Part shown: positions 1 through 64,000 of the stretch, piece after piece
Layout of the letters: every line of letters starts with the position of its first letter
Position numbering within the stretch: position 1 is the first letter of the stretch
Source: Ginglymostoma cirratum
Lineage: Eukaryota
DNA length: 64,000 nucleotides
Assembly (NCBI GenBank): GCA_024137785.1
Contig: JAHRHZ010000002.1
Span: forward strand, 4,359,329-4,423,328
Direction: 5' to 3'
The notes under the pieces: model-generated
What the model was told of the DNA's origin: nothing
The model's database searches: none
What the model saw: only the letters and a program-made list of their open reading frames with translations
Made by a program: the position numbers and the translations under genes

Positions 1-240
1 GGGTGCCTGGAACGTGCTGCTGGTGTTGGGGGGAGGGGGGGGGCGGGGGTGGTTGCGGTTAGTGGAAGCAGATACTATAGTGACTTTTAAAGGACGTTTT
101 GACAAATGCATGACTAGGATGGGAATAGAGGGATATGGTCCCTGGAAGTGTAGGGGGTATTAGTTGTGATGGGCAGCATGTCAATGCAGGCTTGGAGGGC
201 CGAAGGGCCTGTTTCCGTGCTGTAATTTTCTTTGTTCTTT
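1..240 (+). mobile_element. CR1 LINE 3' fragment
   Basis: CR1 ORF2 C-terminal remnant (TFKGRFDKCM) and the 3' UTR motif GAGGGCCGAAGGGCCTGTTTCCGTGCTGT. Confidence 0.7.
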
Positions 241-2822
241 ATTGTTGTTCAATGTAGCAGTTACTTTTAAAAACAACTTGGAGATACACCTCCAGCCTAG
301 GTTAGACCCTACTGGCCCAGAGGCAGGGATATTGCCACTGCACCACAACAGCCCCTCAACACCTTGAGTAAATTTAATGTCATTAAAAGGAGATGGGCAG
401 AATTAACCTTCAAGGTTGTACGTTTTACTGCACCAATTATGGGGCATCCAACATTGCTTAAAGATAGGACATTGAGCTCATTAAGCTCGCTCCACTGATG
501 AGCATGGCTGATTTGATAATCAACAACTCTACTTCCCTGCAACCCTCGATTCTTTATGATTTATAAAGAACAAAAGAATCAGTGCCTTCACCTTGACTAT
601 ATTTAGTGACTCATCTCTACAGCCCACATGGTAAAGAATACCACAGATTCAGTACTGAAGAAGCTCCCATCGAGTGAGCAACCCCATATGCCGTTTGGTC
701 CAAGGCTCTCCAATTGGAGAGAAAAATCTGCTCCGACCTTGTCAAGCCACCCCTCAATAATCTGGTTTTAAAATGTCTCCTCATTCTTAAATGAGAGCCC
801 AAATTACTCAACCTCTCCAAAAAGGAGAATTCCTCCACATTTGGAACTAACTTAGTAAGCCTCCCTAACACTGCTACCAATTCTGGTAGCATCTTTCCTC
901 GATGGGACCAAAACCATTCAATATTCCAAGTGTTGTGTGAACAGTCTTGTATTGTTAAGACCTCCCCATTTTTAAGTGCACCACTCGAGAAGAGGTCAAC
1001 ATTTACCTACCCTATTGCCTGCTGAACCTGCTAGTGTTCTTATTTGTGCACAATGACTCCCCAACCATGCTACAGCCATCTGCATTTTAATATTCAGCTG
1101 TATTTTTCCTGTCTATGCAGTCAGTCATTACTTTATTGACTGGCAGGGCAACTCAACAGGGCAAATGGCCACCTTTTCTCGACCTCATGTACAGGTGCTT
1201 TGGGGCTAATGCCAATAATTAAGGGAAAAAAATTGTACACAATGAAATTGTATTTCATAAAAGTTTTATCAAGCAAAAGCTTAAAATTTAACATTTTAAA
1301 AAAACGGGAAGAATTGAAGCACTAGTTTAAAGACCTCAAATTCAGAGGTAAGACTAGAGGCTAGGAGCTTTGTGGTTTAAGATTCACCACAATGAGAGAG
1401 AGAGAGATTTTTGGTATAAAGAAACCAAATATCCACATGAGATGGTTATCAAAATTAACTATTTCAGTGAATGGCAGTTAGCTTGGTGGGGCATTTGCTG
1501 CCTCAAATCTCACTGGGCTACACATCAGGAAGCTTCAAGATCAGTTCAGATCCTGGGAATTATATTTAGTGATTATATTTATATTTGTTGGATGAATTCA
1601 AGACCTTAAGACACAGTCAGCTGTAAAAAGGTGACTAGGTCACTGTCACTTACGAATGCAAAAATTAAAGTTCAGTGCAAAAGTTTCACAACAGGAAGGG
1701 ATTGAGTACCAAAGGTTAATATTGTTCATAAAATGCAAGCTTGTGATTGAGCTGCTTGAACTACCTGAAGTAACCACACAAGTAAATGTGACAGGCATGT
1801 TAATTGACTGGTCCAAGTAACAAATCAGTACAAAATGTTTTCCTCCAAACTTCACAAATGAGGAGCCATTGTCATTTACAAATGTTTGCACTACCAGAGA
1901 CATTCAACCCATTATTTCCTTGCTGTCTCAGCACAAGCAATTTATAGTCATAGCTGCAGAATTAAAGACTTTTCTGAAATGTAATTTAGTGTTACTGTAA
2001 CACTTCAGCACTTCCTGCATGTTATACACTTATGTAACTGCTGGTTGATTCTAATGCAAGTGGCTGACACAATGAAATTGACTTGATGGATTAAAAGTTA
2101 AAGACTAAAGTTAAAAGTTTACAGAACTTAAAGATTACAACCCTAGACAAAGTTGTGGGTTGTATCCCATCCAACTTTTTAAAATCAAATATACCAATGT
2201 TTTAGATCACAGAACATTTTATTGATTCAGTTCCAATTTCCAGTTGAGAACTGACTAATATTTAGCTTAAAGGACACTGAAAATTCTGTTTTAGTCAGCT
2301 TGCAAAGAAACCTAGTGGGTTTCAAAACAGTTCCGTTAAACAAGTTGTTTGAGCCAGGTTGTGTAGGCACTCTCCGCTTGTCTTTCTGAACTCCAATACC
2401 TTTAATATTTCTGGAATATATCAAAAGCATTGTTGATACATAAAGACGACTTATACAAGTAGTATTGTTTCATGAACAAATGAATCTAAGCTGCTGGAGA
2501 AACTCAGGTCTGGCAGTATTGGGGAGAGAAAGCAAGTTATTAAATCCAGTGATTCTTCAGAACATTGTCACATTCAATTTCAAAACTAGTTCTTTTGAGA
2601 TCAGACACAACTAAGGTCACTGGACATTTTTCCATTTAAAGCCACTGTTCTCTTGAAGTGTTCTGGATTGTTGCTAATCTACTGTTAATTCTCAAGGCAT
2701 TACCAGGCTTAGTCATTTTAAAACAGAAGCGATCTTAAACCCCCATAGGTTGTGGCTAATCACTATGACCCTGACATCTTGTATGGGAAGGATCTGGGCT
2801 GAAAAGCCGGATTGTAAAGCAG

Positions 2823-2919
2823 TGACAAAAACAAAGTTGCTGGAAAAGCCCAGCAGGTCTGGCAGCATCTGTGAAGGAGAAAACAGAGTTAACGTTTCGG
2901 GTCTGGTGACCCTTCCTCA
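2823..2919 (-). mobile_element. Short Penelope-terminal-repeat-like insert with a hammerhead-like motif
   Basis: Flanked by the 13-bp direct repeat GATTGTAAAGCAG (2810-2822 and 2920-2932). Minus strand reads CTGAGGA-A-GGGTC ACCA GACCC-GAAA-CGTT. Confidence 0.8.
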
Positions 2920-4341
2920 GATTGTAAAGCAGCTACATTTGTTTCCTTTTAAAAAAAGGAGACAGACCATGAAAATATCTGCAAAACATCAGCAGCCAAA
3001 GTAAGACTGCAATATTGAACAGCATGCAATCCCAGCCTTAGACCAGTGCAGAAAGATTCCTGAAAATAATTGTAAACATTACAAACATCCTGATAGCAAT
3101 TCTAAATAATCCCATCTGTTGAACTAATTAATCCTTTTGGACGTCAGTGAAAGGAAACAAAAGGGCTATTGCTTTTGAAGCATCTTTGAAGTACAGTATC
3201 CTCTAATTCTATTTCACTGGAGTCTGGGTGTGACAGGGCATAGATACAGGGACAATGTTTAATTAGCATCAAGCTATAGGTTTTTAAATTTGACACATGT
3301 TGGTAGGCAAGAACAGACACCTCACTGCATTTTTGCCCCTAAACTGTAATCTCATTAGTAAGAGGCAAGCTTCTGATGGAGTAGCCTGAACTACCTGAAA
3401 TAGCCACCACGTTAGAAATAAATAGTGACTCATGCTGATTGACTGGTCTAGGTAACAAAGTCAGCACAAGAACTTTCATCCAAGCAAAGTGCAGGATCAT
3501 GAGAAATTGGAGTTATGTACTATGGCAGAAATAGGAACTGAACATACTGTAGAAAGCAGCATAGTAGGATTGGATTGTCTTTGTTAATCAAAAAGCTATT
3601 CTCCAAGTTCAGCAGTTCATAGGAAAGGTAAATTAGTACTGGCCCTTATTCTATTGAAAGAGTGCAAAAATAGGAAGGTTTTCCAAAAAAAAAACCTGTA
3701 AATTGCTAGTGTAACTACACCCAGAACAGTGAACAGTACGTTCCCCAGATAAAGACCGATATAATAGAATTTAAAAAAGTTTACTAGGTATATGGAGAGA
3801 TCATACAGAGTTTGAGCTTGTACTCAATGGAGTGCATGTTGAGAAGCTTATTGTAAAATTCAGATCAGCCATTTCATGAACGTCAGAGCCAAGTGACCTC
3901 CTTCTGCCGTGAGTGGTTGTAATACTGCGATTTAGAGCTTTAAAGAACAAAACTATTGGAAATGCTCCCACATGCAAAGGCGACCACTCAGTACATAGAG
4001 CTGTATAGTACAGCTGAATAAACTGTACAATTTACAACACCAGGTCCATAGTCTTACAGGTTACAGTAAGAAGTGCAGGTTTGTTTTAAAAGAAATAAAA
4101 GATTTCCACTTTAACAAAGCTGACAAAAGATTCCAAACGCTTACTGCCCTCCGATGAGAAAGTTTCCCCCATCACCTCTAATCCTTCTAGTAATCACTTT
4201 AAAAATCAGTCCCTAAAGTCTCCACGTTAGGGTAATCACAATTTCAAGTTGTGCCTGATGCACTCTAGTCTAGGTGGGGGCAGTAATGTTAAAGAGACTA
4301 AGTTTCCCCCCCGGGGTCTACAGGCTGCACTGGGCTCTTAC

Positions 4342-4444
4342 CGGCTCCGCTGTCCCTCTCGCCGTTAAAGATAACCAGGACCGCGATAAGGAAAGGGATC
4401 CGTATCCACAGAGAGCGGGAAGCAGCGCCACCCAGCGACAGCAT
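4342..4444 (-). CDS. Probable MHC class II beta chain, exon 1 (signal peptide); the rest of the gene lies beyond the window's left edge
   Basis: Not in the ORF track. ATG at 4444, MLSLGGAASRSLWIRIPFLIAVLVIFNGERDSGA + G, then a GTAAGA donor; 103 nt, phase 1. CpG-rich, has a hydrophobic core, and lies downstream of an X1/X2-Y module. It resembles shark class II beta leaders from memory; no beta-1 exon is visible to confirm. Confidence 0.75.
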
Positions 4445-4498
4445 AGTTATACTGTAACAGTCACAAACTCACACTGAGTGCGGCTGGGGGGGAGCTGT

Positions 4499-4510
4499 CT
4501 TTAAATAAAG
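4499..4510 (-). promoter_or_regulatory. TATA-like element upstream of the putative beta exon 1
   Basis: CTTTATTTAAAG on minus, about 55 bp upstream of the ATG and just downstream of a CCAAT at 4521. Confidence 0.45.
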
Positions 4511-4535
4511 ATCCGGGCAACCAATCAATCAGCAC

Positions 4536-4691
4536 GGAAACTGGACCAACCAATCAGAGTGGAAACTGGACCAACCAATCAGNNNNNNNNNNGGAAACTG
4601 GACCAACCAATCAGAGTGGAAACTGGACCAACCAATCAGAGTGGAAACTGGACCAACCAATCAGAGTGGAAACTGGACCAACCAATCAGAG
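4536..4691. repeat. 25-bp tandem repeat GGAAACTGGACCAACCAATCAGAGT; each unit carries a Y box (CTGATTGGTT on minus)
   Basis: CCAAT at 4550, 4575, 4607, 4632, 4657 and 4682, with identical units. A 10-N gap at 4583-4592 means the copy number is uncertain (at least 6 as assembled). Confidence 0.95.
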
Positions 4692-4730
4692 GGGTAGATC
4701 CAAATGAACTTTGGATGCCGTACATCAGGA

Positions 4731-4830
4731 ACAAAAACAGAAGTTGCTGGAAAAACTCAGCAGGTCTGGCAGCATCTGTGAAGAAAAGGTCAGAGTTAAC
4801 GTTTCGGGTCCGGTGACCCTTCCTGAGAAC
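4731..4830 (-). mobile_element. Same short element family, inserted inside the beta promoter
   Basis: Near-identical to 2823-2919. The hammerhead core is mutated (CTCAGGA). Confidence 0.8.
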
Positions 4831-4930
4831 CTGCTCACAGTAGAGTTATGTAAGGCCAATCAAGATGACGCAGGACATATCCAATCACGGTAGACTAATA
4901 CTGGTCCAATCAGCATAGTGAAGCGATGGC

Positions 4931-4974
4931 CCAATCAGAGACGAGCTACGCACCTTCGTCATCTGTTGCTGTGG
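4931..4974 (-). promoter_or_regulatory. X1/X2-Y module of the putative class II beta promoter
   Basis: Minus strand CCACAGCAACAGATGACG (X1 plus CRE-like TGACG X2; compare HLA-DRA CCTAGCAACAGATG), a 21-bp spacer, then a perfect CTGATTGG (4938-4931). Confidence 0.85.
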
Positions 4975-5504
4975 GAAGCAAATCCCGTTTAAAAAAGATT
5001 TAATTAGTCGGATCATATAGGTCAGCCTCTATAACCCAGTGCCGCGGCGGCGGAGGAACGTGGCAGCATCGGTGGAGATATAGAGATGAAGATTCGGTTC
5101 TTCTGATGCTGCTGGGTCTGCTGTGTACCTCCAGCACCATACTGTGTTGTCTCTGACTCCAGCATCAGTTGCTCTTACTATCTCTGGGTCAGCCTATAGT
5201 CATGAATCTCGAACTTAAATCATGAGTGGTACTGTGGTTCAGTGATTGGCATTGTTGTCTCAGCTCTAGGGACCTCTGTTTAATTTTGGAGTTGGGTGAA
5301 TCGCTGCGTTGAATTTGCACGTTCTTCCCCCACCCCTAATGGTGTAGGTTTATGTAGGATGCTCATTATCCAAATGGTCTCATCCTGCACTGTAGGGGGC
5401 ACTATCATGGTCTACATCATCCTGCTTTCAAGGGACTGGTGACCAATCAAAAGCAGGGGTCACATCAGTTTTGAAGAAGGTTAGAGATGTTGGCTTTATC
5501 CACA

Positions 5505-7050
5505 CTGGTGCAGTGCCTTAGTGATTAACCTATTGCCACACTTCACCAGGTACCCAATTCCAGCCTTGAGCAGCTGTCTATGTGGAGTTTGCATATTTTC
5601 TTTCTGTCTGTGTGGGCTTTGTCTGGGTGCTCTGGTTTCCTCTGACAGTCCAAAGATCTACAAGTTTAGGTGCGTTGGCCATGGGAAATGCAGGGTTAAG
5701 ACCATAAGACCACAAGACGTCGGAGTGGAAGTAAGGCCATTTGGCCCATCAAGTCCACTCTGCCATTTAATCATGGCTGATGGGCATCTCAACTCCACTT
5801 ACCCACACTCTCCCTGTAGCCCTTGATTCTTTACGAGATCAAGAATTTATCAATCTCTGCCTTGAAGACATTCAACGTCCCGGCCTCCACCGCACTCCAT
5901 GGCAATGAATTCCACAGGCCCACCACTCTCTGGCTGAAGAAATGTCTCCTCATTTCCGTTCTAAATCGACCCCCTCTAATTCTAAGACTGTGCCCACGGG
6001 TCCTAGTCTCCCCACCTAATGGAAACAACTTCCCAGCGTCCACCATTTCTAAGCCATGCATTATCTTGTAAGTTTCTATTAGATCTCCCCTCAACCTTCT
6101 AAACTCTAATGAATACAATCCCAGGATCCTCAGCCGTTCATCGTATATTAGGCCTACCATTCCAGGGATCATCCGTGTGAATCTCTGCTGGACACGCTCC
6201 AGTGCCAGTATGTCCTTCCTGAGGTGTGGGGCCCAAAATTGGACACAGTATTCTAAATGGGGCCTAACTAGAGCTTTATAAAGTCTCAGAAGCTCATCGC
6301 TGCTTTTATATTCCAATGCTCTTGAGATAAATGACAACATTCCATTCGCTTTCTTAATCACAGACTCAACCTGCAAGTTAACCTTTAGAGAATCCTGTAC
6401 TAGCACTCCCAGATCCCTTTCTACTTCGGCTTTATGAATTTTCTCACTGTTCAGAAAATAGTCCATGCCTGTATTCTTTTTTCCAAAGTGCAAGACCTCA
6501 CATTTGCTCACATTGAATTTCATCAGCCATGTCCTGGACCACTCTCCTAAACTGTCTAAATCATTCTGCAGCCTCCCCACCTCCTCCGTACTACCTGCCT
6601 GTCCACCCAACTTCGTATCATCGGCAAACTTCGCCAGAATGCCCCCAGTCCCTTCATCCAGATCATTAATATATAAAGTGAACAGCTGCAGCCCCAACAC
6701 TGAACCCTGCGGGACACCACTTGTCACCGGTTGCCATTCTGAAGAAGAGCCTTTTATCCCAACTCTCTGCCTTCTGTCAGACAGCCAATCCTCAATCCAT
6801 GCCAGTAACTCACCTCAAACACCATGGGCCCTCATCTTACTCAGCAGCCTCCTGTGAGGCACCTTATCAAAGGCCTTTTGGAAGTCTAGACAGATAACAT
6901 CCACTGGGTTTCCCTGGTCTAACCTACTTGTTACCTCTTCGAAGAATTAGAAGGGTTACTGGGATGGAGTAGGTTGGTCTGGGTAGGATGCTCTTTGCAC
7001 AGTCTCTGTGGACTTGTTGGACCAAATGGCCTGTTTTCATGCTATAGGAT
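5505..7050 (+). mobile_element. Degenerate HE1-like tRNA-derived SINE, split by a CR1 insertion
   Basis: TGTGGAGTTTGCA...GGTGCTCTGGTTTCCTC...GTCCAAAGAT core at 5575-5698; the SINE 3' part resumes at 6952. Confidence 0.7.
5699..6951 (-). mobile_element. Young 5'-truncated CR1 LINE (RT C-terminal part)
   Basis: ORF 5831-6727 has SGVPQGSVLG and KFADDTK. TCTTATGG-type tail; 7-bp TSD AGGGTTA (5692-5698 and 6952-6958). Confidence 0.95.
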
Positions 7051-7165
7051 ATATTTAGAAAACTACCAGACCTGCTGAGTCCTTCCACAAATTTCTGTTT
7101 TTGAATCAGAAATCATTAACAGTTCCTAAGGTTTTAGAGTAAATATGTTGTTCGGGTTGTGGATG

Positions 7166-7305
7166 TTGTGGTTGGTTGGCCTGCTGAGCTGGTTTGTTGT
7201 TCTGCAGATGTTTCATTGGAGGCTGCACTGATGATGTTACCCAACAGGGTAATGAAATGTCTGCAGAACAACAATGAACCAGCTCAGTGAGCCAACCAAC
7301 CACAA
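7166..7305. mobile_element. Palindromic Penelope-type terminal-repeat remnant with a hammerhead-like motif
   Basis: Inverted arms at about 7166-7217 and 7251-7305. Plus strand CTGCA-CTGATGA-T-GTTACCC AACA GGGTAAT-GAAA-TG-TC-TGCAG at 7223-7266. Confidence 0.65.
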
Positions 7306-7429
7306 AATCATTAACAATAACCAGGCACAACATGGCAAACAGGAAATTTAGTACATAGAAGGGAAGTATTCAGTCCATGAAATGTTATCTATATGTGTGG
7401 AAGTGGTGTCATTGAATGTGACCATAACA

Positions 7430-8100
7430 TGCAAGAGCAGATTATAGGCCATTCAGCCCAGCAATTCTGCTCCACCATTCAATGGTGCCCTTGCTCTAAC
7501 CCTAACCATTCGTGGCTGATCTGATAATCTTTCACTTCAACAGTGGTTTTTCCCATAACCATTGATTCCCTTATTGATTAACATCTGTATCACAGCCTTG
7601 AATATATTTAGTGCCCCAGCTTTGACAACCCTCTCCAGTAAAGAATTTCAGAGTCACAGCCCTGTGAGAAGAAATTTCATCTGTCTTAAATGTTCAACTC
7701 CTTATTCTGAGACTATGCTCTCTGGACTAAGACTTTCCCACAAAGGGGGAGGGGGGGAGGGAACTCCCTCCTTATGATCTACTGTCAAGCCCCATAAGGG
7801 TCTTATATATTCCAATAAGATATCCTCTCAATCTTCTAAACTCCAATAAGTACACATACTTAATATCTCCTCACAAGAATATCCAATGCTCAGGATCAAA
7901 CTAGTGAACTTTGTCTAGATTGAAATTTGAGGCAATCTCTTTCCCTAGATAAGGGGTTCAAAACTGTTCACAGATTTTCAGCTGTGGTCTGACTAATGTC
8001 TGGGATAGATTTAGCAAGACCTCCCCATTTTTATGCTCTATTCTCTTTGAAATAAAGGCCAGTATGATTTGCCCTCCCCATTAGCCACTGTATGCTAGCT
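7430..8100 (-). mobile_element. Degenerate CR1 3' portion
   Basis: Similar to the CR1 copy at 5699-6951 (taggccattcagccc...cttctaaactccaat). Confidence 0.7.
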
Positions 8101-8556
8101 TTGCTTAAAATTCACATGTGGGACATGAGCATTGTTGGCTGCTTGCATTTATTGTCCATCGCTAGTTGTTCTTGAGAAGATGGTAGTGATCTGCTTTCTT
8201 GAACTGTTGCAGTCCATCTACAATAGGTAGACACAAAATGCTGTTCTGGGCTGATAATACTTCTTCACATAAAAACAAAAATGCTGAGGCTGAAAAGGCC
8301 TTACAATTACTTCAAAGAGTAGAATTATTCACCAACCCTACTGATCAATCAGCTGCTTTCTCTGCATTCATTCTGGTTCCTGACATCTTACCGTGTTTAT
8401 CTCGCTGTAGGTAAACCTCTCATTCGAGCTTTTTAACCTCACACTCAAATCTCTTACTTTGCAGACGTTACTTCTTGCAGTAAAATTTGCTTAAAGCACC
8501 TCATTCCCCCTCTGCACTAAATTGCCACTTTGAATGTAGCTCTGTCTCTAACTGCC

Positions 8557-9125
8557 TGATGTGGAGGTGCCGGAGTTGGACTGGAGTGGGCAAAGTCAGA
8601 AATCACACAACACCAGGTTATAACCCAACAGGTTTGTTTGAAATCACAAGCTTTTGGAGCCTCAGTCCTTCTTCAGGTGTTAGTGAGAGAGGTAGTATCA
8701 GACACAGAATTCATATGTAAAAGGTCAAAAGTTCACCTCATTGATGAAGATGTACTAAACAAACCTAAGATGCTGTTAAATCTTTAATTAGTTAGAATGT
8801 TTTAGTTGATTAATCTGTATATGTAGAATTCTGAATTCCTTGTAAAGAAGAGGTGATGTTTTAGGTCAGACAATGCATGTCAGGTGTGAGACCTTGTTTA
8901 GAATCTGTTTGTATTTTAGTTTGGAGTGGTTTTATTTCTAAAGTAGGAATACCTCATAGATTCTCGTGTGTGTGTGTCTCTCGTGGGGTCACCTGTAAGG
9001 CGACATGAACCCAAGATCCCGGTTGAGGCCATCCTCATGGGAACTGAACTTGCCAACAGCCTCTGCTCAGCAACTCTGTGTTGTTGTGTATCCTGAAGTT
9101 TGCCTTGGAGGACATCCAAATGAGC
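8557..9125 (-). mobile_element. Penelope-like element 3' remnant (second family)
   Basis: Degenerate endonuclease tail (LQDTQQHRVAEQRL) and a terminal repeat with the decayed hammerhead-like CAC-CTGAAGA-A-GGA...TCC-AAAA-GCTT-GTG at 8679-8645. Confidence 0.55.
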
Positions 9126-9129
9126 CACG

Positions 9130-10290
9130 TGCAAATTGGCATAGGACAGATCAGATTTGAGAAATAAATGAATAAAATGGGAGAAGTGAGCTCCAATTCA
9201 TAGGGCGTTGGCACCAATACTGAGGAAAATGGGATCTTTACTGAAGGAGCACTCTCCACTTGCATAGTGCTGGGGTCAGTGATCTTGCCAACTACATAAA
9301 GAACTAGAGGAGATTTTAAATTGAATAATGTGGGAAACGGATCAAAATTGGAAGATGTTATAAATCAAGAAAAAGAGTCAAGGCCAAATAGAAAGGTATT
9401 AATATTGAAAATGATAAACAGACTGTGACAGGAAGGAATTGGGAGTATGAGACTTAGTCAACTAACAGATAAGATTAGGATTTACAAAGAGAGGAAAAGG
9501 ATAAAACTAAAGGATCTGTACCTGAGGGCATGTAGTATTCAAAACAAAACAGATGAACTGATTTCACTAATTCACTCCCATTTGCACTATCTGGTAGCCA
9601 TTATACAAACATCACTACAGATTGATATGGATTAGGACCTGAATCTTAACAGGTACGGGACAATTAATAATGATAGGAAAATAGGAAAAGGGTTAGTTCT
9701 TGATGGTAACAGCACAATAGAGAGGATGATCTCAATTCAGGAAACCAAGATATGGAATAAGTTTGGGTAGAGATGAGAACTGATGAAGGTAAGAAACCAC
9801 TTGTGGGAATTGTACACAGGCCCCTTCACAGTAACCATATGGTAGGGTAGAGAATAAAGCAAGAAATGATGTGAGCTTGTCAGAAAGGTATGATAGTAAT
9901 CATGGGACCTTTTAAACCTACATATAGATTAGAAATGTCAGGTGTTAAAGGTAACCTAGCGGAGGAATTCATCAAATATTTTCGGGATAATTTCTTAGAA
10001 CAGCATGTTCTGGACTCAACCAGAGGCCATGTCAATACCAGATCTGGTATTGTGTAATGGGATAGCATTGATTATCTCAGAAAACACTCCAGGTATCAGT
10101 GACCATGGTATGATTGAGTATCATATTCAGTTTGAGGGACAGAGGAGTGAGTATGAGTCTACTTTTAAAAAAAATTAAGAGGGCAGTTATGAGGGCGTGA
10201 AAGCAGAGCTGGCTAAAATGAATTGACAAATTAGGTTAAAGAATAGGTCAGTAGAGATGCCATGTCAGACATTCAAGGGAATATTTTAGA
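9130..10290 (+). mobile_element. Degenerate CR1, ORF2 endonuclease region
   Basis: LYLRACSIQNKTDEL remnant and ...IVHRPLHS...IMGPF-like AP-endonuclease motifs, with many stops. Confidence 0.7.
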
Positions 10291-10299
10291 TTTTTTTTA

Positions 10300-12140
10300 T
10301 TCACTCATGAGACGTGAGACATGGATGTTGCTGGCTGGCCAACATTTCTTGCCCATCCCTAGTTGCCCTTGAGAAGGTGGAGATGAGCTGCCTTCTTGAA
10401 CCACTGCAGACCACAAGCTGTGAGTTGATCCACAATGCCATTAGGGAGGGAATTCCAGGATTTTGACACAGCGACAGTGAAGGAACAGCGATATATTTCC
10501 AAGTCAGCATGGTGAGTGGCTTGGGGAGGACCTTGAAGGTGGTGTGTTTCCATATATCTACTGCCCTTGTCCTTCTAGATGGAAGTTATTGTGGGTTTGG
10601 AAGGTGCTGTCTGAGGACGTTTGGTGAATTTCTGCAGTGCATCTTGTAGATAGTACACACTGCTGCTACTGAGCGTCGGTGATGGAGGGAGTGGACATAG
10701 TGCTAATCAAGTGGGCTGTTTTGTCCTGGATGGTGTCAAGCATCTTAACTATTGATGGGGCTGCACTCATCCAGGAAAATGGGGAGTATTCCATCACATT
10801 CCTGACTTGTGCCTTGTAGATGGTGGACAGGCTTTGGGGAGTCAGGAGGTGAGTTACCCGCTGCAGTATTCCTAATCTCTGACCTGTTCTTGTAGCCGCT
10901 ATGTTTATGTGGTGAGTCCAGTTGAGTTTCTAATCAATGATAAACCCCAGGATGTTGATAGTGGGGGATTCGGTGATGGTAACACCATTGAATGTCAAAG
11001 GGTGGTGGTTAGATTGTCTCTCACTGGTGATGGTCATAGCCTGGCATTTGTGTGGCACGAATATCACTTGCCGCTTGTCAGCCCAAGCCTGGATATTGTC
11101 CGGATCTTGTTGCATTTGGACACAGTCTGCTTCAGTATCTGGGGAGTTGTGAATGGTGTTGAACATTGTGCACTCATTAACGAACATCCCCACTTCTGAC
11201 CTTATGATGGAGGGAAGGTCATTAATGAAGCAGATGAAGATGGTTGGGCCTGGGACACTACCCTGAGGAACTAATGCAGACATGGCCTGAAGCTGCGATG
11301 ACTGACCTCCAACAACCACAACAATCTTTCTATGAGTCAGGTATGACTCCAACCACCGGAGAGTTTGCCCCTAATACCCACTGATTCCAGTTTTACTGGG
11401 GCTCCTTGATGCCACACTCGGTTGAATGAAGCCTTGTTTTCAAAGGCTGTCACTCTCACCTTACCTCTGGAATTCAGCTCTTTTGTCCATGTTTGAACCA
11501 AGGCTGTAATGAGATCAGAAGCTGAGTGGCCCTGGTGGAACCCAAACTGGGCGTCACTGAGCAGGTTAAAACTGAGCAGGCGCTGCTTGATCGCACTGTT
11601 GATGTCACCTTCCATCACTTTACTGATGATTGAGAGGAGACTGATGGGGCCGGATTGGATTTGTCCTGCTTTTTATGTACAGGACATACCTGGGCAATAT
11701 TCCACATTTGTAAGGGAGATGTCAGTGTTGTAACAGTACTGGAACGGTTTGGCTAGCATTGCGGCAAGTCCTGGAGCACAAGTCTTCGGTACTATTGCTG
11801 GAATGTTGTCAGTGCCCGTAGCTTTTGCAGTATCCAGTGTCTCCAACCATTTCTTGGTATCACATGGGGTGAATCGAATTGGCTGAAGACTGGTATCTGT
11901 AATGGTGGGGACCACTGGAGGAGGCCGAGAAGGATCATCCATTTGGCACTTCTGGCTGAAAATTGTTGCAAAAGCTTCAGCCTTGTCTTTTGCACTGACG
12001 TGCCAGGCTCTTCCATCGGGGATATTTGTGGAGCCTCCTACTGCAGTGAGTTGTTTAATCCTCCAACACCGTTCATTACTGGCTATGGCAGGAATACGGA
12101 GCTTAGATCTCATCCGTTCATTGTAGGATTGCTTAGCTGT
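10300..12140 (-). mobile_element. CR1/L2-clade LINE, RT and 3' end
   Basis: ORF fragments QFGFHQGHSASDL, ASFNRVWHQG, VPQGSVPGPTIFICFINDLP. Confidence 0.85.
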
Positions 12141-13840
12141 GTTGTCTATTGTTGTTCCTAACAATTATGTCTGCTGGGAGTGTGTTTTGGTTGTGAATCC
12201 TATCGGATCACATGAATCAGGTGGAGCAGCAGTTAGAAGCAATGAGGAATTTACAGGAACCAGAGGATGTGATGGATGGCAGTTTCAAGAAGACAGAAAA
12301 ACCGCAGATACAGCTAGTAGCTGGGCTACCTCTAGGAAAGGTAGGAGAGGTAGGTGGGTAGTGCAGGGGTCCCCTGTGATCATCCCAAACAAGTATTCTG
12401 TTTTGGAAGATGTAGGAGGTGATGGGCTCAGGGGAGTTTAGTACTGACAGCCAAGTTTCTGATGCTGGGATTGGTTCTACTATAACGAGGTGCATGTCAG
12501 GTTCCAAGTGATTGATTGTGATAGGGGACTGTCTAGTCAGAGGCACAGACAGACGTTTCTGTGGCCAACAGCAAGACATTAGAGTGGTGTGTTGCTTCCC
12601 TGGTGCCAGGATCCAGGATATCTTGGAGATGGAGCAGAATATTCTCCAAGGGGAGAGGGACCAGCAGGAGGTCATTGTACACATTTGTACCAATGACATT
12701 GGAAGAGAAAGGAATGAGGTTCTGAAAGAGATAATATAGGAAATTAGGCAGGAGATTAAAAAGTAGGTCCTTGAGGATAGACATATATCAATCACTCCTG
12801 GTGCCACAAGGAATAGGAGGATCGAGCGTATGAAGACATGGCTGATGACCTGGTGCAGGGGAGAAGGATTCACATTTTTGGATCATTGGAATCTCTTCTG
12901 GGATAGAAGCAACCTATATAAGAAGGATGGATCGCACCTGAATTGGAAGGGAACTAGTAAGGTTGGGAGAGTGGTGGTGGCGGTAGGACCCAAAGAGATA
13001 GTGAGAAAAGAGATAAGGTGACGCTAGAACAGTTGAGAAGAGGAGCAAGTCAAACAGTCATGGCAGGTGAGAGCAAGGCAGAGAATGAGGTAGAACTGAT
13101 AAATTAAACTGCATTTATTTCAATATAAGAGGCCTAACAGGTAAGGCATGGTTGGGAACATGGGACTGAGATATCGTAGCGATTACAGAAACGTGGCTCA
13201 GGATCGACAGGATTGGCAGCTTAATGTTCCAGGGTATAGATGCTATAGGAAGGATCGAAAGGAGGGGAATGGTGTTTTTGATTAGGGATAAAATTACAGC
13301 TGTACTTAGAGGATATTCCAGGGAGTATGTCCAGGAAGATTATAACTGAAATAAGAAAGGGGTGATCATCTTATTGGGATTGTATTATACAGCCCCCAAT
13401 AGTCAGTGGGGAAATTGAGAAAGCAATTTTGTAAGGAGATCTGTTATCTGTAAGAATAATAGGGTGATTATGGTTGGAGATTTTAACTTTCCAAACATAG
13501 ACTGGGACTGCCCTAGCATTAAGGGCTGGGATGTAGAGGAATTTGTAAGTATGGACAAGAAAGTTTTCTTATTCAGTATGTGGATGTATCTGCAAGAGAA
13601 GGGGCGAAACGTGACCTTCTCTTGGGAAATAAGGCAGAGTAAGTGACTGAGGTGTCAGTGGAGGACGACTTTGGGGCCAGTGATCATAAAATAGTGATGG
13701 AAAAGGATAGACTGGATCTAGAAGCTAAAGTTCTAATTTGGAGGAAAACTAATTTTGATGGTATTATGCAAGAACTTTCAAAAGTTGATTGGGGCGGCTA
13801 GTCGCAGGCAAAAGGGCAGTTGGAAAATGGAAGGCTCTGA
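12140..13840 (+). mobile_element. CR1 LINE 5' part: ORF1 (SGNH/GDSL esterase-like) and endonuclease start
   Basis: IVIGDCLVRGTDRRFCG...CFPGARIQDI...VHICTNDIGR, DGSHLN, and later MVGDFNFPNIDW. Confidence 0.85.
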
Positions 13841-13994
13841 ATAGGTGCAAAATGTGTTCTTTCACATATCCTTTCTGTTGTGTTCTTTATTGTTATCCAA
13901 AATTCACTTATTTTAAAGTAATTCATTTCCCACATGTTATAATATATTAATTATATTACATATTTTTTATGCTATAATGAATAATAAAACTCCC

Positions 13995-14365
13995 AACATA
14001 AAGAAATTAACAGTATTTATTGTAACAACAGTATAGAAAAGGGATTTATAGAACACTGAAAATCAAACTGAGAAACCCTGATTATGTTTAAATCAATCAG
14101 GATTCCACAGCTAAATTAACAAATTGCCTTTTTATAAGACATGACATGAATGTTGAAGTTTAGGAAACAAGAGACATTGTACTTGTGACAATAATATCCA
14201 TTACAAATCTGAAGGTAGATTTCCATTGTTGAGCAAACGGTTTATGTCTGATAATATCATAAGGTGATTTTAACCCAATGAAGAAATAATTTCTAACTTG
14301 GTGCAGTTTCAGCATAGAACGTCAGTGATTTTCTGCATTTTCTTTCCACATCATAATGAAGGTAC
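13995..14365 (-). other. Probable non-coding exon 5 (3' UTR) of the class II alpha gene
   Basis: Exon 4 has a GTAAGT donor 2 nt after the stop (22541-22536). A strong acceptor TCTCTTTTTCTACTCAG|G occurs at 14366/14365 in a non-repeat AT-rich island. AATAAA at 14021-14016 with a GU/U-rich tract downstream; second AATAAA at 13891-13886. The 3' end is approximate. Confidence 0.65.
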
Positions 14366-14579
14366 CTGAGTAGAAAAAGAGATCAATCGATCACAATGAA
14401 TAAATCATAAGAACACTGACCTTAGTTAGCTGCTTATTCTGCTTGTTACATGGCTTACATACAGGAATTTGTATGAATGAAATACCAAAAGTCTACTTAT
14501 ATAGTTTTTCTTCTAAACTGACTAGGCATCATAAGACACATTGGCAATATACGCAGGAGATGGGAAATTGATGGGTTAC

Positions 14580-14935
14580 CTTATGGAGGTTTATAAAATC
14601 ATGAGGGGTATAGATAAGGTGAACAGCAGGTGTCTTTTCCCAAGGAGTTCAAGACTAAGCAGCATATTTTTAAGGTGAGAGGTGAAAGATTTAATAAAAG
14701 ACATGACAGACAACTTTTGTACACAGTGGTTCATGCGTGGAATGAACTTCCTGAGGAAGTGGTAATTATGGGTATGGTTACAACATTTAAAAGACATCTG
14801 GATAAATACATTAATAAGAAATGTTTGGATGGAAATAGGCCCAGCACAGGCAAGTGGGACTGGTTCAGTTTGGGATTATGGTTGGCATGGACTGGTTGTA
14901 CCGAAGGTCTGTTTCCATGCTGTATGACTCTGTGA
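14580..14935 (+). mobile_element. CR1 3' fragment
   Basis: FKVRGERF...AWNELPEEVV...TFKRHLDKY. Confidence 0.8.
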
Positions 14936-16049
14936 TGGCAAGGTGGTGTGTTAAATGAAAGATTTTTAAAAAAAATTGAACAATCCAGAACAGCTTAGTG
15001 AGAGAAACTGGCACCAAATTTACACAGCACGTAGGTTTTATTTTCTATTGATTTTAATTGACAAACTTTCAGAATTTGGTGCAAAGATTTAAATCATTTA
15101 CAATATTTCTTAAATATGTACTGTATTAGATTTGATGTAACAGTACTCTCACGTGAAGAGTATAAGTCAATAAAGACTGAGCACAAAATTAGGCTAATGT
15201 TAGGCATACTAAGGGGAGTTCACATGGCCAGGGGTTCAGTTTTTCAGATACATAGTTAAACAGAGTATCAGGCTTGGATTTCTGTGTAGTTGCAAAGACT
15301 ATGCAGATCTTTCAAAATTTTGGGAAGAGACCTGGATATCTTGCAACCCATTTCTGAGTGATCCCATTGCCTTAAGTAGGGATAAGATTCTGACATAATG
15401 GAAATCCAAACTCCGTGCCAAGATCAAATAGACCCCACTTTCACTGTAGTAAGGGCATTGACCCATAGCTTAGGGGCTAAAAATGTCTAGAGCTGTTGTA
15501 GTTGCAATAACTATTCATTGACATTACTCCCAGGGTTCTTTATAAACACATGATTGATTTCCACAACCTATTATCATCTTGCCACAACTAATTGTGCTCT
15601 GCAAATCAATTCCCAAAATTGTACCAAAAGTTAATGATATTTTAAAGAATGCACAGTACCCCCAATTTCCCTGACTTTCAGACCCAGATTGTAGAAAGCA
15701 CAAATCAGAATTTTGTAGTGAACAAGGATCGTTATTTACACAACTAATTAGAGGTAAACATTTAGAAACAACTTGTATATAATACTATGACCTAAAATTT
15801 GAACTCCCTTATAAATGTTTCCTCACACATACACTACACACACACACACAGACAAAAGAAAGAAAATAAATTATTGGAAGAATTGGAAAAACTAGAATGT
15901 CAGTTCAGTGTTCTTCACTTTCTGGTCCCAATTTTGAGATGATCCTTCTTTGGCTGGCTAGATTGTTACTGCTCAGTTGTCTTCCTTTGTGTTACTTACA
16001 GATCAGTGAAAGCATCCAGAGTGGCTTCACGCTGAGGCTGTGGCCTTGG

Positions 16050-17640
16050 GTTCTAGTTTCTCCATGTCTCCTCTATCCAAGCCCTCTGTATTCTGTAATT
16101 TTCAATCAGATCCCCCCTCATCCTTCTAAACTCCGTCGAGTAAAGAGCTAGAGTCCTCAATTGTTCCTCATTTGGCAAGCTCTTCTTCCCCAGGATCATT
16201 CTTGTAAAGCTCCCCATACCCCCTCTAATGCAGCACATCCTTCCTTAGAGACGAGGCCCAAAACTACTCAATATGGTGTGACTAGAGCTGTACACAGCCT
16301 GAGCAATACATCACTGTTGCAGTATTCCAGCCCTCTTGAAATGAATGCCAACATTGCAATTACCTTCTTAACTGCCAACTGAAATTGCATGTTAACCTTA
16401 AGAAAATCTTGAACTTGGACTCCTAATTCCCTTTGTCCTTCAGATTTCTGAAAACTTTCCCTGTTCAGGAAATAGTTTATGCCTCTATTCTTCCTTACCA
16501 AAGTGGATAACCTCACGATTGCCACATTCTATTCCATCTGCCACTCTTTGCCCACTCCCCTCGACTGTCCTTCTGCAGCCTTCCTGCTTCTCAACAGTAT
16601 ACCTATCCCTCCATCTATCTTTGTATCATCTGCAAACCTAGCAACAATGTCCTCAGAGATAAAAGGTACTGCAGATGCTGGAGAATCCGAGATAACAAGC
16701 ATGGGGCTGGATGAACACAGCAGTTCCTTCATTCAGATCATTAATGTATAACGTGAGTAGTTATGGTCCCAACATGGACCCCTGTGGAATTCCACCTCCC
16801 TTCTTCCCTCCCTTCCTCAACAGGGTGTTACACTAGCCATTTTACAGTCCTCTGGCACCCTCCCTGACTCCAGTGATTCCTGAAAGATCACCACCAATGC
16901 ATCTACAATCCCTCAACTACCTTCTTCAGAACCCGGGGTGTACTCCATCAGCTCTGGGTGATTTATCCACCCTCCAACCTTTCAGCTTCCCCAGCACCTT
17001 CTCCTTAATGAAGGCCACTACACTCTTAAAATTCTGGTACATTGCTCGTGTCTTCCACTGTGAAAACAATGCAAAGTACCTAGCCAGTTCCCCTGCCATT
17101 CCTTTGTTCTCATTACTGCTATTCTGGCCTCATTGTCCATTGGTCCAATGTTCATTCTGCCTCTCTCTTACCTTTTGGATATCTAAAAACTATTGCAATT
17201 TTCTTTTATATTACTAGCTCACTTATTCTCATTTCATCATCTCTCCCTTTATGGCTTTTTTAAATTTATCCTCTGCTGGTTTTTAAAGGCTTTCCACTAA
17301 TCTTCACCACATTGTATGATTTTTATTTTGCTTTAATGCTATATCTTTCTTCACTTGTCAGTCATGGTTGCCTCATCCTCCCCTTTATATGTTTCCTCTT
17401 CCTTGGGATGAATTTCTGCTGTGTCTTCAGGATTACCCTCAGAAACTCCTGCCATTGCTGCTCCACCGTCTTCCCAACTACGTTTCCCTTCCAATCAACT
17501 CTGGCCAGCTCCTCCCTCATATCTTTAATCAACTGTAACACCATTAAATCTCATTCAGTCTTCTCCCTCTCAAACTGCAGGATGAATTCTATCACATTCA
17601 GGTCACTGGTCGCTAATCAAGTTTGCCTCATTACACATCA
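16050..17640 (-). mobile_element. Degenerate CR1 LINE, with a short Penelope-repeat insert at about 16655-16723
   Basis: FADDTKI, FISRGLEY and EFRRMRGDLIE fragments in the ORF track. Confidence 0.85.
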
Positions 17641-18169
17641 ATCTGTTTTTGAAAACAGTTATTTCTCATTGCAGTCCACACTTTTTAAAATACAAAATAA
17701 AAAGACGTAGTCCTTACAATCTCAGCATGGTATGCTTAGGTCACAGTTTGATTGACAACCCAAAGAGGTGATATATCAGGAATTAAGCAATTTTAAACGT
17801 TTTCTTTCTGTACTCATGAGTGGGAATTTTAAAACTATAGCAAAGGCTAAAATAGATATTTAGACTTTTACTTAATCTCTATATGACTACTGAGGCCTTC
17901 CTGTACTGGTTACTGAGTGAGCTGGCATGGATGACTCTGTCTGGTCCATCCCCTTCCAGCTTCAAAGAGAAGGTCCTGCCACTGGGATGTTTCTCCTGAG
18001 ATAGGTGTGGTTAACTGGGAAAATGCCTGTACTACCCACTTCATTAGTGAAAATCCAGTCCTTAGAGAGAAAAAGGGCTGTGGATGCTGGAAGCCAGAGT
18101 TAATAGGTGTGAGGCTGGAAAAGCACAGCAGGTCAGGCAGCATCCATGGAGCAGGAAAGTCCTGACTGT

Positions 18170-21100
18170 ACTAGTTCTGTCGATGCGTAACTGAGTCCAG
18201 GGTTTACCTGGCCATTCCCATGAATGTGGGGGTGCTGCCAATGGCAGTGTTCATCCTTGTTAGCCGTCTGGGCACTGCTGCACCAATGCAGCTATGTTGG
18301 CATCCAGCCCCAGCCACCAGACATAGTTTCTTGCCGCATCTTCAGCTTGGAAACCCGTGGATGACCCCAGTGGAGTTCGACCAGTATCTGGTGGTGACCT
18401 TTACTCAGGACAATCACTCTTGCTCCCCAGTGATATACCATCCTCTACGGTGATCTGGTCTCGCCAAGTCCAGAAAGGTTTCAGTCCAGGATGCGATGGC
18501 CCTTCTGTTTTCCCATTACCACCAGCTGTTTCAGTTTCACTAGGATAGGATCTTTTGTGTCCACAGTTGGATATTGTACACAGTGACAGGAAAGCTGTCC
18601 AAAAAGTTCAAAACCAAAACAGATTCTTCCGGGGAGGCACCATAGGTGGAGTATATGCTAGTGGGAAGTGGCTCAAAGCATCTGCATTAATCATTTGGGT
18701 TTCTGGATGGTGTTCTAGCTTATAGTTGTACATGCTGAGAATAAGGGCCCACTGCTGAATTCTATCAGACGTTATGGGCAGCACCGCCTTGTCTTCCTTC
18801 ACTAGCCCTAGCAGGGGTTTGTGATCTGTTACTATGAGAAAGGCCCATCTGTAAAAGTGCCAGTGGAACCTCCTCACACCAAAGACGACTGCCAAACCTT
18901 CCTTTTCTGTCTGGGCATATCTGTGTTCAGCATCAGCCAAAGTCCAAGAAACATATGCTATTGGGCATTCCTCTCTCTGTTGGGCCAGCAGTGAGCCAGC
19001 ACTATCCCGATACCGTATTGGGAGGTATCTGTTGTCAACACCACCTCTTGCTTCAGATTGTACTGGGCCAACACCTTAGATGAGATGAGCTGCTTTTTCA
19101 CTTCCCTAAAGGCTGCTTCTTGGCTATATGACCATTTCCAAGGCTGAACCTTTTTCAATAGCAAACATAAGGGTGCCAACTTAGAGGGCAGGATACGTTG
19201 AATTTTTTGTAATAATCCACCAGCCCGAGGAAAGGACTAAGCTCTGGCACAGGCATGGGAGCTGGGGCTCCTTTGATTGCCTTCACTTTCTCTTCCAGCA
19301 GGTGTAACCTGGGCTTGTTGACTCTGTAACCCAAGTAGGTCACTTGGAGTGCCTGGAGCACACACTTTTACCTTCTAAGCCATACGCTCACTTGGAAGAA
19401 ACGTTTAAGCACTATGTCTGAGTTCTCCAAATGCTCTTTATTGGTCTCCCTGGTATTAGCACATCATCCCCAAATAGCAACCTGGGATAGCCCTTTTAAA
19501 ATGTTCTCCATCATCCACTGGAAAAGGCCGAATAGCAGTCTTGTATATTGCTATAAACCCTTATGGGTGTTAATTGTGGCAGACAAATGTGACTCCTCAT
19601 CCAGTCGCAATTGCAAGTAGATGTGGCTCATGTCCAGCTTCGTAAAGGACAGCCAACACCACCCCCTGACCAATTTTGCGTACAAGTCCTCTATGCAATG
19701 GATCAGGTATTTATCCAGCTGTGAGAAGCGGTTCACTTTTTGCACAAGATCCCTCCAAAGGCAAACCGAGCCATCAGGCTTCACAATCGGTATGACTGGT
19801 GCTGCCCATTCCGCAAACTGCACTGGTTTAATAATTCCTTCACTCTCCAACCTCCTGATTTCCACCTCTACTTTTGGCCACAAGACAAATGGCACTGGGT
19901 GGCCCTTGCAAAATCTCAGAATTGCACCCTGGTCAAGAGGTAAAGATGGCTTTGGCCCTTTTGATCGTCCCAAGTCCTTTTTGAAAAACTCCTGGGTATT
20001 TCATTAGGACTTCACTGATGCAGCAATTTTCCAACCAAAAAATGTTGAGCCAACCTTGGTGAATTTTTCTCAGTCAGTTCCATCTAGTAGGTTCTGAGGA
20101 AGGGTCACCAGACCCGAAACGTTAACTGTTTTCTCCTTCACAGATGCTGCCAGACCTGCTGAGCTTTTCCAGCAACTTTGTTTTTGTTCCTGATTTACAG
20201 CATTCGCAGTTCTTTTGGTTTCCATCTAGTAGGCTTGGGTCTGCACTGAGCAGTGGTAACGACACCAACTGTTACTCACAGGAGACTGGAACCAAAGTTC
20301 GACCCTCAATGTGCAACGGTTGCCCAACGGTTTTCAGTCTGGCTGAGGTCTTGTGCAAGCTTAAAGGTTGGAGTCCTGAGCAAATCTTGTTGAAGAGAAA
20401 TTCTGCAACCACAGACACAGCTGCGCCAGTATCGACCTCCATGGGAACTGGGCGACTATTTAACCAAACATTAATTTTAATTAGATCTGATTTGGGTGTC
20501 ACTAAGCAATTTAATTGTTCCAAACCACATGTAGGGGAACTTTCTAGGGTGTGCAGTCTCCTAGGTACTGGCCTCTGGGTTTTCCTACTCAAGCCAGGCC
20601 CTGCAGGACTTCTTTACTGTCTCAAGCCTGCATACTGACATCAATGACAATGGCTTACCAGCCAGATCCTGATCAACAGATTAGCACCCTGGCCAAGGCT
20701 TGGCTTTGTTGTGTGGTTCTGTTGTGGGTTAGCCTAGGGTCCCTCTGCTCAGGACATGCCCTGCATTAGGCACTGCGACTGCCTACACTCACACTGTGTT
20801 CCCCGGCTCAGTTGGACATTGAGGGTGTCCACCTCCATTGGGATGCCCTGCCATGCTCCACTTGTCACATTTTCTAATGACAAGGCCAGCTGTAGTACCT
20901 GTTTGAAGTCCAGTTGTGCTTTAGCTAATAGGTGCTTTTCCATGGTTACGTCATTAATCCCACATACCAAACGGTCTGTTACCATCTCATTCAGGGTTAA
21001 CCCAAAATCACATGCCTCTGCCAGTTGTCGCAACCTTGTCAAAAATCTCAATATGGATTCCCCCAGTTCACTAACGGCCGAATAAACTGATAACGTCCCA

Positions 21101-21662
21101 GGATTAGAGGAGGTTTTGGGGTCGGAATATTCCTCAACCAACTCTGTCAACTCTTGAAAGATTTTAGCGTCTGATGCCTCTGGGAAAGTTAAGCCCTTAT
21201 AACTGAAAATGCTGAGGGTCCACAAGCACTTGGAAGGATTACTCATTGTTTCTCATCTGCCCCAATGTCATTTGCTGGAAAAAAAAATCACATTCTTTCA
21301 ACAGGCTGGCCCAATCTTCAACAGCAGGGTCAAATGAGTCAAGCTTCCCAAATGGTGGCATGATGCCAGAAATGCTTACCCCAACTAAGATGACTGTTGG
21401 AACTGAAAGTTCTTCAGGCAGGTCCAGTTTTCTCTTGTCACCACTGAAATAACTTCACACAGGCTGGTATTCCGTCACCAAGTCACCCTTTATTTATTTG
21501 TGCACAGTTCCATTGGCTGTTTCCCAGCCAGTTTAGAGTCAATCCCCCAAACTGAGGAGATTCTAATCTCCTGGTTATATTGGTCAGCCAGGGCTTTCCT
21601 GATTAACAACCCCAATCAATGACCTCATAGTCAACAAGATCCAGCCGGTCCCAATCAGGACA
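18170..21662 (-). mobile_element. Degenerate Ty3/Gypsy LTR retrotransposon, 3'-truncated
   Basis: 5' LTR TG...CA at 21662-21445 and PBS-like TGGTGACAAGAG at 21443-21432. Gag (DRLVCGI), protease (MEVDTGAAVS), RT (WAAPVIPIVKPDG, FTKLDM, TINTHKGL) and RNase H (YAQTEKEGLA, TDHKPL) are present. No integrase core or 3' LTR recognised; left boundary approximate. Confidence 0.9.
20092..20219 (+). mobile_element. Short hammerhead-bearing insert nested in the Gypsy element
   Basis: 14-bp TSD TTCCATCTAGTAGG (20078-20091 and 20220-20233). CTGAGGA-A-GGGTC ACCA GACCC-GAAA-CG-TT at 20094-20123. Confidence 0.88.
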
Positions 21663-22543
21663 GTGTGTGATTCATATGTGTTAATATCATTTATTTCAGT
21701 CTGAATTTTGACTTTCTGTAGTCATGATCTTTTACACTAGCGTGAGAGAGAGGAGGTTGCCCAAAGCTTGGAAATTTTTAGTGGGCATTTACAAATGTCC
21801 AGGGTCTGCACTCTTTTGCTGTCTCAAGTCCACATACTAGCAGCAACTAAAATGACTTGCCGGCCCGGATCCTGAAGAAAATTTGGCCAAGGCTTCACTT
21901 TGTTTTGGGGTTTTGCTGTGGACTGACCTAGAGTCCCTCTGTTTAGGATAGAATCATAGAATCATGTGGAAACAGGCCATTTCAGCCCAACAAGTCCACA
22001 CTGACCCTCTCAGTCTCCTCCATGCAGTTACCACTTTTAGATATAGGTATTCCAGTGTTGTCTTGTTTAATCTCCAATTACCTCTTTTCAAAAACTTCAA
22101 TTTAACATAAACCTTGTTGTCTAAACATGGCTGAGTCTAAAACTGGGTGCACTGCTTCAAAATTAGGTGTCAGAGATTAGGGGAATTCTTTTCCTTCAGA
22201 GTTTCTGCTATTTTGGAACTCTCTGCCTCAGAAAGTGGTGGAGAAGGGGCTCTTGAATATATCTAAGGCAGGTACTGATAGATTCTTGTTAAATTATTTA
22301 ACAATGAGATTGAAAGTCTTCATTGCCTTTTCTTTAAGAACGTAGATCAAAGGACCTCCACTGTTACTGTATTAATTGTTAAAGTTTACGACTTTAAAGT
22401 ACAGAAGCTATGATGCTCCATCACTTGAAGACAGAAGAGCGACCTTATGGAGGCATACGATGAATCCAATAGCTGATCCATTTTTAATTCAGTAATGTTA
22501 ATGATGCATACAGACAGGGATTTCCTGTGCCCTGTACTTACCC

Positions 22544-22689
22544 CTAGATGCCATGCTGCTGAGCTTGCAGCCGCTGTCTCTCTTTGATCAGTAAGATGAT
22601 TCCTACAACAGCACTGATAATTCCCAGGGTGAGTCCCAGAGCACAGATTATTGTCCCATGTCCAGACTTTTCCTCAGGAACTCCCTGAT
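22544..22689 (-). CDS. DAA: MHC class II alpha chain, exon 4 (connecting peptide, TM, cytoplasmic tail, stop)
   Basis: TTTCTTGTTACACAG acceptor. DQGVPEEKSGHGTIICALGLTLGIISAVVGIILLIKERQRLQAQQHGI* has the class II alpha TM pattern CxxGxxxG. TAG at 22546-22544. Total CDS 67+249+282+146 = 744 nt = 247 aa + stop. Confidence 0.96.
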
Positions 22690-22749
22690 CTGTGTAACAA
22701 GAAAGAAAGGAATAATGCTGTGAAGGTGGTGGACTACTTTCTTGAATAG

Positions 22750-23720
22750 CTATGGCATACATGGTGAAGGTACTCCTACAGTATTGTTAGGAACTTCCAC
22801 AATCTTGACCCAGTGATGAGGATGGTGTAATATATTTCCAAATTTGGATTTGGAGGGGAGACTTGAGGGAACTTGCAGGTGCTGGTGTTTCAATATGTCA
22901 GCTGTCCTTGTCTATCTAATTGGTAGAGGTAACACATTTGCAAATTGGTGCAGTAGAAGGCTGGTCGAGTTCTTGCACTGCATCTTGTAGATAGTACACA
23001 CTGCTGCGACTGTGCCCTGGTGGTGAATACGGTGAATATTGAAGGTGATGAATGAGGTGCTAATCAATTAAGATGATTTGCCCAAGATGATGTCAAGGTT
23101 TTGGAGTGCCATTTAGACAAGGGGAGACAATTAAGCTCCTGACTTGTACCTTACTGACAGTGGACAGATACTGGGGAGTCAGGAGGTGGGTTATTCACCA
23201 TTGAACACCCAGCTTCTCACCTGTAGGCACAGTATTAATGAGCCTGGTCCAGTCAATGGTAACTCCCACGGATTTTGATAGTGGGGAATCTGACAACGGT
23301 GGTGTCAAAGTTTGATACTTATGTCCTTTTTTGTTGGAGATGATTAATTGGCAGGTATGTAGCACAGATATTATTTATATCCTAGCAGTCTGAATCAGCA
23401 TGTTGTTCAAGTCTTGCTGCATGCGCTGATAATTTGTATGTAATATTTGGACGTGACTGCTTCAGTATCTGAGGAGTCACGAATAGTACTGAACATTGTG
23501 CAATCATCAGTGAACATCCTTGCTTCTGACCTTATGGTGGAGGGAAGGTCATTGATATCAATTAAGGAAAGCTATCATTCTTACTAGGTCTCACCTATAT
23601 GCTACTCTGGATTTTTAGAAATGTGGTTGACTCTGACTGTCCTCTGAAATGTGCTAGAAAACTACTTAGTTCAAGGGCACTTAGGGACAGGCAGTAAATA
23701 CTGGCCATCAGCATTTTTAA
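22750..23720. mobile_element. Degenerate LINE of the same family as 10300-12140
   Basis: Shared motifs catcttgtagatagtacacactgctgc and cttctgaccttatg.tggagggaaggtcatt. Confidence 0.7.
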
Positions 23721-23848
23721 AAAAAAATGCAATTCTGGTATTTGGTTATTATTCAGTACCTTGTATTTGCATGTTTCTCTTTTATTTTGAGTAAAGCTAA
23801 AAAGTTAAAGCTTTCTAATACCAAATTATAATCAAGTCTCTCACTGAC

Positions 23849-24130
23849 CCCAGAATACAGTTACTGGATCCTGTAGGCTCGAATGTTCCACATGACAGGA
23901 GTACATGTCTCCAGGACTCGGGACAATGCTCAGGTATGAAAATCTACGAAATGTAAAATCCTCTTTAATATAGAACTCAGTGATGTTATCGCCATCAGTC
24001 ATGGGCTCATTGTTTCTTCTCCACTTCATGGTGATGTGTGGAGGGTAGAATCCATCAGCGAAACAGATCAATGTGTTCAGCTGCCCCCATTCTACAAGGT
24101 CCTCAGAATACACAGAGACTTCAGGACGAA
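23849..24130 (-). CDS. DAA: MHC class II alpha chain, exon 3 (alpha-2 C1-set Ig domain)
   Basis: TACTTTACAG acceptor and GTCAGT donor; 282 nt. VRPEVSVY...GQLNTLICFADGFYPPHITMKW...DMYSCHVEHSSL is a typical class II alpha-2 domain with both Cys and the Trp. Confidence 0.97.
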
Positions 24131-24899
24131 CTGTAAAGTAAAGGTGAAACACATAAGAGTGCAATATAATCATATCCAAAATTAGATAAGCAGTGTGTAG
24201 TGAGAATCCCTCAGAGTATAACGAAAGTGAGAAAAAAAACTGTAAATAATCTAAGAGAAGAAAACAAATCTAAGAAAGGGAAGTGAAAGAGTTACTCTGA
24301 ATCTTTCTCCCCTAGAACATTGTTAATAATCTGGCTCAACCAGTTCAAATGCATCAGTTGAGTTATTGCAATTGCAGGAGGGGTAACTTCCTCCACCCTA
24401 CAATTCAGCTCATTTGACAACAAAATCAGAAGACCACTCCTCTCTAACCAGACTGATGCCTAATTTAAATGCAAGTCTGCAGCAATAACAAAACTGCAGA
24501 AGTAGCAGAATTCTATCACATCAAAATGGGAGGGACACCCAACATGATTGGAAGTCTGACACAATGTCAAACAGTAGGTTAGAAGCAGCTCAGTGAATCA
24601 TTGATTCAATGTTCAGATTCACAGATAGTCCCCTGATTCCAAATTGCTTCTTCGTCATGTTTCCCCTCTGTTTATATCAGGAATATTTTGCTATCATTTG
24701 GTGTACTTGTTATTATATCTTGATCACAAGGAGCAACAGCAGTTTCAGAAAGCAATTCTCAGTGAGGCACCAGATGAAGTGGAGTTATGTATATACAGCA
24801 AATTTTGATTTAACTGACCCTTCCTCAGAACCCGAAATGTTAATTCTGATTCTTTCTTCACAGACCTGCTGAGCTTTTCCAATAACTTCTGCTTTTGTC

Positions 24900-27800
24900 C
24901 TTGTCCTTTAAACCTGACCAGGTGTCATCCCATTTTCTGACCACGATATCTTCACTACTTCCTTGCTCAGCTTCTACATTGAATGGCTTCTCATCTTAGG
25001 TGATTTCTATTTCTATCAAAACATATTATTTTCCCTTTCCTCTAGGTTCACTTACTCTTCTAACCTCCCTTAAATCCTTCATCCATACAAGCTCAACCCA
25101 TAATCATAGTTGTCCCCTTGACCTTACCCATTCATGTCATCTTAGTGCTATGTAAGGAGCCAGACTTTATAAAAGATCTTAAAGTAAGGGAACACTTAGG
25201 AGGCAGCGATCATAATATGGTAGAGTTCAGCCTGCGGTTTGAAAGAGAGAAGGCATAGTCGGATGTAATGGTGTTACAGTTAAATAAAGGTAATTACAGG
25301 GGCATGAGAGAGGAACTGACGAAAATCGACTGGAAGCAGAGCCTGGCGGGGAAGACAGTAGAACAACAATGGCAGGAGTTTCTGGGTGTAACTGAGGACA
25401 CAATACAGAGGTTCATCCCAAAGAAAAAGATTATCTGGGGGAGGATTAGACAGCCGTGGCTGACAAAGGAAGTCAGGAAATGTATCAAAGAAAAAGAGAG
25501 AGCCTATATAGTGGCCAAGAGCACTGGGAAATCAGAAGATTGGGAAGGGTACAAGAACAAACAGAGGATAACAAAGAGAGAAATAAGGAAGGAGAGGATC
25601 ACATATGAAGGTAGGCTAGCCAGTAATATTAGAAATGATAGTAAAAGTTTCTTTCAATACATAAGAAACAAACGAGAGGCAAAAGTAGACATTGGGCCGC
25701 TCTAAACTGATACTGGAAGGCTAGTGATGGGAGATAAGGAAATAGCTGAAGAACTTAATAAGTATTTTGCGTCAGTCTTCACAGTGGAAGACATGAGTAA
25801 TATCCCAACAATTAAGGAGAGTTGAGTATGGTAGGCATTACAAAAGAGAAAGTGCTAGAAAAGCTAAAAGGTCTAAAAATTGATAAATCTCCTGGCCCCG
25901 ATGGGCTACATCCTAGAGTTCTAAGGGAGGTGGCTGAGGAAATAGCGGAGGCGTTGGTTGTGATCTTTCAAAAGTCACTGGAGTCAGGGGTAGTCCCAGA
26001 TGATTGGAAAATCGCTGTTGTAACCCCCTTGTTTAAGAAAGGATCAAGGCAAAAGATGGAAAATTATAGGCCGATTAGCCTAACCTCGGTTGTTGGTAAA
26101 ATTCTAGAATCCATCGTTAAGGATGAGATTTCTAAATTCTTGGAAGTGCAGGGTCGGATTAGGACAAGTCAGCACGGATTTAGTAAGGGGAGGTCGTGTC
26201 TGACAAACCTGTTAGAATTCTTTGAAGAGGTAACAAGTAGGTTAGACCAGGGAAACCCAGTGGATGTTATCTATCTAGACTTTCAAAAGGCCTTTGATAA
26301 GGTGCCTCTCGGGAGGCTGCTGAGTAAGGTGAGGGCCCATGGTGTTCGAGGTGAGTTACTGGCATGGATTGAGGATTGGCTGTCTGACAGAAGGCAGAGA
26401 GTGGGATAAAAGGCTCTTTTTCGGAATGGCAACCGGTGACAAGTGGTGTCCCGCTGGGTTCAGTGTTGGGGCTGCAGCTGTTCACTTTATATATTAATGA
26501 TCTGGATGAAGGGACTGGGGGCATTCTGGCGAAGTTTGCTGATGATACGAAGTTAGGTGGACGGGCAGGTAGTATGGAGGAGGTGGGGAGGCTGCAGAAT
26601 GATTTAGACAGTTTAGGAGAGTGGTCCAGGACATGGCTGATGAAATTCAACGTGAGCAAATGTGAGGTCTTGCACTTTGGAAAAAAGAATACAGGCATGG
26701 ACTATTTTCTGAACGGTGAGAAAATTCATAAAGCCGAAGTACAAAGGGATCTGGGAGTGCTAGTACAGGATTCTCTAAAGGTTAACTTGCAGGTTGAGTC
26801 CGTGATTAAGAAAGCGAATGGAATGTTGTCATTTATCTCAAGAGCATTGGAATATAAAAGCAGCGATGAGCTTCTGAGACTTTATAAAGCTCTAGTTAGG
26901 TCCCATTTAGAATACTGTGTCCAATTTTGGGCCCCACACCTCAGGAAGGACATACTGGCACTGGAGCGTGTCCAGCGGAGATTCACACGGATGATCCCTG
27001 GAATGGTAGGCCTAACATATGATGAACGGCTGAGGATCCTGGGATTGTATTCATTAGAGTTTAGACGGTTGAGGGGAGATCGAATAGAAACTTACAAGAT
27101 AATGCATGGCTTAGAAAGGGTGGACGCTGGGAAGTTGTTTCTGTTAGGTGGGGATACTAGGACCCGTGGGCACAGCCTTAGAATTAGAGGGGGTCAATTT
27201 CGAACGGAAATGAGGAGACATTTCTTCAGCCAGAGAGTGGTGGGCCTGTGGAATTCATTGCCACGGAGCGCAGTGGAGACCGGGACGTTAAATGTCTTTA
27301 AGGCAGAGATTGATAAATTCTTGATCTTGCAAGGAATCAAGAGCTACGGGGAGAGTGCGGGTAAGTGGAGTTGAAATGCCCATCAGCCATGATTAAATGG
27401 TGGAGTGGACTCGATGGGCTGAATGGCCTTACTTCCACTCCTATGTCTTATGGTCTTATGTTGCCTGACTACAGTCATTGTATTGATCATAGATAAAGCC
27501 ACCGATCAATTCCATGTAACACTCCCAATTCTCCTGTAAATACACTTTCAAAAGCTATAATTTGGCTTCCATTCACATATTTCTGCAGCTACCGATTTAC
27601 ATACCCCTGAGTTCAAGTAATATAGGCTTGAAAGAATACGTCAGATAACTGGTTTGTCATTTACTATTACATCTGGCTGGGCCACATAAAGCATTATCAT
27701 GTCTTACTCTCCTGCTAAAACTTCTCACTGCTACAGGATCACCATGGGATGCAAAGGTACCCTCTGGTTTCTATTCTCTTTTACAAACTGTCTTAATCTG

Positions 27801-28600
27801 TCTACCTCACCTCCAACAATAATTGTGTGGAGTTTATGGATTTCTTTGTTACTATGATCAAGATCATCCCATCTGCTACTTCTCTCCGTTCCATTAGCAC
27901 ATCAGGACAAACTTCCATTAATGTCCCTCTCCCACAGCTCTGAACTCATATCTTTCTCTAGTTTCTTTCCTAACCCCCTCATGTCCTCTCTGAGCCCATC
28001 TTGTCCATGCAAACCACCTCCTGTTCCCTCAACCCTATTATGATTAAACTGCTAATCACCCAAATTCCCCTCTTGGTCCCTGTGTTATCTTATCATTGTT
28101 CAGTTTTCTCTCTTTCAATTATTGTTCCCTGTCCTTCAAATTTGCCATTATCTACTCTCCCCTCCAAAAAGAAAACTGACACTGTTTCCTTCTAATTTAT
28201 CCCCCCGTCTCATTTTTCTTTGCAAAATCCTTGAACGTGCGAAGACCTTCCAAATTTGCTCCCATCCCTTCTCCAACTTCACATTTAAATACCTCCAATC
28301 ATGTTTCGGTCCCTGTATCAGTACTGAAATGTCTTTTATGAAAGTCACAAATAATATCCAATGTGAATGTGACAAGGATAAACTATTCCCCTCTTCCTCC
28401 TCTGCAGCCTGTGACACAGTTGAACTCACCACCCTCCATTAACACCCCTCCACTGTCATCCAGAAAGATGGAGCTGATGTCACCTGGTTCCATTCCTATC
28501 TATTCAATCATAGCCAGAGTAATCCTTGCAATTGTTTCCCCCACACTACTTCTCAACCAATTGCTGTTCCTCGATGACTTCATCTGAAAACACAGCGTTT
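24900..28600 (+). mobile_element. Old L2-like LINE interrupted by a CR1
   Basis: LILGDF endonuclease remnant near 24990. FLCKILER...LQSCFGPCISTE...KVTNNI...SAACDTV RT remnant in ORF 28122-28442. Confidence 0.65.
25154..27460 (+). mobile_element. Young CR1 LINE, 5'-truncated ORF2 with a few disruptions
   Basis: ORFs 25268-25705, 25822-26409 and 26436-27374 (NYRPISLTS, YLDFQKAFDKV, KFADDTK); ends in a TCTTATGGTCTTATG tail. Confidence 0.96.
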
Positions 28601-29569
28601 ATTCTCACATGCACATTATTTGTCACGGCCCCTCATAAACCCCTAAGCCAACACACTCTGTGTCCATCATGAGCAGATCTCAGAAGCTATGTAGAGATGA
28701 ATCAAAAAAATCTAAAAATCTAAAGCAGCTCTGAATGAATAACATTCCCATTCATGCAAGCAGCAAAGATTTTAATTTTTTTTAAGTCCAATCACCTCAC
28801 CACCATCTCCCTTGGCTCTTCCACTGTATAAGATTGTTTGTGCAACAGAGTTTCAGATCAACAGAAATTTCCTCTGGCTAAAAATGAGAGCGCCTAAATT
28901 ACTGTCTTTGGTCTCCATTACAAGTTCCACTTCCTAATCACTAATTTTATACCTCTTCCTGGTAACTGTTGTAAACTTTTGAAAGTAAGTAAAGGAGGAG
29001 ACCTGAAATTAATTTTTATTCCATTTAGATTTATTCAGAGAGTCAAACCTAACAAATATATATCTCCCGTCACAAGCTCTCCTTGTGTTGTGTAGGATTT
29101 GAAACAGAACCTCCGGGGTTAAGAGTCCAATTATCATCCAACTGACATATTGGGACTTTTATGTTCTCTTTATCTTTGCTCAAGTAATGATCAAATGAGA
29201 GTCCCCGAGCCACATACACTTATCCTGCTTTCTGCAATTAAGAGTGAAGAGTGCTCTGCAGTCACCATTGCAGTGAGGCAGAGTGGGAAGAATGTTGTGC
29301 AGTCAGTTCTTGTTGAAAAAACAAGCAAGAGATAAACCCCAGAAAGTGTATAAGTTCATTGTCGGTATTAGGAAAGGGAGAACCTGAAGGCAGGAAGGTC
29401 AAGCCAAAATTCAGACCTGACACAGATGCTTGTTTTTTGGGAGTGAGTATCTATCAACTGGTCGTAGCCCTATTCTTTTCTCAAGTTTTAACATATATAC
29501 ACATTGGTGGTAAAGTTAATATAATATATAAAAAGCAACATAAATAACTAATTAACTAAAACTCAGTCT

Positions 29570-32530
29570 CACTTTCCTTCTCACTGTTTCCCTTGATGCT
29601 CCCTCTCTCCTTTTCTCTCCCTGTCACTCTCCCTTTCCCCCATCTCACCCTTCCCACTCTCTCACTCTCCCTTTCCCCCTCATTCCCCTTTCCTTTACTC
29701 CTCTCTCACTCTGCCTTTCCCTCACCCTTATTCACTCTCCATTACCCACTCTCTCACTCTCCCTTTCCCTCCCTCTCACTCTCACTTTCCCTTCCCCTCA
29801 CTCTCCCTGCCTCTCCCTCTCACTCTCCCTTTCCTCCTCTCAATCTTCCTTTTGCACACTCCCTTATTCTCCCTTTCCTCCCCCTCACTTTCACTTCTCC
29901 CTTTCTCTCCCTCAGTATCTCACTCTCTCCCTTTCCCTCTCCCTCACTCTGTCTCCCCTTCCTTCCTCCAACTGTCCGTTTTTTATTTTCTCACTATTCC
30001 TGTGTCCCTCTCTCTCTCCCTTTCCCTCCGCCTCACTCTGTCTCCCTTTCCCCCTCTCTGTCTCACTTTCCTCCCCCTCACTTTCCCTTTTCCACCTGCT
30101 CACTGTCCTGTCCCCCTTCTCTCACTGTCTCTCCTCTTTGCTCTCCCATTCCAACTCACTGTATGCCTTTCCCCTTCTCTCAATGTCACTCTATCATTCC
30201 CTCATCCTCACTCACCCTTTCCCTTCTAGCCCTCTCCCTTTCACATTCTCTCACTCTCCCTTTCCCTCTCTCATTCCCTCACTCTCATTTTCCCTGCCCC
30301 TCCCTCACTCTCCCTTACCCCCTTACTCTGTCTCCCTTTCCCTCCCCCTCATGCTCCCTTTCTCCATCTCTCACTCTCCCTTTCCCTACCCCTCACTGTA
30401 CCCCTTTTCTCCTCTGTCACTTTCCTTCTCCCTTGTCATCACTCTCCCTTTTCCTTTCCCTCCCTCTCATACATTTCCCTCCCCCCTTTTCTCCGTTCCA
30501 ACTCTCTCTCTCTCCCTTTCCCTCCCCCTCACTGTCCTGTCCACCTCTCTCACTATTCCTTTCACTCTCACTTCTCTTCACTCTCCCTTTCCCTCCCCCA
30601 CCCTCCATCACTCTCCCTTTCCCTCTCACTGTCTCACTCTCTATTTCCGTCTCCTTTCCCCACTGTCTCACTCTCACTTAGCCTTTCCCTCATCCGCACT
30701 CTCCCTTTCCCTTCCCCATTTCCCATTCCCACTGTCTCACTCTCTCTTTTCCTCTCCCTTACTTACCCATTTCCCCTCTCTCACTCTCCTTATCCCAAGC
30801 TCTCATTCCACCGTTGCCTCTCCCTGTCTCCCTTTTCCCCACACTCTGTCTCCCTTTCTCTTCCCTCCACTCTCATTTTTCCTACCCCTCATTCTCCCTT
30901 TCAACCCCCGCTCTTCCTTGTCCCCTCTCTCACTCTTCCTTTTCAATAGACAATAGACAATAGACAATAGGTGCAGGAGTAGGCCATTCGGCCCTTCGAA
31001 CCAGCACCACCATTCATTATGATCATGGCTGATCATCCACAATCAGTATCCTGTTCCTGCCTTATCCCCATAACCCTTAATTCCATTACCTATAAGAACA
31101 CTATCCATCTCTTTCTTGAAAGTATCCAGAGACTTGGCCTCCACTGCCTTCTGGGGCAGAGCATTCCATATATCCACCACTCTCTGGGTGAAGAAGTTTT
31201 TCCTCCTCTCACTCGATCCTCCTCTCTCCCTTTCCCACATTCTCATTTTCCCTTTCCCATTCCCTGTCTTGCACTCTCCCGTTCCCTCTCCCACACTCTC
31301 CCTCCCTCTCACTCTCCCTTTCCCCTTCTCACACTCTTCCTTCCCCTTTCCCTTTCTCCAATCTCCTCCCCGACACTCCGTCTCTCTTTCACCATCTCTC
31401 ACTCTCCCTATCATTCATCCTCACTCTCCCTTTCCCTCATCCTGTCTCCCTTTCCCTCCCTTTCACTCTGCATTTCCCTCCCTCCCTTTCCCACATTCTC
31501 AGTCCTTTTCCCTCTCCTTATTCTCCCGTTCCCCCTCTCTCACTCTCCTGTTTCCCTCTCTCTCACTCTCCCTCCTCCTCATTTCCCCTTACCATTTTCT
31601 CATTCACCCTTTCCTACTCTTTCACTCTCCCTTTCCCTTTCCCTCCCCCTCCCTTTGTCTCCCTTTCCCATGCTCACTCACCTTTCCCTTCTCCTCACTC
31701 TCCATTTTCCTCCACCTTTCTCCCCTTCCCACTCTCTCTCCCTTTCCGTCACCCCTACTCTCTGTTCTCCCCCCTCACTGTCCCTTTTTCCTTCACATGC
31801 TTCCTTTCCCCCCTCTCACTCTCCCTTTCCCTTTCCCTCACTCTCCCTTCCGGTCCTTGTCTCTCCTGTTCTCTGTCTCTCACTCTCCTTTTCCCACTCT
31901 CACCCTCCCTTTCCCAGTTATTCTGTCTTCCTTCCCCCTCTCTCACTCTCACTCTCCCCACTCATCCTTTCCCTTCCCCCAATCCCCATTTCCCTCCCCC
32001 TCACTCTCCATTTTGCTCCACCTCTTCCCCTTCCCACTCTCTCTCTCCCTTTCCCTTGTTCCCACTATCCAATTCCCTCCCTCTCCCTTTCCCTCCCCCT
32101 CACTTCAAATTCCACTCCTCACTCTTCCTTTTCCCCTCTCTCATTGTCCCTCCTCCTTGCTCACCCTTTCCCACTCTCTCATTCTCCTTTTCCCACACTC
32201 TTACTCTCCCTTCCCCTCTTACTCTCCTTTCCTTTCCCCTCACTCTTCTTTTCCCTTCCCCTCACCTTCCCTTCCTCCCTTTCACTTTCATTTCTCCACA
32301 CTCTACCGTTCCCATTCTCACTCTTTCTCCTTCGCACTCTCCCTTTACCACTCTCTCATTCTACCTTTCCGACTCTCTCACTCTCCCTTCCCTTCCCCCT
32401 CACCCTCCCTTCCCCTCCCCCTCACTCTCTCATTCCCTCCCTCTCACTCTCCCTTTCTCACTCTCTGTCTTTCTCTCTCTTCCCCTCTTCCCTTTCCCAT
32501 TCTCTCGGTCTCCCTTTCCCCTTTTCACCC
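29570..32530. repeat. About 3-kb CT-rich (GA-rich on the transcribed strand) degenerate minisatellite in alpha intron 2
   Basis: Recurring CTCTCACTCTCCCTTTCCC-like units with almost no G on plus. A smaller patch occurs at 33540-33830. Confidence 0.95.
30943..31208 (-). mobile_element. CR1 3' end inserted in the CT tract
   Basis: (CAATAGA)n tail; NFFTQRVVDIWNALPQKAVEA. Confidence 0.9.
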
Positions 32531-33540
32531 ATAAGATGTAGGAGCAGAATTCGGCCATTTGTTCCATCAGTTTCCTCTGTTATTCAATCATGACTGATAT
32601 GATTCTCAACCCCATTCTCCTGCCTTCTCCCCATAACCTTTGATCCCCTTACCAATCAAGAACCTATCTGTCTCAGCCTTAAATACACTCAATGACATGG
32701 CCTCTACATGTTGGCAAGGTGACTCAGTGGTTAGCCTCACAGCATCAGGGACCCAAGTTTGATTCCACCCTTGCGTGACTGTGTGGAGTTTGCACGTTCT
32801 CTCTTATGTCTGTGTGGGTTTCCTCCAGGTGCTCTGGTTTCCTCACACAGTCCAAAGATGTGCAAGTTATGTTGATTGGCTACAGTAAAATTGTCTACAG
32901 ATGTGCAGGCTAGGTGAGTTAGTCATGATAAATCAGGATAGGCTTTTTGGGGTAGGTGCAGACTTGTTAGACTGAATGGCCTCTTTTTGCACTGTAGGGA
33001 TTTCCATTGCACTGAGTTCCACAGATTAACTACTATCTGGCTGGATAAATTCCTCATCTCAGTTCTAAAGGATTGTATCTTCACTCTGAGGCTGTTGCTC
33101 AGGTCCTAGTCTCTCCCACTATTGGAAACATTTTCTCTATGTCAACTCTATTCAGGCCTCTCAATATCCTGTAAATTTCAGTTAGATCCCACCCCCCCTC
33201 CCCCAATCATCCTTCTAAACTCCATCAAGTACAGACCCAGAGTCCTCAGCTGGTCCTCATATGACAAGCCCTTCACCCCCAGGATCATTCTTGTAAACCT
33301 CCTCTGGACCCTCTCCAACAGCAGCACATCTTTCCTTAGATACTGGGCCCAAAACTGCTCACAATATTCCAAACACAGTATGACCAGAGTCTTACATAGC
33401 CTGAGCAATACATCTCTGCTGTTACATTCTACTTCTCTTGAAATGTATTTGCCTCCTAACTGCAACTGAACCTACATGTTAACCTTTGTGCTTCAGATAT
33501 ACGAAGCCTTTCCCCATTTAGAAAATATTCCCATTTTTCC
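32530..33540 (-). mobile_element. CR1 3' portion with a nested HE1-like SINE (about 32712-33002, plus strand)
   Basis: LEYCEQFWAQYLRKDVLLLERVQRRFTRMI; SINE core GGTGACTCAGTGGTTAGC...TGTGGAGTTTGCACGTTC. Confidence 0.85.
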
Positions 33541-34173
33541 CATTCTTTCACTCACCCTTTCATTTTTCCCAGTCTCTCCCTCTCTCACCATTTCTCTCCC
33601 TTCCTTTTCCATTCTTTATTCAACCATTTCCCCTCTCTGTATATTTCTCTCTTCCTCCATCTCACTCCCCCCGCCCCCACTCCCTGTCTTTCCCAATCTC
33701 TTACCGTCCCTGGTCTCTCACTCTCATTATCATTATATCCCCTTCCCTCTGTCACTATTTCAAACCCCCCACCCCCGGCACCGCTTTCCTTCCTATTCGC
33801 ACTATTCAACTCCTTTATTTTTCCCAGGTTGGCCAAAGAAAAGTCAATCCGGGTGAAATACAAAACCTTTGCACCGCTGAATCATTGGTGCCCACATCCT
33901 TGGCCAACATTCCGTGTTCAAATCAAAGCGGCAGTTTATTTCCCCCCGTACAGAGACTGACGGGGACACACAGCAGGGAAACAGGCCGTTCGGCCCATCT
34001 GAAGGAGCCTGCGGAACAGAAATCTTGGCACCACGTGCAGGCAGATATCCCGGTGACAGCCTCTGAAGGCTCAGTCAGTCTCTCTCACACACACAGGGTT
34101 TCTATCTCACTCCCTGCCCGCACCAGCCCCCAGCTCCCCCGGCCAGGATCGGGCAGTCACATACGGACCTTAC

Positions 34174-34422
34174 CTTTCGGTTCCGGGGTCCCGGCGGACA
34201 GGTTCATGTCAACTTTCAAATTGTTTTTGACGATGGCGATATTGGCTGAGATCGCCGCCTCTCCTCCCTGCATGTGGCGACCGGCAAACTCGGGGATCCG
34301 GGCCACCTCCTTCTTCAGGTTGAAGTCCATGTAGAAAACCTCATCTCCGTCCTCCTCCAGATCAAAGTGTTTCTCGGGACTGCGCTGCTGCACAAAATAC
34401 ACCTGGGTATAATCGTACAGAT
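34174..34422 (-). CDS. DAA: MHC class II alpha chain, exon 2 (alpha-1 peptide-binding domain)
   Basis: TGTCTCTTTCAG acceptor and GTAAGG donor; 249 nt. (Y)LYDYTQVYFVQQRSPEKHFDLEEDGDEVFYMDFNLKKEVARIPEF...ANIAIVKNNLKVDMNLSAGTPEPK contains the class II alpha-1 motifs DGDExFYxDF and NIAIxKxNL, plus an NLS sequon. Confidence 0.97.
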
Positions 34423-35109
34423 CTGAAAGAGACAGGGACAGAGAGATCAAACCAGGGAACACCCGCAGAAGGTGGTTCTCACAGAGTGAGCACTGAGCAG
34501 AGCTTCGGGAGGTGACCCTCCTTCTCACAGCCTGCCTCAGGCACTGGCCAGACCGCAGTTACCAGCTTCCACCCCACCGTGAAAATTACTGGCAACAAAA
34601 TGTTTCCCTAATGCCCCTCGTTTTTCAAGTCGCTGTTATGTTAACGATTTAAGAGAGCTCTTTCGTACGTCTCTTGACACAAATGTTTTTAGTTGTTGAG
34701 GTGTAGAATGATGCAGTGGTCCGGAGTGTGGTGATTATTTAGACAAACTAGGAGCAGGAGTAGGCCATTTGGCCCATCCACCTGCTTTGCCATTCAGTAG
34801 GATCACAGGCTGATCCTCCAGTTCAGTTTCATCTCATGCTTTCTCCCCTTGATGCCTTTAATATGTAAAACTTATTTATTCCTTTCTTCAATATATTCAG
34901 TGAGTTGGCCTCCACAGTCTTCTATGGTAGAGAATTCCCTTTGGGTAAAGAAGCTTTTCCTCATTTCAGTCCTAAATGGCCTACCCTGTGTCCTGAGACT
35001 GAGTCCCCTGGTTCTGGACTGCCCAACTGGGAAAAACATCCTCCCTGCATCTTGTCTGTCCAGCCCTGTTAGAATTTCATGTTTCAGTCAGATCCCCTAT
35101 TCAATGATG

Positions 35110-36190
35110 ATGATTTGATTTATGATGATTTGATATATTGTCACGTATCCCTAAGTGCAGTGAAAAGCTTTGTTTGTGAGCAGTGCAGGCAAATCATAAT
35201 AAGCAAGGACATACAGATTATACGGTGAAAAAACTTGGACAACCTCTCTCTCTCTCAAAGTAGGAAAAACTAAAAACCTGATCATTGACTTAATAAAAAA
35301 GGAGAACACACCCCCATCTACACCAACACAGTGAGAGGGTTGAGAGCATCAAGTTCTGAGAAGTGATGATAACCAACAACCTGTCCTGGATTTTCCATGT
35401 AGATGCAACGGTCAAGAAGGCATAACAATGCTTGCCTAGGACCATATGAAACTAAAGAAGGTGGTGTGCACAGCCCAGACCATCCATGGATTCCATTCAC
35501 ATGGCTCACTGCTGCGGAACGGCTGTCAACATCATCAAAGACCCTTCGCACCCCGGTAATGCTCTCCTACAACCTCTTCCATCATGCAGAAGGTACAGAA
35601 GCGTGCACACACGCACCAGCAGGTACAAGAACAGCTTCTTCCTGGCCATTATTAGATTGGTGAATGGACTCTCTAACTTCAAATAACACTGATCTTGCTA
35701 ACGTTGATCTAGCCTAGCGCATGCTCTGTACAACGTAACCTGTATACCTTGATTGATTCATTCATGGTCGAGTGTACTGAAATACAGTGAAAAGCTTTGT
35801 TTACGAGCAGTACAGGCAGAACATAATAAGCAAGGATGTACAGATCAAAATGACTTAGACAGAGGCATACAGGTTACATTGCACTAGGCAAGATCAATGT
35901 TAGTTTTGCCAACATTGAGAGAGAGGTTGTTATCATTGCACCACATCGTCAAGCCCTCTATCTCCTTTCTGTATTCTGACTCATCGTTGTTTGATATCAG
36001 TTCTACCACGGTGATGTCATCAGGAACTTGTAGTTGCAGTTTGTTTGGAATTTGACAACACAGTCATGGGTGTACAGAGAGTACAGTAGGGGGCTGAGAA
36101 TACATCCTAGAGGGGGCTGCAGTGTTGAGTGTTATCGCAGAGGAGGTGCAGTTGTCTGTCTTCACTGAATGCGGTCTATGGGTTAGAACT
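35110..36190. mobile_element. Rex1/Babar-like LINE 3' fragments in alternating orientation
   Basis: NIIKDPSHPGNALLQPLPSCRRYRS (plus). The 3' UTR of the 57.7-60.9 kb element appears inverted at about 35130 and 35770. Confidence 0.75.
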
Positions 36191-39100
36191 GTCCTTCAAA
36201 ACTCTGGTGAATACTGGCCCAAATAAATCAATCTCTCCTCAGAGGACAGTCTTGCCGTCCCCAGTATCAGCCTTGTGAACCTCTGCTGCACTCTTTCTAT
36301 GGCAAGTATATTGTCTCTTAGATAGGGAGAACAAAACTGCATTATATACAATACTGCAAGTGTGCTCTCACCAAAGCACTGTGTAACTGCAGCAAGACAT
36401 CCCCATTCCTGAACCCAAATCCTCTGGTAATAAAGACCATTTGCTTTCCTAATTGCTCAGTGCACCTGTCTGATTGTATGAAGTAGAGATAAAAGGTACT
36501 GCAGAGTCTGGAGAATCCGAGATAACAAGCGTGGGGCTGGATGAACACAGCAGGCCAAGCAGCATCACAGGAGCAGGAAAACTTGAGGTTACGGGCCTAG
36601 ACCCTTCATCAGAAATGGGGGAGGGGAAGAGGGTTCTGAAATAAATAGGGAGAGAGGGGGAGGCGGATAGAGGAGAGGATAGGTGGAGAGGAGGCAGACA
36701 AGTCGAAGAGGCGGGCATGGAGGCGGGATGATGTTAGTAGATAGGAGATGGGGGTGTGGCTTGGGGTGAGAGGAAAAACAGGTTAGGGAGGTGGAAATGA
36801 GCTGGGCTGGTTTTGGGATGCGGTTGGGGGAGGGGAGATTTTGAAGCTTGTGAAATCCACATTGATACCATTGGGCTGCAGGGTTCCCAGGCTGAATATG
36901 ATTTGCTGTTCCTGCAGCCTTCGGGTGGCATCACTGTGGCATTGCAGGAGGCCCAGGATGGACATGTCTTCTGCGGAATGGGAGGGGGAGTTGAAATGGT
37001 TCGCAACTGGGAGGTGCAGTTGTTTGTTGCGAACTGAGCGCAGGTGTTCTGCAAAGCGGTCTCCAAGCCTACGCTTGGTTTCCCCGATGTAGAGGAAGCC
37101 ACAACGGGTACAGCGGATGCAGTATACCACATTGGCAGATGTTCAGGTGAACATCTGCCTGATGTGGAAAGTCTTCGTGGGGCCTGGGATTGGGGTGAGG
37201 GAGGAGGTGTGGGGGAGGGGGAACACTTCCTGCGGTTGCAGGGAAAAGTGCCGGGTGTGGTGGGGCTGGAGGGGAGTGTGGAGCGGACAAGGGAGTTGCG
37301 GAGGGAGTGGTCCCTCCGGAAGGCAGATAAGGGTGGGGAGGGAAAAATGTCTTTGGTGGTGGGGTCTGATTGCAGATGGCGGAAGTGTTGGAGGATGATG
37401 CGTTGGATCCGGAGGTTGGTGGGGTGGTACGTGAGGACGAGGGGGATTCTTTTTTGGTTATTATTGCGGGGACGGGGCGTGAGGGATGTGTTACGGGAAA
37501 TGCGGGAGACATGGTCGAGGGCGATCTCGACCACTGGAGGGGGGAAGTTGTGGTCCTTGAAGAATGAGGACATCTGAGATGTACGGGAGTGGAATGCCTC
37601 ATCCTGGGAGCAGATGCGGCGGAGGCGAAGGAATTGGGAATGGGGGATCGCATTTTTGCAGGAAGGTAGGTGGGAGGAGGTGTATTCCAGGTAGCTGTGG
37701 GAGTCAGTGGGCTTGAAATGGACATCAGTTTCTAGGTGGTTACCCGAGATGGAGACAGAGAGGTCCAGGAAGGAGAGAGAAGTGTTGGAGATGGTCCAGG
37801 TGAACTTCAGGTTGGGGTGGAAGGTGTTCGTGAAGTGGATGAACTGTTCGAGCTCCTCGTGGGAGCACGAGGCGGTGCCGATGCAGTCATCAATGTAACG
37901 GAGGAAGAGGTGGGGTTTAGGGCCAGTGTAGGTACGGAAGAGGGATTGTTCCACGTAACCTACAAAGAGGCAGGCATAGCTTGGGCCCATGCGGGTACCC
38001 ATGGCCACCCCCTTTGTCTGTAGGAAGTGGGAGGAATTGAAAGAGAAGTTGTTGAGGGTGAGGATGAGTTCGGCTAAGCGGATGAGGGTGTCGGTGGAGG
38101 GGGATTAGTCAGTTCTGCGGGACAGGAAGAAGTGGAGTGCTTTTAGGCCATCTGCATGGGGAATACAGGTGTATCGGGACTGGACGTCCATAGTAAAAAT
38201 GAGGTGTTAGGGACCGGGGAATTGGAAGTTCTGGAGGAGGTGGAGGGCGTGGGTGGTGTCACGGATGTAGGTAGGGAGTTCCTGGACCAAGGGGGTAAAA
38301 ATGGAGTCTAGGTAGGTGGAGATGAGTTCGGTGGGACAGGAGCAGGCGGAGACAATGGGTCGACCAGGGCATTCAGGTTTGTGGATTTTGGGAAGGAGAT
38401 AGAAGCGGGCAGTGCGGGGTTGGGGAACGATGAGGTTGGAGGCGGTGGGTGGGAGGTCACCTGAGGTGATGAGGTTGTGGATGGTTTGGGAGATGATGGT
38501 TTGGTGCTCGGGGGTGGGGTCATGATCCAGGGGGCGGTAGGAGGAGGTGTCAGAGAGTTAGCACCTGGCCTCAGCAATGTAGAGGTCAGTGCACCATACT
38601 ACGACTGCCCCTCCCTTGTCCGTGGGTTTTATGGTGAGGTTGGGATTGGAGCGGAGGGCTGCACGTTCTGCGGTGGAGAGGTTGGAGTGTTTGAGAGGGG
38701 TAGAGAGGTTGAGGCGATCGATGTCTCGACGGCAGTTGGAGATGAAGAGCTTGAGGGAGGGTAGGAGGCCTTGGGGTGGTGTCCAGGAGGAGGGCTCGTG
38801 TTGGAGGTGGGAGAAGGGGTCAGTAGAGGGAGGGTTAGATTCGCGGTTGGAGAAGTAAGCGTGGAGGCGGAGGCGGCGGAAAAACTGCTCAATATCCAAG
38901 CGTGAGCGGTATTCTTGATATGTGGGTGGAGGGGGACAAAGGTGAGCCCTTTACTGAGGACTGACCGTTTGCCCTCAGTAAGGGGGAGGTCTGGGGGGAT
39001 GGTGAAGACTCGGCAGGGCTCAGTGTTGCTGTCTCCTCTGGAGCTGCTGGCTGTGGAGGCAGTGGGCGGAGCATTGTCAGCGTCGGCAGTGGGCGGAGTA

Positions 39101-40600
39101 CAAGGCCAGCCAGATCCCTTTGTACATCCATACTTCCCAATCTATCACCATTTAAATAATAGTTTTCCTCTCTGTTTTTCCCACCAAAGTGTATAGCTTC
39201 ACATTTATCCACATTGTACTGCATCTGCCTTGTGTTTGCCCACTCACTCAACTTGTCTACATCACCTTTAAAGCATCCTTGCATCCTCCTCACAACTCAC
39301 AATCCTGCCCAGGATTGTTTGGAAATGTTGCATATGGTTCTCTCATCTGGGTTATTTAATTAATATAAATATATTTAATGAATAGATTGGGGCCAAGCAC
39401 TGATCCTTGCAGTAACCCACTAGTCACTGCCTGCCACTTGGAAAAGGATCCATTTACTCCCCCTCTCTGTTTCCTGTCTGTGTACCAATTTTCAATCCAT
39501 GCCAATCAAATCAAATCCTCAAATCAAACCATGTGTCTCCATTTTTCCCACCCATTTCTTATCAAAAGCCTTCTGAAAATCTAAATATACCACATCCACT
39601 GGTTCTCCCTTATCTATTACACTAGTTACATCCTCATAAAAACTCCAGTAGATATGTTAAGTATGATTTGCCTTTCATAAACTCATGCTGGTTTTCTCCA
39701 ATTCTCTTAACGCTTTCCAAGTATTCTGTTTTCACTTTTTTTTAGAATAGTCTCTAGTAATTTCCCTGCTATTGATGTTAGGCTAACTACTGTGTAATAC
39801 TCTTTTTTTTTATTCCCTCCCTTTGTAAATGTTGGGGTCACATTTGCCACCTTCCAATCTGTAGGAACTGCTCCAGAGTCTATGGAATTTTGGAAGATGA
39901 CCATCAATGCATCCAATATTTCCAGGGCCACTTTCTTTAGTACTGTATCAGGCCATGGGGATTTGCTGATCTTTAATCCCATTAATTGCCTCAGCACTAA
40001 TTTCTTGCTGATAATAATTTTCTTCAATTCCTCCCTGTTACTTGACCTGTGATTCCCTAACATTTCTAAGAAGTTATTTGTGCCCTGTTTTGTGAAGACA
40101 GGCTCAAGTACGTATTCAATTCTTCTACCATTTCTTTGTTTCTCATTACAATTTCCCCGGCTTCTGACTGTAAGGGACTTACATATGTCTTTACTAATCT
40201 TTCGTCTTCATGTAGTTTTAGAAGTTTTTACAGTAGTTTTATGTACCCTGCAATTTTACTCTTACACACTATTTTTCCCACTTGATCAAACTGTTTTGCT
40301 AAATTCTAAATTGCTCCCACTCCTCAGGCTTGCTGATTTTTCTGGTAATTTTATCAGTGTCCTCTTTCGACCTAATACTATTTATAATTTATTTTGTAAG
40401 CTACGGTTGTGCTACTTTTCTACTTTTATTTTTGTCCCAACAGGAATGAAGAACTGCTGCAATTTATGAACACGTTCTTTAAACATTAGCCATTGTCTAT
40501 CCACTGTCAATTCTTTTAGTAAGATTCCCAATCTAGCCTTGCCAGTTCACTTACCATAACTTCATAGTTCCTTTTATTTAGATTCAGACCATAGTTATGG
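36190..40600 (-). mobile_element. Degenerate CR1 hosting the Penelope element (arms 36190-36485 and 39109-40600)
   Basis: LVRAHLQYC on the left; QYNVDKCEAIHFG and DWKVANVTPTF on the right. Confidence 0.8.
36486..39108 (-). mobile_element. Penelope-like element (RT + GIY-YIG endonuclease + terminal repeat), disrupted
   Basis: AMGTRMGPSYACLFVG and RYIDD (PLE RT), IKPTDKGGAVVV, and VYCIRCTRCGFLYIGETKRRLGDRFAEH (GIY-YIG). Terminal repeat at about 36486-36720 with a mutated hammerhead motif at 36582-36615. Nested in a CR1. Confidence 0.95.
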
Positions 40601-42049
40601 ATTTGACCACACCAAATCCTGTAATCCCAGGAGACAGGAACATGGACCTCCAATAATAACGCTAAATTGCAGACAGTGCTATAATAGAACCATTATGGAG
40701 GACTGCACAATCAATCTGGGGCTGTACTTGAGAGTATGCGAATCTGTGGGTAGCAAATATGTGTTTACTAAGGAGTGAACGTACTTCGTTCTCCACCTTA
40801 ATGAAGAATTCTATCAGTCTTCCCCACCAAAACCCACCCAAGATTCTAAATTAATCCTTTCCGCACATTAGCAGTTTCACTCCCCTGACATGTTGCCCTT
40901 GAGATAGCTGCTGTAAGGAAGAGACCATCACCTACTCCTTTCTGGAATTTTCATTTGCAAAGCAGGCCTGAAAGGAGTTTTTTTTTTGCTAAGTTTCATC
41001 CCAACCAACTTGACAGTAAAAATTAAAATGTCCTCTGAGTTCAATAGGGCTATTCCCAGGGATGCAGACTGAGATACAGTGAACTGTTGCTAGAGGACCA
41101 TCAACTTGGTGTAATACATTCTTTGTCTCTCTGAAACTCCCTTGTCCTCCAGTGCAAAGAGCTGTGGATGACTAAGTGTTACAGACTGGCATGTTACCAT
41201 GTGCTGAGTAAAGCTTGCTGCAGATGCTACAAAGGCTCATTGAATAAAACAAATATGACGCTTCCACCATCATATACTGCACTAGAAACTGTGTAAAATT
41301 CCTCAGGCTGTTTGTTTAAAATGAAATGTGTGCTGTAAGTATATCCTATAGTTTATAGTGAGGTACCTCAGAATGCCACATTCTGTAATGAAACATACGG
41401 ATCTGTTTTGCAGTTTCTACAATTTACATTTGAACTACCATGTAATGTATCTTTACAAATTTTACAAATACAGTATGTCTTTGGAAAATAAAATGCACAG
41501 TGTTCTTTGCAAAACCAGATAAATGACCACCTCTTTAAGAGCTGAGGTCTCTCCCTATTAAATGGTGCTTTTTGTGTGTAACCCACAGATATTTGAGTTT
41601 GCTGCTCACTCATTCCATTTGGGATCAATTGTTAAACTGTTTTATGCTAATTTCAGTTGGGATAAGTTTGGTTATCCACTTTAAGAATTCAGAAAGTGCC
41701 TCCTTGTAAACAGACAGCTCCATTAATCTGTAAATTATAAATTAGTTTAATAAGGCTTAAGATAAAATATGGTCCCTGAGTGGATGATCCAGTCCAGTCC
41801 AGTCCCTCCAATGCTCATTGGTCATGGAATGCCTGAAGAATCGAACATGGTGTGCTCCAAGGATGACTAAGCATAGACATAAACATTGAAGAAGTCGGCA
41901 GTCAGGCCAAACAATTGTCTTGACTGCCTCCTGCCTGATGTTCAGACTTACTAATGGCCACCTTGGACATATTGAAGTGCAGTCAGGCTGATTGATATAA
42001 ATTTTGAGACCAAGTTGAATTAGGTATGATGGTATCAAATGTTATTTGT

Positions 42050-43390
42050 TTATTCCACAATGGAAGGAGACACAAAGCAGGAAACTATAGGCCAGACAGC
42101 TTGTTGCTATTGGAAGATTATTACAAGCCATGAAAGAAATTACAGCAAGGCGCTGATAAGTTCAAGGTTATCAGGCAGAGTCAACATAGTTTTGTAAAAG
42201 AGAAATGTTAAACCCACCTCAGAGTTCTTGGAGAAAGCAATGTGTTTTGTGGATAAAGGGGAACCAGTGAATGAACTGTACTTCAATTTTGGGAAGAAGT
42301 TTTATAATGTGTCAGATCAAAAGATTTTACATGAAATAAAAGCTCACAGTGAAAAGTATTGCCAATTGGAATCGATAGAAGATTGACTGGACAACTAGAA
42401 ACAGAGAGTAGACACAAATGGGTCTTTTTTTAGGTCGGCAGGATGTCTTGAGTGGCATGCCATGGGGATCTGTACTGTGACCTCAATAGTATACATTTTT
42501 TACAAGTAGTATAGGTATTGCCAAATTTGCTGTTGATGCAAAAATAAGTAGGAAAGTAGCTTTTCATGAGGATATAAGGAGATTGTGATACATTAAGTGA
42601 GGAGGCGAAGATCTCATAAATGAAATATAATGCGGGAAAATGTGAAATTGTCCATTTTGGAAACAGAATAAAAAATAATTCTATGATCTAAATGGTCAGA
42701 GGTTGCAGAGCATTGAGATGCAGAGAATCTGGGTGTCCTAATGCAATAATCACAAAAGGTTAGTAGATAGGAACAAGTAATTAGGAGGGCTAATAGAATG
42801 TTCTAATTTATTGCAAGGGGAATTAAATACAAAAGTAAAGAAATGCTGCTTCAGTTATACAAAGTTCTGGTGAGACTGCACCTGGAGCATTGTTCACGGT
42901 ATTGGTCATGATATTTAAGGAAGGATGTAAATGCATTGGAGGCAATTCAGAGGAGGCTTACTAGACCTAAACCTGGAATGGTGTGTGTTACCTTTTGTGG
43001 GAAGGTTTGTATCTGCTAGTTTAGAAAAGTAAGAGGTGATGATTGAAATATATAAGATCCTGAGCGCTCTTGATAGAGTATATGTAGAGGGGGCATTTCC
43101 TTTTGTGAGAGAATAGAGAACTGGGGATCACTGTTTAAAAGTCAGGGATCTCTTAGTTAAAGTGGAGATTAAGAAAAATGTTTTTCTATCAGAAGGTTGT
43201 GAGTCTATGGAAATGTCTCTCTAAAAATGGTGGCGGAAGCAGGCTCCTTGAATATTTTCAAGACAGAGGTGGATAGATTCTTGTTGATCAAGGGGATAAA
43301 AGATTATCAGAGTAGATGGGACCGTGAATTTGAAGTTACAGTTAGAAACAGTCATGATCTTACTGATAGGCGGAGCAAGCTCGAAAGAAG
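42050..43390 (+). mobile_element. Degenerate CR1
   Basis: RT/3' nucleotide motifs shared with the other CR1 copies (ggaaactataggcca, gccaaatttgctg.tga, tgtgaaattgtccattttgg). Confidence 0.75.
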
Positions 43391-43399
43391 AAAATAAAT

Positions 43400-46300
43400 A
43401 GGAGCAGCAATAGACCATTCAGCCCCTCAAGCCTGACCCATGATTCAACAAGATTTGATCTGATCCAGGCCTCAATTCTTTGATATTTCAAAAGCCTGTC
43501 TACGTCCTCTTTAAACACTTACAGTCACCTAGCAGAGACAACTCTCCAGGGTAGAGAATTCCATACATTACTAGCCTCTGGGAGAAGAAAGTCCTTTCTA
43601 TCTCAGTTTTAAGTGAGTGTCCGTTCTTCTCTCACTTGTGGAAACATCTTCTCAACATTTATCCAAACAAGCGCTATCAGAATCTTGCAGATTTTAATAA
43701 TTTTGTTCTCATTCTTCTAAACTTGAATGAAAGAAGTCTAACGTTTTTGTTCATTCATGACAAGTGAACCCCGTCATACCAGGAATCAGCCGAGTGAATC
43801 TCTTTTGAACTGTCTCCAATGTCAGTATATTCTTTCTTAAATACAGGGACCAAAACTATACACAGTGCTCCAGGTATGGCCTCTTCAACACCATGTACAG
43901 TTATAACAAGACCACCCTATGTTTAAACTCCAAGCCCCTTGCACTAAAGACCAAAATCCCATTTGCCTTCTTCATTACTTGCTGCACCTGCATGCTAATG
44001 TTTTGTGCTTTCTAGAAATACAAGATGTTAGCATGCACAAGAAAGCCCAGATCCCTCTGTTACTGCAATTATTTGGAGTTTAAATAATAATCTGACTTTT
44101 GATTCTTCCTATCAAAGTCCATGACCTCACACTTTCCTTCACTAAATTACATCTGTCATGTTTTTGCTCACTCACTCAAACTATTAACATCCCCATGCAG
44201 ATTTCTCACTTCCTCATCACAACATGTCCTCTCACCAATTTTTGTATCATCAGCAATTTGGACATTTACACTCTGCTCCCTCCTCAAAGTCATTAATATG
44301 GATAACAAATAATTGAGGCCTGAGGATTGATCCTGTGGTACTACCACTAGTGATGTCTTTCCAACCTGAAAAAGACCATTAATCTCAAATGTCTGTCTTC
44401 TATGTGTGTTAACCAATCCTTAGTCCATGCTAATACATTACTCTTCATACCATGAGATACTACCTTGATCAAAATCCTCAGCAAATGCGTTCTGGAAATC
44501 CAAATACACTACATCTACTAGTTCACCTTTATCAATTCTGCATGTTATATCCTCAAAGAACTCTGACAAATTTGTCAAACATGATTTCCCTTTCTCAAAA
44601 TCATGTTGTCGCTGTTTGACTGCTTTAAGCAATCTATCCAACAACAGAGATGAGACTAACTGGCTTATAACTTCCTGATTTCTGATTTTCTCTTTTCTTG
44701 AACAGAAAAGTCACATTAATAGTTTCCAATTCACTAAATTAACCTCTTGGAATCTTGTGAGTTCTGGAATATTTCCACTAATACTTCCACTATCTCTGCA
44801 GTCTCTTTCTTTAAAACCCTTGGATGCAGATCATCAGGTCCTGGTGAGGTTCCTGTCTTCAGTCCCATTAGTTTGTCAAATACCTTATCTCTCATGATAG
44901 AGATTGTTACAAGATCTTTCCTCCCATTAGTATTTTGCTTATCTGTTATCTTTGGATGTTAATAGTGTCCTCTACATTGAAGACCAATGCAAAATATTGT
45001 TTTAACTTATTGGCCATTTTCCTATTCTTTTGTCAGCTCCCCAGTTTTGTCCCCAAAGGGTTATATTCTTACTTTAGGTATTTTCTTTATATATACCTGT
45101 AGAAGATCTTGATGTTTTGTTTCCATATTTCTTGCTAATTTACTTTCATAATCAATTTTCTCCCTCTAAATTAGTTTTTTAGTCATCTGCTGCTTGCTCC
45201 TTAAAAACTTTCCAATCCTCTGGCCTACCGTAAATTTTTACCACTTTGTATACTTTTTTTTGTATTGGATACTCTCCTTTAGTGCCTTTTTTAACTACAG
45301 GTGGTTCATCCTTCTCATTGAAGCCTTCTTTTTGACCTGAATTAACATTCTCTGAGCATTATGAAATATTCCCTAAATTTCTGCCACTGCTCAACGCTGA
45401 CACCAATACTGGGGAATGAGAGCTGTTCTCACGCAACGGGCTTCATTTGAACCATGATGAGACCTTTTCCAGGCCAATTTGCACAACTCTTTCTTCATAT
45501 TTCTGTACATTGAGGAAACTGGTTTGCACTCCTTCAAACTGAATTTGAAATTTTACTATGTTATGATCACAATCCCCTAGAGAGTCATTAACTTTGAGAT
45601 CTCTTATCAATCCTACTTCATTACACATTGCTAGATCTAAACTAACGTGTTCCTGTGTAGGCTGTGCAATGTCGTGCTCTAAGAAACAATTCCTGATGTA
45701 TTCTACAAACTCAGCTTCCATGTTACCCTTGATTACCTGATTTGTCCAGTTGATATGCAGATTAAAATCATCCAAGACAATTGTAGTGCTCTTCTTATAC
45801 AGCACCATTATTTCTGAATTTATACTTTATCCCTATCAGTGAGACAACTCTTTGGGAGCCTATATATGACTGCCACCCTTGCTATTCCTATTTCTACCCT
45901 AACTGATTCCATATCATGAACTATTGAACCTATAACACACTACTCACCATTATAATTTAATGATCCTTTATTAAAAAAGCTGGTCCATTACCTATTCCTT
46001 TTTGCCTATTTTCCTAGAACACTGAATACTCTTGAATATTTAATTACCAGTCTTATCCACCTTGCACAACATCTCCATAGTTGCCATCAAGTCATATTCA
46101 TTTATTTCTGTTTGTGTTATCAAGTCATCTATCTGGCTATAAATGCTGCGTGCATTTAGATTATAAGCCTTAAGCTTTAAGGATTCGCCATTATTACACA
46201 CATTGGTTCTAACATCTGTTATTATCTTATGTTATCATGTTTTAGACTCCTTCCTGTCACACTTTGATTATTGTTCACCTTGGCACTAACCTGCACTCTG

Positions 46301-46780
46301 CTCTCTCTTTTCTTCTTGATTTTTTTCAATTGAATCGTCCCACCCCTCCATTAATTAGTTTATCTGCAACCCTTGTTATATAATTCGCCAGGACACTGGT
46401 CCCATCATGGCTCAAATGAAGTCCATTGCAAGAGAACAGTTCTCTTTCCCCAGTACTGGTGTCAGTACCCCGTAAACCAGAATCCATGTCACCCACATCA
46501 ATCTGTGAGACACACATTTACCTGTCTAATGTTGTTAACCCTATGACAAATTTGCATGTGGCTCAGGTAGTAATCTGGAGATTATTACTTTGTGTTCTGC
46601 TTTCTAATTTAGCTCTGAGATGTTCATAAGCCCTCAGCTGAACTTCTTTTCCTAGTCCTACCTATGTTGTTGGTATCTGCACAGACTGTGGCAACTGGAT
46701 CCTTCTCTCTTTCCAGGTTCCTTTCCGGCTTTGATTTGATATTCTGAATTTTGATACCAGCTTTCAGGCCTCTGTCTTTG
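43400..46780 (-). mobile_element. Degenerate long CR1 (ORF1 end, endonuclease, RT)
   Basis: DGTSVLANYI, LDDFNLHINW, GKSCLTNLSEFFE...VYLDFQNAF, IADDTKIG. Confidence 0.85.
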
Positions 46781-49597
46781 CTGCAGTGAACGGTATCAAA
46801 AGCAAGAACCTTGTACTAATTCAACAAGGGCACTGGCTGAAACTCCTCAAAAGCTAAATTCTGGATCTCATTCTTGCCCCACTCATCGTCACATCCTCCT
46901 ACTGCAATTTGCCAAAAGCTCTGCTTCAGCTCCTTCCACATGTGTTTGCTGAGGAAAGCCTTGTAATTGGCTCCTTATTATTCCTAGTGAATTAGTTCAC
47001 TACATCTTAATTGTAGAGAGATATATAGCCTTACACTAGAAAAGAATTTTAAACATTTGTTGATACTACCTGAGCAGCTTGACAAGAGCAGAATTGATTC
47101 ACCCTCCTCACCTGGTCATGACAATATGATCTAGGTTCTTAAACTTTCCTACCCCATACCCCTTGCCATTGGCTCAGTCTCCATATGCAAATACCTTCCC
47201 AGCCAATTAGAAAGGGAACTGATACTTCATCACCGAATAGGATTAATTTTGACTGTTAGAGAAAGTATTTTCCCCCATCTCCAATACAGTATTTGTATAA
47301 CTTAGAAATGAAAATCTTCATAGAAGTATATCTCCCATAATTTTGGTGAATGGCTCTCAGATTTGAATCCAAGTTTTTGAAGGTTGACAATCAACTTGTT
47401 TGGCTGTGTTGTGGACACATATGCCATGGCCATCAAGTCCTGGAGATGGGGCTTGAATCAGGAGCCTCTGGCTCAGAGGATGGAGTGCTACCCACTGCAC
47501 AACATTGTCCTCAGTTAGAGAAAGGCATTGGATAGTATACAATGCATTCTGAGCAGTATCCCACAAATGAAAAAATTAAAACAAGTCCAAAACAAGTCCA
47601 AGATCCCAGCCATCACCTGTCATTTCTATATGAAGTTCGGCAACTATTAAAAGACTTGTTGAATAAAACAGAAGTTTGCAGTGAAGACTGAGATATTAAT
47701 AGTGATAAGCTACCACCAGGGCATTGCTGATTAACAATTCAAACACTTTAGTAGCGTGTGGAGAGAATTCAGGTTAAGAGGTTGATAGCCTTAGGACAGA
47801 ACTCTTCAAACAATTCAACCTCTTGTCAGCACTGGTAACATCATACAACTTTATCTGGCAGTGAATTATCATGATTTGGGGTTATATTACTTCTGTAACT
47901 TGTCATTTATGGTAGTTTTTGAAAATTTTCTCATGGAAATTATTTGGAAACAAGTACCTTTTTTAAGAGACTGTGTAATATCAAAGTTTAAGATGATAGT
48001 TCTGCAACAATCGGTCAGTAAGATATTTAATAGCCAAAAATTCTGCTCCTTTTTCATGGACTGTACATGGCAAGCCACTTACATGCTTATTACAGCAATT
48101 GAAAACAAAAACTTCACATTCTTTGATTTATTTTTGGCTGTGAATAGCTAAATATAAAATAGAGGTTAGAATACAGATGTGCAAAGTAAGAGAGAGGTGA
48201 ATGAGGGCACAGCCCTGGCAGTTAGGTAGCAAAGGACTGAGAAGGATGAAATACAGGTACAAGAGAAATGACTCAGAATTAGTTGCATAAACTACACGAC
48301 TCAGTGAAGGGAGGCCAGCCTAGCAAGTTCATTTGTATTGTGCAAATTTTTATGATCTTGACATTATTGTAATTGTTCTGGATTGTACAACCACTAAGAT
48401 CAAGCAGAATAACAATGTATATCATATCTCATTATACCGCCTTTCTGGTGTTCGAATGAGCGCATATATATATAAACGACACATCTCCAGTTTAGCCCTA
48501 GCCTGCTCTTGGCTTTTAATTTCCTACCTCTTCAAAAACCTTCCAACCAATCGTGTTCAACTTTTACCAGGGCCTTACTGTCAATACTAAAATTGGTCTC
48601 TTCCAGAAATTGTTGCACGATCATTTTAATCAGTAAATGCACATTGAGCTTTATTGAATTGACCCGGATTTTTCAGGTCTATGTGTGACAGTGTTAGGAC
48701 TCGGCTTCGTTAAGGAGGAAATCAGCATCACTGCACATTGCCTACATAAGTGTAATAAAGTGCTAAAGTCAGAAAGGTCTGATTTGCATTGCTTCTCTCA
48801 AGCTTTGCTACAATGACGAAGTCATAGACAGTCTCGGAACTAATTAAAACACGAAAGATATGAAGTTACAGCACTTCTTAACAACAAGTTCATTAAATGA
48901 ACCAGAAAGGGATTGGTCTGGTCAAGACTAAGTGGACTTTTACCAGTACGAAAAGTCTTAATAATCATTTTGGAACTGAAAATTGACTTATGGAAGTGTG
49001 GAGTCCCATTCCTTCAGATTTTACTTAATATTGGAGATTTTTCAAAAATCCGTTTTACTTTTTTCTTTCAGTCTCGTTTATCTATTTGATGACATATTTC
49101 TTCTACTGTTAATGTAAAATTATGTACATACAATATTCTACACGTCCAGGTGTAGACTATGTTTCGGAGAGGATTGATCAGGCGATTGGTTAAGAGATAT
49201 GCGGTTGCTCGACCCGATCCTAAATGTTACAGATTTCGTGCTGAATAGGATCTTTAAATACAGGCGGTATGAGAACTCTGTGTCTTTGTTGGCGAGCACA
49301 AAATCCAGAGTAATACCTTTCAAGATTTCCTATGACTGGAAAGTCCAGGACAATTTAAATGAGAAAAGATTCTAAGGGAAAAAAAACTTGGCGTTACTGT
49401 GACCTGTGCTTCAAATAGAATCGGGAGGGACGGAACACATTGGCTGTAACGCCATGGAAAGAAAATCAGTAACACCACAATGTCCCCAGTGAGATCACGG
49501 TTACTGATATAAATAAAAGAACTCCCGGTCTGCACTTCCTGTGATAAGAGGGCAGGTATTGATAATTATAAGTTATTTATGTTGCTTTATAACTTAC

Positions 49598-49664
49598 ATT
49601 TTCCAGCCCAGCCTCCTTGAATTAAAACCAGCACCAACACGGAAAAGTAATTCCTCGCTTCCAT
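49598..49664 (-). CDS. DAA: MHC class II alpha chain, exon 1 (signal peptide)
   Basis: Not in the ORF track. The reverse complement reads ATG...MEARNYFSVLVLVLIQGGWAGK + T, then a GTAAGT donor (49597-49592). 67 nt, phase 1; joins exon 2 as T|AT = Tyr. Hydrophobic leader downstream of an X-Y promoter. Confidence 0.93.
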
Positions 49665-49818
49665 TCTGAGCTTCTCGATTCTCTGAGATGCGACAGTCTT
49701 CACCCAGTGCCAGCTCCTCTTGGATTGCTGTGTTTCTCTCCCACACGTTAGGTTTCTAGCTCACTCACTGGAGTGATGTATTATTTGGGTAATTGACATG
49801 TGGTTTGGAGTTAATAAA

Positions 49819-49859
49819 CCAATCACACATCGAGATCTCCTCCATCAGCTGTTTCCAGG
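49819..49859 (-). promoter_or_regulatory. Class II alpha promoter X box and Y box
   Basis: Minus strand CCTGGAAACAGCTG (X1-like, 49859-49846), a 19-bp spacer, then GTGATTGG(TT) (Y box, 49826-49819), about 155 bp upstream of the ATG. Matches the known RFX/NF-Y X-Y module and its ~20-bp spacing. Confidence 0.85.
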
Positions 49860-50174
49860 CGAAATACAAGCCAGCTCCGAATTTTTCTGAGCTCTGAGTT
49901 TTATTCGAGAATGAATAGCAGTGAGATGAAGATATTTTGTGTGGAGATCTTTGGATGTGAAGAAATATCTGTTTACTTGTGTTGAACTAAAAAGAGTTTG
50001 GTTAATGTCACCAGTGTCTTCTGATTTCATCCATGTCTATTCCAAATTCTCAGCTGAAAGCCCCACAGCTATCCATTTACTTTAACAGTATTTACCGGAG
50101 TTGAAAACGGAAAATTATAGAAGTACTCAACAGATCAACCAGGAGAGAGAAAAACAGAGCTAATAATTCAGGTT

Positions 50175-50332
50175 AACAAGGTGTAGAGCTGGATGAACCC
50201 TTCTTCAGAAGGGTCTTGGCCCGAAACCTCAGCCTTCCTGCTGCTCTGATGCTGCTTGGCCTGTTGTGTTAATCCAGCTCTACACCTTGTTATCTCAGAG
50301 TCTCCAGCATCTGTAGTTCCTACTATCTCTGT
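50175..50332. mobile_element. Penelope terminal-repeat remnant with an internal inversion; a similar copy lies at about 51400-51562
   Basis: acaaggtgtagagctggat ... atccagctctacaccttgt inverted arms around agggtcttggcccgaaac. Confidence 0.75.
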
Positions 50333-51563
50333 GATAATTCAGGTTGACAGTCTTTCATCCTTTGATCAGAATCCTCTCCCCAGAAGTTCAGTCGGCTGGG
50401 GTAAAGATCATGGTGGAATCTCAGCAAATATTTCAGAAATCTCCCCCTTTTTGTTGCTTTTTCTGCTTTCCCCTTTCCTGAAGATGTTGCCACAGAAGGT
50501 GGAAGATTAAGATAAGATGGAGCAGGAGGCTCAGTCAGTCAAAATTGCAAACCCATAAGGGTTAAAATATGTCAGTTTTGAGTTTGCTCCTTTTGATCCA
50601 TGGTCAGTTACTTCACCAATTCTTCCTGATCTTTTCTTCCTCCATGAGGCAGGCATAAGGACACACATTACCTTTACCTCTTGATCTTGACAAATTCTAG
50701 ATGATGTGTATTTTTTTACTGCCATCATTGCTTCACTTTTTGAGCCTGTCACTAATGTCACACATGGTTTAAAATGATCAGATTGCCACTATCCCACCAG
50801 GCTCCCAAAGCATTTAATCATCCAGTAACTGGCTGAAAAATTACAAGGCCGGAGCTCCTCCACACTACCACCATCTCCGCTTCCCCCCCCCCCCCAAGCA
50901 TTGCCTGTATGAGAGGTGGGCTTGAAGCCTCAGAATGAATTAAATATTTAGTGGATGTATCACATTGACTGTCTTCATTGGAAGTGAGCAAAATTACATT
51001 AGATCAGCTTCATCTGATCAACTACCAGATTTGGGACAGCAAATAATTTGTAGAAATCTGCCACTGGAGGTGTGTGGAATGGATAATACCAAACCTGTAG
51101 CTGCTTTTACACATTATCACTTCCCTTTTCCATTTTCCAAATCATTAATAAATGATAATCCTCCTGTACAACATTCTGCATTGCCCTGGATTGCTGTATA
51201 TGGAGTCTAGATTGCTCCTTAAATCAATTCAAATACAGCCTGGCTATTACTGCGCCAGATGCTGAATTCAAATTCATGTACAATTTAAAGTTGAACTTCA
51301 GCCTATGAAACAGAATGCCTATACAATATCTCCCCCTGCAGGAGTAATTTTGCATTCTCTCAACAATCCAGTTGGAAATCTGAATAGAGTCCTGAACAAC
51401 ATGGTGGGAGCTGAAGGAACACAGCAGGACCCTTCTTCAGAAAGGATCCAGTCCCGAAATGTCAGCTTTCCTGCTCCTCATTTGCTGCCTGGCCTGCTGT
51501 GTTCCTCCAGCTCCACACGGTGTTATCTCTGACTCCAGCATCAGCAGTTCTCACTATCCCTGA

Positions 51564-52330
51564 ACAACATGAGTCATGGGATGTTGGCACCACTGACTGG
51601 TCAACATTTTATTGCCGTCCCAAGTTGCCCAGTTAGCTGCCTTCTTGAAACCGCTGCAGCCCATGTCTCATATATTGACCCACAATACTGGTAGGAAGAA
51701 AATTCCAGGATTTTGACCCAGCCACAATCAAGGAACAGCGATACATTTCCAAGTTAGGGTGCTGAGTGGCTTGGAAGGGAACTTGCAGGGGGTTGTGTTC
51801 CCATGTATCTGCTGCTCTTGTGCTTCTAGATGGAAGTGGTTGTGGGTTTGGCAGGATCTTTGGTGAATTTCTGTTGTATATCTTGTAGATAGTACACACT
51901 GCTGCTACTGAGCTTCGGTGGCGAAGGGAGTGGATGCTTGTGGATGTAGTGCCACAAACAGCTGCTTTGTCCTGGATGGTGTCAAGCTTCTTGAGTGTTG
52001 TTGGGGCTGCACTCAAATAGACAAGTGGGAGACAAGTAGGAGATAAGCCACTCAGAATCCTAACTTGGAAATGTATCACTGTTCCTTGACTGCGGCTGGG
52101 TCAAAATTCTGGAATTTTTTCCTAACAGTATTGTGGGTCAACATACGACACATGGACTGCAGCAGTTTCAAGAAGGCAGCTAACTGGGCAACTTGGGATG
52201 GCAATAAAATGCTGGCCAGTCAGTGATGCCAACATCCCATGATTCATGTTGTCATGATGATGAACAGGCTTTGGGGGAGTCAGGAGGTCACAGTATTCCT
52301 AGTCTCTGAGCTGCTCTTGTAGCCACTGTA
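51564..52330. mobile_element. LINE 3' fragment (10300-type family) with an inverted duplication
   Basis: Arms 51564-51772 and 52045-52252 are reverse complements. Confidence 0.8.
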
Positions 52331-52489
52331 TGTTCAGTGTTGATCTCACATTATTTCCCCAATTTTTCACCTGCTCCCATGTTACTCAATGCGTGGCAAG
52401 ATTCTGCCCAATGATTCATACAACCTGCACCTTAAGTAGTCAGGAGCAATCATCTTGACCATAACCAGATACTATTACAACAAAATCAC

Positions 52490-53045
52490 AAGACCATAAG
52501 TCATAGGAGCAGAAATTAGGCCATTCATCCCATTGAGTCTGCTCCACCATTCAATCATGGCTGATGAGTTTCTCAACCCCATTCTCCTGCTTTCTCCTCG
52601 TAACCCTTGATCCCCTTGATAATCAAGAACCTATCTATCTCAGTCTTAAATGTACTCAATGACCTGGCCTCCACAGCTTTCTGTGGCAGTGAATTCCATA
52701 GATACACCACTCTCTGGCTGAAGTAGTTTCCCCTTATCTCCGTTCAAAAAGGTCTTCCCTTTACTCTAAGGCTGTGCCCTCAGGTCCTGGACTCTCCTAC
52801 CAATGGAAACATCTTCCCAACATCCACTCTGTTCAAGCCATTCAGTACTCTATAAGTTTCAATTAGACTGCCCACCCCCCAATCCTTATAAACTCCATCG
52901 AGTATAGACCCAGAGTTCTCAAACGTTCCTCATATGTTAAGCTTTTCATTCCTGGGATCATTCTTGTGAACCTCCTTTGAACCTGCTCCAGGGCCAGTAC
53001 ATCCTTCCTGAGATATAGGGCCCAAAACTGCACACAACACTCTAA
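52490..53045 (-). mobile_element. CR1 3' portion
   Basis: CVQFWALYLRKDVLALEQVQRRFTRMIPG; CATAAG-type tail. Confidence 0.88.
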
Positions 53046-53535
53046 AATTATTAAACAACAAAACAAGAGTATGGCATGGCTGGATGTTACAGCCATTTTC
53101 ACCTCCAAATAAATTAACACAAAGAGTTATGAGGACAAAGGGGACATGGTGGAAAGCAGACCGTCCCTTCACAATTAGGCCATTTGAAGCTCCTAGAATG
53201 TACCAATCTCACCCAAGCCCGAATTTATTGTGGGCGTATCTATAGCACATGGACTGCAGCGGTTCAGGAAGGCAGCTCATCACCACCTTCTCAAGGGCAG
53301 CAAATGCTGGTCAACCAGCGATGCCCGAATCTCATGAATGAATGAGAAACAACTGAAGAGATTCCCTATGTCTCGAGCAACACTTCATACTTTCCAACCA
53401 AGTATTAAATAACAAGTTGAGATTCTTCCCAATGAATAGTGAAAGGTCTATATGGCTGTATTAGCATGCATTAAGGCCTTACTATTACCTAATCCACTTC
53501 ATTAATATACAGTTTCCCATTCACCCATCTGCCAG

Positions 53536-53908
53536 ATCATAGAATCATAGAATCTGCACAATGAGGAAACAGGCCATTTGGCCCAACAAACCCACACCGA
53601 CCCTCTAAAGAGCATCCCACCCATCCCCTCCCCACCGCTGCCCCTCCCCCCCCGCAACCCTACAGTTCCCATGGCCAACGCACCTGACCTACACATCCCT
53701 GAATATTACGCGCAATTTGGCATGGCCAATCCACCTAGCCTGCACATCTTTGGACTGTGGGAGGAAACCGGAGCACCCAGAGGAAACCCTCTCAGACACG
53801 GAGAGAATGTGCAAACTCCACACAGACAGTCACCCGAGGGTGGAATCAAACCCGGGTCCCTGACGCTGTGAGGTAGCAGTGTTAACCACTGAGCAACCGT
53901 GCTGCCCC
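53536..53908 (-). mobile_element. Full-length HE1-like tRNA-derived SINE
   Basis: GGGCAGCACGGTTGCTCAGTGGTTAAC (A box) ... GGGTTTGATTCC (B box), central conserved core, and (TTCTATGA)n tail. Confidence 0.88.
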
Positions 53909-55175
53909 TAAATAGAAACTAAATAGCTACAATTCCTGACATGAAAGTCACGGGGCCAGCCAGGTGATTTTGGCTCACAGGTTGCCCCTCTGGAACACCT
54001 CCAGGCACCAACATCCCAGGACACGCTCCATGGATAGTGAGTGCCATGTAGCCTCCATCCACCAGAATGTCCATGTCCCTGTTGGCAAAGCAGGGTACCC
54101 ATTTCCCTCTGTAGTACATGTCTGGGGCAATTGACAGGAACTGTATAGGGCTTTACTGGATGCACAGCTTGCCTTTAGAAATAGCAATTCCAGAAGATCC
54201 CATCAGTGAGTAGCTCTTCTGCCTGTGGTGAGTCGGAAAATATGATGAGTGGGGTGCCACAGGAATGTGCTTTATAGGTAATGAGATGAGTTTAGGAAGA
54301 ATAGTGTGAGAAAACTCTCTGGGTTTCACAAAGAAACCCCTCCATGAAACTTGACACTTTGAGCCTATTCCGGTAAAATTCAGCCTACTGTGTTGTGGTG
54401 AATAATACTGTGAGCGTAAGTAAGAACATGTGGACTTACTAGTGAGGAATAGGTAATTTGGCCCCTCAACTATGCTACACCATTAAATCATTTTATGGCT
54501 GAATTGTTTGCAACCTAACTCCACGTGCCTTTGGCCGTTACCTAAGAGAAAAGAAAATCTCATACAAGATTTCATCAACATGCAAGAGAACAATCTTATT
54601 TATATAAACAAATTTATACTTTAATACTTTGCAAAATGGATTATTAATTACTAACTAGCAAACTGAAACCAGACCTTCTTTAAATCCCAACATTCACACA
54701 GATCCATCCACAAGGCAGATAAAGCTTTGCATAAATATCAGGGGTGGGAAACATAGCCAAAAAGGTACAAATTCTGTGGATCAAGAGTCTACACTGTAAA
54801 TAGTTCATTCACTATTAAGAGATATTATCAAATTGACTGCTGAAGATTTCCAATTTAGTAGCTGATCAGTTGAATGCAGATTTTTTTTGAGGTAGAAATT
54901 TATCTTTTCAGAGGCTTTGAGTATTGGTTTTCATCCACTCACAGAGGGAGAAAGAAAGGGACCTGTTTTGGTTTGCATGCTTTTTGAATGTCTGAGTGCA
55001 ATTGGCCCTCAGGTCTGTGACCGTCTGAAATTTAAAGCAAATTCAAAAGCTGTTGATGGGCAGTTTTTTCACTCAAAACACTTAATGCCAGTATGTCTCA
55101 CAAAAATATCAAATCCAGCTTTTTCAAAAGTTACATGACCTTGTGTAACCAACAAGTGAACAATTTCTACAGTTC

Positions 55176-55355
55176 GGTGTAGAGCAGGATGAACACAGCA
55201 GGCCAAGCAGCATCATCAGAAATTTCTGAAGAAGGGTCTAAGTGCAAAACGTCAGCTTTCCTGCTCCTCTGATGCTGCTTGGCCTGCTGTGTTCATCCAG
55301 CTCCACATCTTGTTATCTCAGATTCTCCAGCATCTGCTGTTTCTATTATCTCTGA
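55176..55355. mobile_element. Inverted Penelope terminal-repeat insert
   Basis: 17-bp near-perfect TSD AACAATTTCTAC(A/C)GTTC (55159-55175 and 55356-55372); decayed CTGAAGA...AAAACGTC motif. Confidence 0.8.
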
Positions 55356-55639
55356 AACAATTTCTACCGTTCCACTTTTTCTTCCAGTTGTTAAAAAGTA
55401 AATAGCAAAGTACTAGTTTAAAAAATTAGTTAATTCTCTGCATAACAGTAGTGTCCAAACTTCCATTTTCCCTATTTATATTTCCAAAAAAACATAGTCT
55501 TTTTCTGTTGCTTTTCTCAAGGTGTGGTGGTGTTGAGTCTGCAAAAGGTTTACATTTATGCTTGAATAGGTCTTGTATCCCTTGGTCATTTTCACCAAAC
55601 TAGTTTCAATGTTTCCTGGTAGAAAAGCCAAGGAGCTCT

Positions 55640-55990
55640 ATGCATGTGCTTGTTATTTTAGACGTCGGAACTGATAATTCATTCTGGGCACAATGTAGTT
55701 CTTGGTTGCTGGAGGATGACAGATAGGCAGTGAGGTGGTGACTGAGAAGGCCACCTTGGTGGAATCTTTGAGAGCTTTGATGTTAATTTTCTTGCAGCAT
55801 TGCTTCTTCTGTCTCTCTCCTATTTGGGAATGATGGGAATGATTGATTAAATAAGGTAGCAATGGTCCAACAGTGATTCGAATTTGTCATTGTGCCAATG
55901 ATATGGACATCTCTGTGGTCCCTTGCCAGAAAGATGATGTAGACAAGCAAGTGCCAGTGTTTAAACTATGAATGTTGCCACAATATCTTA
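55640..55990 (-). mobile_element. RTE-clade LINE endonuclease remnant
   Basis: Minus-strand WQHS*FKHWHLLVYII resembles the RTE motif WxHPRSKHWHLIDYVI. Confidence 0.55.
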
Positions 55991-55994
55991 TGAT

Positions 55995-56770
55995 CTTGGG
56001 ATACAGGGCACAATTTCAGAATTTGCAGATGATATTAACTTGGAAACATTGTGAAATGTGAGGAGTATAGTGTAAAAGGACAGACTGGCTGATAGAATGA
56101 GTTGACAGTGGCAGATAAAGTTCAATGTGGAGAAATTTCTTTTTCAGAAGTGAATTGTGAGACAATATAAAATCAGGGGTACAGTTCTAAAGGAGGAGCA
56201 GAGGGACTTGGGTGTATGTGTCCATAAGTCATTGAAGATGCTAGGAAATGTTGAGGTGTGGTAATAAAGTATACAATATCCTGACCTTTAAAAATAGGGC
56301 AAAGATTACAAGAACAAGAAGGTAGGAAGGATGTTAGGGCATTCAAGGGAGTTCAGGATGGTTTATGAGGGTGATTCCAGTGTGGAGAATTTCAGTTTTG
56401 AAGATAGCTCGAAAAATTTGGGACTATTCACCTTGGAGGGGAGAAGAAGATTGAGGAGACCTGATAGATGTATTCAGTATCATGAGAGGTCTGCACAGAG
56501 TAAATAAAGAGAAACTGATCTCAGGATTCAGAACAAAATTGCACAGATTTAATGTAATTAGCAGGAGAAGTAAAAGTGACATGAGAGAAAACTTTTCATG
56601 CAGTGAGTGGTTCGGTTTGGAGTGCACTGTTTGAGAGTGCAGGCATGTTCAACTGAGACACTCAAAAGGGAGTTAGAGTGTTGTTTGAAAAGGAAAAATG
56701 TGCAGGCTTATGGACAGAAGGCAGGAAAATAGCACTGTGAAACTCTGAATTGGAAAAGCAGGGAGGACAT
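55995..56770 (+). mobile_element. Degenerate CR1 3' portion
   Basis: atttgcagatgat (FADD) and gagaagaagattgaggagacctgatag. Confidence 0.7.
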
Positions 56771-57325
56771 GATGAGCATTGCCCTCCTGATAAGGTCTGG
56801 AACGTGACTTTAAACCTTATTAAACCCAAGTAAAAGTTAGGTTCGCTTTTAAAATGTTATCGATTGCTACACTCCCATCTCTGTGCCACGTCTGTTCTTT
56901 GTAAGTTCTGGATATTTCCCCCACAAATTTGGCTTCTATATTCCTGGACTTCTCTTTACATAAAGGCTCTGTTTGTTGCAGCATAAAACTCAGCTGTTAT
57001 GCCTCTGACCTGCTGCTCAGTCGCTTAGATATTAAAGTATCTTTGATCAAATTACATTCCCCTGCATGTAGTGGAGTAGTATGTGAAACAGAGCTGAGTG
57101 AGGCTTCAACGACTGCCAGTCACTACAGCTATAGATTATTACAGATGGATTAAAAAGTTTTGTTTGAAATCCTGGGTACTATGAAATAAACTCTTCGTAA
57201 AGTAGCTGCAATCAGAGCAAACATGTTGGGGGTATGGCCAGTTTGATGATCAGGGACTGTTTGAACACATTCACTTTTAGGAACAGTAATCAATTTTGGA
57301 AAGTCAGACATCGATGATTATGGAT

Positions 57326-57515
57326 GACAAGCATGGGGCTGGATGAACACAGCACGTCAAGCAGCATCATAGGAGCAGGAAAGCTTGACGTTTCGGGCCT
57401 AGACCCTTCATCAGAAATGGGGGAGGGGAAGAGGGTTCTGAAATAACTAGGGAGAGAGGGGGAGGCGGATAGAGGATGGATAGAGGAGAGGATAGGTGGA
57501 GAGGAGGCAGACAAG
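57326..57515 (-). mobile_element. Solo Penelope terminal-repeat insert with an intact hammerhead-like core
   Basis: 15-bp TSD TCGATGATTATGGAT (57311-57325 and 57516-57530). Near-identical to 36523-36706. TTT-CTGATGA-A-GGGTC TA GGCCC-GAAA-CG-TC-AAG at 57417-57384. Confidence 0.88.
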
Positions 57516-57679
57516 TCGATGATTATGGATCCACTTATGTTTGTGCTGATCTTTGGCTGGATAATACTCCAGGGATAACTTTTCAGCTACCATGATCACC
57601 AGTCACAGGTCAACTTTAAAATTAATTGATACTTTTGTTTATAGTGGTGTTGTTGTGAGAAGAGTTCAGGTGAGGATAT

Positions 57680-60600
57680 CAGGGAATTCTTCAAGATGGC
57701 AGCAGGGTAGGACTCTCTAGCTGGAGCTCCTCTGCTTTGCCAGTTCCTTTTCCAATTTCTTTCTGTGCTTCTTCTCTTTTCTGCAGTTTTTCTTCCCTCC
57801 ATCCCCCCCAACTTTTAACTTCTTAAATTTACCCAGAGGGAATGGAGAATGGAGACGAGTCCAAGTCCAGCCCGGAGCGGTAGATGAGTCAGAGACCATG
57901 CCAGCATGGGAGGCAAGTCCCGGGCCGGAGCCCGGAGTGGGAGGCTGTTGGAGCTTACACCAGCCTGGGGGACGAGTCCTGGAGGCAAGTCCCGGGCTGC
58001 AGGCCAGCACATGGGGGCAGCAAGGCCTCAAGTTCTGAAGCCCAGTGGGCATGGACTCAGTGAATAGGACTGTAATTTGAGTACTTCTTACTCTTATTCT
58101 GGACCTGGAGTAACTGGTGTACTTTTAAAACTTTGGATTCCTGTGATAGACTTCTTTTAAACTCTTTCAATTCTGTAATAAACACTTAAAGTACCTTTAC
58201 CTAAGATGGTGTCAAAGCAGCGACATTACAAACGTTGTATCAGAGATAAAAGGTACTGCAGATGCTGGAGAATCTGAGATAACAAGCATGGGGCTGGATG
58301 AACACAGCAGGTCAAGCAGCATCACAGGAGCAGGAAAACTTGACGTTTCGGGCCTAAACCCNNNNNNNNNNNNNNNNNNNNNNNNNNNNNNNNNNNNNNN
58401 NNNNNNNNNNNNNNNNNNNNNNNNNNNNNNNNNNNNNNNNNNNNNNNNNNNNNNNNNNNNNNNNNNNNNNNNNNNNNNNNNNNNNNNNNNNNNNNNNNNN
58501 NNNNNNNNNNNNNNNNNNNNNNNNNNNNNNNNNNNNNNNNNNNNNNNNNNNNNNNNNNNNNNNNNNNNNNNNNNNNNNNNNNNNNNNNNNNNNNNNNNNN
58601 NNNNNNNNNNNNNNNNNNNNNNNNNNNNNNNNNNNNNNNNNNNNNNNNNNNNNNNNNNNNNNNNNNNNNNNNNNNNNNNNNNNNNNNNNNNNNNNNNNNN
58701 NNNNNNNNNNNNNNNNNNNNNNNNNNNNNNNNNNNNNNNNNNNNNNNNNNNNNNNNNNNNNCTTGACGTTTCGGGCCTAAAAAGGGTTTAGGCCCGAAAC
58801 GTCAAGTTTTCCTGCTCCTGTGATGCTGCTTGACCTGCTGTGTTCATCCAGCCCCATGCTTGTTATCTCACATTACAAACGTTGTAAGACCGTCTCCGGG
58901 TCTGCTTGGAATCAATGGACTGGACCATGTATGGAAACCCTAGATGAGTACGCCACCAATGTCCCTGACTTCATTAGCAAATGCATGGAGGACTGTGCAC
59001 CAAAGAAGTCAGTTCGCGTGTTCCCCATCCATAAACTTTGGGTGGACCAGGAAATCCTTTTCCTACTGAAGACCAGATGTGCAGCATTCAATTTGGATGA
59101 CCCAGACCAATACAAGAAATCCAGATATGACCTCTGCAAAGCCATCAGGGATGCCAAGAGGCAGTGCTGGCCCAAGTTAGATGCTCAAACATACCAAACG
59201 GACTCCTGCTGCCTATGGCAAGACCTAAACAATATAGCAGGACACAAAACGAGGCAGAATAAGATAGCGAACAAAGACACATCCCTCCCTGATGTGCTCC
59301 ATGCTTTCTATGGTCGGCTTAAGCAGAAAGCCATTGGCACTTGACAGCCCCGGGCACACTGTTCCTTCTGTCACCGCTTCAGACGTCAGATCAGTCTTCC
59401 TGGGAGTCAACGCAAAGAAAGCGAGGGCCCGGATGGTGTCCCTGGCCGAGCACTCTGACCCTGTGTGGACCGACTGGCGAAGACCACCATCGTCCCCCTA
59501 CCTGAGAAAGCACATGCAACGTGCCTTAACAGCTACTGCCCAGTGGCTCTGACCTCAATAATCATGAAGTGCTTTGAGAGGCTGGTCATGACCTACAGCA
59601 ACTCAGTCTCCCAGCCTGCCTCAATCTACTACAATTTGCCTATTGACACTATAGATCCTCAGTGGATGCCATATCCCTACACACATCCCTGGAAAATCTG
59701 GATAACAAAGACACCTACATCAGATTCCCACTTATTGACTACAGCTCTGCCTTCGACACCATTATCCCTCCCCACTGATCTCAAAACTCTGTGATCTTAG
59801 TCTCGGCTCTGCCCTCTGCAACTGGATCCTCAGCTTTGTGACCCACAGACCACAATCAGTGAGGGTAGGTAACTGCACCTCCTCCACATTAACACTCAAC
59901 ACTGGAGCCCCCCAAGGATGAATCCTCAGCCCCCTACTGCACTCCCTGTACACCCACAAGTGTGTTGCCAAATTCGGAATGAACGCCATCTACAAGTTCA
60001 TTGGTGACACCACTATAATGGCACAGATGTCTAACAATGATGAGTCAAAATAAAGAAGGGATAAAGATGCTTTGGTGATGTGGTGCAATAAAAACAATCT
60101 GTCTCGCAATGTCATCAAAATTAAAGGACTGATCCTTGACTTCAGAAAGAAAGGAGGAGAACACACCTCCATCTACATCAGCGGAACTCAGGTTGAGTGG
60201 GTGGAGAGCGTCAATTTCCTTGGAGTGATGATAACCGAAAATCTGTCCTGGACTTCCCATATAGATGCGACAGTCAAGAAGGCACAACAACGCCTCTTCT
60301 TCCTCAGACGGCTCAGGAAATTTGGCATGTCCATAAGGTCCCTCACCAACTTCTACAGATGCACCATTGAAAGCACACTGTCTGGGTGCATAACGGCCTG
60401 GTGTGGCAACTGCTCTGCCCAGGACCATAAGAAACTACAGAAGTTTGTGTGCACAGCCCAGACCATCACAGAAGCCAATCTCTTATCCATGGATTCCATT
60501 TACACGACTTATTGCTGTGGAAAGGCTGCCAACATCATCAAAGACCCATCGTACCCCAGTAATGCTCTCCTACAACCTCTTCCATCAGGCAGAAGATACA

Positions 60601-60870
60601 GAAGCCTGAACACTCGCACCAGCAGGTTCAGGAGCAGCTTCTTCCCTGCCGTTATTAGATTGATGAATGGATTCTCTAGCCTCAAATAATGCTGATCTTG
60701 CCATTGTTGATCTCGCCTAGCACACACCATATGCAATGTAACCTGTGTGCCTCTGTCTAAATCTTTTTGATCTGTACATCCTTTGCTTACTATGATCTGC
60801 CTGTACTGCTTGTAAACAAAGCTTTTCACTGTATTTCAGTACACATGACAATAAATCAAATCAATGAATC
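57680..60870 (+). mobile_element. Rex1/Babar-like LINE, degenerate
   Basis: CLNSYCPVALTSIIMKCFERLV, KKAQQRLFFLRRLRKFG, FYRCTIESTL, LPSGRRYRS; ends in an AATAAATCAAATCAA tail. 5' boundary approximate. Confidence 0.85.
58240..58869. mobile_element. Palindromic Penelope terminal-repeat insert spanning an assembly gap (N 58362-58761)
   Basis: 17-bp TSD ACATTACAAACGTTGTA (58223-58239 and 58870-58886); the arms are reverse complements. Confidence 0.85.
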
Positions 60871-61029
60871 AATTATAATCTAGATCAGACTGAAAGGGGA
60901 ATAGATATGGTGATGAGAGTTCACTCTTTACAATATCGAGAACACAGGGTAGAGATCACATTGGAGGATTGTAGCAATTCATAATTCCTGCCTGGTTGAA
61001 ATTACTCCTGAAAAAATGAAGCAATAAGG

Positions 61030-61415
61030 TCTTTTCTCTTTAGAACGATGAAGGATGAGAAGTGACTTGATAGAGGTGTACAAAATGATCAGAGGTATAG
61101 ATGGAATGGACAGCCAGAGGATTTTTCCTCGGGTGGAGGTAGCTATTATGAGGGGGCATAGTTTTAAAGTGAGTGGAGGTAGATACAGGGGAGATGTCAG
61201 AGGTAGGTTCTTTACTCAGAGAGTGGTAGGGGCAGGGAATGCATTGCCGGAGAGGGTAGTGGAGTCAACCTCATTAGAGGCATTTAAGCAGCTATTGGAT
61301 AGGCATGTGGATGATAGTATAATGTAGGGGTCGAGGTTCGACAGACCTTAGGTTTAGGGTAAAAGTTCAGCACAACATCGTGGGCTGAAGGGCCTGTAAT
61401 GTTCTATGTTCTATT
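61030..61415 (+). mobile_element. CR1 3' fragment
   Basis: MRSDLIEVYKMIRG...FFTQRVVGAGNALP. Confidence 0.88.
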
Positions 61416-62686
61416 AACAATTAACAAAGGCAACTTCCGTGCACCAACCTTAAAACCAGTTTTACCTGACCAGCTCGCAATTTGTATACTGTACTGGAAA
61501 GGGACTTTTTCAATAATCATAAGGAAGCGAAAGCTGGGAAATCCCAAAACAGTAATCTGCCCAACAATAACTTCTCCTCCATCTCCACTATTCACCAATG
61601 TGATATAGAGCAGAGAAGTGCCACTAATTGCTGACTAGAATTTATTTGCAACAGTCTAAATGAGTTTGATATTGTCACCATAGCTCACTTTTACTGCATT
61701 GGATTGGCAGGGAATGGCAGCACTAAGCTACACAATGGAATTTGCTGAATCACTGCCATAAATTCCATTCACCAAAATTTTGCCAGAGCTCTGGTGGAGA
61801 AGGAGAAATTCTGAATCAATTGAGCATCAATGTGATTTACAAGAGGAAGTAGGGCATTAGGCTGGAAGGCCACACTGAGGGGAACCTATAAGGAAAAGGA
61901 AATATGGCAAAAGGAAAGGTGGAAGAGTTAGATTTTCAGAGGTCTTTTGAAGCTGAAGGCAGGTGACTGTTAAAGAGGGCCATTCAGCCCATTATCCTCA
62001 TACTCCAACAGAGTGAGCATCCTCCTAGTGTGCTGTAATTTCTATGTCATTGACACTGTAGACAGCTTTTTGGTGTCTGGTATTAAAACCGAAGCAACTC
62101 AGTTGCTTCAGCAGAAGAACGGAGTTGCTGCCCATAAATTGATCTTCCTGATTTCTGAGCAAACTTTAATCCTTCCTATGATCTGTTCTCTAGCGTCCAC
62201 TCAGAACATTTCAGTATATTTAAATGTAATAAAAATGAGAGTCATTGGCCCTCTGACATTCCAGCTTTTACACTGGTGACACTTGACATAGTTAGTGCCA
62301 GGATCAGCACAGACAGGGGAACTGAGAGTTTCTGTGCTAAAGATTGTACAGAGTTTTAACAGTTATTGCTGCATTTGGAAACAATTTGCCAAAATTGAAT
62401 TCTTTTCACAATTCTGCTTCTGCATTGCTCAAGTAGCAATGGACATTCTCCCGTATATGAATAATTATGTTTGCATTTCACCTCTGACTGAGTTTTCCCT
62501 CTTGCAGCTAAAGCGTGGTGATGAGTTTCATGGTTACCAGTCCACCATGGCCTAGGGTGAATGTCTCTTGCAATCTTCTGTTTTTTACTTCATTAATTAT
62601 GCAACTAAGACATTAGACACTTTTCTTGGGGAATCTTGTGGCAAGAGAGGTGAAACAGTTCACCACTGGGAAGCCCTTCTGTTCTT

Positions 62687-63220
62687 ACATAGAAACATTG
62701 AAACATAGAAGATAGGAGCAGGAGGAGGCCATTTGGCCCTTCAACCCTGGTCTGCCATTCATCACAATCATGGCTGATTGTCCAACTCAATAGCTTAATC
62801 CTTCTTTCTCCCCATAACCTTTGATCCCATTCACCCCAAGTGCGATACCTAGCTGTCTCTTGAATATATTCAATATTTTGGCATCAACTACTTTCTCTAG
62901 TAATGAATTCCACAGACTCACCACTCTTTGGATGAAGAAATGTCTCCTCATCTCTGTCCTAAATGGTCTACCCTGAATCCTTGTACTGTGACCACTGATT
63001 CTAGATACATCCACGATCGGGAACATCCTCCCTGCATCTACCCTGTCCAGTCCTGTTAGAATTTTATAAGTCTCTATGAGACTCCCCCTCATTTGCCTGA
63101 ACTGCAGCGAAAACAATCTAACCTAGTCAATCTCTCCTCATATGTCAGTTCTGCCATTCCTAGAATCAGCCTGGTAAACCTTCGCTATGCTCCTGCAAGA
63201 GCAAGAGCATCCTTCCTCAG
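62687..63220 (-). mobile_element. CR1 3' fragment
   Basis: RGSLIETYKILTGLDRVDAG...FFIQRVVSLWNSL. Confidence 0.88.
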
Positions 63221-63723
63221 TGCTTCTAGTGCCACATTCAAATCACGTCAGATGCTACAAGCCAAGGATGGCTTCTCAATCTGTCATGCTCAACCATGAA
63301 AAGGTCTCAGAGCAAAACTAAGCTAGCTCCCTGCTTTCAGGTTAGGGGTCGGAATGTGCTGGTGGACAAATGGTGTTGACAGGACCGGTTGACTTCCAAA
63401 GGACGCCATGCCAATAGATCTAGCCATCCTGGACCCAAGTTGCAGCAAGGATCCCACCACAAAAATGATGACCAACACTTCCACAAGAATAGGTCTGAGG
63501 CACAATCAGCAGCGAGGAACAGAAGTGAGATGGTTTTCAGTAGGACAGGGAACAGACTGGTTGATGCAACATGACAATATAGGACTGCAATCAGTGGTGA
63601 AGGCAGGGGATGATCTTGGGATTGACAATGGGTGCCAAGGGCAAGGCACTCTTTTCCAACTTCTTCTGTTGGGATACAAAAGCTTGAAAACACATACCAA
63701 CACATACAATTCAGGAACAGTTT

Positions 63724-64000
63724 CTACATTGCCGAGGCCAGGCGCCTGCTCTCTGACACCTCCTCCTACTGCCCCCTTGATCATGACCCCACCCCTGACC
63801 ACCAAAACATCATCTCCCAGACCATCCACAACCTCATCACTTCAGGTGACCTGCCACCCACAGCCTCCAACCTCATCGTTCCCCAACCCTGCACCACCTG
63901 TTTCTATCTCCTTCCCAAAATCCACAAACCCAACTGCCCTGGTCAACCCATTGTCTCCACCTGCTCCTGCCCCACTGAACTTATCTCCACCTATCTCGAC
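63724..64000 (+). mobile_element. Penelope-like RT fragment running off the window
   Basis: Reverse complement of about 38308-38585 (FYLLPKIHKPNCPGQPIVS). Confidence 0.85.

Follow-up and report, generated by a model that had tools for sequence, protein, structure and literature searches.

The MHC class II promoter is the textbook example of a rigid enhanceosome with a single Y box. In a 64,000-nt stretch of Ginglymostoma cirratum DNA (the window), an initial annotation placed a homogeneous 25-bp minisatellite, with a Y box (an NF-Y site) in its units and an assembly gap inside it, immediately upstream of the TATA-like element and leader exon of a putative class II beta gene. This raises the question of what a row of Y boxes does in a promoter of this type and how it relates to the X-Y module.

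The beta gene, its start and the array beside the TATA box

The features at the start of the gene are the following (window coordinates, except where a contig is named).

4342-4444, minus strand: class II beta exon 1, coding part (34-codon leader plus one base, GT donor at 4341)
G000:C2:4351472-4351816, beyond the window start: class II beta, beta1 exon (PF00969 match)
G000:C2:4349305-4349748, beyond the window start: class II beta, beta2 exon
G000:C2:4348159-4348353, beyond the window start: class II beta, TM exon
4457-4479, minus strand: approximate transcription start zone, from the 5' ends of RNA run X23 (RNA-seq ends, not CAGE)
4509-4500, minus strand: putative TATA-like element TTTATTTAAA, assigned from sequence
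4519-4528, minus strand: most proximal Y/CCAAT box, variant TTGATTGGTT, slipped by 4 bp and 29 bp from its neighbour
4536-4691, minus strand: young homogeneous 25-bp minisatellite (six CTGATTGGTT boxes in the assembly, 10-N gap at 4583-4592)

The gene downstream of the array is indeed MHC class II beta. Its beta1 exon matches PF00969 with 22.7 bits (cut-off 20.9), and the beta1, beta2 and TM exons were placed 7.5-11 kb past the window start. The leader (4444-4342) is spliced to beta1-type sequence in 171 of 177 RNA reads from run X23, and the same junction is present in contigs of runs X1 and X2. One protein among 11 candidates matched, a class II beta chain of the zebra shark with 79% identity over beta1, whose N-terminus agrees with the leader when the two are compared by eye. 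An ATG at plus-strand position 5087 was considered as the start of a plus-strand leader and rejected: RNA backs the minus-strand leader, the ATG's frame stops after six codons, and the sequence there looks like a repeat tail. A protein search of the genome with beta1 found this locus alone (one of six candidates, a lower bound), which leaves no paralogous beta promoter for comparison. The corresponding profile search with PF00969 gave no match although the beta1 exon is present, and is uninformative. The beta1 start in run X23 differs from that of the assembly, whereas runs X1 and X2 have the assembly form, a sign of allelic or paralogous variation.

In run X23, nine molecules start at 4457 and eight at 4458; depth is about 2.7 per strand class at 4460-4479 and zero above 4480. 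The TATA-like TTTATTTAAA sits 20-50 bp upstream of these RNA 5' ends, and both it and the leader exon lie directly downstream of the young array on the minus strand, in the order originally described.

The array itself was recovered by TRF as a period-25 repeat at 4520-4691 with 6.6 copies. Its six CTGATTGGTT boxes (minus strand; 4548, 4573, 4605, 4630, 4655 and 4680) are all of the CTGATTGGYY matches in the window, where 0.94 are expected; none of 100 shuffles reached six, shuffling being a weak null for a tandem repeat. The units are arranged head to tail, each with an intact CCAAT and good flanks. On the two sides of the 10-N gap the array is perfectly periodic (45 and 99 bases, no mismatch at lag 25), while the boxes across the gap are 32 bp apart, and the phase is broken there. 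Gene, position, Y boxes and gap are as first reported; the most proximal box, the displaced variant TTGATTGGTT, is a seventh. All six matches to a 22-mer of the unit in the 4.36-Gb genome fall at this locus, which points to a local unit rather than a mobile element.

A 55-base contig of the young unit occurs in run X1 and another in run X2. At word size 31 a closed 25-bp cycle would have just this length, and the reads behind it would contain no fewer than 2.2 tandem units, although the two runs belong to one study and carry the assembly's beta1 start, and are possibly not independent of the assembly. Contigs of both runs collapse the array length, and no read of run X23 covers the array, nor any of run X24, for which no reads aligned. 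Contig depths of unit and intron (29.9 versus 7.21 in run X2, 4.5 versus 14.7 in run X1) point in opposite ways and are not copy numbers. The young array exists, and doubt is confined to the number of its copies.

The X-Y module and an older ladder

Further upstream lie four features that bear on the reading of the array.

4694-4833, no strand assigned: dispersed repeat insertion of about 135-140 bp that splits the ladder; boundaries from sequence comparison
4854-4938, minus strand: old ladder of four Y/CCAAT boxes (CCAAT at plus-strand positions 4856, 4881, 4906 and 4931, exactly 25 bp apart), with diverged spacers
4866-4872, minus strand: second CRE/X2-like heptamer TGCGTCA within the old ladder, picked out by sequence and presumably comparable to X2
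4929-4973, minus strand: X1-X2-Y module (X1 box 4973-4960, X2-like TGACGAA 4961-4955, 21-bp spacer, Y box 4938-4929)

The X1 box of the module departs from the HLA-DRA X1 motif, which was used for scanning, at two of 14 positions. TGACGAA follows it and is X2-like, as judged by eye against the consensus. No convincing match to an S/W box about 16 bp upstream of X was found when the alpha and beta promoters were compared by eye. The Y box of the module is the first and most distal box of the old ladder (CCAAT at 4931); the other ten boxes have 7-10 mismatches to the X1 motif at that distance. Similarly, the best X1 match 15-26 bp upstream of each of the seven young boxes has 8-10 mismatches of 14. 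Since no X1 box precedes the young boxes, the array leaves the X-Y spacing untouched and adds stand-alone CCAAT sites. The earlier promoter reading needs dividing. With the array placed between module and start, as that reading had it, a change in array length would shift the module; the boxes that were amplified, however, are not the Y box of the enhanceosome.

The module stands in sense orientation upstream of a transcribed class II gene, and an RFXAP-family gene is present in the genome. Among 43 TGATTGG sites in 144 kb, three have an X1 box (at most three mismatches) at 17-23 bp: those of the beta module, the alpha promoter and a distal site. With the order and orientation of X1, X2-like and inverted-CCAAT Y elements, and a spacer of 21 bp, in common with the MHC class II W/S-X1-X2-Y module, the beta module belongs by sequence to the class II X-Y family. 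It differs from the known module in its distance from the ATG and in the ten further Y boxes. In mammals a fixed X-Y spacing is reported to be essential (PMC4381081), and mouse SXY modules have spacers of 20-22 bp (PMC4374748).

In the assembly the X1 box is 529 bp from the beta ATG, as against 195 bp in the alpha gene and 270 bp in the class I-type gene. Opossum class II modules lie within 273 bp (PMC1351924). The beta module is thus outside the proximal promoter, taken as the first 270 bp or so before the ATG. Subtracting the insertion and some six units would bring it to about 240 bp, an ordinary distance.

The regularity of the old ladder is unusual for its surroundings. Among 20,000 dinucleotide shuffles of positions 4836-5045, none contained even three equally spaced CCAAT, and seven contained four boxes at any spacing. 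Equally spaced runs of at least three (period 10-60) occur twice among 355 CCAAT sites in 144 kb, and both are the ladders described here. Paired positions agree in 47 of 60 cases for the old boxes but in only 32 of 90 for the spacers, against a shuffle mean of 24.9 (p 0.066), so that homology among the spacers is borderline. CpGs are retained in the region (o/e 0.94), and the one genome match to 4836-5045 is the region itself, in a search that may skip common words. Flanks are weak in three of the four old boxes; positions -2 and -1 of the CCAAT are purines in one of four, compared with seven of seven young boxes. The young array lies 174 bp away, with pitch and strand in common, and the whole amounts to eleven CCAAT boxes on one strand (four old and seven young), mostly at a 25-bp pitch. 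Between the young spacer and the old ones, 3-6 of 15 positions agree, no more than chance would give. An origin from LTR12/ERV9-type elements is not supported: in the searches described, both the young unit and the old-ladder region match this locus alone.

The insertion between the ladders belongs to a repeat with 2126 candidates genome-wide, the best of the 40 that were scored being 90-94% identical over 4698-4830. Its end motif resembles that behind a GIY-YIG ORF within the window. It is probably the tail of a Penelope-like retroelement, with a presumed hammerhead-like core that is altered here. An Rfam search of 4300-5300 gave no match, and a target-site duplication, sought by eye, was not established. 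If the insertion (133-140 bp) is taken out, the boxes on its two sides come to lie 34-41 bp apart, which is no multiple of 25. Elsewhere in the window, positions 36490-38950 (minus strand) hold a decayed retroelement with RT-like and GIY-YIG frames and a tail with a hammerhead-like motif; this element, too, is presumably Penelope-like, and the end of its tail resembles that of the promoter insertion.

The initial annotation included neither the older four-box ladder nor the insertion. Their presence turns a one-off duplication into a recurring 25-bp architecture, and the old ladder with its displaced module is more telling than the minisatellite alone.

X-Y modules and 25-bp ladders in the rest of the genome

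Five further X-Y modules were measured and have spacers of 19-21 bp, which gives a range of 19-21 bp for all six. A strict X-Y pattern has four matches in 4.36 Gb, all on this contig (control, zero), suggesting that mammalian-type X-Y modules mark this MHC region. The beta and alpha modules themselves depart from this pattern at fixed positions, so that it shows where modules cluster, not that these two fit it. The four matches are a promoter with a class I-type leader, a facing pair and a site 77 kb past the window start; none of them has a 25-bp ladder. The linked alpha gene was located as follows.

49664-49859, 34157-34558 and 23841-24269, minus strand: class II alpha gene, which shares the strand of beta and lies upstream of it (ATG of the leader at 49664; alpha1, PF00993; alpha2, C1-set)

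The alpha promoter carries one compact X1-Y module (19-bp spacer, a single Y box) and no ladder. The intron between alpha1 and alpha2 contains about 2.9 kb of CT-rich degenerate repeats with a period of about 22 (29605-32487).

On the same contig, an X-Y module with a spacer of 20 (G000:C2:9916777-9916818, minus strand) lies 270 bp upstream of a 16-codon leader exon, which is presumably of class I type. X-Y-like modules are also found on the plus strand at G000:C2:4282405-4282446 and at about G000:C2:4305984, that is, 77 kb and 53 kb past the window start. Both point the other way from the class II genes, no gene start is evident beyond them, and they resemble mammalian distal X-Y enhancers. 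At G000:C2:77895-78076, two facing modules about 100 bp apart have mirror-like flanks; this pair is perhaps a candidate bidirectional promoter of antigen-processing genes.

To the pattern of four CCAATC at a 25-bp pitch, the genome yielded 16 matches in five places, and a backwards control pattern yielded eight. The five places are the two ladders described here, two homogeneous minisatellites in CpG-poor DNA and one 5-bp microsatellite; diverged spacers are found in the old ladder only. One of the minisatellites, unrelated to the array beside the beta gene, lies at about G000:C62:30868600-30868950, where it has the same 10-N gap and occupies the middle of a palindrome whose arms are several hundred bases long. 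The other is a four-copy array adjoining an EGF-type exon, apparently intronic (G000:C9:13995082-13995162). Two unrelated 25-bp CCAATC arrays in CpG-poor, apparently non-promoter DNA indicate that such arrays arise without selection.

Origin and possible role of the ladder

The reading that we prefer, with a probability of roughly one half, is that selection preserved an old NF-Y ladder near the minimal packing distance, which an insertion later split and which re-expanded alongside the TATA box, and that it is likely bound by NF-Y in an open promoter. The old ladder would have arisen by tandem duplication, selection keeping boxes and pitch while the spacers drifted. After the insertion had split it, a proximal rung with optimal NF-Y flanks would have re-expanded by slippage or unequal exchange. 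An RFX/CREB/NF-Y/CIITA enhanceosome is predicted on the distal module, from where CIITA would act, in line with the reported distal action of SXY-type modules (PMC7866136); NF-Y trimers, side by side on the ladder, may hold the DNA open between enhanceosome and TATA, and the ladder may add promoter strength or robustness. A minimal NF-Y distance of 24 bp has been proposed (PMC4982600). At 25 bp, one base above it, every box could be occupied. In human cells, double CCAAT 24-28 bp apart are the class bound by NF-Y with RFX5, in a study where the shortest double-CCAAT distance is 19 bp (PMC4889920); by this lower minimum, 25 bp need not be a packing limit.

Several observations speak in favour of a selected ladder, whose age and conservation are judged from one genome: its regularity against shuffles and nearby CCAAT sites, boxes better kept than spacers, diverged spacers that the other 25-bp places lack, the restriction of the X1 box to the most distal box, the strict X-Y matches on this contig, the RFXAP-family gene, the purine flanks of the young boxes, the retained CpGs and the published NF-Y distances. 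Several sequence features argue against it: the young spacer gives no sign that its unit came from an old rung, taking out the insertion yields no multiple of 25, three of four old boxes have weak flanks along with the borderline spacer homology, the linked alpha gene and the class I-type promoter manage with no ladder, and 25-bp CCAATC arrays occur elsewhere outside apparent promoters.

These last arrays, one of them with a 10-N gap, fit the alternative of a neutral passenger, in which an ordinary minisatellite caught the proximal CCAAT, one or two boxes are enough and copy number has no effect. The eight matches of the backwards control pattern point the same way, as does the disputed in vivo effect of the human ABO NF-Y minisatellite (PMC7187371). 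What such a passenger leaves unexplained is that the old ladder kept its boxes while its spacers drifted, and that an array of the same pitch and strand arose 174 bp away when the genome holds only five such places; on balance we find this alternative rather unlikely. The initial annotation had suggested a polymorphic promoter VNTR in which array length would govern both NF-Y occupancy and the distance between module and start, and so tune class II expression between alleles. Perfect homogeneity suggests a recent and possibly still mutable array, the array is placed between module and start, the gap fits an unresolved repeat cycle (PMC5411770), the beta1 start of run X23 differs from that of the assembly and of runs X1 and X2, and ABO, with one versus four units, offers a precedent (PMC7187371). 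However, no length alleles were observed in contigs that collapse the array, the X-Y spacing is unaffected by the array, and SXY-type modules also act as distal enhancers (PMC7866136), so that a change of 25-150 bp may matter little. We consider this version improbable.

An array made or inflated by assembly would fit the 10-N gap that breaks its phase; at least one assembler, which uses linked reads, writes 10 Ns where its path crosses a cycle that it could not resolve (PMC5411770). The 55-base unit contigs and the old ladder, which has no gap, limit any such doubt to the number of copies, and the explanation is very improbable. A bolder form of the selected ladder holds that an extended NF-Y ladder replaces the single Y and that, a retroelement having displaced the module, a rung was re-amplified as a compensatory, length-variable rheostat linked to beta alleles, possibly with a partly CIITA-independent basal activity; it goes well beyond the preferred reading and is doubtful.

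Known systems share some features with the locus and differ from it in others. The human ABO CBF/NF-Y minisatellite likewise consists of tandem CCAAT units upstream of a polymorphic gene, with 43-bp units in one or four copies about 3.7-3.9 kb upstream, for which binding and length alleles were shown (PMC7187371). The shark 25-bp units, unlike those of ABO, abut the TATA box behind an X-Y module. NF-Y multi-CCAAT modules (24-28 bp; 24-bp dimers in LTR12) share a same-strand pitch that fits adjacent trimers, but are described as usually being pairs in housekeeping, cell-cycle or LTR settings (PMC4889920, PMC4982600), whereas the shark has four plus seven boxes, a CIITA-type promoter and a unit unique in its genome. 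Local motif duplication in a class II proximal promoter is reported for cetaceans; this is one T-box duplication or three 11-bp copies upstream of S, and neither Y boxes nor a phased ladder (PMC6155461). A fish MHC review mentions conserved promoter elements for teleosts (PMC6523485). A literature search that covered largely openly accessible papers turned up neither a shark class II promoter nor a Y-box ladder.

In conclusion, the X-Y spacing of this shark is mammal-like, yet its beta gene has ten extra Y boxes, in two generations and at one pitch, and its module lies at twice the distance from the gene. If the ladder is neutral, the X-Y module tolerates displacement. If the ladder works, it would show how an NF-Y array can be maintained, disrupted and then restored, and it would provide a directly typable candidate for allele-linked differences in class II expression. 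Were the rheostat reading true, a classical class II promoter of the oldest lineage that has an MHC would itself carry an expression polymorphism.

What the first reader, a model, noticed from the sequence alone, without database searches (positions are those of the whole stretch)
4856..4974. Second, older CCAAT array with exact 25-bp phasing but fully diverged spacers, anchored on the X box
Seen: CCAATC starts at 4856, 4881, 4906 and 4931, exactly 25 bp apart, while the intervening sequence shares little identity. The last one is the Y box paired with a near-consensus X1/X2. The period equals that of the young array nearer the gene. Inference: keeping only the core and the spacing suggests selection for a phased NF-Y ladder (about 2.4 helical turns), with the young repeat a recent re-expansion of one rung. 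I do not know of this architecture in class II promoters.
Basis: partly seen in the sequence, partly recalled or inferred. Interest (0 to 1): 0.75.

Follow-up and report, generated by a model that had tools for sequence, protein, structure and literature searches.

The report
Evenly spaced CCAAT ladder, shark MHC promoter
Next to the classic X-Y control module of a probable nurse-shark MHC class II beta gene sit three extra copies of the Y-box core at exact 25-base steps with unrelated DNA between them, a pattern that looks selected for but whose function and age could not be tested here.

Summary
CCAATC(A) starts at 4856, 4881, 4906 and 4931, exactly 25 nt apart. Only that 7-mer is shared; the 18-nt spacers are alike at chance level. 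No comparable ladder occurs elsewhere in the 64 kb outside true repeats.

The gene lies on the minus strand. The last rung is an inverted CCAAT 21 nt downstream of an X1/X2-like box. A 137-nt transposon copy separates the ladder from the 25-nt tandem array.

A neutral relic is unlikely: seven adjacent invariant columns have a bound of about 5e-5. The 25-nt step falls in the 24-27 nt class of NF-Y-bound double CCAAT boxes in human cells.

Against a simple NF-Y ladder:
- Two rungs carry T at -1, reported as very harmful to mammalian NF-Y binding.
- No similarity links the ladder to the young unit beyond the core.
- The module lies about 500 nt from the ATG.
- The beta-chain identity of the gene is inferred only.

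The scan had noted the neighbouring array on this same window (s1-879742), not on other DNA.

Verdict: a real feature, a new variant of known kinds, partly supported.

The parts
4856..4862 (-). Rung U1: TGATTGG on the gene strand (CCAATCA on +). The 5' flank of CCAAT is GG, the best fit to the NF-Y matrix among the four rungs.
   Evidence: matrix rules from PMC6843132
4881..4887 (-). Rung U2: TGATTGG. There is a T at -1 of CCAAT, predicted to be poor for mammalian-type NF-Y.
4906..4912 (-). Rung U3: (C)TGATTGG. There is a T at -1 of CCAAT.
4931..4938 (-). Rung U4, the Y box proper: CTGATTGG, 21 nt downstream of the X1 decamer on the gene strand. There is a C at -1 of CCAAT.
4954..4975 (-). X1/X2-like box on the gene strand: CCCACAGCAACAGATG overlapping TGACGAAG.
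   Evidence: the only 0-mismatch GCAACAGATG in the window. The X-box motif itself is recalled, not taken from a matrix.
4836..5093 (.). Single-copy, CpG-retaining segment bounded by repeats. It holds the ladder, the X box and 118 nt upstream. CpG observed/expected is 0.97, against 0.26 for the window.
   Evidence: (depth 0 to about 100 here, against up to about 1e7 in the flanking repeats)
4699..4835 (.). Short transposon copy inserted between the young array and the ladder. Other copies lie at 20086-20218 (87%) and 2825-2921 (90%). It is flanked on both sides by GTAGA.
4520..4698 (-). Homogeneous 25-nt tandem array with 7 visible CCAATC cores plus a 10-N gap, in the same orientation as the ladder. 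This is the 'young array' of finding s1-879742.
4499..4509 (-). TATA-like TTTATTTAAAG, starting 65 nt upstream of the ATG. The start of transcription is inferred from it and is not mapped.
   Evidence: reading of the sequence; inference
4342..4444 (-). Leader exon coding part: ATG at 4444, 34 codons plus 1 nt, GT donor at 4341-4340. Intron 1 runs off the start of the window.
   Evidence: No homologue was found and no Pfam match.

Best explanation
The ladder is part of the upstream control region of a minus-strand gene that is most likely the nurse-shark class II beta gene (DAB) paired with the DAA alpha gene in the same window.

The most distal rung (4931) is the Y box of a canonical X1-X2-Y module. 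Three further copies of the Y-box core (TGATTGG) follow it towards the gene at exactly 25-nt steps.

The cores and the spacing are held by purifying selection while the DNA between them has drifted to chance identity. The most likely reason is that the rungs are docking sites for a row of close-packed CCAAT-binding NF-Y trimers, with 25 nt being about the smallest centre-to-centre distance seen for NF-Y pairs.

Such a row would extend the enhanceosome platform, and possibly its nucleosome-free tract, from the X box towards the start site. The start site here lies unusually far away, after a transposon insertion and a 25-nt tandem array of further Y-box units.

Shown: the pattern, its uniqueness in the window, the X-Y register, the orientation, the CpG retention, and that the ladder is single-copy.

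For: - Exact 25/25/25 steps of an invariant 7-mer, with spacers at chance identity.
- With 0 of 18 spacer columns invariant, the per-column invariance is at most 0.153. Seven adjacent invariant columns at any of 25 offsets then have probability at most 5e-5; with random local composition it is 4e-13.
- No other such ladder in the window outside true repeats.
- 11 of the window's 26 TGATTGG lie in 4521-4937, all on the gene strand.
- The X1 decamer and the Y box are 21 nt apart. S and Y lie 16 and 20-22 bp from X in mouse NLRC5-occupied SXY modules, and the same paper calls the spacing in human class II promoters tightly constrained (PMC4374748, passages).
- In human cells NF-Y-bound regions with two CCAAT boxes peak at 24-27 and 36 bp. 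That platform is shared with RFX5, the X-box factor (PMC4889920, section 14 read in full).
- Precisely spaced same-strand CCAAT arrays are working promoter elements elsewhere (PMC1802594, passages).
- All four rungs have C at +1 and A at +2, as the NF-Y matrix prefers.
- The segment 4836-5093 keeps its CpGs (observed/expected 0.97 against 0.26), as unmethylated regulatory DNA does.
- The ladder is not a repeat family: depth is 0 where the flanking repeats reach up to about 1e7.
- Context: class II alpha exons upstream on the same strand (Pfam MHC_II_alpha, E = 1.1e-15). The published nurse-shark DAA primer matches exactly. DAA and DAB are linked (PMC8010645, passages).
Against: - Rungs U2 and U3 have T at -1 and U4 has C. 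A T at -1 is described as extremely detrimental for mammalian NF-Y and essentially never seen in ChIP-seq (PMC6843132). At most two of the four rungs therefore look like good NF-Y sites.
- All evidence for selection comes from four units in one genome. No orthologue, allele or paralogue was seen.
- The X box lies 516-531 nt upstream of the ATG. Human class II S-Y modules lie 50-100 bp from the start site, and displacing one by 80-150 bp takes the start site out of the nucleosome-free region and significantly reduces induction (PMC2677874).
- No S box is recognisable.
- The 34-residue leader has no detectable homologue among 1.84 billion representatives (0 hits), so 'class II beta' is not shown.
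- The ladder has no read support (depth 0 in 4 of 4 runs). The tool warns that holes prove nothing and that human-like reads are dropped.
- 25 nt is 2.4 helical turns, so neighbouring factors would not face the same side of the helix.
Confidence: 0.5

Rival explanations
1. The cores and spacing are constrained, but the reader is not NF-Y alone, or not NF-Y at all. Some factor that needs only TGATTGG would bind instead. Recalled candidates are a PBX/TALE-type homeodomain partner and the single-strand Y-box protein YB-1. This factor would bind the extra rungs alone or together with NF-Y bound at U4 and U1.
For: - The invariant block is TGATTGG, with all four bases found at the position 3' of it on the gene strand, counting the young unit.
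- Mammalian NF-Y needs a purine and rejects T at that position.
- PBX3 shares the double-CCAAT platform with NF-Y in human cells.
- A 2026 preprint describes composite TALE/NF-Y elements (search listing and abstract start only).
Against: - No motif matrix for any such factor was tested here.
- The block matches the NF-Y core with its preferred +1 C and +2 A in 4 of 4 rungs.
- The distal rung sits in the exact NF-Y position of an X-Y module.
- The candidate factor names are recalled, not derived from a call.
Confidence: 0.2
2. The ladder is a neutral relic: the decayed far end of the same 25-nt minisatellite. Its cores survive by luck or by a mutational quirk, and only the young array or the single X-Y module matters.
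For: - Same period, same orientation and same core as the adjacent array.
- Array edges commonly escape homogenisation (general knowledge).
- Two rungs already carry a flank that is bad for NF-Y, as decaying sites might.
Against: - With the spacers at chance identity, keeping 7 adjacent columns in 4 of 4 units has a bound of 5e-5 at best.
- There is no net length change in three spacers despite saturated substitution.
- There is no similarity to the young unit outside the core.
- Tandem Repeats Finder does not see it at minimum score 30.
- After removing the transposon the ladder lies 28 nt, not 25, from the array.
Confidence: 0.1
3. The module is not the working promoter of a class II beta gene. 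It could be a distal enhancer, a disabled promoter pushed away by insertions, or the control region of a different or dead gene. Reading the ladder as a class II promoter architecture would then be misplaced.
For: - The leader has no homologue and no Pfam family, and exon 2 is outside the window.
- The X box is more than 500 nt from the ATG, with a transposon in between.
- There are no poly(A) RNA reads over 4594-4693 or 4854-5053, and next to none over 5054-5093 (mean depth 0.65 or less).
- No RNA holder of the leader stretch is on record.
Against: - The leader exon is an open signal-peptide-like frame with a GT donor in phase 1 and retains CpG (observed/expected 0.84).
- It sits downstream of DAA as expected for a linked DAB.
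- A TATA-like box and a CCAAT lie at suitable distances from the ATG.
- Absence of reads upstream of a start site is what a promoter should show.
Confidence: 0.15
4. The pattern is a chance alignment of four CCAAT boxes, or an assembly artefact.
For: There is no read support for 4854-4973, and an N gap lies in the neighbouring array.
Against: - CCAATC occurs 54 times on both strands of 64 kb, and three further hits at fixed offsets are vanishingly unlikely by chance.
- No such ladder exists elsewhere outside repeats.
- The ladder is in unique sequence, which does not invite collapse or expansion.
- Record 8 of run X1 matches 4994-5144 with 0 differences.
Confidence: 0.02

Closest known systems
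MHC class II S-X-X2-Y (SXY) enhanceosome module (RFX, CREB, NF-Y, CIITA)
   Same: There is an X1-type box with an overlapping CRE-like X2, followed 21 nt later by an inverted CCAAT. The order and orientation relative to the gene are correct. The architecture and its fixed spacing are described in PMC7866136 and PMC4374748.
   Different: - Three extra Y-box cores follow at 25-nt steps, and then at least 7 more in a tandem array.
- No S box is recognisable.
- The module is about 500 nt from the ATG, instead of 50-100 bp from the start site as in human genes.
Multi-CCAAT NF-Y platforms: double CCAAT boxes 24-27 or 36 bp apart in human NF-Y-bound regions, and arrays in the cyclin B2, cdc25C, thymidine kinase and Mrps12/Sarsm promoters
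   Same: Several same-strand CCAAT boxes sit at a precise distance inside the 24-27 bp class. RFX5 is one of the factors found on that platform. An array of four same-strand boxes works as a promoter core.
   Different: - Those arrays sit close to start sites of housekeeping or cell-cycle genes and are not coupled to an X box.
- Here two rungs break the -1 rule.
- Here the ladder is far from the ATG.
Motif duplications in mammalian class II promoters (T-box duplication in dolphin and orca DQA, 11-bp triplication in orca DRA, S duplications)
   Same: Short regulatory motifs in class II promoters do get duplicated and fixed (PMC6155461, passages).
   Different: Those are young duplications of other motifs, still recognisable as copies. 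None is a Y-box ladder or periodic.
Decayed edge of a minisatellite
   Same: It has the same period, core and orientation as the adjacent homogeneous 25-nt array.
   Different: The units share nothing but the core. Neutral decay does not produce that.

Membership tests
MHC class II SXY module | X1 (RFX) box with an adjacent X2 (CRE-like) box | tested here: met
   CCCACAGCAACAGATG overlaps TGACGAAG at 4975-4954 on the gene strand. It holds the only 0-mismatch GCAACAGATG in the window. The motif was compared with a recalled consensus, not with a matrix.
MHC class II SXY module | Inverted CCAAT (Y box) at a fixed distance downstream of X (20-22 bp in PMC4374748) | tested here: met
   There are 21 nt between GCAACAGATG and CTGATTGG. 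How that paper delimits X may differ by a few nt.
MHC class II SXY module | S/W box about 16 bp upstream of X | tested here: inconclusive
   Nothing resembling the recalled S motif, or a second X-like box, is seen in 4976-5010. No matrix was available.
MHC class II SXY module | Module lies 50-100 bp upstream of the start site (human genes, PMC2677874) | tested here: inconclusive
   The X box is 516-531 nt and U1 is 412 nt upstream of the ATG at 4444. The start site is not mapped. There are no poly(A) RNA reads on 4594-4693. This leans towards not met.
MHC class II SXY module | Drives an MHC class II gene | tested here: inconclusive
   Only the leader exon is in the window. phmmer found 0 hits and Pfam found no family. 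Context: it lies downstream of DAA, and DAA and DAB are linked.
MHC class II SXY module | Occupied by RFX, CREB, NF-Y and CIITA | not testable with these tools
   Needs ChIP or footprinting in shark antigen-presenting cells.
Multi-CCAAT NF-Y platform | Two or more same-strand CCAAT boxes at 24-27 (or 36) bp | tested here: met
   Steps of 25, 25 and 25 nt; distance classes.
Multi-CCAAT NF-Y platform | Each box fits the 10-bp NF-Y matrix (purine at -1, C at +1, purine at +2, no T in the flanks) | tested here: not met
   +1 C and +2 A in 4 of 4 rungs. A purine at -1 in 1 of 4 (U1), T at -1 in 2 of 4 (U2, U3) and C in 1 of 4 (U4). The feature is met for U1 only, and for the young units (AA).
Multi-CCAAT NF-Y platform | NF-Y bound in vivo | not testable with these tools
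   No shark ChIP data were at hand.
Decayed tandem repeat | Residual similarity among units beyond the core | tested here: not met
   31% identity against nulls of 26-27%, P = 0.11 and 0.21. Tandem Repeats Finder is silent at score 30. Comparison with the young unit gives P = 0.27.

The most novel reading that the evidence does not exclude
The class II beta promoter of an early-branching jawed-vertebrate lineage uses a row of close-packed Y-box sites as a histone-like 'bridge'. NF-Y trimers, with or without a TGATTGG-reading partner, sit at exactly 25-nt centres and keep DNA nucleosome-free between a displaced X-Y enhanceosome and the start site.

Selection has held both the cores and the exact spacing through complete turnover of the spacers, and the homogeneous 25-nt array is the still-evolving part of the same device. 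That would make copy number of Y boxes a tunable, possibly allele-specific, dial for class II expression.
Probability: 0.2. Interest if true: 0.7.

Novelty: new variant of a known kind. Interest (0 to 1): 0.45.

Why it matters
The SXY module is described as fixed in order, orientation and spacing in classical and non-classical class II promoters, and its distance to the start site matters in human cells. A class II promoter from a shark that keeps the X-Y register but adds a strictly spaced row of Y-box cores would show two things. The enhanceosome platform can be extended in modular fashion. And NF-Y-type close packing at about 25 nt is old and under selection.

It would also give a natural system for asking how far an SXY module can act, and whether Y-box copy number tunes expression of a highly polymorphic gene.

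As it stands it is a single-genome sequence pattern with a good statistical case for constraint and no functional or comparative data.

My full-text searches found no paper describing a multi-Y ladder in a class II promoter or any shark class II promoter analysis. Subscription journals are mostly not covered, and supplements were not opened.

Tried and rejected
- phmmer of the 34-residue leader against 1.84 billion representatives gave 0 hits. I therefore had no beta-chain handle.
- The search for homologous proteins with the alpha2 reading frame gave 1 hit among 1 candidate: P0001, Chiloscyllium plagiosum alpha-chain-like, 67% identity.
- Read laying on 4594-5190 used one poly(A) RNA run of the species (X23), one run of the same species (X1), and one run each of organisms B (X7) and D (X12). 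It left 4854-4973 uncovered in all four.
- The search of earlier findings by sequence found nothing.

**Origin of the ladder**
- I looked for residual homology among the units and to the young unit. Neither is significant, so I could not decide between an old duplication and one-by-one gain.
- I rejected a continuous lattice with the young array. Removing the transposon and one GTAGA copy leaves 28 nt; without a target duplication it leaves 36-37 nt.

**Other X-Y modules in the window, such as the alpha-gene promoter**
- Two regular expressions and a 1-mismatch decamer search found only the one at 4931-4969.
- The near-match at 45184-45193 lies in retroelement-like sequence with the motifs in the wrong order.
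- The alpha leader and promoter were not located.

**Other checks**
- A CRE-like TGACGCA in the U1 spacer occurs at chance frequency in the window: 2 found, 2.0 expected.
- Gene identity from the literature: the 1994 nurse-shark class IIB paper is not held, and the catshark paper had nothing on gene order.
They were searched exon by exon.

Full report
**What is there**

On the + strand CCAATC starts at 4856, 4881, 4906 and 4931. The four 25-mers share only CCAATCA. Column counts are 4 of 4 for those seven positions, and 2 or 3 of 4 for the other eighteen.

The spacers agree at 34 of 108 pairwise positions. Shuffled spacers average 27.9 (P = 0.11) and genomic controls at the same spacing average 29.4 (P = 0.21).

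I scanned the whole window for any hexamer forming at least four rungs at any one period from 12 to 60 nt. Such ladders occur only in the 25-nt tandem array at 4520-4691, here (CCAATC and CAATCA only), and in a low-complexity tract at 29.6-30.4 kb. Chains of CCAAT with steps of 23-28 nt occur only in the array, here, and as one two-member pair at 22923/22948. Eleven of the window's 26 TGATTGG lie between 4521 and 4937, all on the minus strand.

**Surroundings**

The gene is on the minus strand.
- An ATG at 4444 opens 34 codons plus one base of a signal-peptide-like frame, which ends at a GT donor at 4341-4340. The intron runs off the start of the window.
- A TATA-like TTTATTTAAAG lies at 4509-4499.
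- Going upstream on the gene strand come the homogeneous array (7 visible cores and a 10-N gap) and a 137-nt transposon copy at 4699-4835. That copy has relatives at 20086-20218 (87%) and 2825-2921 (90%) and is flanked by GTAGA on both sides.
- Then come the four rungs, and then CCCACAGCAACAGATG overlapping TGACGAAG, an X1/X2-type box. It is the only 0-mismatch GCAACAGATG in the window, and it lies 21 nt from CTGATTGG of the last rung.

In mouse NLRC5-occupied SXY modules the S and Y boxes lie 16 and 20-22 bp from X, and the same paper calls the spacing in human class II promoters tightly constrained (PMC4374748, passages). The module is described as fixed in order, orientation and spacing (PMC7866136, passages). 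The last rung is therefore a Y box in canonical register. I see no S box.

Removing the transposon and one GTAGA copy puts the last array core 28 nt from the first rung, not 25.

**Which gene**

Upstream on the same strand lie class II alpha exons:
- the alpha1 frame matches Pfam MHC_II_alpha (E = 1.1e-15);
- the alpha2 frame matches C1-set (E = 3.5e-20);
- the transmembrane exon is near 22562-22702.

The published nurse-shark DAA-lineage primer matches 24104-24125 exactly. DAA and DAB are genetically linked (PMC8010645, passages). Earlier notes of this scan also call the genome nurse shark.

The leader itself has no detectable relative: 0 hits among 1.84 billion representatives and no Pfam family. 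'Class II beta (DAB)' is therefore an inference from position and from the X-Y module, not a result.

**Is it more than neutral decay?**

If the four units are homologous, the spacers set an upper limit on conservation. With 0 of 18 columns invariant, the per-column invariance is at most 0.153 (95% bound). Seven adjacent invariant columns at any of 25 offsets then have probability at most about 5e-5. With random local composition the figure is 4e-13.

Three spacers have also kept their exact length while substitutions saturated. Given the usual share of insertions and deletions among mutations (general knowledge, not computed), that also argues for a constraint on spacing.

The segment 4836-5093 keeps its CpGs: 14 in 258 nt, observed/expected 0.97, against 0.26 for the window and 0.20 for the next 700 nt. 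However, 34 of 903 tiles of 140 nt have as many CpGs as the ladder tile.

The ladder is single-copy DNA. In one search the flanking repeats draw depths up to about 1e7 from three organisms, while the ladder draws none.

**What the step of 25 means**

In human cells almost half of NF-Y-bound regions in K562 hold two good CCAAT boxes. Their distances peak at 24-27 and 36 bp, and this platform is shared with FOS, IRF3, Sp1, Sp2, PBX3 and RFX5 (PMC4889920, section 14 read in full). Arrays of precisely spaced same-strand CCAAT boxes work as promoter cores in Mrps12/Sarsm, and are cited for cyclin B2, cdc25C and thymidine kinase (PMC1802594, passages).

So 25 nt is the known close-packing distance for NF-Y pairs. 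It is not a whole number of helical turns, and 'phased' in the helical sense does not fit.

NF-Y bends DNA, resembles H2A-H2B, and has been proposed to evict nucleosomes at class II promoters. Human S-Y modules sit 50-100 bp from the start site. Moving one away by 80-150 bp takes the start site out of the nucleosome-free region and significantly reduces induction (PMC2677874, passages).

Here the X box is 516-531 nt from the ATG. A row of NF-Y sites between the X box and the start site is therefore an attractive way to keep the two in contact. That is inference.

**Results against the NF-Y ladder reading**

- The mammalian matrix wants a purine at -1 and rejects T. A T at -1 is called extremely detrimental in vitro and essentially never seen in ChIP-seq (PMC6843132, passages). 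The rungs have G, T, T and C at -1. Only U1 looks optimal, as do the array units with AA. U2 and U3 look poor, although all four rungs have the preferred C at +1 and A at +2. Shark NF-Y may tolerate this, the rungs may be read by or with something that needs only TGATTGG, or the two rungs may be decaying.
- The young unit shares nothing significant with the ladder outside the core (P = 0.27; the longest shared string is CCAATCAGAG with U4). 'Re-expansion of one rung' therefore rests on the shared period alone.
- Contigs of organisms B and D match the array part at 80% or more. The array may thus be old and merely homogenised, and 'young versus old' may be the wrong contrast.

**Reads**

The stretch 4200-4582 is held by six runs of the species (shares 0.26-0.60), and to small shares (0.05-0.13) by runs of four other organisms. 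No holder is on record as RNA.

I laid 4594-5190. All four runs show zero depth from 4854 to 4973.
- The poly(A) RNA run also shows none on 4594-4673, 0.1 on 4674-4693, none from 4974 to 5053, and at most 0.65 on 5054-5093.
- Run X1 is low-depth DNA of the species: a 151-nt record on 4994-5144 with 0 differences.
- Organisms B and D show pieces on the array and on 4974-5093, but not on the ladder.

The tool states that holes prove nothing and that human-like reads are dropped silently, which could apply to an X-Y module. So there is no orthologue evidence, no allele evidence, and no read confirmation of the ladder. Whether the RNA sample expresses the gene at all is unknown.

**Literature on novelty**

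Full-text searches for shark or fish class II promoters and Y boxes gave no description of multiple Y boxes in a class II promoter. The nearest is duplication of other motifs in cetacean class II promoters, with cited S-box duplications (PMC6155461, passages).

In mouse H2-T10 and H2-T22, Y motifs lie 48 bp from X. That is close to where the second rung sits here (46 nt).

Supplements were closed and most subscription journals are not held, so an earlier description cannot be excluded.

**Verdict**

The pattern is real, unique in the window, and attached to a canonical X-Y module. It is best explained by selection on a row of closely packed Y-box-type sites, with NF-Y the likeliest but not a clean fit.

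It combines two known kinds, the SXY module and the multi-CCAAT platform, in a way I did not find described.

Noticed in passing
window 4699-4835, 20086-20218, 2825-2921: A short (about 100-137 nt) transposon family with target-site duplications: AGATGGAA at the 20-kb copy, CTGCTTTACAAT at the intron copy. It draws summed depths up to about 1e7 from DNA contigs of organisms B and D, about 2e6 from run X1 of the same species, and about 1e4 from poly(A) RNA reads. Many joints are on opposite strands, suggesting a hairpin-forming element.
   Followed up: partly
window 4866-4872: A CRE-like heptamer TGACGCA (TGCGTCA on the gene strand) sits in the spacer between rungs U2 and U1. There are only 2 in the window, which is the chance expectation, so it may mean nothing.
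   Followed up: yes
window 4594-4693 (read laying): Contigs of two other organisms (B and D) match the 25-nt array units at 80% or better. The 'young' array unit is therefore not confined to this species, or occurs elsewhere in their genomes.
   Followed up: no
window 4583-4592: The 10-N gap lies inside the 25-nt array, so its copy number in this assembly is uncertain.
   Followed up: no
window 4452-4475 (minus strand): Just upstream of the ATG the gene strand reads like a splice donor (GTGAGT) followed 21 nt later by an acceptor-like TGTTACAG. That is too short for an intron. An acceptor here would allow an unseen non-coding first exon further upstream.
   Followed up: no
window 22562-34440 (minus strand): Nurse-shark class II alpha gene of the DAA lineage: alpha1 exon about 34190-34440, alpha2 about 23850-24130, transmembrane exon about 22562-22702. 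About 10 kb of retroelement-rich intron lies between alpha1 and alpha2. Its leader exon and promoter were not found in the window.
   Followed up: partly
window 29593-32593: About 3 kb of low-complexity repeat gives long open frames rich in Ser, Leu, Pro, Phe and His (up to 524 aa) on the + strand. It also holds the only other hexamer ladders in the window (period 22).
   Followed up: no
window 5094-5800: A second high-copy repeat begins at about 5094, bounding the unique promoter segment on its far side. It is also abundant in RNA and in the other organisms' contigs.
   Followed up: no
same genome, about 5.49 Mb beyond the window's end (note s1-879115): Another first-reader note reports a class I promoter with two stacked X-Y modules. 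If that is real, duplication of X-Y parts may be a theme in this genome.
   Followed up: no
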